From sequence record PZ324410.1: a stretch of DNA of 47,561 nucleotides; one strand, 5' to 3'. Origin of the DNA: a phage. Within the stretch, counting starts at the first letter, position 1; every line of letters begins with the position of its first letter. This document shows positions 1 to 47,561 of the stretch, piece after piece. The translations under genes were made by a program, and so were the position numbers. Below the pieces are notes generated by a model that saw only the letters and a list, made by a program, of their open reading frames with translations, was not told the DNA's origin and did no database searches.

Positions 1-1425
1 ATGGCTCGTAAACGCCTTTCCGCACTGGCAATCGAAAAGCTTGAACAGGCTGTTGGAAACTCAACTGCAAAACCAGAGTCCGCTGTTTTCGGCCTTGTCG
101 ATAAGATATTGTCTGACGGTACACCAAATGTGGTTAAGTGCCTTAAAATGACAGCCACTGGAGTATCTGAAACTGATGAAGAACCAACAATATTAATTCC
201 TGAGCGGATGGAGCTTATCCTGTACCCACGGCGCTTTAAGGTGTTTTATGGTGGTAGGGGCAGCTCCAAGAGCCGAACGTGTATATCCTACCTTATCGAA
301 AAGGCAAGGTTCCGCAATAGTCGCGTTGGTTGTTTCCGTGAGATACAGAACTCAATCAAAGAATCAAGCTATGCCGAACTGGTTGATGAGATAAACAGAA
401 AAGGCCACGCTCAGGAATATCGTTGCGTTGATGGTGAGATAACCCACCACACAACGAAATCAAAGTTTGTTTTCCGTGGTCTGTGGAGAAATATAACCGC
501 CATCAAGGGTATGGCTGGACTTACAGATGTATTCTGTGAAGAATCTGAAAATATCAGCCAGATTTCATGGGATACGTTAATCCCAACGGTGCGAGCCTCT
601 GGTTCTGAAATTATTATTGTTTTTAACCCCAACAAAGAGACTGACCCGACGTGGACTAATTTTGTTGAGCCTTACATCGACAAGATGGTAGATGGCATAT
701 ATCAGGATGATGACATCGTTGTTGTTAATGTTAACTACGTCCACAACCCGTGGTTCACGGAAGAGCTTAAACAGCACATGAACCAGATGAAGGCTGTGGA
801 TTATGATCGCTATCTGTGGGTGTATGAAGGGTTATTCAACAAGCGTTCCGAAGAGGCCGTGCTTGGCGGGAAATGGCAAACGCTGGACTTCGAGCCATCT
901 CCCGAATGGGGAGGGCCTTACTACGGCATTGACTTTGGTTTTTCTCAGGATGCAACAGCAGCAACTGAATCATATGTAGAAGATTTGGGTGATGGACGCA
1001 GAAACCTGTATATCTATCGTGACTTTGCAAAGGTTGGCCTTGAGATAACTGACACGCCGGAAGCGATGAGATCAGCATTCCCAAATTCAGAGAAGTACAG
1101 ATGGTATGGGGATTGCGCTCGCCCTGAAACAATAAGCCACATACGCCGATCTGGATTCGATATTCATCCTTGTGCAAAATGGCCGGGGAGCATTGAGGAC
1201 GGTATTACGTGGCTTCGTGGGTGTGACAGGATTTACGTACACTCAAGATGTAAACACGTCATTGAAGAGATGACAATGTACAGCTACAAGGTGGATAAAT
1301 TAACAGGGAACATACTCCCTGACATAGTTGATAAGTACAATCACGCGATTGATAGCCTACGCTATGGCCTTGGAGACCACATCGTCCAGCGTGGTAGTGG
1401 AATGCTAATCCGGCGCAGGCGATAA
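1..1425 (+). CDS. terL: terminase large subunit
   Basis: 474-aa ORF starting at window position 1; terminase-like ATPase/nuclease translation read by eye; followed by portal gene; upstream partial ORF at window end would terminate at TAATG junction. Confidence 0.8.
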   Translation: MARKRLSALAIEKLEQAVGNSTAKPESAVFGLVDKILSDGTPNVVKCLKMTATGVSETDEEPTILIPERMELILYPRRFKVFYGGRGSSKSRTCISYLIEKARFRNSRVGCFREIQNSIKESSYAELVDEINRKGHAQEYRCVDGEITHHTTKSKFVFRGLWRNITAIKGMAGLTDVFCEESENISQISWDTLIPTVRASGSEIIIVFNPNKETDPTWTNFVEPYIDKMVDGIYQDDDIVVVNVNYVHNPWFTEELKQHMNQMKAVDYDRYLWVYEGLFNKRSEEAVLGGKWQTLDFEPSPEWGGPYYGIDFGFSQDATAATESYVEDLGDGRRNLYIYRDFAKVGLEITDTPEAMRSAFPNSEKYRWYGDCARPETISHIRRSGFDIHPCAKWPGSIEDGITWLRGCDRIYVHSRCKHVIEEMTMYSYKVDKLTGNILPDIVDKYNHAIDSLRYGLGDHIVQRGSGMLIRRRR

Positions 1426-1430
1426 AAATA

Positions 1431-1450
1431 AAGCCCTCATTCGAGGGCTT
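1431..1450. terminator. stem-loop between terL end and convergent minus-strand genes
   Basis: inverted repeat aagccctc/gagggctt with 4-nt loop; T-rich on minus-strand side. Confidence 0.5.
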
Positions 1451-1454
1451 ATGC

Positions 1455-1637
1455 TTATTCCGCTATTCCATAATCCGCAAGATTAACCCTTCCTTTGTAG
1501 TGTTTTGCGGTTTCTTTCATCTTCTCTACATCTATACCAACAATCACCTCGTGTGAGTGATTTCCATGGTGGCTTTTAAAGTGCTCTATTGCCTCTTCTC
1601 TTACTTTTTTGTTAACTCTTGGTCTTGTATGGCTCAT
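1455..1637 (-). CDS. hypothetical small protein
   Basis: 60-aa ORF; ATG overlaps stop of upstream minus ORF (ATGA coupling). Confidence 0.45.
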   Translation of the reverse strand: MSHTRPRVNKKVREEAIEHFKSHHGNHSHEVIVGIDVEKMKETAKHYKGRVNLADYGIAE

Positions 1638-1810
1638 GCTGGACACTCCGCTTCTTCCATAACTCCATTTCTGACATACATATCTATGTCGTCTTTTGTC
1701 ATTCTCGTTTCATCGGTGTTGTCTTTGCCACGACAAACAAAAACCAGACCATTTGCTGGCGCAAACAGGTATGTGCTGCCAGTTATTTTTGATTTGTATG
1801 CTTCAAACAT
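1634..1810 (-). CDS. hypothetical small protein
   Basis: 58-aa ORF translated by hand; GAGGTGATGAG RBS before ATG; below the ORF-track length cutoff. Confidence 0.4.
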   Translation of the reverse strand: MFEAYKSKITGSTYLFAPANGLVFVCRGKDNTDETRMTKDDIDMYVRNGVMEEAECPA

Positions 1811-1845
1811 CTCATCACCTCACATAAGAATTTCCGGTTTAGTTA

Positions 1846-1874
1846 AATCTACATCACCACCATTTCTACGTCAA
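1846..1874 (-). promoter_or_regulatory. sigma70-like promoter, TTGACG-N17-TAGATT on minus strand
   Basis: hexamers with 17-nt spacer read on reverse complement; lies upstream of minus small-gene pair; built from two copies of the atctac repeat. Confidence 0.4.
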
Positions 1875-1972
1875 TATTTATTATTAATGTTGATAAACCT
1901 GCATCACCACACTTGACCAATCTACACCGAGCGCATAGTATAATCTACATCAGGCTTATCGGAGATATCACT

Positions 1973-2179
1973 ATGCGTAGCTATGCAGGATTTACACAGG
2001 AGGAAAAAGAGCAGGTTTATTCACTGGCACGGGCTGGTGTGCCTGATGAGGTGATTTGCCGTCGATATGACATCGACGAGGATTTCCTGCTGCGCGTTCT
2101 GGATGATGTTTTCGTTAACCTGCAAGAGAAACGCGGTTACAAGGGTATCTGCTGCAAGAATGATTTTTTGAGAGGGTGA
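1973..2179 (+). CDS. hypothetical protein
   Basis: ORF-track ORF 1913..2179 trimmed to first ATG (MRSYAGF...); first gene of a coupled string of small ORFs. Confidence 0.5.
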   Translation: MRSYAGFTQEEKEQVYSLARAGVPDEVICRRYDIDEDFLLRVLDDVFVNLQEKRGYKGICCKNDFLRG

Positions 2180-2180
2180 T

Positions 2181-2345
2181 ATGATGATTATTGAAAAAAC
2201 AAATGAATGCCACAGTCTGTATATAAATACAGAACTAGTAATAAATTTAAGGCAATGCGACGACTGGGTTCAGCTTGACAAACACCAAGCCGTGCAGCTA
2301 ATCGAAGTTCTGCAACGCTGGGTTAATGGTGAGGAGATTGAGTGA
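2181..2345 (+). CDS. hypothetical small protein
   Basis: 54-aa ORF verified codon by codon; starts 2 nt after previous stop and its TGA overlaps next ATG. Confidence 0.4.
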   Translation: MMIIEKTNECHSLYINTELVINLRQCDDWVQLDKHQAVQLIEVLQRWVNGEEIE

Positions 2346-2551
2346 TGAGCGTTTATTTTTACTGTGGACACATAGAACGACAAGGCAGTACGGCTAGTGT
2401 TGGAAGTTTCTGTGGATTATCTATTGGCACTGATGCTGTTAGCGCATATGAGGATGCCATGAGAGCACAGGTGACAGAAATTCAGTCAATCACTGAAAGT
2501 GGTGCTTTTAATCTTTCTGTTATTTTTGATAGGTTCGAAAAGGTGGAGTGA
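2345..2551 (+). CDS. hypothetical protein
   Basis: 68-aa ORF; ATGA overlap with upstream ORF. Confidence 0.45.
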   Translation: MSVYFYCGHIERQGSTASVGSFCGLSIGTDAVSAYEDAMRAQVTEIQSITESGAFNLSVIFDRFEKVE

Positions 2552-2725
2552 TGGCACTATTCTGGTCGTTCTGGATTCCGTTTAACTTTATGTTCTAGTG
2601 GGCTATGGCTGCCAAGGTGAATAAACCAAGCAGGATACATTTCATGATTGCTTCATTTTTCGCTGTGGTGACTGGTGTTGTTCCATGCTTGTTGTATCAA
2701 TATTTCAAATAGAGGTGTGGCGGCT

Positions 2726-2965
2726 ATGATTTTTTTTCTTATCGTTATGGTGTTCATTGCTTATATGCTTGTCAGGAACAACGCGGTTGCTGACGCAAGC
2801 ATTGGGTTTATAAAGTTCTTCTATGAAGAAGACCCTGATGGATACGCAGCCGGAAAGCGATTTCATGAGGAACTACCAAGCTACGATGAGATGCTGTGGA
2901 AGTTCTGGGTGTGGCCTCTGTCAAAATTCTATCCGGCATACAGAAATAGAAATCGCAACAAGTGA
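2726..2965 (+). CDS. small membrane protein
   Basis: hydrophobic N-terminus IFFLIVMVFIAYML; AGAGGTG RBS 6 nt upstream of ATG. Confidence 0.5.
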   Translation: MIFFLIVMVFIAYMLVRNNAVADASIGFIKFFYEEDPDGYAAGKRFHEELPSYDEMLWKFWVWPLSKFYPAYRNRNRNK

Positions 2966-2975
2966 CCATGCTATA

Positions 2976-3001
2976 ATCCCTCCATCGTGAGGGATTTTTT
3001 A
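2976..3001 (+). terminator. rho-independent terminator
   Basis: atccctc...gagggat hairpin followed by TTTTTT. Confidence 0.55.
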
Positions 3002-3011
3002 TTGGTGACAT

Positions 3012-4424
3012 ATGTCAAAAATCGACGCTTTAAACGCCTACATACGCGATCGCGTGGCGAACAATAACCGGGCGCTTCAGCAACAACGGCTTTGTGCTGG
3101 TGGGAAGAATCTGGACCAGAAACGTGAGTTCATGTGGAAGGAGTTGGGCTACCCGCAGGAAATCACCGCCGAGATGTTCCGCTATGCCTACGAGCGACAT
3201 CCAGCTGCAGCCGCTGGCATTAACCGCATTATTAATAAATGCTGGCAGAAATACCCTGAAGTGGTAGAAGATGGCGAGGATGACAAGAGTTCAACGCCGT
3301 GGGAGCTGTCCATCAACGACATGATGAAGCGCGCCTATCCGTTCATCAAGGAGGCTGACAAGCGCAATGCTATTAACCGCTATTCCGCTGTTATCCTGCA
3401 AATCCGTGACGGCAAGCAGTGGAGCGAGCCTGTTGACATCACCAAAACCCGCCGCATTAAAGATAAATCCATTGTTCGCTTTATTCCAGTGTGGGAAGAG
3501 CAGCTCCGTGTCAGTGCGTGGAATAACGACGAAACCAGCGAAGACTACGGAATGCCTGAGATGTACGAATATCAGGAAAGCGCCGTAGAGGATTTCGACA
3601 GCGACGGCAAGCCTGAGCGTTCCGTGCAGATTCACCCTGACCGTATCATCATTCTGGCTGAGGGTAGTTTTGATGGTAGCATGTTCAGTGGCATCCCGAT
3701 GTTGCGTGCTGGTTACAATAGCCTTATCGACATGGCTAAGGTTTCCGGTAGTTCAGCAGAAGGCTTCCTGAAGAATGCCAGCCGTCAACTGGCGGTAAAC
3801 TACACGAAGGATAACGTAACGCCAGCAAGTCTTGCGCAGTCGATGGGTGTCGATATTGAAGAACTTACCGACATTATGAATGAGAACATTGAGGCGTTAA
3901 ACTCAGGCATCGACGCCGCTATGTTCACAATGGGTGCGGATGCAAAAGTTCTCGCTGTGACTCCAGCTGACCCGAAGCCAACATGGGAGGTAGCCGCCAA
4001 CCAGTTCGCCGCATCAATGGCGCTTCCGTTCACCGTCATATTTGGGCAGCAGACCGGGCGCCTTGCAAGCGACGAAGACAAGATGCAGGAGGCGATGACC
4101 GCCAAGCAACGTCGAGAAACGTGGGTTGACTATGTTATTTCAATGTTCGTTGAGCGCATGATTCAGTTCGGCATTGTCGATAAAGCCCCGGAAAATGGCT
4201 ACAAGGTTAAGTGGGATGACCTGCTTGCTCCTTCAGAACTAGATAAAGCTGAATTGCTGGCTAAACTCGCCACTGCGAACAAATCGTTCTTTGATGCTGG
4301 TCAATCTGCGTTGCTGAGCGTCGATGAAGCGCGCGGCATGGTTGGTATGGACCCGATTGAACTCGACGAAACCTACCGCGAAGACACGCCGCCGGAAGAC
4401 GAAAATGAAGATACTCCGGTTTAA
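3012..4424 (+). CDS. portal protein
   Basis: 470-aa ORF with acidic C-terminus downstream of terL; position and size typical of siphovirus portal. Confidence 0.75.
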
Positions 4425-5358
4425 TGCAAGGCTACCCCAACCGCGCATATCGCAGAGTCTGACCGACCCGTTAGGTGCTGCAACCCGACTGTCGAAGATG
4501 GATAAGGTGATAACGCGCAAATACAAACAACTCAGGACTAGTGCGCTTGAGTTGTTTCGCACCATTCCGCATACTCAGACTAACGCAGAATCAAGTGGCC
4601 TGTATTTCTACGATTTCAGTAGTGCGCGTGCTGCTACGTTCATGGATGAGCTACAAGCGCTGATTGACGAGATTCTGCTGGAAGGTGACGACTTCGGTCA
4701 CGGCAGGATGTGGGCTAATGTGTTCATTGGTGATGCATATCAGGCCGGAACGCAGAAGGCCAACTCAGAACTATCAAGTCTGTCTCCGGTTTACGCCGAA
4801 CAGAGGCCGATTGCCGCGATACTCTACAGTGAGCCATATCTGAATCGGCTGCGGCTTGCGTATACGGCTGGTTACTCGGACTGGCGTGGGTTGAGCGATT
4901 ATTCCCGTCAACAACTGGCATCTGTCATTATGGAAGGCATTGCCCGGGGTGCTAATCCTCGCGATGTTGAGGCTGACATCATTAAGCGTGTCGATGTGTC
5001 TCACAGCTACGCGAAACAGATAGCGCAGACTGAAATCACCGGAACGCTGCGACAGGCTAACAGGCGGGAAGTCATTGAGGCGCGCGAGGAATTGGGAATT
5101 GAAACGGTGATGCTGTGGCAATCGGCATTATTACCTGGTCGAACGAGATTTACTCACGCGGCACGGCACGGGCGGTTTTACACGCCAGAGGAGATTGATA
5201 CGTTCTATAGTGAAGTTGCTAATCGCAGGAATTGTCATTGCTCTCAGAGTCCAGCATTGCTAATGGACGGTAAGCCTGTAATTTTGGAATCAAGCCAAGA
5301 GCGTCTAGATAGGCAAAGGGAATCATGGGAAAAGGTAAACAAGAAGAAAGCTAAATGA
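4405..5358 (+). CDS. head morphogenesis protein (Mu F / SPP1 gp7-like minor head protein)
   Basis: ORF 4324..5358; start set to ATG at 4405 overlapping portal end; start uncertain (alternative ATG 4498). Confidence 0.6.
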
Positions 5359-5364
5359 TATAAT
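5356..5364 (+). promoter_or_regulatory. extended -10 promoter element TGaTATAAT
   Basis: exact TGnTATAAT upstream of HNH gene, followed by hairpin gcccgg...ccgggc. Confidence 0.35.
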
Positions 5365-5455
5365 TTACTTGCAGCAAAGGGTAGCTCCCTGCCCGGATTG
5401 GTCTCCGGGCTGCTGCATACAACCAACAGACCATCCTTATGACCGAGGAGTAAAA

Positions 5456-6007
5456 ATGAAATCAATAAATCGCAATAAAATGCCTTCATTGGCTCGCCTT
5501 TCACACCTATTCATCATTTCCGCCGATGGAACAATCAAGCGCAGAATGGCTGCTGGCAATAGGGCGGCAGGAAGTAACGCAGAAAGGAATTTATGTGGTA
5601 GTGACTATACATGCATAACTGTTGATGGTGTTAGGTATCTCACCCATAGGGTTATTTGGTATTTTTTTACTGGTGAGGAACCTGATTACCTTGATCACAT
5701 AAATAGAAACAAAAAGGACAACAGGCTATGCAACTTGAGACCAGTGTCCGCCACGGGAAACAGAAGCAACACTGATTTGATGAACAGCAATACAACTGGA
5801 TATATTGGCGTTTATTGGTATCACTACAAAGGAACTCCTAGGTGGAGAGCTGCTTGCAACGATAAACATCTTGGATATTACCGTTCGCTTGTATCAGCAG
5901 TAAAGGCATACAATCGTTATGTGATAAGTGTTTATGGGGATGAAGCATTAGCAAAGGTTGAGCATAATAAGAGGATGATCAAAGAGTCTTTTGGCATTGA
6001 ACTGTAG
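5456..6007 (+). CDS. HNH homing endonuclease (HNH + AP2-like domain)
   Basis: motifs HRVIW...LDHINRNKKDNRLCNLRPVS...GYIGVYWYHYKG; GAGGAG RBS before ATG 5456; paralogous to three other ORFs in the window. Confidence 0.7.
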   Translation: MKSINRNKMPSLARLSHLFIISADGTIKRRMAAGNRAAGSNAERNLCGSDYTCITVDGVRYLTHRVIWYFFTGEEPDYLDHINRNKKDNRLCNLRPVSATGNRSNTDLMNSNTTGYIGVYWYHYKGTPRWRAACNDKHLGYYRSLVSAVKAYNRYVISVYGDEALAKVEHNKRMIKESFGIEL

Positions 6008-6013
6008 CCAACA

Positions 6014-6042
6014 AAAAGCCCTCTAAGTGAGGGCTTTGATTT
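6014..6042. terminator. stem-loop terminator between convergent genes
   Basis: aaagccctc taagt gagggcttt hairpin with A/T runs on both sides. Confidence 0.55.
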
Positions 6043-6113
6043 ATCTTATCAGCATGCACAGAACAAATATTATTATCGCATAGCACAATATCTCTACGAC
6101 GCTGAATATTGTT

Positions 6114-6728
6114 TTAATCCTCCAGCTTCACGCCTGGAATTTTACCAATCTCAATCGCCTCAATGATTCTTTCAGCCAACCCAATGTATCCTTCTGCGCC
6201 TTTTGGGTTGCCATAATAATAAAAAATAGTCTCTACCATATCGTTAACCATGGCATCGCGCTTCTTGTCTGCTTCTGAGCGGAGTGGGCGGAATTCACAT
6301 AGCTTATCACTGAAGTAAACTGCATGCCGATCATAATTCCATCCGAATGCAAATCCATCGTGATTAGCAATGATGTCAACAGGAATAAAATAACCAACCG
6401 CATCTTGCATCTCACACTCACACCCAACCGGAGGCAGGCCTTCGCCATTCCATGTGGGTTTCTGCGATGCTGCGAGTGCGGATTCGTATTGGTCGCGGGT
6501 TACGATTGATTCTGCATTGTCACATGATAACCAATCGTCATCATCAAATAGAAAGTATCCAGATAAGCCTCTTCCGCTTATGTGTCCCCATCCAAATCCG
6601 TTGTATTTTGGGTCATCGTACTTCCAGCAACATAAATAACCGTCACTATTTTGCGTTACAGACACCCAGTTTTCACGCCATCCACCACGCTTGGGTAATT
6701 CACGCACTAACAAGTCGATAAGTTTCAT
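6114..6728 (-). CDS. hypothetical protein (204 aa, Trp/Gly/Cys-rich)
   Basis: long ORF with stop/start coupling to neighbours; no family recognised. Confidence 0.55.
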   Translation of the reverse strand: MKLIDLLVRELPKRGGWRENWVSVTQNSDGYLCCWKYDDPKYNGFGWGHISGRGLSGYFLFDDDDWLSCDNAESIVTRDQYESALAASQKPTWNGEGLPPVGCECEMQDAVGYFIPVDIIANHDGFAFGWNYDRHAVYFSDKLCEFRPLRSEADKKRDAMVNDMVETIFYYYGNPKGAEGYIGLAERIIEAIEIGKIPGVKLED

Positions 6729-6740
6729 TGGTTTTCTCCA

Positions 6741-6956
6741 TTAATAATTTGGCTTTACGTCTTTCATCGTTAGCGGCTTCCATCCGCTTGCTATCGCAAT
6801 TTCAATGCAATCCTCAAGCGTTTTGGCTTTTATTGGTTCGCCAACTTCACTATCATCAAATTTTCTCTGTATTTGATAGCCATCTACGACGTAAAGAATC
6901 TCCACAGAGCCATGCAGTGTATGCATCGACTCAAGCCATTGCAGGTGGTAGCTCAT
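6741..6956 (-). CDS. hypothetical protein
   Basis: 71-aa ORF in co-directional minus cluster. Confidence 0.45.
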   Translation of the reverse strand: MSYHLQWLESMHTLHGSVEILYVVDGYQIQRKFDDSEVGEPIKAKTLEDCIEIAIASGWKPLTMKDVKPNY

Positions 6957-7309
6957 TTTGCTTCTCCCAACGCCTTATTAACCGCCGCACGCGCATTATC
7001 AAGAGCGCGACGCTTGCTTGATGTTGTCCATACTTTGCCGGATTGGTCGTCGTAGATTTCCAGTAACTGCTGGAGTGCTGACAGCAGGTCTGGTGATGCA
7101 GCCATTAAATTAAAATCATGCTCTACACTACCGTCAAGCTCCCAGTGCATTCCGTTGTATTTAGCGCCCTTACTTGAGAAAATGATATTCCTGTCATCAT
7201 CCTCGTGACAACCAGGAGTGTCGTCACTGCGGCAAACTGGATAAATTGCTGCGCAGCCTCCGCGAATGTCTGCAACCCACGGGCCTTTCGTGCCTTTAAA
7301 CTCTTTCAT
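6953..7309 (-). CDS. hypothetical protein
   Basis: ORF 6953..7321 trimmed to ATG at 7309 (MKEFKGTKGPW...). Confidence 0.5.
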   Translation of the reverse strand: MKEFKGTKGPWVADIRGGCAAIYPVCRSDDTPGCHEDDDRNIIFSSKGAKYNGMHWELDGSVEHDFNLMAASPDLLSALQQLLEIYDDQSGKVWTTSSKRRALDNARAAVNKALGEAK

Positions 7310-7317
7310 TACCAACC

Positions 7318-7458
7318 TCACTTAACATACTCAACAATTTCACACTCACGCATCTGCACCAGACCAAATGGCGCGACCAGCTTTCCGCATTTCATAACTT
7401 TGATCTGAGACAAATCGAATGCGGCGGTTTGTCCGGTGGTGAATTTTATGATTGCCAT
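7318..7458 (-). CDS. hypothetical small protein
   Basis: 46-aa ORF hand-translated (MAIIKFTTGQ...); below ORF-track cutoff. Confidence 0.3.
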   Translation of the reverse strand: MAIIKFTTGQTAAFDLSQIKVMKCGKLVAPFGLVQMRECEIVEYVK

Positions 7459-7519
7459 TATTCTGCGCTCCATATTGACCACCCATCTTTTTGCCAGTCA
7501 TGGCCCTTGTACCAATCGG

Positions 7520-7645
7520 TCATGTTGTAGCCCATTTCACAACCATGACGCCATTATGCATTTCAAAAAACTCATCACTGGTAAATCCCTGCGCCTTAAC
7601 TCTTTTCCCAGACTTCATTGCCTCGACAGCTTCTTCGTAAGTCAT
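7520..7645 (-). CDS. hypothetical small protein
   Basis: 41-aa ORF (MTYEEAVEAMKSG...); GAGGG RBS; first gene downstream of minus promoter. Confidence 0.35.
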   Translation of the reverse strand: MTYEEAVEAMKSGKRVKAQGFTSDEFFEMHNGVMVVKWATT

Positions 7646-7676
7646 ACCAAAACCCTCACTCGTTATTGATGTAGAT

Positions 7677-7705
7677 ACTATGCGCGACAATCCAATCTAC
7701 GTCAA
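7677..7705 (-). promoter_or_regulatory. sigma70-like promoter TTGACG-N17-CATAGT on minus strand
   Basis: read on reverse complement; -35 inside atctacgtcaa repeat. Confidence 0.4.
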
Positions 7706-7713
7706 TAGCTATG

Positions 7714-7722
7714 TGATAAAAT
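7714..7722 (+). promoter_or_regulatory. extended -10-like element TGaTAAAAT upstream of lysis cassette
   Basis: TGnTAnnnT-type element about 25 nt before endolysin ATG. Confidence 0.3.
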
Positions 7723-7745
7723 AATCTACATCAGGAGGTGAATTC

Positions 7746-8180
7746 ATGAAACTATCGCAACGCGGCATCGATTTAATTAAACAATTCGAGGGTTGCAGCT
7801 CGAAGGCGTATCCAGACCCCGCAACCGGAGGTGCGCCGTGGACTATCGGCTATGGCACAACCAAAGGCGTTAAGCCAGGAATGACCATCACCGCTGAGCA
7901 GGCTGAAAAGATGCTGCGCGATGATGTGGCTAAGTTTGAATCTGGCGTTTCTGCATTACTAAAAGTTCCGACCACGCAGGGGCAATTCGACGCAATGGTC
8001 TCGCTGGCATACAACATTGGCCTTGGTAATTTTGGCAAGTCAACACTGCTACGCAAGCATAACGAGAAATGCTATAGCTGCGCCGCTGGTCAATTCCCCG
8101 TATGGAATCGCGCTGCTGGCAAGGTTATGAATGGCCTGACCCGGAGGCGTAACGCAGAGCGCGACGTTTACATGTCATGA
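7746..8180 (+). CDS. endolysin, GH24 (T4-type) lysozyme
   Basis: FEGCSSKAYPD...WTIGYGTT catalytic Glu/Asp/Thr pattern; no N-terminal SAR/TMD. Confidence 0.8.
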   Translation: MKLSQRGIDLIKQFEGCSSKAYPDPATGGAPWTIGYGTTKGVKPGMTITAEQAEKMLRDDVAKFESGVSALLKVPTTQGQFDAMVSLAYNIGLGNFGKSTLLRKHNEKCYSCAAGQFPVWNRAAGKVMNGLTRRRNAERDVYMS

Positions 8181-8416
8181 AACGCCTCAGCAACTGGCTG
8201 CTCGGCGGGTGGATTTCGGTCTGCTCGCTGCTGCAAATCTGGCCTGAGTCGATGCTTTACGTGTGGGGTATGATGCCGGATGACCTGAAATCGGCGCTGC
8301 CTCCATTCGCTGTAAAGACTATCAGCTACTCCATTCTGCTACTCTCCATGCTCGGCAAGATGCATGCGATGAACAAGGCGAATAAGAGGTTGCGCGATGA
8401 TAAACCTGATTCGTGA
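8177..8416 (+). CDS. holin-like small membrane protein
   Basis: 79 aa, two hydrophobic segments and charged C-terminus; overlaps endolysin stop and spanin start. Confidence 0.5.
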   Translation: MKRLSNWLLGGWISVCSLLQIWPESMLYVWGMMPDDLKSALPPFAVKTISYSILLLSMLGKMHAMNKANKRLRDDKPDS

Positions 8417-8888
8417 TTACTGGCGACCACTGGCAATTATTATAATTGTTGCGTTCTGCGCGCTATGGGTGCGTAGTGAAATCATTGACTACGGCGACCA
8501 GCGATATGATGCCGGATACGCCAAAGCCATTGCCGAACAAAAAGAGGCAGATAAACGAGAGGAGCAACGCCGTGACGCAGAGAAACAAAAGATTCAGGCC
8601 GATGCGCAGCAAAGGATTGATGTTGCGCGCCGCGATGCTGCTGATGCTGCCGCTCGTGCTGATGGGGTGCGCAGAGAAACGGACAGGATACGCCAGCTCG
8701 CAGAGCAATATACCGGAACTCAGTCCGCTAGCGTATCAACCAGAAAGGTCATCGGTATGCTTGCCGAACTGTACGAAGCGAGCGAACGAGATTACCTTGC
8801 AGCGTCAACAGAAGCTGACAGGTATTACAACGCTGGATTGAGTTGTCAGCTTCAGTACAATTCATTGCGCAATAAAAAAGCCCCATAA
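8397..8888 (+). CDS. i-spanin (Rz-like)
   Basis: N-terminal TMD LAIIIIVAFCALWV followed by charged coiled-coil region; follows endolysin. Confidence 0.7.
   Translation: MINLIRDYWRPLAIIIIVAFCALWVRSEIIDYGDQRYDAGYAKAIAEQKEADKREEQRRDAEKQKIQADAQQRIDVARRDAADAAARADGVRRETDRIRQLAEQYTGTQSASVSTRKVIGMLAELYEASERDYLAASTEADRYYNAGLSCQLQYNSLRNKKAP
8602..8841 (+). CDS. o-spanin (Rz1-like lipoprotein), embedded in +1 frame of i-spanin
   Basis: signal peptide with lipobox LVLMGC; entirely inside 8397..8888 in another frame; start chosen at Met 22 residues before Cys. Confidence 0.6.
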   Translation: MRSKGLMLRAAMLLMLPLVLMGCAEKRTGYASSQSNIPELSPLAYQPERSSVCLPNCTKRANEITLQRQQKLTGITTLD

Positions 8889-8902
8889 AGGGGCTTTGTT
8901 TT
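8876..8902. terminator. rho-independent terminator
   Basis: aaaagcccc ataa aggggcttt hairpin then TTTT. Confidence 0.6.
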
Positions 8903-9050
8903 AAAGGTCATCAAGCCTGTCGACAATCTTGCTTCCGGCGCTCTCAAGGTCTTTATCATCAAAGCCATCAGCCCACGCCTGCTTGATACACTCCATTACC
9001 TGATTAAGCTCACCCTCAGTGAACTCAACAACATACTTTTTCTCTTCCAT
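8901..9050 (-). CDS. hypothetical small acidic protein
   Basis: ORF 8901..9146 trimmed to Met with GAGAGAGAA RBS. Confidence 0.4.
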   Translation of the reverse strand: MEEKKYVVEFTEGELNQVMECIKQAWADGFDDKDLESAGSKIVDRLDDL

Positions 9051-9294
9051 TTCTCTCTCGCTCATACAGTGGTTTAATTTCATACCCAAACATCTGCGCA
9101 TTCTCATACTCAACACTGCCAGCAAATACCAGGTAACGCTTGCCACGATTGTCGGTGACGATGTAGGCTACTGGCTCGCGCGCAAATCGTTTGTGTACTG
9201 GCGACTCTGATGGTGTAGCAATCTCGCCAATAATAAATGTATTTATTGAATCAATCACGCCGCCAGTTTTAAATGTCACTTTGCGCCTCCACAA
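9025..9294 (-). CDS. hypothetical protein
   Basis: 89-aa ORF in minus cluster. Confidence 0.45.
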   Translation of the reverse strand: MWRRKVTFKTGGVIDSINTFIIGEIATPSESPVHKRFAREPVAYIVTDNRGKRYLVFAGSVEYENAQMFGYEIKPLYERERNGREKVCC

Positions 9295-9544
9295 TCCGCA
9301 CCAGTGAACACTCCAGCTTCGGTGCTACATAATTACCCGCGAGGAAATACGTGCTGCCAGTGCTGATAATCACAGGCTTTCCGGCATGCAGCGAAAGGTT
9401 CTGCACGATAAACTCTGCGGTAGCGGTGCTGATTTCTAACACTGCATCGCCGTCACGATTGAGTGATACCAGCTTTGCGGATGGGTCGGTTACATTTGTG
9501 TAATCGGAGTTGCGTTGTGCGATTGTAATGTCGGTGAATGCCAT
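9269..9544 (-). CDS. hypothetical protein
   Basis: 91-aa ORF; stop overlaps neighbour. Confidence 0.5.
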   Translation of the reverse strand: MAFTDITIAQRNSDYTNVTDPSAKLVSLNRDGDAVLEISTATAEFIVQNLSLHAGKPVIISTGSTYFLAGNYVAPKLECSLVRIVEAQSDI

Positions 9545-9759
9545 TAAAATTTCTCCATTCCGCCTTTACTGACGATTTTATTTACCTTGGTGATAAGTTC
9601 GATTGCTTGCTGAATTTCAGCTGGGGAAAACACCCCAGCAGAATATTCAACTTTAACGCCATCTCCAGCCATCTCGATTGAGATATGCTTTGTCGACATT
9701 TTGCACGCGAATCCGTTGCACTCAAAATGACCAGACAAATGTAATTTGCAATCTGCCAT
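9544..9759 (-). CDS. hypothetical protein
   Basis: 71-aa ORF; ATGA-type coupling with flanking genes. Confidence 0.5.
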   Translation of the reverse strand: MADCKLHLSGHFECNGFACKMSTKHISIEMAGDGVKVEYSAGVFSPAEIQQAIELITKVNKIVSKGGMEKF

Positions 9760-10301
9760 TATTTGATCTCTCCATTCAATTCATCTGCGATAAGTTTTGA
9801 GTAACCAGCGATATCCTTCCAGTTATCATCGTATGCCGGGTCGCCATTCAGGATGCGACCGATTTTGTGCTGAATCATGTCCAGCGCTTCGCGTTGGCTA
9901 TCAGTTAATCGTGACCATCCATCAGTATTGTGCATCACTCCTTTTAGTGAGCGCATGATTTTAGCGCCATCAGCGAATTTACCGTAACGATTGCCACGCT
10001 CATTGACCAGTGATTCGATATCAACTTTCGTCGGGTCGTATTTGACCACCTCGACATCTGCGGCGGTAACTGGTTCGCGTTGGGCGATAATCTCATAACG
10101 ATAACCTTCATTAAATGCAACGCCGTCACGGTTTTCGTCGCCAATATCGCAAACATGGATCCGTCTACCAACGACGCCGACAAATGAATGCTTGCTAGTC
10201 CATTCCCCTTTAATTCTCCTTGTTACCCAATCCGGCGCGCCTTCAAAATCCCTCTCACTGCCTTTCAGGTATTTCCATGCTTTCTTGCATTCACTCATCA
10301 C
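9759..10301 (-). CDS. hypothetical protein (180 aa)
   Basis: long ORF in coupled minus operon; family not recognised by eye. Confidence 0.55.
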   Translation of the reverse strand: MMSECKKAWKYLKGSERDFEGAPDWVTRRIKGEWTSKHSFVGVVGRRIHVCDIGDENRDGVAFNEGYRYEIIAQREPVTAADVEVVKYDPTKVDIESLVNERGNRYGKFADGAKIMRSLKGVMHNTDGWSRLTDSQREALDMIQHKIGRILNGDPAYDDNWKDIAGYSKLIADELNGEIK

Positions 10302-10498
10302 TCACCTCTTAATGTCACTTTATTGTTTTCGTCAACGTTAAAATTAGCCCTGATGTACTCATACATCTCTTCTTTGCTCATATCAGCAAGCTCGACATAG
10401 CATCGCGCAAAGTAACGCACATCACGCAGACTAAGAGGCTGTCTTTTCTTCACGATTGCTGTCACTACTTCACTCTTCTCTCGGCGCGGTCTTGGCAT
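10298..10498 (-). CDS. hypothetical protein
   Basis: 66-aa basic N-terminus; first gene of minus operon next to repeat-bearing intergenic region. Confidence 0.5.
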   Translation of the reverse strand: MPRPRREKSEVVTAIVKKRQPLSLRDVRYFARCYVELADMSKEEMYEYIRANFNVDENNKVTLRGE

Positions 10499-10595
10499 TT
10501 CTTACTCTCCTTTAGAAAACATCTTGACTTAATCTACGTCAATCGTCAATACTTGTTGATGTAGATTGTATCACAAAGAAAAGAGGTGATGTGGA

Positions 10596-10793
10596 ATGAC
10601 TCTTGAAGAGATGATTAATGAACGTCATGAGCAGGTTGAATCGCTCATTAAAAATAAATGCGATGGCGAGACTATGGAAACTGTGAAATGGATTGTCAAA
10701 TGGTCCATGAAACAAGCTCACTCGCAAGGTAAGGTAGATTATGCTCACGAAGATTTACCGGAGATTTTACGTAATCATCCCGGTCCATTTTGA
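10596..10793 (+). CDS. hypothetical protein
   Basis: AAGAGGTGATG RBS region before ATG; first plus-strand gene after divergent region. Confidence 0.5.
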   Translation: MTLEEMINERHEQVESLIKNKCDGETMETVKWIVKWSMKQAHSQGKVDYAHEDLPEILRNHPGPF

Positions 10794-10873
10794 AGAAGAT
10801 GGCTATGTGTGCGTTAAGCATGAAATCATCAAATATTACGGCAGAAATTACATTAAATTGATGGAGAGAAAAA

Positions 10874-11068
10874 ATGACAACTAACGAATGCTACGAACAA
10901 TCAATTATCGCACGACTAAACGAAGTAGACCGCACCCGCGACTGGCTTGAGTGTGAATTACGCGAAGTGCGCAACAGGATTCAGTGCAGTAATAGTCAGA
11001 AGAAAGACATTATCGACTGGTCTGGTGACAGGCCGAAGTTTAACAATATTGGGGAGTGGGTAGAATGA
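10874..11068 (+). CDS. hypothetical protein
   Basis: 64-aa ORF; GGAGAGAAAAA upstream of ATG. Confidence 0.5.
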   Translation: MTTNECYEQSIIARLNEVDRTRDWLECELREVRNRIQCSNSQKKDIIDWSGDRPKFNNIGEWVE

Positions 11069-11283
11069 GAAAGCAAAGCACTATAGCTGATTTGGTACTT
11101 GCTGATTTTAGAGAGCAGAGCGCAAGAAATAAACGGCACAAAAACCAGAATGACAACAGAACTTCCATGCAGTGGCTGAAAGATAACTTTGGCAAGAAAT
11201 CGCACAAATACAGAAGGGATAGAGTTTTGCTGATGCTCATTAATTTAAACATGAAGGCAACTATTGCGAGGTTGATGAAGTGA
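11065..11283 (+). CDS. hypothetical basic protein
   Basis: ORF 11056..11283 trimmed to ATG 11065 overlapping previous stop. Confidence 0.45.
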   Translation: MRKQSTIADLVLADFREQSARNKRHKNQNDNRTSMQWLKDNFGKKSHKYRRDRVLLMLINLNMKATIARLMK

Positions 11284-11522
11284 CAGCGCCACATATGCCG
11301 ATGATGAATGGCGAAGGGGTTTTAGAGTGCCCATTATGCCAAGCAACAATAGCTCATGCAGATACCATTGATGGCGAGTGGATTGTTGAATGCTATGAGT
11401 GTGGATGCAGAACTGGTGCTTACATGACCGATAAAGGAGCCATCGAGTCATGGAACACCCGCAACGGACACCTCTACACACCAGAAGACTTCAAACAGGC
11501 AGGTCAGGAGCGAGATTTATGA
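11280..11522 (+). CDS. Lar-family restriction alleviation protein
   Basis: two Cys pairs CPLC...CYECGC and C-terminal AIESWNTR motif typical of Lar family; start may be GTG 11280 or ATG 11295. Confidence 0.55.
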   Translation: MTAPHMPMMNGEGVLECPLCQATIAHADTIDGEWIVECYECGCRTGAYMTDKGAIESWNTRNGHLYTPEDFKQAGQERDL

Positions 11523-11821
11523 CTGGTCGCGAAATTGTTATTAATTACTTCAAGAATCACAAATCAGGAACCCTCCAGCAGATATGCGATTCGCATAGGT
11601 CGCCATTTGCGGTATATGCCAAAGTAAGTTGCGCGCTTCATGATATGCGAGTGCGCGAGGAAGTGAAACTTAGCGGTAAGGTTTACGAGATAGAAGAATC
11701 TATCGGCGTCGACAACATCAAGGTTAAACCATTAACTATCCGCTGTCATAGCTACGTGCCAAAGCAGCATTTCGGCGGCAATAATTACCTGACACAGCTG
11801 CTTCGTGCGGTGCGTGGATGA
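11519..11821 (+). CDS. hypothetical protein
   Basis: ORF trimmed to ATG overlapping previous stop (ATGA). Confidence 0.45.
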   Translation: MTGREIVINYFKNHKSGTLQQICDSHRSPFAVYAKVSCALHDMRVREEVKLSGKVYEIEESIGVDNIKVKPLTIRCHSYVPKQHFGGNNYLTQLLRAVRG

Positions 11822-12210
11822 GGTGGTTAGTGAAACACAAATCAGGCCGCGTTTTATTCGTCACCAGTGATAAGTTTATCGCGGAAAATCGCAGAAAGAT
11901 GGGCTGGATAGTGGAGAAAGTTAAGATGACGAGCAGAGAGCAGTTTGAAAAGTGGGTTAGCGAAAAGCTGTTCCCTGGTATTCATTTTGCATTCCTTGAT
12001 AATGGCGAATATGTGAATACCATCATTCAGCAGCGATGGGAAGCATGGCAGGAATCACGCGCAGCTATTGACATTGAGCAGCCAGAATTTATTGATTCTC
12101 GATCGGTTCTGGATAAAGGTTACATGGTTGATTACTCAAATGGATTTGGTGATGCGATGGATGCATTTGTACAAGCAATCGAACAAGCAGGATTAAAGGT
12201 GAAGAAATGA
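11818..12210 (+). CDS. hypothetical protein
   Basis: 130-aa ORF, coupled string. Confidence 0.5.
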   Translation: MRWLVKHKSGRVLFVTSDKFIAENRRKMGWIVEKVKMTSREQFEKWVSEKLFPGIHFAFLDNGEYVNTIIQQRWEAWQESRAAIDIEQPEFIDSRSVLDKGYMVDYSNGFGDAMDAFVQAIEQAGLKVKK

Positions 12211-12533
12211 TTATTCCACTGAATGAAATTATGACGGCAGATATCAATGAACTGGATGATATGGATATGCAGCTCGCATATGAAATTGAGTGCATTGAAC
12301 GTCAATTGCAGCATCCTGACAAGGACGCTAAAACATGGCGAGAGAGGGCAATGAAGGCGCGTAACCATATGAAACGTACTCGTGCACTGGTTCGTACTCG
12401 ACTGGATAAACTGTACTACGGTGAAGACCGCCTTCTGCATGGCGTTATCCTTGCTGAGGTGCGTAAAACAATGTCAGTTGGTCGATTCATGGAACTGGTC
12501 CATAAGGCTAAACGCAATGCGGGGTTGGTGTGA
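12207..12533 (+). CDS. hypothetical protein
   Basis: 108-aa ORF, basic C-terminal half. Confidence 0.5.
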   Translation: MIIPLNEIMTADINELDDMDMQLAYEIECIERQLQHPDKDAKTWRERAMKARNHMKRTRALVRTRLDKLYYGEDRLLHGVILAEVRKTMSVGRFMELVHKAKRNAGLV

Positions 12534-12715
12534 TGCGCAAGTATCAGTGCTACAGGTGCGGGGAGTCAAAGGATTGGTACAGATTTAATCCTGGTCAAAA
12601 ATATTGGATTAGAAAGTGTATTCGCTGCGAGCAATCGCCAGTGGGGTCAATGCCGGTTAGACAGGATTCATCTCACGTGTTTCATAGTCGCAAGATAATG
12701 AGGGTATGCAAATGA
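12533..12715 (+). CDS. small zinc-ribbon-like protein
   Basis: CYRCGE...CIRCEQ Cys pairs; GTGATG overlap with previous stop. Confidence 0.45.
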   Translation: MRKYQCYRCGESKDWYRFNPGQKYWIRKCIRCEQSPVGSMPVRQDSSHVFHSRKIMRVCK

Positions 12716-12858
12716 TTCCATTACTATGGATTACCGGAGCATACGCATTCTGTCGAGTGCTTAATGCCGATTCGCTTACTCACGTTGCTGCATATGGATT
12801 GCTTTTCTGCATGACTGGCGCGTTGCTTGCCTTCGCAGATGACGTTTTATCAGACTAA
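12712..12858 (+). CDS. small membrane peptide
   Basis: 48-aa hand-called ORF, hydrophobic; ATGA overlap. Confidence 0.3.
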   Translation: MIPLLWITGAYAFCRVLNADSLTHVAAYGLLFCMTGALLAFADDVLSD

Positions 12859-12912
12859 TCTATTACATACATTTAACGCATGGCTGCTACCATCAAATCT
12901 GGAGGTGCAGCC

Positions 12913-13035
12913 ATGTTCATAACTCAAATCATATTCTTCCTTTCACTTTCTGCCATCTATCCTTCCATTCTGTATCCTCTCGCCACGCTGTCGTGGTGCT
13001 TTATTGCTCTGTGGTATAATTCCGACACGAGCTAA
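12913..13035 (+). CDS. small membrane peptide
   Basis: 40-aa hand-called ORF with strong GGAGGTG RBS. Confidence 0.3.
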   Translation: MFITQIIFFLSLSAIYPSILYPLATLSWCFIALWYNSDTS

Positions 13036-13050
13036 CCGTGGAGCTATGCA

Positions 13051-14804
<1,754 letters not shown>

Positions 14805-14806
14805 TA

Positions 14807-15877
14807 ATGGAAAAGATTATTTTTACCAAAGACCTGGTAGCCAACTCCGCAGTGGTGGCTGACCAGTGGAAACATCTGACCATCGACCGCAAGGTGTTCT
14901 GCAATGCAGAAGCTGAACTGGCGAAAACATACGGTGTTAACGCCACCGCACTGGTAACGAAAGATTACTGGCGCGACGTGGATAACGTCACCACCCGCGT
15001 TTTCCGTAACGAAGCTGGTCAGGACATGATGGCTGACCTGATGGGTATCGCGGCAAACATCAATATCGGTAAGACTGTGGCAGTCAGCCGCATCGCTTCC
15101 GATGCCGGTAAGGTGGTCCGCACCCTGTCTGGTCAGGAGCCGGAAGATTTGGACAAAACTCGCTATGATTACACTGGCGATGTGATTCCAATCTTCAAGA
15201 CTGGCTACAGCCGTGAATGGCGTGAACTGCTGGGTATGCAGTCTGAAGGTTTTGACCCACTGCTGGACGATCAGGCTAACGTCACCTTTAACCTGCGTTC
15301 CGACATGGCGCAGTATCTGCTGACTGGCGACCAGACCCTGAACGTGAACGGCGTTTACACTGGCTACGGTATCACCAACCACCCGAACACTGTTCAGGTT
15401 AACCTGAGCACTTCCCCCGGCCTGAACATTGACCTGCAAACCGCAACGCCAGACGAAATCGTGAAATTCTTCAATCAGGATTTCCAGGCTATTCTGGATG
15501 CGCAGAACGTATTTGAGCAGGTGACTCTGTGGGTTTCCCCGGCAGTGCGTCGCAGCTTCATGCGCCCGTATTCTGATGCGGCTGGCTTCAAAGGTGGTAC
15601 TGTTGAGCAGTACATCACGCAGTTCGGCAATGGTCGCATCGGCAAGATTGGCACCAACTTCCTGCTGACAGGCAACCATTTCGTTGGCTATGTTCGCAAC
15701 GACATGTACATCCGTCCGCGTGTTGCTCAGCCTGTTTCCACCTATGCGGCTGCCCGCGCCAACCCGCACGATAACTTTAACTTCCTCGTGTGGTCAGCTT
15801 TTGGCCTGCAAATCCGTAAGGATTTCACTGGTAAGTCCAAAGTGTTCAACGGCTACGGTACGCAAACTCCGCTGTAA
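14807..15877 (+). CDS. major capsid protein
   Basis: 356-aa ORF in lambda E-like position; strong terminator follows. Confidence 0.75.
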   Translation: MEKIIFTKDLVANSAVVADQWKHLTIDRKVFCNAEAELAKTYGVNATALVTKDYWRDVDNVTTRVFRNEAGQDMMADLMGIAANINIGKTVAVSRIASDAGKVVRTLSGQEPEDLDKTRYDYTGDVIPIFKTGYSREWRELLGMQSEGFDPLLDDQANVTFNLRSDMAQYLLTGDQTLNVNGVYTGYGITNHPNTVQVNLSTSPGLNIDLQTATPDEIVKFFNQDFQAILDAQNVFEQVTLWVSPAVRRSFMRPYSDAAGFKGGTVEQYITQFGNGRIGKIGTNFLLTGNHFVGYVRNDMYIRPRVAQPVSTYAAARANPHDNFNFLVWSAFGLQIRKDFTGKSKVFNGYGTQTPL

Positions 15878-15883
15878 TAAAAA

Positions 15884-15905
15884 AGAGGGGCTTCGGCCCC
15901 TTTGT
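15884..15905 (+). terminator. rho-independent terminator
   Basis: ggggc ttcg gcccc hairpin followed by TTTG. Confidence 0.6.
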
Positions 15906-15921
15906 GAATTTGAGGTGAATA

Positions 15922-16119
15922 ATGGCTAAGTACGAAGTGATCGCACGCGGAATCTTTGTTAAAGAGAAAGGCAAGATTCGTGAATTGCAGCTCGGCGAGG
16001 TGATTACCGAACCAGCTGAGCATCTGCTACCAAAGCTGCGCGTCATGCCAGAGCTGGAAAGGTCTTTCGAAGTCGCAACACCACAAGAAAGGACGACAAA
16101 GAAAAAGAAAGCAGAGTAA
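15922..16119 (+). CDS. hypothetical protein
   Basis: 65-aa ORF between two terminators. Confidence 0.45.
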   Translation: MAKYEVIARGIFVKEKGKIRELQLGEVITEPAEHLLPKLRVMPELERSFEVATPQERTTKKKKAE

Positions 16120-16123
16120 ACAA

Positions 16124-16147
16124 AACCCGCATAATGCGGGTTTTTTA
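16124..16147. terminator. bidirectional rho-independent terminator
   Basis: aacccgc ataa tgcgggtt hairpin flanked by A-run and T-run. Confidence 0.65.
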
Positions 16148-16150
16148 TTG

Positions 16151-16690
16151 CTACAGACGCATCGGCATAACAACAATCTTCGCAGTCTCGCCAGATGGCG
16201 CACTAAGGCAGCAAACTGCTGCATTTGTATTTCCATTCAGTTCAAATTTGACACCACAGAATTTAGGATTAAACAGCTTCGCCACTTTCTCAATATCAAC
16301 AAGGTAGCCAGTATTGAATCCTATTTCCTCTGCTGCTTTCGTTTCCTTTGGTATCACGCGGTCAATATCGGGGAATCGACCATCAATCTCTTCGCAGATA
16401 CCAGCGCCAACCATCGCGCCAGCTTCATCATGATACGTTGCAATTTTCGACCCGGTATCAATGATGGCGTGCTCATAGCGCTTTGTTGGTGACTTGCCAA
16501 TCTTGATAATCACATTTTCCGTCAGCTTATTATCATGGACTCCGCCAATGAATGCACGATGGCCGTCAGTTGACGCAATGCGACCATCAGTCATAAAGCA
16601 GATGCCGTTCAGGTAGTATCGCACATCATTACGAGCCTGAAATATCAATGCTGACTCAAGTAATAGTTTGCTGATTTTTAGTTTCATCAC
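16151..16690 (-). CDS. truncated DNA polymerase III beta sliding-clamp homolog
   Basis: translation contains DVRYYLNG, TDGHR, DGRFPDxxRVxPK, EIGFN and C-terminal VVMPMRL, matching landmarks of the C-terminal two thirds of bacterial DnaN; about half normal length. Confidence 0.6.
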   Translation of the reverse strand: MMKLKISKLLLESALIFQARNDVRYYLNGICFMTDGRIASTDGHRAFIGGVHDNKLTENVIIKIGKSPTKRYEHAIIDTGSKIATYHDEAGAMVGAGICEEIDGRFPDIDRVIPKETKAAEEIGFNTGYLVDIEKVAKLFNPKFCGVKFELNGNTNAAVCCLSAPSGETAKIVVMPMRL

Positions 16691-16860
16691 TTCACCTTAA
16701 TCATGTGTTGTTTTGCAACCTTTAGGCATTCCTCAAAAATGCCACCCTTCTTAGTGCTCTGGTTTCGCTTGTAATACTGGATTGCCGCATCAATTGCCAT
16801 CTGGTCAATGTCAGGCAGCTTGTCACGAAGTTGTTTTTCGATGAATTGCTCAGCGTTCAT
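16687..16860 (-). CDS. hypothetical small protein
   Basis: ORF trimmed to ATG 16860 overlapping upstream stop. Confidence 0.4.
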   Translation of the reverse strand: MNAEQFIEKQLRDKLPDIDQMAIDAAIQYYKRNQSTKKGGIFEECLKVAKQHMIKVK

Positions 16861-17222
16861 AGGACCAACCACTTAGCTGGAATGATGTATCGAACTTCCG
16901 ATTCTGTTAAACCTAAGTCCATGCATATACTATCCACACTTTTCTGTGCAGGGTAATTTCGAGAGAAGTAGTTCCCCATCCACTCTCTAAGGCCTGTAAA
17001 GCATGGTATGTCATCGAAATCTGAGATGTCAGATGCAGCATTGAATGCCTTACTACATATCAAGCATTGTTTATAGGAAAACGCATCTCTTTCCGATGAT
17101 ACTCCTGATGAATACTTATATTTATCTCCTTTGTGTATTTCTCTTCCACACTCGCAGCATTTATGGCTCTTGATAGCTTTTCTTTCTATTTGTCTGAAAG
17201 CAAGTGGCTGTTCACCCATCAC
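16857..17222 (-). CDS. zinc-ribbon protein
   Basis: CCECG and CLIC Cys pairs in 121-aa ORF. Confidence 0.5.
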   Translation of the reverse strand: MMGEQPLAFRQIERKAIKSHKCCECGREIHKGDKYKYSSGVSSERDAFSYKQCLICSKAFNAASDISDFDDIPCFTGLREWMGNYFSRNYPAQKSVDSICMDLGLTESEVRYIIPAKWLVL

Positions 17223-18028
17223 ATCTTCTCCAGAATTGCCATGACCTCGTGAATATCAGCAACAGGAATCTGGATAAATTCCTCATCCTCTGCCACCACA
17301 TGACCAGCAGGGAGAATCACATGGTCAGCTGGCTTCAATAACTCAATCAGGCGGTCTACTGGCTTAATCTTTTTCGACTTCAGCACCTTTGCTGTGACTT
17401 TGTCCTTGCCTTGCGCCCTCGCTTCTTCTACCGCCTCGTCGATAACTTTTACTGCATCATCTCCATGTTCGCGCGTTACCGCTACGGCATTTGCATAGCT
17501 GATTTGTCCTGCACTGATGCGCGCTTTTACTTCCGCTGGAACATCACCCAGCGACAGATGCATTTGCACGTCAGATACTGAGCGGCCTACCTTTTTGGCA
17601 ATTTCTTCATTCGTCCAGCCAAAACCCTTCAGTCGCGTGTAAGCCTTTGCGCGTTCAAACGGGTCGAGTTGCTTGCCCTGACTGGATGACACCATGAAGG
17701 CGATTTTGTCAGCCTCGTCGCCAGTGAAATCCTTGCACTCAATGCGAACGATTGGTGCTCCGCGCTCAATGGCACGCAATGCGCCGAGATAGCGGTGCTG
17801 ACCATCAAGAATGCGGATTCCCTTCTCATCTGGAATAACTGTTAATGCTGGCAGTGGCTGTCCTGATTCCCAGCACTGCGCGAAATATTCAACGTGTTGC
17901 TCATCTGCTTCACGGATGTTATATCCAGGCTCCAGATAGATTTGCTCCACTGGCACGAGATAGGTTTTGTTCACAGCGATTCCGTTGCGCGTTTCTTTGT
18001 CTGAATAGATTTTGCTTAGTGTTTTCAT
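17219..18028 (-). CDS. ParB-like nuclease domain protein
   Basis: LDGQHRY-type ParB N-terminal motif plus predicted HTH segment (EEIAKKVGRSVSDV). Confidence 0.6.
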   Translation of the reverse strand: MKTLSKIYSDKETRNGIAVNKTYLVPVEQIYLEPGYNIREADEQHVEYFAQCWESGQPLPALTVIPDEKGIRILDGQHRYLGALRAIERGAPIVRIECKDFTGDEADKIAFMVSSSQGKQLDPFERAKAYTRLKGFGWTNEEIAKKVGRSVSDVQMHLSLGDVPAEVKARISAGQISYANAVAVTREHGDDAVKVIDEAVEEARAQGKDKVTAKVLKSKKIKPVDRLIELLKPADHVILPAGHVVAEDEEFIQIPVADIHEVMAILEKM

Positions 18029-18225
18029 TTAACTCTCGCCTCCATCATTCTTTCTGCGATAAGGTAAGCATGTTCAGCCTTCTCGCCATAACCCATATTT
18101 GGTGATGTAATTAATAGAGATTGCATTGCTTTTGCGGCAAAGTAATCACGTAGCGTTGCATCAGAAGCCATTTCTTGTCGCTTAACGTCATAATCAATAA
18201 ATTCATCTTTCATATCATTCACCAC
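18025..18225 (-). CDS. hypothetical protein
   Basis: 66-aa ORF, coupled. Confidence 0.45.
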   Translation of the reverse strand: MVNDMKDEFIDYDVKRQEMASDATLRDYFAAKAMQSLLITSPNMGYGEKAEHAYLIAERMMEARVK

Positions 18226-18406
18226 TTTCTTCTAACAATTGCTCGTAATATGCGACGTACTCATTGGCAAGATAGTACAGGCGCTCAGCAGACTTGCGTT
18301 CTGAATTACTTAAGTCATCAATAGACTCAATGTTGCCAATTGCATCAACACAATCATTGAAGTCTTGCTCCGTGTTACGAAATCGACAGTAGGACATGTT
18401 TGCCAT
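18215..18406 (-). CDS. hypothetical protein
   Basis: 63-aa acidic ORF. Confidence 0.45.
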   Translation of the reverse strand: MANMSYCRFRNTEQDFNDCVDAIGNIESIDDLSNSERKSAERLYYLANEYVAYYEQLLEESGE

Positions 18407-18408
18407 GA

Positions 18409-19032
18409 TTATTCCTCATCACCAGAATTAGCAATATCGTAAAACTGACCGTAGGTTATCTGCTTAAAGTTATCAGGTATCGTTACCTGTCCGTGACCTT
18501 CATCTTTTGTATTTGGCACGGCAAAAATCAGGCAATCATCCTTTTGCGGGTGTTTGCCGCCATAAGTAGACAGCATTGCAAAACCAAATCCGCGACCTGA
18601 TTGCTCGCCAATGCCTGTGCGTGCGATGCCGTAATGATTAACAATGTAGTCTTTCCATTCTGGCAATAACTTTAATTTCTCGTTTGCCTCGCGAATCACT
18701 GCGTCCAGCTTTTTGTTGTATTCTCGCCCGTCTTTTGTGTTACCCTTACCGCGAGCCACAATTACACGCTGACCTTCCCAAAAGTCTTCTCGCTTTATTG
18801 TCACTTGGCACGGAAATTCAAACTGCTTACTCCACACAAAACTCTCAAGCAAGCCACCACCAACAGCACCCCAACTGCGCGTTGTGGTAAATGCGATAGC
18901 ACCAACCTTTTTCATGGCATCGCCGAGAATTTCATTGCGGCGCTTTTGGATGTCGTCATATGCGTTAATAACTTTCTTAACATCAGCACCTTCAACCATG
19001 TAATAATCATAATGTTTTGCGTTACTGCTCAT
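18409..19032 (-). CDS. hypothetical protein (207 aa)
   Basis: ORF 18409..19050 trimmed to Met with GAGGTG RBS; first gene after promoter 19074..19102. Confidence 0.55.
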   Translation of the reverse strand: MSSNAKHYDYYMVEGADVKKVINAYDDIQKRRNEILGDAMKKVGAIAFTTTRSWGAVGGGLLESFVWSKQFEFPCQVTIKREDFWEGQRVIVARGKGNTKDGREYNKKLDAVIREANEKLKLLPEWKDYIVNHYGIARTGIGEQSGRGFGFAMLSTYGGKHPQKDDCLIFAVPNTKDEGHGQVTIPDNFKQITYGQFYDIANSGDEE

Positions 19033-19073
19033 CTTCATCACCTCTAACATTTATTGTTGTTTCTACGTCACTA

Positions 19074-19102
19074 ACTATAAACACCTCATCAATCTACGTC
19101 AA
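19074..19102 (-). promoter_or_regulatory. sigma70-like promoter TTGACG-N17-TATAGT on minus strand
   Basis: hexamers with 17-nt spacer on reverse complement; -35 lies in atctacgtcaa repeat. Confidence 0.45.
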
Positions 19103-19149
19103 CTGGAATATGCTAAAATTATGCTAATCAAACAACAGGAGATTTAAAC

Positions 19150-19269
19150 ATGGGTTCAACAAACGGTCCGTCTCGTTCACGCGCTACTGGCAACACCAAA
19201 ACTGGCGGCAAAACTGGCGCAGTGAAGCCAAACGGCTCCACCCGTTCACCATCGCGCGGTAAGAAATAA
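19150..19269 (+). CDS. small basic Ser/Thr/Gly-rich protein
   Basis: 39-aa hand-called ORF; AGGAG RBS; TAATG coupling to next gene. Confidence 0.35.
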   Translation: MGSTNGPSRSRATGNTKTGGKTGAVKPNGSTRSPSRGKK

Positions 19270-19709
19270 TGTTCGGCGCAGATGTTGCCATCATGATCAT
19301 GTATGTGCTGGGATTCGCCTGCACTGGCATGATTGCGTTTCTGGTGTTCATTCCGGCAATGGTGATGTCTGTGTATCTTGGATGGGTGCTTGTTGATTCA
19401 TTTCCCGCCGAATATCTGTATTACCTTGCGCAGTCTATGATCTGGTTGTTTCCGGCTATTGCGCTGCGCAAAAGCACAAAGATGGCGCTCTGCGTGCTAA
19501 CGATGAGCCTTTACGAATGGCTGGTTGCGATAGAGTCATTCGTATGGGAATTTGTCACGCCTGTAGAAACGCCGCTTCATGCGCAGTACGCATTTATTAT
19601 TATCGGCATCCATCTGTTCATCCTTTCCATCACTTTTAAATGGGGCGGCGAAATTGGACATTATTCTTGGCGTGGTCGCCATCGTTTTTTCGCTGATTCA
19701 AATCTATAA
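19269..19709 (+). CDS. membrane protein
   Basis: 146 aa with several hydrophobic segments. Confidence 0.45.
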   Translation: MFGADVAIMIMYVLGFACTGMIAFLVFIPAMVMSVYLGWVLVDSFPAEYLYYLAQSMIWLFPAIALRKSTKMALCVLTMSLYEWLVAIESFVWEFVTPVETPLHAQYAFIIIGIHLFILSITFKWGGEIGHYSWRGRHRFFADSNL

Positions 19710-19741
19710 GTGCTGGAAACATATCATCAGCGAGACACGCA

Positions 19742-20026
19742 ATGAACGGAGCACTAAGACAAGTCGCAGAGCAGATTATAAGCGGGACGACAGGACAGGT
19801 GATTGATAAGGCTGGATATGCTTCTATTGGAACCGGCATCGGCCTGAAAGTTGCAGAGCAAACACCTGTCACGCAATCTTATTTTGAGGCTATGATTCCA
19901 CACGGCCTGACAGAGTGGGCGGCAGTAGCGTCAATCCTCGGCGCTCTGTCTCTGGTAATAAAGAACCTGTTTGAAATGTGGTGGAAGGTACGGGAGTCGA
20001 AAAAAAATGGCAGCACCAACACCTGA
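19742..20026 (+). CDS. hypothetical protein with C-terminal hydrophobic segment
   Basis: 94-aa ORF; overlaps start of neck gene. Confidence 0.35.
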   Translation: MNGALRQVAEQIISGTTGQVIDKAGYASIGTGIGLKVAEQTPVTQSYFEAMIPHGLTEWAAVASILGALSLVIKNLFEMWWKVRESKKNGSTNT

Positions 20027-20399
20027 AGAATTAGTAAGCCAGATGGCATCCCGTGGAATGACTATCACCACAACGGATGCGTCAGGTATTCTGTGCCTTG
20101 TGGCATCAATCAGCGAATGCCTTGAGCTGAACTATCCCAATGATGAATGCCGACAAAATGCGATCATGCTGTGGGCCTCCATCCTGATTAGCGCGAATAC
20201 TGCAGGGCGCTACGTTACCAGTCAAAGTGCACCATCTGGTGCATCACAATCATTCGCGTATGGCAGTAAGCCGTGGGTGGCGCTGTACAATCAGATGAAA
20301 CTACTGGATACGGCAGGATGCACTGGCGATTTGGTTGAAGACCCTGACGGAAGCGGTAAACCGTGGTTTGCGGTTGTGCGCGGGAGTAAGTGCAAATGA
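20007..20399 (+). CDS. putative head-tail connector/adaptor protein
   Basis: ORF trimmed to ATG 20007; first of four coupled neck-sized genes between capsid and tail modules. Confidence 0.45.
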   Translation: MAAPTPEELVSQMASRGMTITTTDASGILCLVASISECLELNYPNDECRQNAIMLWASILISANTAGRYVTSQSAPSGASQSFAYGSKPWVALYNQMKLLDTAGCTGDLVEDPDGSGKPWFAVVRGSKCK

Positions 20400-20737
20400 C
20401 TTCGCTTGCTAACTGGAGCTACACGCAACCATGCACCATCTGGCACAAAAGCGGCACTGACAAGTACGGAAAGCCAACTTTTGATGCACCAGTAAGCATC
20501 ATGTGCGATTATGGCTTTAATGATGATGTATCGACAGATGCGAAAGGCAATGAGATTGTGCAGAAAAATACCTTCTGGACAGAATACACTGGCGCTAAGG
20601 TGGGTGATTACATCATGATTGGCACGGTGACAGAAGTTGACCCACTGGCAGCTGGTGCAAACCAGATTCTGAATGTGATTAATTATGGCTCAACTTTCAA
20701 CAGGGCAGAGCCGCCAGACTTTGCATTGGTGACATAA
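20396..20737 (+). CDS. putative head-tail joining protein
   Basis: ATGA overlap with previous gene; position in neck module. Confidence 0.45.
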   Translation: MTSLANWSYTQPCTIWHKSGTDKYGKPTFDAPVSIMCDYGFNDDVSTDAKGNEIVQKNTFWTEYTGAKVGDYIMIGTVTEVDPLAAGANQILNVINYGSTFNRAEPPDFALVT

Positions 20738-21135
20738 TGCCAGCGAAATTAAGAGGCGTCAGGCAGGCTGTGGAGAGAACTTCGCAAATTGTGGATGAGA
20801 TAATCGCCACGAAAGCTGTGCGTGCGATCAAGTCGGCGACATATATCATCCGCACCGAATCAGCCACGCTAACGCCAATTGATACATCGACTCTGATTAA
20901 CAGTCAGTTTGATACTGTGGAAGTTAGCGGAACGCGAATCACTGGCAAGGTTGGTTATTCTGCAAAATATGCCCTGTACGTCCACAATGCCAGCGGCAAA
21001 CTTACAGGGAAACCGCGCAGCAATGGTAATGGCACATATTGGAGTCCTGGTGGTGAACCACAATTCCTGACCAAAGCAGCGCAGCGCACAAAAGACCTTG
21101 TTGATGGCGTGATTAAGAAGGAGATGACACTCTAA
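20737..21135 (+). CDS. putative neck/tail component (HK97 gp10-like position)
   Basis: 132-aa ORF, coupled. Confidence 0.4.
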   Translation: MPAKLRGVRQAVERTSQIVDEIIATKAVRAIKSATYIIRTESATLTPIDTSTLINSQFDTVEVSGTRITGKVGYSAKYALYVHNASGKLTGKPRSNGNGTYWSPGGEPQFLTKAAQRTKDLVDGVIKKEMTL

Positions 21136-21509
21136 TGAATATGCTTGAACTGGTTGATGCATATCTTCAGGATGCAGGATTGTATGATGGCTGGACTTCT
21201 CAGTTGCAGTTCTGGAATGATACCGGAGATGGCAACGAGCAATTTATTGTCCTGCAATCCAATGGCGGCACACAGGTGATGGATGGCCTCGGCGGTGACT
21301 TCTATTTCTCATTGTATATTGTCGGCAAACATGGACAGTATAACGTGTCGGATGTTGATGCGAAGGCGCTGGAGATTATCGAATACATCAAAACCCATCC
21401 GATTGATTCATGCGTTAACTACATCCAGTTGCAGGCTCCTCTCGGACGACCAATGTTGACGGAAGAGAAGCGCCCTGTGCATGAGTTGCTTTTGCGGGTT
21501 GTGAAATAA
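21135..21509 (+). CDS. putative tail completion/terminator protein
   Basis: 124-aa ORF ending at strong terminator. Confidence 0.4.
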   Translation: MNMLELVDAYLQDAGLYDGWTSQLQFWNDTGDGNEQFIVLQSNGGTQVMDGLGGDFYFSLYIVGKHGQYNVSDVDAKALEIIEYIKTHPIDSCVNYIQLQAPLGRPMLTEEKRPVHELLLRVVK

Positions 21510-21513
21510 ATAA

Positions 21514-21536
21514 AGCCGCATAAAGCGGCTTTTAAT
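21514..21536 (+). terminator. rho-independent terminator
   Basis: agccgc ataa agcggct hairpin then TTTTAATTT. Confidence 0.6.
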
Positions 21537-21537
21537 T

Positions 21538-21614
21538 TGGTGGACACGGACGGATTTGAACCTTCAATCAGCCGATTATGAGTCGGTTGCTTTAACCAAT
21601 TAAGCTACGCGTCC
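21538..21614 (-). tRNA. tRNA with CAU anticodon (Met or Ile2), CCA encoded
   Basis: hand-folded on minus strand: 7-bp acceptor stem GGACGCG/CGTGTCC, D-arm GCTT-AATTGGTTA-AAGC, anticodon loop CUCAUAA, T-loop GGTTCAAATCC; one mismatch each in anticodon and T stems. Confidence 0.6.
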
Positions 21615-22021
21615 ATAAGTGCTGGTTTAAGCATTGCCAGCGTGCTTTCTTAACACCCAGCCCCGTAACCCATACATACCCCTACATATGATTGCGATAA
21701 TGCTGGATGTTAAGTGTTGTGGTGTCCGGTGCTATCCCGGACTGCATTCGTCGCCATGGTGAGCCTTTACCTCACCATCTAGCTCATTCACCTCAACGGA
21801 AAGAGCACTGGAACTTGGGCTGGGTATTACCGCATGTCTTTCAACTTCGAACCAAGGCTGACATTACCCAATGCTCTTACCTGTTGTGTGCCGGTTACGC
21901 GTCCGGCGTCTCTCGACCGCTAATTGTAATTGAAGGATTGGCTGTAATTAAATGAAATCAGGGAACCAATCGCTGTTAATTCCAAATCTACACCACAAAA
22001 TAATCACTGTCAACTATGATG
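21615..22021. other. about 400-bp non-coding region with several perfect hairpins
   Basis: gtccgg-N7-ccggac (21723..21741), atggtgag-N7-ctcaccat (21755..21777), gccgg-ttacgcgt-ccggc; only a weak plus ORF, none on minus. Confidence 0.35.
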
Positions 22022-22687
22022 TTAAATCAAGCCTTCGTCAGTTAGCTTGCCGATAATCCACATCTCTCCTTCAGCATAAAACATAGCTTGTGAGTGCCCT
22101 GTTTCTGTCTCGCGCATAATGCCGTATCCTTTGTCGATGAACCATTGCTGGAAGACTCGTCCACGCTTAACAGAGCGATTGTACACATCGAATTGCTCAA
22201 GCTGTCTGTTTAGCCATACTGCTGACTGTCCAAACTTCTGTGCAACCTGTGTTGCATTGTAAAGATTGTTTCGCTCAACGATGCGATCATAGACATCTGC
22301 TTTTGGTGCCATCTCCTTGTTTTCAAGCGCAAGCTTCTCTTTCTCTTTCTCTGAGGCAAGTAATGCCTCCAGTGCTTCAATATAGTTTTGCGGAAGATTT
22401 GGCTTGCTAACCTGCGATTCCAGTTCTTGCCATCGTCTAATGATGGCAGCGCGCATTTTGATGCTATATCCTGACACCAGAATTAATGTTTCCTCCTTAT
22501 CCAAAAGAAGCATTTGATACGTGCGCCCTCTGCTGTCTTTGTAATCTCCTAACTTTTCAGGAGATTGAATTTCAGCTAACATTTTTCGTATGTCAGCCAA
22601 AACATTGTCATGCCGTTTCCCTGTCAACTCCGAAATCTCACGGCTTGACATGGTTTGCACTTTACCAACATTCATTAATGCGTTCAT
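22022..22687 (-). CDS. Rha/ORF6N-type phage regulatory protein with KilA-C-like C-terminal domain (antirepressor-like)
   Basis: N-terminal SSREISELTGKRHDNVLADIRKM motif; coiled-coil linker; C-terminal KilAC-like segment. Confidence 0.55.
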   Translation of the reverse strand: MNALMNVGKVQTMSSREISELTGKRHDNVLADIRKMLAEIQSPEKLGDYKDSRGRTYQMLLLDKEETLILVSGYSIKMRAAIIRRWQELESQVSKPNLPQNYIEALEALLASEKEKEKLALENKEMAPKADVYDRIVERNNLYNATQVAQKFGQSAVWLNRQLEQFDVYNRSVKRGRVFQQWFIDKGYGIMRETETGHSQAMFYAEGEMWIIGKLTDEGLI

Positions 22688-22826
22688 GATTTCCTCCTTT
22701 GTTTAACTCCATTATCTACATCAACACAAACTCATCAAATCAATCTGCTTATCGTGACAAGCAAGGTTGCTTATACTGCTGTGATATAATCACCACGTTA
22801 GCAGCTAACACAATTCGGAGATCGAA

Positions 22827-23543
22827 ATGGCTATTTGTGCAAATGATAAAGGCGTTCTGGTCGGTCGCATGACCCGACTGTTCCTTGCTGAGGGGTGCGG
22901 TGACGCAGTTCCGGAAGCAGGAGACTGGAAGTATTTAGGCTCAACCACCAGTAAAGGCGTTGACTACTCTCCGCAGACCACCACGTCGGAAGCGGATACC
23001 GCTGGCGGCTTTGTTTCCACTCTCGTTACCAGCTCTGATATGACCATCAGTGCAGAGGTGGAAATCCGCAAGAATGACCCGAGCGATGAGTTTGGCTTCC
23101 ATCGTCTGGTTGAGATTTACGCCACCGAACTGAAAGCGCGTCGCCAGCCTTCCTTGTGGGTGCGTCAGGTGACTGGTGCAACTATCGTTACCGCGTACTG
23201 CAACATCACCAGTATCAGCTATGAAGGTGGCACGAACGACATCGTAACCGGAAGCCTTGAGTTTAAGGTTTACGATTCTGCCAGTGTTACCGTAGAAAGC
23301 CTTGAACCTCTGGCGTTCACTACCGACCTGCAATCAACTGGTACTGCTGGCAGCCCGTTAACTGTTGCTGTTGAAGGTGGCGTCTCTCCTTACACCTACG
23401 TGTGGCGTAAAGATGGCGCGGTAGTTAGTGGTGAATCTGGCGCATCTCTGGCAAGCCCTACCGCTGGCGTGTACACCGTAACGGTGACTGATTCGTCTAC
23501 TGACCCAGAGATTATTATCAGCACGGCTTGCACCGTATCCTGA
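22827..23543 (+). CDS. major tail protein with C-terminal Ig-like domain
   Basis: 238 aa preceding chaperone and tape measure; C-terminal Thr/Ser/Val-rich beta-rich region consistent with Ig-like fold. Confidence 0.65.
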   Translation: MAICANDKGVLVGRMTRLFLAEGCGDAVPEAGDWKYLGSTTSKGVDYSPQTTTSEADTAGGFVSTLVTSSDMTISAEVEIRKNDPSDEFGFHRLVEIYATELKARRQPSLWVRQVTGATIVTAYCNITSISYEGGTNDIVTGSLEFKVYDSASVTVESLEPLAFTTDLQSTGTAGSPLTVAVEGGVSPYTYVWRKDGAVVSGESGASLASPTAGVYTVTVTDSSTDPEIIISTACTVS

Positions 23544-23551
23544 TAAAGAAA

Positions 23552-23577
23552 AAGCCCCGAAAGGGGCTTTGTTTTAT
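23552..23577. terminator. bidirectional rho-independent terminator
   Basis: aaagcccc gaaa ggggcttt hairpin then TTTT. Confidence 0.6.
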
Positions 23578-23777
23578 TCTTGTGGTGGTTTTGGGAGTGG
23601 CATCCAGTGGGAAAACACTCCCATGCTGAGTTCCCCGTAGTCTGCCTGGAAATCGCACCAAGTCTCACCGTCCCACTCGTACACATTGTTCTGGACAGCA
23701 CAACCAATACTACTGACCACCAAAACTGGTTGGCCAGGATCAGGCATCCGCTCACTGCACTTAATCCACTGGCTCAT
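23574..23777 (-). CDS. DUF551-like protein
   Basis: C-terminal HWMPLPKPP motif characteristic of DUF551 phage proteins. Confidence 0.55.
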   Translation of the reverse strand: MSQWIKCSERMPDPGQPVLVVSSIGCAVQNNVYEWDGETWCDFQADYGELSMGVFSHWMPLPKPPQE

Positions 23778-23917
23778 ATCACCTTATCCTCATCAAAAAT
23801 CACACCAATCACACGAAGCAAGTCTTTCGCCATGCGCTCGGCTTCTTCGTAATCGTAACCTGCATCGACATACAAATCAGTGTAGAAAATCAGGTCTGCT
23901 TTTGTTTGTTCGTTCAC
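23774..23917 (-). CDS. hypothetical small protein
   Basis: hand-called 46-aa ORF with GTG start and GGTGAGGTGA RBS; TGA overlaps downstream ATG. Confidence 0.25.
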   Translation of the reverse strand: MNEQTKADLIFYTDLYVDAGYDYEEAERMAKDLLRVIGVIFDEDKVI

Positions 23918-23930
23918 AGTCTTTATCACC

Positions 23931-24203
23931 TCACCAGCACAATGCTATGAGCATAAAAACACAGAGTGCGTAAGGAACAATTGTGTTATTAGTTAGCGGT
24001 TGCTCGCCAAAGCATAGAATCCACCCCCCGACGCCAACCCCATCAATGGTCAAGCTATCAGGATGTGCTAGCTTTGGTAATTCCCCATCGAATCTGTATC
24101 CACATCCATATGCGTCAATCACAACGCCATTTCTGCTATCTACTACACACCCATCATTAAAGTGACCACAAATTTTCCAATTAATTTCTGTATCTGTCAT
24201 CAT
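23931..24203 (-). CDS. hypothetical protein
   Basis: 90-aa ORF downstream of repeat-bearing promoter region. Confidence 0.4.
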   Translation of the reverse strand: MMTDTEINWKICGHFNDGCVVDSRNGVVIDAYGCGYRFDGELPKLAHPDSLTIDGVGVGGWILCFGEQPLTNNTIVPYALCVFMLIALCW

Positions 24204-24274
24204 AAACGCCTCAATCTACATCAGCATAATGTTAATCTACACCACGGCGGCGCAACCTGTCAAATGATTGTGAG

Positions 24275-24757
24275 TTACTTTTTGCCGTGGTTTTCATGAA
24301 AGTTATAATAAATTTCTGCATTTTTTCTAGCTCTCCCTGCATCATTGATATCACTAAAAAAACCCAATGAAATCTCTTTCTTGTTAACTGATATTCTCGC
24401 CCTCCACTTCCCCATTCTTTTGGACCAGCTAACGCCAACAATACCACTTGTGTTATCTATCCTTTTTGAAAGATTTACACTGTTTTCTTGCCTGCTTACA
24501 ATCCTCAGGTTTTCAATTCTGTTATCCAGCCTGTCATGGTTAATGTGATCAATCTCCATACCGTCAGGTATTGGGCCGTTATGCATTTCCCATATAACTC
24601 TATGCACAAGCTGCGTTTTGCCAAACAAGCTAACCTGCAAATAACCATCTGGTCGAACAGTTCCTGCATTATGACCAGCCATGGCATTTGAAGACCTCCT
24701 TGCTTTCCATTTCAAGGCACCACAATCATATTCAAAAATATCATCCAAAATATTCAT
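24275..24757 (-). CDS. HNH homing endonuclease (HNH + AP2-like)
   Basis: LVHRVIWEMHNGPIPDGMEIDHINHDRLDNRIENLR and GIVGVSW motifs; paralog of 46263..46766. Confidence 0.7.
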   Translation of the reverse strand: MNILDDIFEYDCGALKWKARRSSNAMAGHNAGTVRPDGYLQVSLFGKTQLVHRVIWEMHNGPIPDGMEIDHINHDRLDNRIENLRIVSRQENSVNLSKRIDNTSGIVGVSWSKRMGKWRARISVNKKEISLGFFSDINDAGRARKNAEIYYNFHENHGKK

Positions 24758-24834
24758 CTTAAAACCACCAATCAAGACAATTAAGATACAAATCTACATC
24801 ATATCTACACCATCATCAATTGGTTTTCTCTCTA

Positions 24835-24843
24835 ATGATATAA
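24835..24843 (+). promoter_or_regulatory. extended -10 promoter TGaTATAAT
   Basis: exact TGnTATAAT about 28 nt upstream of tail chaperone ATG, preceded by two atctac repeats. Confidence 0.4.
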
Positions 24844-24870
24844 TGACTCATTGCAAGATAGAGGCTTGTT

Positions 24871-25575
24871 ATGAACAGAACACCATTGACAGATATTGGA
24901 GAAATGAGGATATCGCTTGCTGATACCTCATTTTTCTTTAAACCTTCATTTGGAGCAATGAACTCCATCGGCACACCAAAAGAAATCGTCGAGGTGTACG
25001 CTAAGCTCAATGGCATTGATTATGTTGCGCCATTGCAGCACGTCGAATACCTGCCATTTGGTGCGCAGATGCAGGTTATGAAGACTATCAGCAAGCCTGC
25101 GTATGGTCGCCATGTACTGAGTGCGGCCTACATCGTCATGCAGTCATGCTGTGAGGATGATGCTTCAGTGCTGATTGGTGGATGGAAGCCAACTCCGCGC
25201 GGCGTGCGATACGTACCGGGAATCATGCCAGTGAACGACATTATTATTATTGCTCGTAACCTGATGCAGCACGGCATCATCGGCAAGTCTCCACTCAAAG
25301 TTCCTGAACGTCTGGAAGAGCATGGCAAGAAAACTACAAACGAGTTTCATGCGTCTCAATACATCATATCAGCACGCACGCATTTCGACATGACGCGCGA
25401 TGAGGCCGAAAACCTGTCCATGACAGAGTTTCAGATGATGATTAAGAATAAATATCCAGAGCCGAAAGGATTAACGAAAGAAGAGCGCGCGGCAGAGTAC
25501 GATCAGGCTAAGGCAGACCGTGAGCGCATGAAGGCACTGGCTGAACGCAAAGCGAAAAAAGCGAGGAATACATAA
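24871..25575 (+). CDS. putative tail assembly chaperone
   Basis: ORF between major tail and tape measure genes; basic C-terminal tail; no convincing frameshift product found. Confidence 0.45.
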   Translation: MNRTPLTDIGEMRISLADTSFFFKPSFGAMNSIGTPKEIVEVYAKLNGIDYVAPLQHVEYLPFGAQMQVMKTISKPAYGRHVLSAAYIVMQSCCEDDASVLIGGWKPTPRGVRYVPGIMPVNDIIIIARNLMQHGIIGKSPLKVPERLEEHGKKTTNEFHASQYIISARTHFDMTRDEAENLSMTEFQMMIKNKYPEPKGLTKEERAAEYDQAKADRERMKALAERKAKKARNT

Positions 25576-27950
25576 TGGCTGAAGAAGTCGGCGGAATTGT
25601 CTACGAAGTCGGGATGGATGTTAAAGGCCTGAAAGCTGGCGCGACAACAGCCAATAAGACTTTAGATGACCTTGAATCATCAACCAACAAAACCACAAGC
25701 GCGCTTGGCAAGCTGGATAAAAACGCCAGAAATGCTGGCAGCGGAATGAAGAATGCTGGCGGCGCAGCTTCAGGGCTTAAAACCAGTATGTCTATGTTAG
25801 CTGGTGCCATCTCAGTGTCATTGATTATCGAATGGGGAAAAAGATTCCTTGAGGTTGCCGATAACATGACTCAGCTTCAGGCAAGGATTGCTCGCCTGTC
25901 AACTGACGCGAAAACCGCGAACGAAACATTCAGTTCACTGGCAAATATCGCCTCAACCACTGGCGCAAGCCTCAGTGAAACCACGAAGCTTTGGGAGACA
26001 TTAACATCATCACTGAAAGAGGCTGGCGCGACGAATGCGCAAGTTCTTAACCTTACCGATACCCTGCAAAAAATAGGTCGAATTGGCGGGTCATCAACCG
26101 AAGAAATGGCGAACGCCCTGCGCCAGTTCGGCCAGTCAATAGCATCTGGCACAATCCGCGCGGAAGAGTTCAACTCCATCCTTGAGCAGATGCCTGAACT
26201 TGCACGCCAGATAGCCGCTGGCCTTGGTATTTCAATGGGTGAACTTCGCGCTAGAATGCTTGACGGAAAACTGACGGCAGAAGATGCATTGAACGCCATT
26301 CAGGACAGAACAAGCGTCGTCAACGCTGAGTTTGAAAAACTTCCTCGCACAATGGATCAGGCCGTTGGTTCTCTGGAAGTTTCATTCTCCAAACTTGTGG
26401 TTGCTGTTAACGATGCTACTGGCGCGTCAAAAACAGCAGTGGAGATTATCGACCAGCTGGCAAAATACATTGATTTCCTCGGCGACAAATCAACCAGCAC
26501 GAGTGATAAAATTCTGTCTCTCGCCACTGTTATTTCCAAGTTAAATCCCGGCGCGTGGGCGCAAATGGGAGTTGATGCGCTTTTTGGTGATGACGACATT
26601 GAGAAGCAGAAGAAATATAACGATCAGGTCGAGCGATTCGTTAAGGCATCGGCGGAAGGTTACGAACAGACAAAAAAACAGGCTGAAGCAACAAAACACC
26701 TGAAGATTGCGCAGGCACCAACCAAAGACAAAAAAGGCAAAGGAAAGGGCAAAAGCGCCGAAGAGCGACAAGCTGAATCAGTGGCTGAAAAGCTGGAGAA
26801 ATTACGCCAGCAAACCATGCTCAATGCCACATCTACCAGCGAACTCTCCCGCGAGCAAGCCATCCTCAATGCGCAACAATCGCTTGGCAAAGCCGCCACA
26901 CAGGAGCAGATAAAACTGGCTGGCGAGTATGCTGCGAAGATTTGGGACCAGAAGAATGCGCTGAAGGAACAGGCGGAAGCGGAGAAGGAAAGGCAGCGCG
27001 TAGAAAAATCATATCAGGGATTACGTGCCATTGCGTCACCAACGACTGGCATTGACAGTGAATACCAGCAACGCATGGCTGACCTTGATGCCTACGCCGC
27101 AGCATATCCGCAGAAAATCACGGAGATTGAGCAGACTCGCGCAGCAATTGAAGCACAATACCGCCAACAGCGAATGGATGCGATGTGGGCTGAATGGCAG
27201 CAACAAAGCCTCGGAGCGCAACTGTTCGGTACGGCGCTTGATTCGGCAATGAGCACGGCATCAAACAGCATAACCGGATTGCTGACAGGCACAATGAGTG
27301 TGCAGGATGCGATGCGCAGTCTAGGCTCTACGGTCCTTAACTCTCTGGTAAATAGTTTCGTCGAAATGGGCGTGCAGTGGGTTAAATCTGCGGTTATGGG
27401 GCAGGCGGCACAGGTTGCGGCAACGGCAACAACAACGGCTGCGCAAACGGCAGGACTGGCAACCACAACAGCAGCATCCACTGCGGCGGCAGCAACCACT
27501 ACGGCGGCATGGACTCCTGCGGCAATCGTAGCATCAATCGGCTCATTCGGTGGGGCGGCTGCAATTGGGGTTGGTGCCGTTCTCGGCGCACTGGCGATGG
27601 GCGTAGCTGGCAAGCGTAAGAATGGCGGCCCTGTTAGCGCAGGAAGCATGTACGAAGTAGGCGAGAATGGCTTGCCTGAGATATTCCAGGCGTCCAACGG
27701 TCGCCAGTACATGATTCCAGGCAACGATGGCTCAGTTATCAGCAACAAAGACCTGACAGGAGGCAGCAGTGGCGTTGTGGTTTATAATAACGTCATCAAT
27801 AACAGCTCTGCTCAGGTTAGCAGCAGAGCCAGAGATAACGGTGATGGCAGCGTGACAATTGAGACTATCGTTAGTGACATCGAAAACAACGGCCCCATAG
27901 GGCAAAGCATTAGCCGCAACTACTCAGCAAACCGGAGAGCAACCGAATAA
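25575..27950 (+). CDS. tail tape measure protein
   Basis: 791 aa, long helical/coiled-coil regions and Ala/Thr/Gly-rich segment with hydrophobic stretch. Confidence 0.8.
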   Translation: MAEEVGGIVYEVGMDVKGLKAGATTANKTLDDLESSTNKTTSALGKLDKNARNAGSGMKNAGGAASGLKTSMSMLAGAISVSLIIEWGKRFLEVADNMTQLQARIARLSTDAKTANETFSSLANIASTTGASLSETTKLWETLTSSLKEAGATNAQVLNLTDTLQKIGRIGGSSTEEMANALRQFGQSIASGTIRAEEFNSILEQMPELARQIAAGLGISMGELRARMLDGKLTAEDALNAIQDRTSVVNAEFEKLPRTMDQAVGSLEVSFSKLVVAVNDATGASKTAVEIIDQLAKYIDFLGDKSTSTSDKILSLATVISKLNPGAWAQMGVDALFGDDDIEKQKKYNDQVERFVKASAEGYEQTKKQAEATKHLKIAQAPTKDKKGKGKGKSAEERQAESVAEKLEKLRQQTMLNATSTSELSREQAILNAQQSLGKAATQEQIKLAGEYAAKIWDQKNALKEQAEAEKERQRVEKSYQGLRAIASPTTGIDSEYQQRMADLDAYAAAYPQKITEIEQTRAAIEAQYRQQRMDAMWAEWQQQSLGAQLFGTALDSAMSTASNSITGLLTGTMSVQDAMRSLGSTVLNSLVNSFVEMGVQWVKSAVMGQAAQVAATATTTAAQTAGLATTTAASTAAAATTTAAWTPAAIVASIGSFGGAAAIGVGAVLGALAMGVAGKRKNGGPVSAGSMYEVGENGLPEIFQASNGRQYMIPGNDGSVISNKDLTGGSSGVVVYNNVINNSSAQVSSRARDNGDGSVTIETIVSDIENNGPIGQSISRNYSANRRATE

Positions 27951-28422
27951 TGGCTATCATCAAATACCCTGACTGGCTGCCACTCGCACAGCGCGCCAGC
28001 AAAAACCTTACTTTTCAAACCCCTTTCAGGAAGGATACCCCAGCCGTTGGGGCGCCGATATTTCAAAAATTAACGACTGACGTCGCAGTCACATGGAGCA
28101 TTACGTGGGTCTTTACACTGGAACAAGAGCGGGCTTTTATGCAGTGGTTAAGGAGTTCAAAATACCTCAACCACTGCAACAACTGGTTCACCATGATGAT
28201 TGACCTCGGCGGTAGTGGATTGCAGGAGCAGACGCTGCACTTTACCGATTACCCGGTGCAGACAAGCATTGATGGCGGCGTGGTTACGTGGACTGGCAAT
28301 GTCATCGCTAAAAAGCTCAATAACACGATGGATGAGTTTGATGATGTTCTGGTTGAGCTTGATTACAGATGGTATAGCTTCCTTGATGAAACTGTAAGCA
28401 GAGAACTGCCAGAACACAGCAA

Positions 28423-28426
<4 letters not shown>
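27950..28426 (+). CDS. minor tail protein (lambda M-like position)
   Basis: 158-aa ORF immediately after tape measure. Confidence 0.55.
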
Positions 28427-32548
<4,122 letters not shown>

Positions 32549-32587
32549 TACAATATACATCAAATTCACAAAGGAGCATTTATTATA

Positions 32588-34480
32588 ATGGCTACCACAC
32601 CAACCAATTTACCAATCCCGTCAGAAGACCCGCGCGATCTAAAATTTAACGCTGGTAAGTTTGATGAAGTCATGACGTCTGATGCGCATTACTACGTGGA
32701 CAGATTTGGCGTAAAACGCTGGACGATTGCAGGGTTTCAATTTACCGCAGAAGAGGCTATCCGTAACTATGGATACATCACAATGGATAGCTTCGAAGAT
32801 GGCGCGACGTTGACACTACCAAACCAAGTCCTGCGCTATGAAGCAACCGGAGAATATTACCGCTGGGACGGTGCATTTCCTAAAACTGTCGCTGCTGGTT
32901 CAACCCCAGCAACAACTGGCGGCGTTGGTTTAGGTGCATGGGTTAGCGTTGGTGATGCTTCTCTGCGGTCAAATTTAGCAGCATCTAATGGATATACTTT
33001 AGTTGGTGGCCTTGCTGAGCATTATAGCCTCCCTGTTAAGTTCGTTGTTGTTGATAACGCACCTTACAATGGCGATTTAAAAGCAGCACTAACAGCAGCA
33101 ACACCTGGTAGTGTTTTCTGGTTGGGCAAGAAAACGCATAACATTACTGGGCTATATGGTGTCAATAAAAATACCGTTGAGAATATTACTATCGTTGGGG
33201 CCGGAATGCCGCAACTATCATCTGATAAACGATATCTTATAGATGGGACTGGCACCATTATTCAAGGCACAATTAAAAATCAGGCAAGAGGCTTCAAGAT
33301 ATTTAATTGTGGTATAGACGTTGGTGATTATGTTTCTCAAAACGTTTATCCGACAGTTACTTATGAAGATGGCCTGCAGCATTACGGTGTTGGTGCAAAT
33401 GCAAACATTGAAATACATAACGTGAAAATTCTTAACACCGTGACAGACCCATCAAAACCAGGTACTCACAGCATTCTGCTTGAGCAATTATCCGGTGTAA
33501 CTTTGGGTTACGTTGAGTGCATTGGAGGATTTCACGGCCTGGCAATAAAATGCCAAAATCTGCAAGGTGGTCGTGCTCACTGCTATGGTCAGTACGGTGA
33601 TGCATTCATCATTAAATCAGATTCTGGTGGTGCATGTGCTGACATTCACATGGAAAGAATCACAGTTGGCCTTTATGACAACACCGGCTGGCCTGATGTC
33701 ACTATGGGCGGAATTTATGACGCTCATGATAACGTTACAATCGACAAAATTGGCATTGGTGAGTTAATTGTGCAAAACGCGTCATGGGGATTTATACCAT
33801 CTTATGCCAATACCGGTTTCATAACAAACGTCAGCATTGGTAGATACTCTGCATTCAATGTCTATGGGAACTATTATTCATTAACCATTGATAATAAATG
33901 TGTTGGTTGGACTATTGGTGAGCACAGAATTAGCAATGCATCTGGCGGCATTCGTGTTCACCCGGACTCTGCTGAGATAAATATAGGAACAGGATCGTCA
34001 AAAGGAAACACAAAAAGTGGTTATGCGCTAGGTGGTAACAGCCTCAGTCATGGGGTTCTGTTTGCTAACGAAAACGGTGAAGCGGGTGTGGAATATCTCG
34101 GTGGGTTAGGTTTTGATGCATCGCTTGTCCGTGGTTACGTGAACGGAACCGTTCTTGTATCAGGAATGCCGAGTGTGAAAGATGGTACACCCGTTAATGG
34201 ATGGGCTGATACTGGTGCATTTGATATGACTTTAACTGGTAAAACAGTGCGTATAACAGGTTCGTTAACCAGAGGTACAGCCGCTGTTGCATATAATACT
34301 ATCTCCGCATGTAGACCTTTAAAAAGAGTACCAGTACCAGCATGGGGTGTTAATGCATCAAGTACAATGGTTCCAGTAGAATGTTATATTGAAACCAACG
34401 GGCAGCTAAACATTTCAGGTTTTGCATCGATCCCAACAGGCGGGACAATTTATTTTAGCGGTGAATATTTAACTAAGTAA
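32588..34480 (+). CDS. tail fibre protein with conserved N-terminal anchor and AT-richer C-terminal region
   Basis: 630 aa; N-terminus MATTPTNLPIPSEDPRDLKFNAGKFDE typical of enterobacterial phage fibres; C-terminal two thirds of lower GC. Confidence 0.65.
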   Translation: MATTPTNLPIPSEDPRDLKFNAGKFDEVMTSDAHYYVDRFGVKRWTIAGFQFTAEEAIRNYGYITMDSFEDGATLTLPNQVLRYEATGEYYRWDGAFPKTVAAGSTPATTGGVGLGAWVSVGDASLRSNLAASNGYTLVGGLAEHYSLPVKFVVVDNAPYNGDLKAALTAATPGSVFWLGKKTHNITGLYGVNKNTVENITIVGAGMPQLSSDKRYLIDGTGTIIQGTIKNQARGFKIFNCGIDVGDYVSQNVYPTVTYEDGLQHYGVGANANIEIHNVKILNTVTDPSKPGTHSILLEQLSGVTLGYVECIGGFHGLAIKCQNLQGGRAHCYGQYGDAFIIKSDSGGACADIHMERITVGLYDNTGWPDVTMGGIYDAHDNVTIDKIGIGELIVQNASWGFIPSYANTGFITNVSIGRYSAFNVYGNYYSLTIDNKCVGWTIGEHRISNASGGIRVHPDSAEINIGTGSSKGNTKSGYALGGNSLSHGVLFANENGEAGVEYLGGLGFDASLVRGYVNGTVLVSGMPSVKDGTPVNGWADTGAFDMTLTGKTVRITGSLTRGTAAVAYNTISACRPLKRVPVPAWGVNASSTMVPVECYIETNGQLNISGFASIPTGGTIYFSGEYLTK

Positions 34481-34484
34481 CAAA

Positions 34485-34510
34485 AACCCCGCTTCGGCGG
34501 GGTTAGTTTT
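34485..34510. terminator. bidirectional rho-independent terminator
   Basis: aaccccgc ttcg gcggggtt hairpin then TTTTT. Confidence 0.65.
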
Positions 34511-34542
34511 TAGAAGTGGCTGATTGTAATCGGTGATGATGG

Positions 34543-34968
34543 CTAATTTTGTTTTGGATAATTCTTCGATCTCCAGTCGTTAAAAGCCATCATTGCTGCT
34601 TCCCATCCTAGCGCTACACACACTGTGCATCCGGCATTTAAAGATGCGGAAAGGTAATCAATCTGGCCTTCCTCCCAATCGCTAAGAGTGTGGTCTTTCC
34701 TCTTCATCTCAATAACAAGAGATGGATTTCCAGGGATTATTATATCTGACGCACCTTTATTTAAAGCGCCTTTCTTTTTTAGGTTGCTGACCTCATGTGC
34801 TTTTCTCTTTCCTTCGTTTGGAATGTGAAGCACCAGCCGACCAAAACTATCAGGATACATTTTCCTCAATTGATTTATAAAAGTTACAAGCTCAGCGTCT
34901 TCAACATGACACTTCTTGTCTCTGTATGTTTTATCTCCATATACCTTTAGCCATTCAGGAAAAATCAT
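34543..34968 (-). CDS. VRR-NUC domain nuclease
   Basis: PD-(D/E)xK-like core DIIIPG...VIEMKRK in 141-aa ORF trimmed to ATG 34968. Confidence 0.5.
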   Translation of the reverse strand: MIFPEWLKVYGDKTYRDKKCHVEDAELVTFINQLRKMYPDSFGRLVLHIPNEGKRKAHEVSNLKKKGALNKGASDIIIPGNPSLVIEMKRKDHTLSDWEEGQIDYLSASLNAGCTVCVALGWEAAMMAFNDWRSKNYPKQN

Positions 34969-36830
34969 AATACCCCCCAATACATGCCTTTAACGTTGAA
35001 ATATTTACTACCCTTATCTCTTCTGAACATAATCACTGATGGCGAGACAGCCTCATCTCTTTTAGATATTGCATCATCAATTGACATGTTATGTTCACCA
35101 AAGCACTTCTCACAAAATTCTTCCCACTCCTTCTTCATCCATTCCTTCTCAGAGTTTGGATTGTAGAACTTGCTAACAAAAAATGGTTTCTGTTCAATAG
35201 CAAATTTTACGTGCACCAAATCTTCACCGCTTGAAACGTAATGCTTCATGATGTTCATCATGGTTACACTTGATTGCTTGGTTGCATAAGGAGAAGAATC
35301 AAGCCTGTCAGCTTCTTCCTTTAGTTTTTGGTTGGGGTCAATAATTTCAGCTCCGCATGATGTGCAATTTCTTGCTGCTATATCATTTTCAAACCCACAA
35401 TCTGGACACTCCTTTACCGACCATTTATAAGTACACCTATGCATTTCCCTTAGTGGTCCATGCATAACGTAGTTTTTACACCGCCTACCAAAATGAGCAG
35501 GCATGGGCTTGCTTCCAATCTTTTCACCTGACTTATCAAAAATATCAATCATTACTCTGTCACCCGCCAAATCCAGCCAGTAACCTTCCTTGTCAACTTC
35601 AAGATTTTCAGGATTTGGGCGCACACCAAATTCATTAATAAAGCCACAAAGAGGGCATTTGACATCCATTGGCACGGATGGTTTTTTCCTTGTTGCTTTT
35701 ATTTCTGGAGTGAACAAGTCCCCGGTCTCAGAAAAGTGACGTTGAATATTGCCTGCGTAATCGCTGACAAGAAAGTCTTCCTTGCCTTCATAAAGACGCG
35801 TCCCCCTGCCAATTATTTGCTGGTATAGTCTTGGTGATTCTGTGGCTCTCATTACTGCTATGTGATCACAATGAGGAACATCCACCCCTACAGTAAGGAT
35901 ATTCTGATTGACGATGTATTTAACTTTTTGCGCCTTGAAGTCTGATATTGCCTTATTGCGTTCAGCTGTCGGCATATCACCAAAAACATAACTATAAGAA
36001 CCGGGAGGCAGTGACTCCATTATCTCCATAGCGTGTTTCTTTGTGCTGGCAAAAATCATCGTTCCGAGACGATTAACGGAGCGACGGATAATATCTTCAA
36101 CAATACGTGATGTCTTCCTTCCCTTGCCAACCATCGCCTTTTCAACTGAAGATGTTGTGTACCGACCCAACTTATCCTTTTCAAGACAAGACGTATCATA
36201 CTCGTCAAAAACAGGCTCTGTAACTGGCGGCGTAAGGTATCCGTTTTCAATGAGGAATTTCGCCTCAAGCTCATAAACGACTTTGTCGTAATATGGGTCT
36301 ATGGCTGTTTCTTCATCTGTAGGACCGTCGAGGTAATGCTCTTTGTAGATGTATCCAGTTCCAAGGCGATAAGGCGTAGCGGTCATTCCAATAACACGCA
36401 GTTTTGGATTGCGACGCTTCATTTCATTAATAATAAATTTAATGGTTGGTGTTATTCCATCGCACTCATCAATAATGACAGCACCATACTTATCACCAAA
36501 CATCTCTATTGAGTTCTTGATTGTAACTGGTGAACCAAACACCACCGGATGACGCAGGTTTTTTGGGCCAGCCTTTGCACTGAACATGCTGGCTGGTTCT
36601 CCGGTGAGAAGATATTTAGCGCGATTTTGTGTGACGAGTTCCGCCGTGGGAGCAATGCACAAAACTCGCTTTTTGCTCATGCCATAAATACGAGATGCAA
36701 GTTCTGCTACAACCATAGATTTTCCTGCACCTGTAGGTAGGATGATAACGCATGATGAGATTGTGCTGCGAATGTGTGCCATAGCTGAATCAACAGCTTC
36801 CTGTTGGTATGGCCTTAGTGTGTATTTCAT
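34965..36830 (-). CDS. SF2 DEAD/DEAH-box DNA helicase with C-terminal zinc fingers
   Basis: Walker A PTGAGKS, DECD box, MTATP motif, QIIGRGTR motif VI; Cys pairs near C-terminus. Confidence 0.8.
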   Translation of the reverse strand: MKYTLRPYQQEAVDSAMAHIRSTISSCVIILPTGAGKSMVVAELASRIYGMSKKRVLCIAPTAELVTQNRAKYLLTGEPASMFSAKAGPKNLRHPVVFGSPVTIKNSIEMFGDKYGAVIIDECDGITPTIKFIINEMKRRNPKLRVIGMTATPYRLGTGYIYKEHYLDGPTDEETAIDPYYDKVVYELEAKFLIENGYLTPPVTEPVFDEYDTSCLEKDKLGRYTTSSVEKAMVGKGRKTSRIVEDIIRRSVNRLGTMIFASTKKHAMEIMESLPPGSYSYVFGDMPTAERNKAISDFKAQKVKYIVNQNILTVGVDVPHCDHIAVMRATESPRLYQQIIGRGTRLYEGKEDFLVSDYAGNIQRHFSETGDLFTPEIKATRKKPSVPMDVKCPLCGFINEFGVRPNPENLEVDKEGYWLDLAGDRVMIDIFDKSGEKIGSKPMPAHFGRRCKNYVMHGPLREMHRCTYKWSVKECPDCGFENDIAARNCTSCGAEIIDPNQKLKEEADRLDSSPYATKQSSVTMMNIMKHYVSSGEDLVHVKFAIEQKPFFVSKFYNPNSEKEWMKKEWEEFCEKCFGEHNMSIDDAISKRDEAVSPSVIMFRRDKGSKYFNVKGMYWGVL

Positions 36831-37204
36831 AAGTCAAACTCCTTGCACCACTCGACAACATGCTCGCACTGCTTAACATCAAACATTCCTATGTGACACT
36901 TCTCTTTTCTTATTCCCATCGAACTAGCTAATGCAGAATAAGCAGAGCCTCTTGACATTTTTCCTGATTTCCATAAGGGATCAAATGCAGCATGGGCTTT
37001 GCTTTTTGCCTTTCTTAATTCTTCATTTGCCACACGCCCAAGAGGTCTTTTCCCATCACCATTTTTGTGGCAACCAACATAAGCACCACAAGAATCACAT
37101 AGATAAAAATTAAGAGACGAAAGGTCTGGTCTGTGTGGGTAAATTTCACTCCCTTTAGCTAGTCTTGTCGCAATATTGCAGTAATCACAGATAACTTCGT
37201 ACAT
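36827..37204 (-). CDS. zinc-finger protein
   Basis: CDYC and CDSC Cys pairs; ORF trimmed to ATG 37204 with GGGGG RBS. Confidence 0.5.
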   Translation of the reverse strand: MYEVICDYCNIATRLAKGSEIYPHRPDLSSLNFYLCDSCGAYVGCHKNGDGKRPLGRVANEELRKAKSKAHAAFDPLWKSGKMSRGSAYSALASSMGIRKEKCHIGMFDVKQCEHVVEWCKEFDL

Positions 37205-37261
37205 ATAAACCCCCAATTAAAAGCCCCTTAGCGGGGCTTTATTTAAATAAACATCAAGTCA

Positions 37262-37783
37262 TTAAAACGGCACGTCAGAGTCAAAGTCCATCGGAGGCTC
37301 GTTAGATGGCGCTGATTGCTTAGGAGCAGGCGCTGATTTTGTTTGTTGACGACTGAAAACACCAGCCACATAGTTACCAGTTTTTTGCTTATCCTCAGAT
37401 TCCCAAACGCGCAGAAGAAGGATCATCGGGCGATTAGCAAGCGCACTAGCAATAGCAAAATCAGTCGGCTCTTTCCCTGACGCCATCAGCTTGCCACCAG
37501 CGTTTGCGTCAATTGCTGCAAGCATAGTGATAGCATTGTCGCGCTGCTTTTCTTTTGAGCTAAATACTTTCAGCTTCTGGAAGATGATGCGATTTTTATA
37601 CTCACCATCAAGGATTCTCCACTTAAGATTGAAGAATCGCTCACCTTCCCACTGATCGTCTTTACACTCTTCAACGGCAGCAAGAACACGGCTGCCATCA
37701 GGAATTACTTCGAAACCACCACCCAGCTCAAATTCAGATTTAGATTCAACAGCTTTACCGTCAGAAAGATTCCAGAAACCCAT
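37262..37783 (-). CDS. putative ssDNA-binding protein with SSB-like acidic C-terminal tip
   Basis: C-terminus MDFDSDVPF resembles bacterial SSB tip DFDDDIPF; sits beside Gp157 and AAA_24 genes. Confidence 0.5.
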   Translation of the reverse strand: MGFWNLSDGKAVESKSEFELGGGFEVIPDGSRVLAAVEECKDDQWEGERFFNLKWRILDGEYKNRIIFQKLKVFSSKEKQRDNAITMLAAIDANAGGKLMASGKEPTDFAIASALANRPMILLLRVWESEDKQKTGNYVAGVFSRQQTKSAPAPKQSAPSNEPPMDFDSDVPF

Positions 37784-37800
37784 TTTTGTGTCCTCTCGAT

Positions 37801-38280
37801 TTATTTGATGATCAGTTTTGGCTTGCCATCTGTAATGGCACAACCCTTAATCTCAATCCCGGCTTTTATCGCATTTTTAATTGCTGCGTTATCTGCCGAC
37901 ACTTTCACAACGCGGTACTGCTCAGGAAGCTGTTCAACAGGGACAAACACATCAAGAACTGGTGATGGTTTTCCAAGCGTGATACTGAACAACTTACCTT
38001 TGATGTTTGTCTTTCCTGACGCCATCATGTTTTGACGAAGATAATCTTTAAGGTTATCAATCTTCGCAACTAAAACACGCTTACGCTCAGAAAGACGGTC
38101 AATCTCTGATTTAAGTCCAGCTTCATCAGCTTCAAGCTCACGAATGTAAGCAGCAACCATTTCAGCCTTTCCTTCAAACTCCTCTTCAATAAGATTGATG
38201 GTATCTTCAATCTGCTCCCGTGGAATATCCTCCATCGCCAGTAGTTCATTAAGCTGTTTGGTTATCTCGTAGAGATGCAT
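37801..38280 (-). CDS. Sipho_Gp157 family protein
   Basis: N-terminal MHLYEITKQLNEL and coiled-coil typical of Gp157; start uncertain. Confidence 0.55.
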   Translation of the reverse strand: MHLYEITKQLNELLAMEDIPREQIEDTINLIEEEFEGKAEMVAAYIRELEADEAGLKSEIDRLSERKRVLVAKIDNLKDYLRQNMMASGKTNIKGKLFSITLGKPSPVLDVFVPVEQLPEQYRVVKVSADNAAIKNAIKAGIEIKGCAITDGKPKLIIK

Positions 38281-39091
38281 AATATTTAATCTCACTCAAA
38301 AGTGGGTTCTCACCTTTTTCAAAAGGAATTTCAGGTTCAAGGTTGTATCTGTTTTTAGCATTAACATACCCAATACGACCATCACCAGAGGTGATAAGAA
38401 CTCGCTGACCAGTCTGAACAACCTTTCCAAACTTGGTGACTTGCCCTTTCTTATCAGTCTCAGTTCCTTTCACAAACTCTTCATTTCTGATGTAAATAAC
38501 AGCATCACTAAGATTCACATAACCAGAAACTGAAGCATCATGCATGTCAAGTGTGTAAACGGTGTATTCATCAGCATCAGGTCGATTCTTCATCTTTTTA
38601 ACACCTGCGTGTGCAAGATAAATAATGCTCATCCCTTTTTCTTTGCGAAGATACTTGCATGCATTTATTATTTCAGCGTGCATTTCAGAAACAACAATAT
38701 ATCCTTTGTTGTAACCACCAGCCGCAGAACCTACGTTGTCAACACCGTAATTTTCACAAACCTCATGCTCAAACATTGAATGCAGGCTTGTGATTGAGTC
38801 AATTACAAGCGTTTTGTAATTATGTTCCTCAGTAATTAATGCGCGTAGCTGTGACAGCAAATCATCCTTTGTGCTTGTTTTGCGTTTAGCGTCAGCGCGA
38901 TTCAGAACAGGAAATGAATCAGGTTTCTTTTCATCATCCCAGTCATCAAAAACACCAGTGATCTCTTCAGCCTGAATAAACACTGGGTTTGGGAATAGCG
39001 CCGCAAGAGTTGTCTTGCCTACACCTGGAGTACCAACCAATGTTATGATTGGTGCTGCTGGTTTTGGTTTTTGAATCATTGATAAGCTCAT
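38249..39091 (-). CDS. AAA_24 family ATPase (Sak4-like)
   Basis: Walker A GTPGVGKTT and Walker B-like VIDSITSL; GAGAGGACA RBS. Confidence 0.7.
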   Translation of the reverse strand: MSLSMIQKPKPAAPIITLVGTPGVGKTTLAALFPNPVFIQAEEITGVFDDWDDEKKPDSFPVLNRADAKRKTSTKDDLLSQLRALITEEHNYKTLVIDSITSLHSMFEHEVCENYGVDNVGSAAGGYNKGYIVVSEMHAEIINACKYLRKEKGMSIIYLAHAGVKKMKNRPDADEYTVYTLDMHDASVSGYVNLSDAVIYIRNEEFVKGTETDKKGQVTKFGKVVQTGQRVLITSGDGRIGYVNAKNRYNLEPEIPFEKGENPLLSEIKYYASLRDNQTA

Positions 39092-39225
39092 AGTGTCCTC
39101 TCGATTTAACTCAGCATATCGCTGGTGTGACTTAAAGATACGTCAACATGATGGTAAACGCAATAGCTTGACGCAAATTTTTTTTGAGTTCATTATTGCT
39201 GCATACAGATAGCAGAGGTAAACAC

Positions 39226-39468
39226 ATGAAAAGCATCGCAGAACAGATAAGAGAAATGGAACAGACGAAGTTGTCGGAGCTGATTGATTATGTTGGAGGG
39301 CAATCACAACTGGCAAGATTTCTTGGTGTGTCAAAACAGGCTGTCAATCAGTGGGTGTCAAGAGGAAGAATTAGTGCTACAGCAGCAATTGATGCCGAGG
39401 CGCTTACTGGTGGAGTTTTCAGAAAGGAAGATTTAAGGCCAGCTGTTACAAAATGGATTGTTAAATAA
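39226..39468 (+). CDS. Cro/YdaS-like HTH DNA-binding protein
   Basis: helix-turn-helix QSQLARFLGVSKQAVNQW; divergent from recombination operon; ORF trimmed to ATG 39226. Confidence 0.6.
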   Translation: MKSIAEQIREMEQTKLSELIDYVGGQSQLARFLGVSKQAVNQWVSRGRISATAAIDAEALTGGVFRKEDLRPAVTKWIVK

Positions 39469-39470
39469 TA

Positions 39471-39497
39471 AAGCCCGCGTTTGCGGGCTTTTTTTAA
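39471..39497. terminator. bidirectional rho-independent terminator
   Basis: aagcccgc gttt gcgggctt hairpin then TTTTTTT. Confidence 0.7.
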
Positions 39498-39889
39498 ACT
39501 CCTTTTGAGCTTAAGCTATCTTTATCACGCCTTCCGCTATACTCTTTGCTTACATCCTCGTACAAAACACCAAACGCCTTACAGAAATTAAATAGTGCGT
39601 CACCCGCAAACACTTCGCTTGGATGCCAGTTTCCGGATTTTCTTGCAACATCCCTGTACGATGCTGTCACTATACCTACATTGTTTTCATATTGTATTCG
39701 ACAAAACAGTACGTCATCATCAATGCAGATACCCATATTGCAGCGGAATACGGGCATTTTCCAGTAGTAAACCTCCATCAGGTGTTTCCCTGTCATCATG
39801 GATATTGCGTTATCATGTGCGCGCTCAGGATTTTCTGACTCAAAATAGTCATACAAACCCCTCATCACCAGATACTTGTAATTGATCAT
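39494..39889 (-). CDS. hypothetical protein
   Basis: 131-aa ORF, overlap-coupled to primase gene. Confidence 0.5.
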   Translation of the reverse strand: MINYKYLVMRGLYDYFESENPERAHDNAISMMTGKHLMEVYYWKMPVFRCNMGICIDDDVLFCRIQYENNVGIVTASYRDVARKSGNWHPSEVFAGDALFNFCKAFGVLYEDVSKEYSGRRDKDSLSSKGV

Positions 39890-42219
39890 ATCTCAACCTC
39901 ATCATTTGTTAATTTATAAATTATTACGTTGTGAGATGTTCTTTTTGCATTTTCATCAATGCAAATAATACCATCTGATAACAACTTCTCTACGCACCTC
40001 TCGACATCAGCACGTTTATACCCACCTTCTTTTGCCACCCCTCTAACCATTGCTGTTTTGGTCATTCCACGCTTCACATATTCTTTAACCATGGAGAAAA
40101 TACCTTCAATTCTTTCTTCCATAGCTTTAGACTTCGCTCCGGCGATACTGTCAGCACGCATCATCAGATCGCTTGTTGATTTAATTGTTAATGCTACCGC
40201 ATATCTCAAGTGCTCCATGGTTATGACACCAGTATCGCACGCAAGAATGCCAGCAATCTTTGCCACTTTTACAGCGCATCTGTTTATCAATGGATGATAA
40301 CCAGTACCGTTTTCTACATGCTTTCTTGCAACGGTTTTAATCCATGAGAAGAACTCCTTAGCGAGCTGAGAAACTTCAGGAGTAGCTTTTATAATCCGTC
40401 TTTCTTTTTGACTGATTATTGAGTCTGTCCAGTTTTTGTGCCCAGCGGTTCCGCCATTTATTATTGTTTTTATGGTCAGTTGCATATCCATTGGCAGATC
40501 GCAGTAGTTGACGTTTTCGTTTTCGTCAGCAATCTCCTGCAACTCCTGCATAATCATTGCGCGCCCCATAAGACCTGACTTAATGTTTTCTTCAGTAATA
40601 AGGCGCTTAAACTGATCATCAGTAGACACGCCAAAGATTGAAAAAAATGGATTCCTTATAGCTCCATCAATTCTGTTTATCACATCATCAAACTGACACT
40701 TAATGTCAACAGGGTCTGCCTGTATCTCATTTTCCTCAATAGCCATCAACAGCATAGCCTTTCTCTTTTCGAAAGACTTAATGAAATCCTCAGTAACCCG
40801 CTGGTCACAATAAAGAACTTCTGACGTGTAAGCCTCCATGATCGCACCAGCGGTTGCCATGTTGTACTCGCTTACTTTCTGACCAACAACACTACCAAGT
40901 TTTATCCCAATCTCATCCATGATGATATTAAACATCTGGTTAGCACAAAGACCTTCATATATCGCACGCTCTGAACGTATCTTACCGGCGACAGTCTTAC
41001 TCAATCCTGAGCAATCAATTATCTTTTGTAGCGCAGCAAGAACATCACCCTTACCTGAACCTGAACCAGCGATACCAACAGCAAAAAGGTTTGGCAAAGC
41101 CTTCCTGTTTGTAAGGTAAATATCAGATGACGCTCCGCAAATCATGGATGCGGCATGCAATGCGGCAAGTGCTGCAATGTTCTCTCGCTTCTCTGCACAG
41201 TTCTTATTAATCCACGCCGTAAGGCGACCAACAAATCCAGGCGGATAACGGACATCAACACTTTTGTACTCTACAGGGCATTCACCAACACCCATTGCCA
41301 TCTCTCGCTCGAAAGACTCAAGTTTCTCAATTTCCTCTGGAGTAGCCTCAAAAGTTACTTGCCTTACCCACCCTCCCTCTTGCGCGAGATAAACCAGCGT
41401 TGCTTCGGTTATCTTTTCGCTAACACCGTCCTTTCCAAAGGAATGCCATTTTGCGTCCATCTCTTCAGCTCTGTACTTGCTGAACTGCGATGACCACCTA
41501 TCCCAAAGCTCAAAACCATTGCCTTCTGTAGCTTCGTGGATAGCCATACCTACATGAAGCCATGGGTCATACTCATCACCATCTTTGATGTATTTGAGCA
41601 TATCCTCCATTTCGGAAATGCTGTAATTTTTACTATCAAGCGTGAAAACCTCGTCTTCCGTTCTCTCAGGACGCAACAAAAGCTCAATAAGTTCAGATGG
41701 ACATTCAGTTATCTCTGAAGGGGATCCATGCTCGGCCTCATAAAAGTTTCCAGTTTTATGAAAAGAACCACATCCAACAACAAAACCAGAGGATTTAAAG
41801 TCAATACCCTTAAACCTTCTGTCATGAGAGCGCAGCTTTATTCCTTCAGGAAGTTTGTAATAGATGTGGCGACCACCACCACCAGTCTTAACCGTAAAAC
41901 CAGCTTCGTCAGCAAGCTCTACGTCTAAGGCATCACAAAGCGATTCATATCCATCATTACCTCCGTTGCGTGGATCAATATCAACGACCAGATAACCATT
42001 CACAAGGACACCGAATGACTGCAGTTGACCATATTCAGCCATATTTTCAATCTGGTCATCAGCCCATATAACTCCAAGCTGCCAGTTACTCATAACCGGA
42101 TGCTTACCGGCAGCATTGCAATCTGGATCACCGCATGTGCAATTGCGGTCGATATCCATTGCATGGATTCCAATAATAGGGAAGCCACATTTGCGGTAAT
42201 CTTCATAACCAATCATCAT
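39886..42219 (-). CDS. DNA primase/helicase (Prim-Pol N-terminal domain plus P-loop NTPase)
   Basis: N-terminal Prim-Pol-like region with acidic DIDPRNGG motif; Walker A GIAGSGSGKG in central region. Confidence 0.7.
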   Translation of the reverse strand: MMIGYEDYRKCGFPIIGIHAMDIDRNCTCGDPDCNAAGKHPVMSNWQLGVIWADDQIENMAEYGQLQSFGVLVNGYLVVDIDPRNGGNDGYESLCDALDVELADEAGFTVKTGGGGRHIYYKLPEGIKLRSHDRRFKGIDFKSSGFVVGCGSFHKTGNFYEAEHGSPSEITECPSELIELLLRPERTEDEVFTLDSKNYSISEMEDMLKYIKDGDEYDPWLHVGMAIHEATEGNGFELWDRWSSQFSKYRAEEMDAKWHSFGKDGVSEKITEATLVYLAQEGGWVRQVTFEATPEEIEKLESFEREMAMGVGECPVEYKSVDVRYPPGFVGRLTAWINKNCAEKRENIAALAALHAASMICGASSDIYLTNRKALPNLFAVGIAGSGSGKGDVLAALQKIIDCSGLSKTVAGKIRSERAIYEGLCANQMFNIIMDEIGIKLGSVVGQKVSEYNMATAGAIMEAYTSEVLYCDQRVTEDFIKSFEKRKAMLLMAIEENEIQADPVDIKCQFDDVINRIDGAIRNPFFSIFGVSTDDQFKRLITEENIKSGLMGRAMIMQELQEIADENENVNYCDLPMDMQLTIKTIINGGTAGHKNWTDSIISQKERRIIKATPEVSQLAKEFFSWIKTVARKHVENGTGYHPLINRCAVKVAKIAGILACDTGVITMEHLRYAVALTIKSTSDLMMRADSIAGAKSKAMEERIEGIFSMVKEYVKRGMTKTAMVRGVAKEGGYKRADVERCVEKLLSDGIICIDENAKRTSHNVIIYKLTNDEVEI

Positions 42220-42653
42220 TTAACCCTCACCACATAAGCGGTATTACGTGCAACCATCTTGACACTGAATTTTTTTTGCAGCTTCTTACCAACCACGGAA
42301 AGCGCACTTCTCAACTGCTCAATACTCCTTATCAACGCAAAATCATCAAACACAAAATGCTTTCCCTTACCCAAACCAAGTCGGTAGACGAAGTTGCGAG
42401 CCTCTCCCTCCATTGTCGGTTTTTGCTCCCACACAGACGCGGCCCGTTTTTTTACCCTTTGCTCCTTGCATTTTATTTCACACGGGAGATGCGGCTTCCG
42501 CCACGCCATATACCTCTCAGCCTCCTCTATTGTTTTGAAAAACTTTGCATAGGTAAAATCATGCAGAAAACCACATCTACCGCTGGCATATACCTTTTTA
42601 CCATCAGCCCCAATTGCCTCAATGTAGTACCTTTTCATATCCCAACACCTCAC
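42216..42653 (-). CDS. hypothetical protein
   Basis: 145-aa basic ORF, coupled. Confidence 0.5.
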   Translation of the reverse strand: MRCWDMKRYYIEAIGADGKKVYASGRCGFLHDFTYAKFFKTIEEAERYMAWRKPHLPCEIKCKEQRVKKRAASVWEQKPTMEGEARNFVYRLGLGKGKHFVFDDFALIRSIEQLRSALSVVGKKLQKKFSVKMVARNTAYVVRVK

Positions 42654-42877
42654 TTAATCCGCTTAACCCACAAACCACCCTCCTTAGCTCGTGTTTTAAA
42701 CATCCATCCGTTCCGCACTGCAACCTTATGAAGGTTCACTCTGAATCCCCTTAATCCTTCATTAGCGGTAAACTCATCAAAGTTAAACTCCTTACGATCA
42801 CCAACCAACATATCACGCACGAAATCCCAGACCTCACCAATCGCACTGCCAAATCGGTATTCTTTACTCATCGTCAT
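42650..42877 (-). CDS. hypothetical protein
   Basis: 75-aa ORF, first gene after repeat-rich region. Confidence 0.5.
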   Translation of the reverse strand: MTMSKEYRFGSAIGEVWDFVRDMLVGDRKEFNFDEFTANEGLRGFRVNLHKVAVRNGWMFKTRAKEGGLWVKRIK

Positions 42878-43039
42878 TTATCCCCTTTTTGTTTGGTAAA
42901 AAAAGAATAAAGGTAAAAAGTAAGTTAGTCAAACACATTCACACGGGAATGATTTTTGCTCCGTGTGGGTGGTTGACAGCACACCACAACAGGAGTATAA
43001 CGCTTTCCAGAGGGGCGATTTTTCTTTTATTTTCAATAA

Positions 43040-43275
43040 CTTCGCTTCCAATGGTTAAGATTAGCTCGGGAAGCGGAAATACAGAAAAATCAATGGTTTA
43101 AGTTGTCGCTTCCCAACTTCCCGCTCCCAAGTAAGATTTTCGAAAAAAATTGAGAGTTTTAAAATTCAAAAATTATTTTTCTGGGAAGCGGGAGGCGACA
43201 CAAAAAACACTCAGAAGCGACTGAAAACAAAGAAAAAAATGCTTCCAGGAAATTCAAGGAAGCGCGGGAAGCCAA
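43040..43275. repeat. cluster of GGAAGCG / CGCTTCC iteron-like repeats
   Basis: copies at 43043, 43069, 43109, 43185, 43258 plus variants gcgggaa/gaagcga, both orientations, interleaved with A-tracts. Confidence 0.7.
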
Positions 43276-43304
43276 AAAAAAACTAAAAACCACTAAAAAA
43301 TAAC

Positions 43305-43440
43305 CAGCTAAATTGCTGGTTTTCGTGTTTCTGTAGCTTAAGGTATTAATATCTATAATAAATATAAAGAAGATCTCAATATACTTTATATAGTTAATAA
43401 ACAAAGTTTACTATTAGTAATGTATGTAACTATATATGTT
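43305..43440. other. hairpin plus about 110-bp strongly AT-rich tract (possible DNA unwinding element)
   Basis: ccagc taaatt gctgg hairpin then region dominated by ta/at repeats (tatataaat, tatatag). Confidence 0.4.
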
Positions 43441-43487
43441 AGCTAGCGTACACTAACATTTGGTCGTGTTTTTTCTTTCTCTGTATA

Positions 43488-43516
43488 TTGACGTAGAATC
43501 ACAACTGATATAGATT
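43488..43516 (+). promoter_or_regulatory. sigma70-like promoter TTGACG-N17-TAGATT
   Basis: hexamers with 17-nt spacer about 30 nt upstream of first plus-strand gene. Confidence 0.5.
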
Positions 43517-43546
43517 GAAATCATCGAAACAAGCGAGGGTGAAGAG

Positions 43547-43693
43547 ATGAAAATCAAAGACCGTGAAGAATTTGAAGATGCGCAGGCTATGGCACGCATT
43601 GCAGTTGAGCGCACAAACAACAGCATTCCTGCCGAAGTATTCTGGAACGCTGAAATGCAGGCCTTAATCTCTGCGTATGGGTTAAGCAAATGA
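43547..43693 (+). CDS. hypothetical small protein
   Basis: 48-aa hand-called ORF; GAGGGTGAAGAG RBS. Confidence 0.4.
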   Translation: MKIKDREEFEDAQAMARIAVERTNNSIPAEVFWNAEMQALISAYGLSK

Positions 43694-43785
43694 CAGGCGC
43701 AACACTCGAACTTATCGCCAGCCTGGTTATCGTGGCGTTCATCATCATCGCAGTGGCAGTTTCTAAATCAGGGTATAGGGAGTAA
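43690..43785 (+). CDS. small membrane peptide
   Basis: 31-aa hydrophobic ORF; ATGA overlap. Confidence 0.25.
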   Translation: MTGATLELIASLVIVAFIIIAVAVSKSGYRE

Positions 43786-43873
43786 CAAAATGAGCAACTG
43801 GCATAACGAACACATCATGCAGTGGTATCGCCGTCGCATTAAGGCAATCATTAACTCTTATGAGGTTTAACAA

Positions 43874-44074
43874 ATGGCAAAGACTATCTATCTTCGCGAA
43901 AAACTGGAACAGGAGCTTGGACACGTTGGCGCGCAGAACTTTATGAGCAGGCAGGTGGAGCGAGCAGTGAAGTCTGCACGATGCTCGAAGGTGTGCCGTG
44001 TATGGCACAAAGATGGTGATAAACGCGTGCTGGACGAGGTAATTATATCTGGACAGGCAAACCATCAGCTTTGA
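43874..44074 (+). CDS. hypothetical protein
   Basis: 66-aa ORF from ORF track. Confidence 0.45.
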   Translation: MAKTIYLREKLEQELGHVGAQNFMSRQVERAVKSARCSKVCRVWHKDGDKRVLDEVIISGQANHQL

Positions 44075-44122
44075 TGTGTTTTATTGAACTGCAAACGATT
44101 CAGCTATGTACATGGTGATGAT

Positions 44123-44326
44123 ATGAGTGAGTTGGTTATCAAGAGTTGCCCGTTTTGTGGTGGCGAGCCAAAGGTTAAACCATGGCGTTCATATGACCAT
44201 GAGAAACCATACTTCCTGATTCGATGCTCATGCGGGGCTAGAATGACAAACTTCAGGGAGTCTGCAGAGCAGGCAATTGCCGACTGGAATCGCAGGGTTA
44301 ATGTTGATTTATATGGCAAAAGTTAA
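44123..44326 (+). CDS. Lar-family restriction alleviation protein
   Basis: KSCPFCGG...CSCGAR...AEQAIADWNRR, the canonical Lar family pattern; ORF trimmed to ATG 44123. Confidence 0.7.
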   Translation: MSELVIKSCPFCGGEPKVKPWRSYDHEKPYFLIRCSCGARMTNFRESAEQAIADWNRRVNVDLYGKS

Positions 44327-44546
44327 AACATACGAGTTCTGGTTTGTGCGGAACGCAATGTATGCGTGCAAGACAATCAAGCGAGCGCGCTGGTGGAATA
44401 AGTGGTTAATCCTGTCTGGCTGCATTGTGCTGGCAAAGTGCAAATTCAAAGCGATTGACATCACAGATGAGGATGCGCTCAAAATCGCAAAGATTGAGTT
44501 TGAAGAAGATGGTTATTACGAAGAAATTATGGGGGTTAGGGTATGA
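44301..44546 (+). CDS. hypothetical protein
   Basis: ORF 44277..44546 trimmed to first ATG; start uncertain. Confidence 0.4.
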   Translation: MLIYMAKVKTYEFWFVRNAMYACKTIKRARWWNKWLILSGCIVLAKCKFKAIDITDEDALKIAKIEFEEDGYYEEIMGVRV

Positions 44547-45025
44547 GTGAAGTTAAGCGTTATGACCTTGTTGGCGATATGGATGGAAATTGCAACCTTA
44601 ACGAAGCCAGAATGGAACTGTCGGATGATGGTGTTTACGTAAAGCACAATGACTACGCGGCACTCGAAGCCAAATGCACGGCGCTGGCGGCGGAGAATTC
44701 TGGGCTGAAGTCTGGTGCAATCAAGGCCATAGAGGATATTCAATGCTTCTACGATTCGGAAGCCTGGCACGTATCCGAAGATGGGGAAAGCGAGACGGCC
44801 GTTGTTGCACTGGATGATGCAAAAGGTAGTGTTGAGCACTTCGTGCTGAATGTCAAAACCCCGGCTACCTACGCTTCCCTGGCTGAAATTGAACGCAAGG
44901 CAATCCGCAAGTTCATTAACAGCATTGAGCACATCCTGCGTGACAAGTTGTCACCGTATGACACCGAAGAGGTGCTTGAGGCCATGCGTATTTTTCTGGA
45001 AGAACAGGGAGGTGAGCAAAAATGA
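44543..45025 (+). CDS. hypothetical acidic protein
   Basis: 160 aa, about 20 percent Asp/Glu; GGGGGTTAGGG RBS. Confidence 0.5.
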   Translation: MSEVKRYDLVGDMDGNCNLNEARMELSDDGVYVKHNDYAALEAKCTALAAENSGLKSGAIKAIEDIQCFYDSEAWHVSEDGESETAVVALDDAKGSVEHFVLNVKTPATYASLAEIERKAIRKFINSIEHILRDKLSPYDTEEVLEAMRIFLEEQGGEQK

Positions 45026-45318
45026 CAATCACAAAACAACAGGTAGAAGAACAACGCGGAACAGTAAAGGCAAAAACATATTCAGTTCCAAGAATTGCAA
45101 TTCCTCATCCTCCTGATGGTGATGGATATTATGTCAATGTTGTTGAGCTTACTGACTACATGGCATGCCTCAACAGAATTACAGAAATGAGCATTGAGAA
45201 TTATCATATGAAAAATCGAATTGCAGAACTGGAGTCCGCATTGAATCGCCATTATGAGCTCCCTGACGTTTATGATATGGCGATAAAGCAATTCGAAAGC
45301 CTGGCTAAAAGTGAATAG
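45022..45318 (+). CDS. hypothetical protein
   Basis: 98-aa ORF; GGGAGGTGAGC RBS. Confidence 0.5.
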   Translation: MTITKQQVEEQRGTVKAKTYSVPRIAIPHPPDGDGYYVNVVELTDYMACLNRITEMSIENYHMKNRIAELESALNRHYELPDVYDMAIKQFESLAKSE

Positions 45319-45381
45319 CTACCAGTTCATGTTAATTATCAGTGCGCTCTGTGTGGCGCACGCTTTGTGGGAGGAATACAT

Positions 45382-45489
45382 ATGACCAGACACCAACGAC
45401 GCCGCTACACCACTGGCGCTAAAATCTTTCTTGCCGTGTATGTGCTGGCACTGGTGGCAGCTATTGCTGGAGTGGTGCATTATGTTTAA
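45382..45489 (+). CDS. small membrane peptide
   Basis: 35-aa hand-called ORF; GGGAGGAATACAT RBS. Confidence 0.3.
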   Translation: MTRHQRRRYTTGAKIFLAVYVLALVAAIAGVVHYV

Positions 45490-45802
45490 TCAATTATCTG
45501 AGTTTTATAAGGCATATTCCGACTGGATTGATGCTGGAGCACCAGAAAGTGAACCATTCAGTAGAATGGTTGGTCTTTGTGGGTGTGTGTGTTTATATCT
45601 CAGGAGCAAAGACTGCAACTCCCATGTAAGGGAATCGGTGCTCTTGTTAATGCGAAAACAATTCATTAAGGCCGGTCTTGATCTCGATTACCCATTTAAC
45701 AACCAAGATAACTCATACTATGTGGAATCCATCGATGGATTGATTCACACCAACAAGTCTCGCATAGCATGGGTTAAAAAGGAGTGGCAACATTATGTTT
45801 AA
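45482..45802 (+). CDS. hypothetical protein
   Basis: ORF 45431..45802 trimmed to ATG 45482. Confidence 0.45.
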   Translation: MFNQLSEFYKAYSDWIDAGAPESEPFSRMVGLCGCVCLYLRSKDCNSHVRESVLLLMRKQFIKAGLDLDYPFNNQDNSYYVESIDGLIHTNKSRIAWVKKEWQHYV

Positions 45803-45974
45803 CGACATTAGCGACGCAATGCAAAACATGTGGGAACGCTACTGGGACAGCATGAAGACATGCCACTACATGATGGTGCAGATAGGTAATTACATTGAGG
45901 TTGTTCCTGACAATGGTGTTCACGATATTAAGTGCATGTGCTCTACGAGGGCTTTTGCAAATGCAAACAACTAA
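45795..45974 (+). CDS. hypothetical small Cys-containing protein
   Basis: 59-aa hand-called ORF overlapping neighbours. Confidence 0.3.
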   Translation: MFNDISDAMQNMWERYWDSMKTCHYMMVQIGNYIEVVPDNGVHDIKCMCSTRAFANANN

Positions 45975-46162
45975 ACAGAAAGTTTGGGAGGCAGCAAAAA
46001 ACGAGGGGGTGGATAGGTTTATATCAATGATTGCGAAGCACTTCCCCGGCGCAATAGATGTTGTCCATATTAAATCACCACACCGCGACGTATGGTGCAA
46101 AGCAAAATAAACTATTTACATGATACCGTATAAAGGGTATCATAATTCAACGAGGTGCAAAA

Positions 46163-46297
46163 ATGATTTGTCAAACATGTGGTAAGGAACTTCTTCCTGG
46201 ATGCCGTAAGGATAAGAAGTATTGCTCTCCTTATTGCAAGTTAAAAGCCACGAGGAGGAGAAATGCTGACAGAAAACAGAGAGTTCAAGTGGGATGA
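46163..46297 (+). CDS. small zinc-ribbon-like protein
   Basis: 44-aa hand-called ORF with CQTCG and CSPYC; overlaps HNH start by 35 nt. Confidence 0.25.
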   Translation: MICQTCGKELLPGCRKDKKYCSPYCKLKATRRRNADRKQRVQVG

Positions 46298-46766
46298 TGT
46301 ATTTGATTATAGCGATGGGGTGCTGTCGTGGAAAATTAAGCCTTGCAAGAACATGAAAAAATCATCTCCAGCTGGAACAATGAGAAACGATGGTTACTTG
46401 CAAGTAAGATTCATGAACAAGATACATTTGATTCATAGGATTGTATGGGAAATGTTTAACGGCGAGATACCTGATGGTATGCAGATAGACCACATCAACC
46501 ACGACAGGAGTGACAACAGAATTCAAAACTTAAGGATGGTTACTAAAATATCAAACGGTAGAAATTTGACCAAGAAAACAAATAACACTAGTGGTGTTAC
46601 TGGCGTCTCATGGTACAAAAGCCGGGGGAAGTGGAGGGTGCAAATAATGGTTGACAGAAAAAGTATACACATTGGGTATTTTAGTGATTTTGAATCAGCT
46701 GTTGCCGCAAGGATTTCTGCTAATGAAAGGTATGGGTTCCACAAAAATCACGGAGTGAATTGTTGA
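46263..46766 (+). CDS. HNH homing endonuclease (HNH + AP2-like)
   Basis: LIHRIVWEMFNGEIPDGMQIDHINHDRSDNRIQNLR and GVTGVSWYK motifs; AGGAGGAG RBS. Confidence 0.7.
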   Translation: MLTENREFKWDDVFDYSDGVLSWKIKPCKNMKKSSPAGTMRNDGYLQVRFMNKIHLIHRIVWEMFNGEIPDGMQIDHINHDRSDNRIQNLRMVTKISNGRNLTKKTNNTSGVTGVSWYKSRGKWRVQIMVDRKSIHIGYFSDFESAVAARISANERYGFHKNHGVNC

Positions 46767-46908
46767 ATTAATCCCCTGATGCGCTTGAAATCGTTCATGT
46801 GCAGACGAGAACAGAAAACGCATGGTGCTATGCTGGCAAGCGTGATAACGATGGTGTACAATAAACGTATAACCACCTTGCTTTCACTCACATCATCACC
46901 CAACACTT

Positions 46909-46936
46909 AACCCGCCTTGTGCGGGTTCTTTTTTTG
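46909..46936 (+). terminator. rho-independent terminator
   Basis: aacccgc cttgt gcgggtt hairpin then TTTTTTT. Confidence 0.65.
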
Positions 46937-46939
46937 CCA

Positions 46940-46969
46940 TTAACGCCATGGTGTAGAATCTGTTACAAT
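46940..46969 (+). promoter_or_regulatory. sigma70-like promoter TTAACG-N18-TACAAT upstream of terS
   Basis: hexamers read directly; contains gtagaatc variant of the recurring motif. Confidence 0.35.
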
Positions 46970-47006
46970 ATCGAATAACGAAAAAAAAGCGGAATATTGA
47001 TAGGTT

Positions 47007-47432
47007 TTGTCTATGGCTAAAAAGCTATTCAGTAAAGAAAATCAACCACAAAACAAACGCGGGAAAGACAAGCGCAAGTTGCTCGTTGAAGCCCTTGAGA
47101 GAAAGGGGTTTAGTGAGGAAAAACTCTATGACACCATCGTTGAGATGGCGATGATTGAACGTGACACGGCGATGATGAAGGAACTTATCGTTCGATTCAG
47201 CCCGCTACCTAAACCAGTTGCCCCGGTGTTTGAGGTGGACTTCCCTGATGACGGAACTCCGGTACAGAAGATTGATGCCGTTATTCGTGGCATAGCTGCT
47301 GGTGTTATACCTGTGGACATTGGAAAGACATTTGCCGAGGTTATCAGGACAGGACTGGATATTGCCGAAGTTACCGAACTCGCCGCACGCCTTGAGCGAC
47401 TGGAGAAATTACTGGAGCAGCAGAATGCGTGA
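47007..47432 (+). CDS. terS: terminase small subunit (putative)
   Basis: 141 aa, basic N-terminus, coiled-coil C-terminus, directly upstream of terL across the circular junction. Confidence 0.5.
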   Translation: MSMAKKLFSKENQPQNKRGKDKRKLLVEALERKGFSEEKLYDTIVEMAMIERDTAMMKELIVRFSPLPKPVAPVFEVDFPDDGTPVQKIDAVIRGIAAGVIPVDIGKTFAEVIRTGLDIAEVTELAARLERLEKLLEQQNA

Positions 47433-47561
47433 TTTCATTTACTTTGTCTGCGGGTGCTTATGGATGCCAGCCTATGCAAATGCCGACACATTAATTAAAC
47501 AGGCTGCCTGCTGGCTTGTGGTTTTGGTTCTTGCTATTTATTCAGTATTCAGGGGTCGTTA
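47425..47561 (+). CDS. small hydrophobic protein, 3' end runs off the window
   Basis: ORF MRDFIYFVCGCLWMP... continues to last base; final ta plus window base 1 (a) would form TAA overlapping terL ATG. Confidence 0.35.
   Translation, partial: MRDFIYFVCGCLWMPAYANADTLIKQAACWLVVLVLAIYSVFRGR

Follow-up and report, generated by a model that had tools for sequence, protein, structure and literature searches.

Organization of the packaging region at the ends of the record

The window analyzed here is the whole phage sequence of record PZ324410.1, 47,561 nt in length. It opens at the start codon of the large terminase gene, terL, and closes within a small open reading frame (ORF) that is preceded by a 139-aa ORF in the position of a small terminase gene (the terS-position gene). 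The genes and signals of this region, in the order in which they follow one another when the two ends are joined, are listed below.

46263–46766, forward strand: homing-type endonuclease with HNH_3 and AP2 domains, assigned by Pfam and PHROG
46909–46927, forward strand: terminator-like hairpin with a T-run, from a consensus scan only
46940–46969, forward strand: promoter-like site with an extended −10 element, from a consensus scan only
47013–47432, forward strand: putative small terminase of 139 aa, named from its position and size
47425–47561, forward strand: first 137 nt of a small ORF of 45 codons, the TAA of which is completed by base 1
1–1425, forward strand: terL, large terminase subunit of 474 aa, assigned by Pfam and PHROG, at the ATG of which the record is opened
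1431–1450, unstranded: bidirectional terminator-like hairpin that closes the unit of terS-position gene, small ORF and terL

The TerL protein carries the Pfam domains Terminase_3 (E = 6e-35) and Terminase_3C (E = 1e-12) and matches several PHROG families of terminase large subunits. An AGGGG motif is found 6 nt before its ATG at base 1, and its N-terminus, MARKRLSALAIEKLE, is kept from residue 1 in the related phages KlebP_265 and STGO-35-1. At the opposite end of the record, the ATG at 47425 opens a frame that is free of stops to the last base of the window; its 137 nt comprise 45 codons and the two bases TA. Base 1 is an A, and joining the end to the start completes a TAA codon that overlaps the ATG at 1–3 (TAATG). 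The joined ends read ...GGGGTCGTTAATGGCTCG..., with the TAA of the small ORF sharing its last A with the terL ATG. The original prediction that the last ORF reaches the final base, and that its TA and base 1 make a stop over the start of terL, is confirmed from the window sequence. Upstream, the TGA of the 139-aa ORF overlaps the ATG of the small ORF (ATGCGTGA), and a GGAG motif lies 7 nt before that ATG. The product of the small ORF is MRDFIYFVCGCLWMPAYANADTLIKQAACWLVVLVLAIYSVFRGR, followed by the stop.

The terminator-like hairpin and the promoter-like site precede the terS-position gene, and terminators are annotated in phage Skate at both homologous places, namely before the packaging operon and directly after terL. 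A packaging operon is therefore likely, as read from these sequence signals, to start in the 46909–46969 region and to run across the end of the window into terL. Together, the signals at 46909–46969 and at 1431–1450 indicate that the window boundary cuts a single transcription unit. The ATGCGTGA and TAATG overlaps would in addition couple the terS-position gene, the small ORF and terL into one translational unit; as the record boundary cuts this unit, the small ORF looks as if it continued past the last base. The HNH endonuclease gene lies upstream of the operon, with the terminator-like hairpin between them.

An independent assembly contains the end-to-start join

The TAATG closure on its own is weak evidence for a continuous map and would be no great surprise as a chance event, given that an in-frame dinucleotide followed by an A makes a stop codon in about 1 case out of 8. 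What raises it above chance is external evidence from a second assembly. An exact-protein lookup of TerL returned two GenBank assemblies only. The assembly OR845258.1, of Escherichia phage ECO95 1-6-1, is an unannotated SPAdes contig (NODE_2) of 47,511 bp. We took the last 700 and the first 700 bases of the window, in that order, as a junction query of 1400 nt, and this query matches OR845258.1 at 100% identity in a single piece, at internal positions 10519–11918 on the minus strand. At least 16 further, more distant relatives keep a collinear order across the junction; a search of IMG/VR for the exact end-to-start junction gave no match.

Whole-genome BLAST comparison of the window with OR845258.1 resolved the two assemblies into three segments, each of them 100% identical with no mismatch or gap. 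The segments, and the point at which the second assembly was opened, are as follows.

Segment 1: window 1–11218, corresponding to OR845258.1 11218–1
Segment 2: window 11142–31224, corresponding to OR845258.1 47511–27429
Segment 3: window 31225–47561, corresponding to OR845258.1 27555–11219
Window 11142–11218, unstranded: opening point of OR845258.1, its 77-bp terminal overlap, located by the whole-genome comparison

The first 77 bases of OR845258.1 are the same as its last 77, which makes it a self-closing contig with a unit length of 47,434 bp. The window exceeds this unit by exactly 127 bp (47,561 − (47,511 − 77) = 127). Two assemblies with unrelated cuts and opposite orientations, each holding the ends of the other internally, together describe a circular map. 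ECO95 1-6-1 is identical to the window across the whole 47,434-bp unit and contains the window's end-to-start junction internally; it differs in its reverse orientation, in its opening at window positions 11142–11218, in having no second copy of a 127-bp sequence described below, and in having an intact tail gene.

These data bear directly on the possibility that the genome is linear, with one true physical end at the start codon of terL and the other lying 2 nt short of the stop of the small ORF. The record is presented as a linear sequence, and a search for direct or inverted terminal repeats of 5–399 nt found none at the window's own ends. Against such ends, the join is contiguous at 100% identity within OR845258.1 and collinear in the relatives mentioned above, and ends at these positions would break up an operon whose genes are translationally coupled, one base short of a stop codon. 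The exact placement of base 1 on the terL ATG is, moreover, a signature of re-orientation by software, a convention described for Salmonella phage vB_Se_STGO-35-1 (MW477799) of the same siphovirus cluster, the record of which was re-oriented to terL by its authors (PMC8954984). The single-piece match of the join in OR845258.1 effectively refutes linear physical ends, to which we assign a negligible probability. A composition profile and a tRNA scan gave nothing special at the window boundaries. Some records of relatives begin at terL, some at the terS-position gene and others at arbitrary points, on either strand; the field has settled on no common physical end for these phages. The window is a circular map cut at terL; the earlier suggestion that the assembly had been circularized and rotated to this gene is supported, with the join intact in OR845258.1 and base 1 being the A of the terL ATG.

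A perfect 127-bp tandem duplication within the tail gene

The 127 bp by which the window exceeds the unit of ECO95 1-6-1 correspond to an internal tandem duplication, which lies within a gene for a J-like tail protein.

31098–31224, forward strand: copy 1 of a perfect 127-bp tandem duplication
31225–31351, forward strand: copy 2 of the same duplication
29935–32548, forward strand: J-like tail protein gene, split into ORFs 29935–31383 and 31244–32548

The two copies are identical, and the identity at period 127 ends exactly at 31098 and 31351. Both copies map onto the same 127 bases of OR845258.1 (27429–27555). In all 25 relatives listed, the matched span is 127 nt shorter than the query, indicating one copy in each, and the copy-to-copy junction GACGGACAAAC|TCCCGGCACAT was absent from IMG/VR. 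Because 127 is not divisible by 3, the tail gene is frameshifted and split; the two half-ORFs match the phrog_469 profile at positions 3–502 and 469–895. Deleting one of the 127-bp copies restores a single ORF of 828 aa, the length of the tail protein of Skate (30382–32868). The original prediction had treated the duplication as an artefact, and the single copy in ECO95 1-6-1 and in the 25 listed relatives, together with the restored ORF, strongly supports this.

A k-mer of 127 is a standard maximum in assemblers (SPAdes defaults), and tools for the re-orientation of phage genomes leave overlaps untrimmed. The numbers suggest that the original contig would have consisted of window positions 31225–47561 followed by positions 1–31224, with a 127-bp terminal overlap produced at k = 127. 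This contig would then have been rotated, presumably by a re-orientation tool, so that base 1 became the A of the terL ATG, and the overlap would have been kept. Rotation before trimming accounts for an overlap that is now internal to a gene, and the untrimmed overlap would in turn give rise to both the perfect tandem duplication and the false frameshift in the J-like tail gene. Identical 77-bp ends have been described in SPAdes contigs of permuted phages (PMC9409062). The present case resembles these de Bruijn terminal overlaps in that the same sequence of k-mer length would have stood at both contig ends of a presumably permuted phage and needs trimming. It differs in its length of 127 bp and in its location, as a tandem repeat within a gene and away from the ends of the record. 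Taken together, these results make it very probable that the window is a complete short-read circular assembly rotated to terL, in which the 127-bp overlap was left untrimmed, and that the true unit is 47,434 bp.

Two other origins of the repeat were weighed. Completeness tools read terminal repeats of contigs as direct terminal repeats (DTRs), and the 127-bp repeat might accordingly be a genuine DTR, with physical ends at 31098 and 31351, that was made internal by rotation; an assembly at k = 77 would collapse a real DTR of 127 bp and thus offers no evidence against one. Such a DTR would, however, coincide in length with a standard maximum assembler k-mer and would fall midway along an essential tail gene of 828 aa, and we know of no phage with short DTR ends inside such a tail gene. 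The same phenomenon is seen in OR845258.1 with 77 bp at an unrelated site, PhageTerm analyses of relatives gave headful or permuted genomes, and TerL is like the terminases of headful phages. We regard a genuine DTR as very unlikely.

Phage genomes do acquire tandem duplications, and the sequence alone does not forbid one. The duplication might instead be real in the sequenced population and mark a defective or variant tail gene. This sits badly with its effect, which is to frameshift a J-like tail tip protein that is intact at 828 aa in both Skate and ECO95 1-6-1; a plaque-forming stock would hardly be fixed for a frameshifted tail tip. The copies are also perfectly identical, the duplication is absent from all other records compared, and subtraction of 127 from 47,561 gives exactly the independently obtained unit length. 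A real duplication is for these reasons highly implausible, and the untrimmed assembler overlap remains the preferred reading.

Placement among relatives and curation of the record

The phage is a virulent Skatevirus-like siphovirus of enterobacteria, identical in sequence to ECO95 1-6-1. It belongs to a cluster of mosaic 45–48-kb enterobacterial siphoviruses around Skatevirus, Caminolopintovirus and Macdonaldcampvirus; the wider cluster has been named Skatevirus and relatives (PMC11990801). Matches at 80–96% identity were obtained to 130–280 records of this Skatevirus-like cluster, and gene order and the structural, packaging and replication modules are held in common with it, as seen in long collinear high-scoring segment pairs with Skate. 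The best named relatives cover 52–61% of the first 25 kb at approximately 90% identity. In a BLASTN comparison of the window, collapsed to a single 127-bp copy, with Skate, 52% of bases aligned at 86% identity; the resulting overall value of about 45% falls short of the approximately 70% or more genome-wide that defines the strict genus Skatevirus.

Salmonella phage STGO-35-1 is a close parallel for the layout of the record: it too is a circular record, in which the ORF between the terS-position gene and terL is joined across the origin (47348..11) and overlaps the start of terL. It differs from the window in having an unrelated 48-aa ORF at this place, in having no internal duplication and in belonging to Caminolopintovirus. 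Both STGO-35-1 and KlebP_265, the two relatives with published PhageTerm analyses, carry another TerL allele, which is only 61% identical to that of the window at the amino acid level. The Macdonaldcampvirus phages Vi II-E1 (E1) and SB28, as well as KE08, have a 45-aa ORF in the same slot as the window and terL genes of approximately 88–91% nucleotide identity; E1 is a circular record opened at the start of its terS-position gene. In contrast to these similarities, the terS-position genes of E1, SB28 and KE08 diverge from that of the window except at the 3' end, with matches starting at position 506 of the junction query (window 47367).

Circular maps, opening at terL, ORFs that cross the origin, headful packaging in this group and assembler overlaps at contig ends are all already documented, and the biology of this phage is as expected for its group, with nothing new. 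The main value of the analysis lies in curation. On the map the true genome is a 47,434-bp circle, and the record should be corrected by removal of one 127-bp copy (31225–31351), by fusion of the tail ORFs 29935–31383 and 31244–32548 into a single gene for an 828-aa J-like protein, and by annotation of the 45-codon ORF as a feature that spans the origin. If the duplication is left in, later users will inherit a tail gene with a spurious frameshift and a tandem repeat that is not real, and the genome length used for taxonomy will be inflated. Pipeline artefacts of this kind can be recognized where a record starts exactly at terL and contains a perfect internal tandem repeat as long as an assembler k-mer.

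The 139-aa protein in the terS position

The original prediction placed terS immediately upstream of the last ORF. An ORF of suitable size does adjoin the small ORF there, and this part of the claim stands; its identity as terS is read from position and size only. The 139-aa gene sits directly upstream of the terL region in all relatives examined. Its region is 94.5% identical to STGO-35-1 at the nucleotide level, and the protein is 54% identical in KlebP_265, the authors of which likewise identified no TerS (PMC11769527). A Pfam search with the 139-aa protein at E values up to 10 returned noise only, and its sole PHROG match is phrog_9747, a family of unknown function. Approximately 150 homologues were found in a search of 5.8 billion proteins, all of them unannotated and without Pfam domains. 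A phmmer search against the PDB gave nothing meaningful, no similarity to solved small terminases was detectable, and alignment with Sf6 gp1 by hhalign gave a probability of 0.1%. An AlphaFold2 model built on an alignment of 20 sequences is all-helical (pLDDT 75, pTM 0.35), and comparison of this fold gave no match. The size, helical build and fixed place of the protein are consistent with a putative small terminase, an assignment made from its position.

A variable slot between the terS-position gene and terL

The order of terS-position gene, variable slot and terL was found in gmqsjt-1, LPST10, BS5, E1, SB28, KE08, Bas78, Skate and KlebP_265. Nucleotide similarity to many relatives ends at approximately window position 47421–47433 and resumes in terL, so that the slot separates terS-position genes of about 90% identity from TerL alleles that differ by up to 39%. 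Its contents in relatives that do not share the 45-aa ORF of the window are given below.

gmqsjt-1: no ORF; the terS-position gene and terL overlap
LPST10, Skate and KFS-SE2: HNH homing endonuclease
BS5 and Bas78: unrelated 52-aa hydrophobic ORF
STGO-35-1: unrelated 48-aa hydrophilic ORF

The 45-aa product of the window is hydrophobic, with a predicted transmembrane-like segment toward the C-terminus (residues ~26–42). The slot holds an equally long ORF with identical start and stop overlaps, at approximately 89–91% amino acid identity, in SB28 (annotated as gp02), in Vi II-E1 (unannotated) and in KE08. In all four phages, every other reading frame across the slot is interrupted by stop codons. 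Compared with each of the three others, the ORF of the window has only 8–10 substitutions, at a synonymous to non-synonymous ratio of about 1:1, numbers too small for an estimate of dN/dS.

Variation of this kind is typical phage mosaicism and is not surprising. With five different contents in close relatives, the slot may be a recombination or cassette hotspot and a point of switching between TerL alleles. We tentatively raise the further idea, which we consider possible and somewhat doubtful, that the coupled membrane-like peptides are real accessory genes and that the 139-aa protein represents a new small-terminase family able to serve either TerL allele. If this were true, the slot peptides would ride on terminase expression, for example for exclusion or host interaction.

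Packaging mode

Closure of an assembly into a circle does not by itself prove permutation, as phages with direct terminal repeats, and sometimes cos phages, also assemble as circles. The mode of packaging was therefore considered from TerL and from published data on relatives. When TerL was compared by sequence with all solved structures, only two matches were returned, the ATPase domain of Sf6 gp2 (E = 1e-33) and the nuclease domain of SPP1 G2P (E = 4e-8). BLASTP against gp2 of Shigella phage Sf6 gave 36% identity over 223 residues of the ATPase domain. At the level of sequence, these matches suggest an affinity of TerL with the terminases of headful phages. The window thus resembles the headful systems of Sf6, P22 and SPP1 in both domains of TerL. 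It further resembles them in an assembly that closes into a circle and, like Sf6 with its gp1, in placing a gene for some 140 aa just before the terL region; it differs in that the 139-aa protein has no sequence or profile similarity to Sf6 gp1 and in the extra small ORF between the two genes.

For STGO-35-1, PhageTerm indicated headful packaging and a permuted, terminally redundant genome (PMC8954984), and for KlebP_265 it found no termini, which was read as a terminally redundant and completely permuted genome (PMC11769527). One of the two PhageTerm libraries was Nextera-based, and in that paper library preparation is named as a weakness of the method (PMC8954984). No termini data are reported in the announcement of Skate, in the papers on ZK22, KFSST1 and PSH-1 or in the BASEL paper. 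The most likely explanation for the closure of the assembly would be that virion DNA is circularly permuted and terminally redundant and is packaged by a headful (pac) mechanism through the Sf6/SPP1-like TerL. Headful packaging had originally been put forward on the fit of the circular map. The likeness of TerL to the Sf6 and SPP1 enzymes and the PhageTerm results on the two relatives, whose TerL is only 61% identical, point the same way and make it probable, as a conclusion by analogy that is weaker than first stated.

Packaging from fixed ends, through a cos site or a longer DTR, would also be compatible with a circular assembly, as closure could stem from concatemer-derived reads or from a collapsed repeat. 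In such a genome the HNH protein might aid cos cleavage, as in HK97-like phages; an HNH gene lies just upstream of the packaging operon in the window, and LPST10, Skate and KFS-SE2 have one in the slot before terL. Its HNH_3 and AP2 domains are, however, of the homing type, and the presence and place of HNH genes vary among relatives, with five scattered across the genome of Skate. The only relatives of TerL in the structural database are the headful enzymes of Sf6 and SPP1, and PhageTerm on STGO-35-1 and KlebP_265 gave permutation and not cos or DTR ends. Fixed-end packaging is thus unlikely, and headful packaging is preferred.

The HNH gene was also considered in its own right as an HK97-like cos accessory and was rejected in this role, being of the homing type, set off from the packaging operon by a terminator-like hairpin, and variably placed among relatives. 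An HK97-type cos system would be expected to combine a fixed HNH gene beside the terminase with a cos-type TerL; the matches of TerL here are to the Sf6 and SPP1 enzymes, both from headful phages. TerL is in addition approximately 25% identical to the TerL proteins of the staphylococcal phages 80alpha and phi11, which we take to be pac phages.

A variable cassette slot at the terminase genes

The interval between the gene in the terS position and terL is a cassette slot, the content of which varies among relatives of this phage. Some of these relatives lack a slot ORF; others carry either a homing endonuclease of the HNH kind or a small ORF of one of three types. The small ORFs are mutually unrelated (45 aa and hydrophobic, 52 aa and hydrophobic, 48 aa and hydrophilic), and all are coupled to their flanking genes by overlaps.

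Slot contents in the window and its relatives
47425-47561 plus base 1, window: 45-aa hydrophobic ORF
855-1013, relative L005: slot content
1106-1264, relative L009: slot content
47348..11, Salmonella phage STGO-35-1 (records L015/L014): small ORF
2163-2675, relative L003: slot content

The slot is also a breakpoint of mosaicism, as seen on comparison of window positions 47013-47432 and 1-1425 with STGO-35-1 (L014) and a second relative, L004. The terS-position gene region shares 94.5% nucleotide identity with that of STGO-35-1, while the TerL proteins share just 61% amino-acid identity. Near-identical upstream genes precede either of two circulating TerL alleles, a pattern that agrees with reported terminase exchange (PMC11769527).

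Salmonella phage S.Kent 1-2-1 (OR850880.1 and OR850971.1), which is 100% identical to the window, is assembled in pieces. Its contigs break shortly before the slot and overlap each other by 77 nt, equivalent to window 47345-47421. This break looks like a branch in the assembly graph, the source of which was perhaps co-occurring variants that differ in slot contents.

Genes upstream of the slot

The conserved 139-aa protein encoded in the terS position (47013-47432) is a member of a family that had no annotation in Pfam, PHROGs, the PDB or a large protein database; its PHROG match is phrog_9747, of unknown function. The protein is predicted to fold entirely into helices, three of which make up the N-terminal part, and a long one forms the C-terminus. 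This protein may represent a small-terminase family that is so far undescribed.

A further gene lies directly upstream of the packaging operon:
46263-46766: homing-type endonuclease with HNH_3 and AP2 domains

Similar genes occupy differing positions in the relatives, with five in Skate.

A tandem duplication in the tail gene

A perfect 127-bp tandem duplication at 31098-31351 frameshifts the gene for a J-like tail protein (ORFs 29935-31383 and 31244-32548); collapsing the copies restores a single 828-aa ORF. The second copy was found neither in the identical Escherichia phage ECO95 1-6-1 nor in any of the 25 relatives listed. We read the duplication as a probable contig overlap of k=127 left untrimmed.

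Placement and tRNA

When ECO95 1-6-1 and the S.Kent 1-2-1 contigs are set aside, overall nucleotide similarity of the whole window to the best named relatives, including Skate (L016), is only about 45-55%. This phage may represent a formally unnamed species, and possibly even a lineage of genus rank.

A single tRNA was predicted by ARAGORN:
21538-21614, minus strand: tRNA-Met, anticodon CAT

The identity of this predicted tRNA may be either Met or lysidine-modified Ile. Skate carries a tRNA at a similar genome position (22095-22171), which is annotated as tRNA-Ile.
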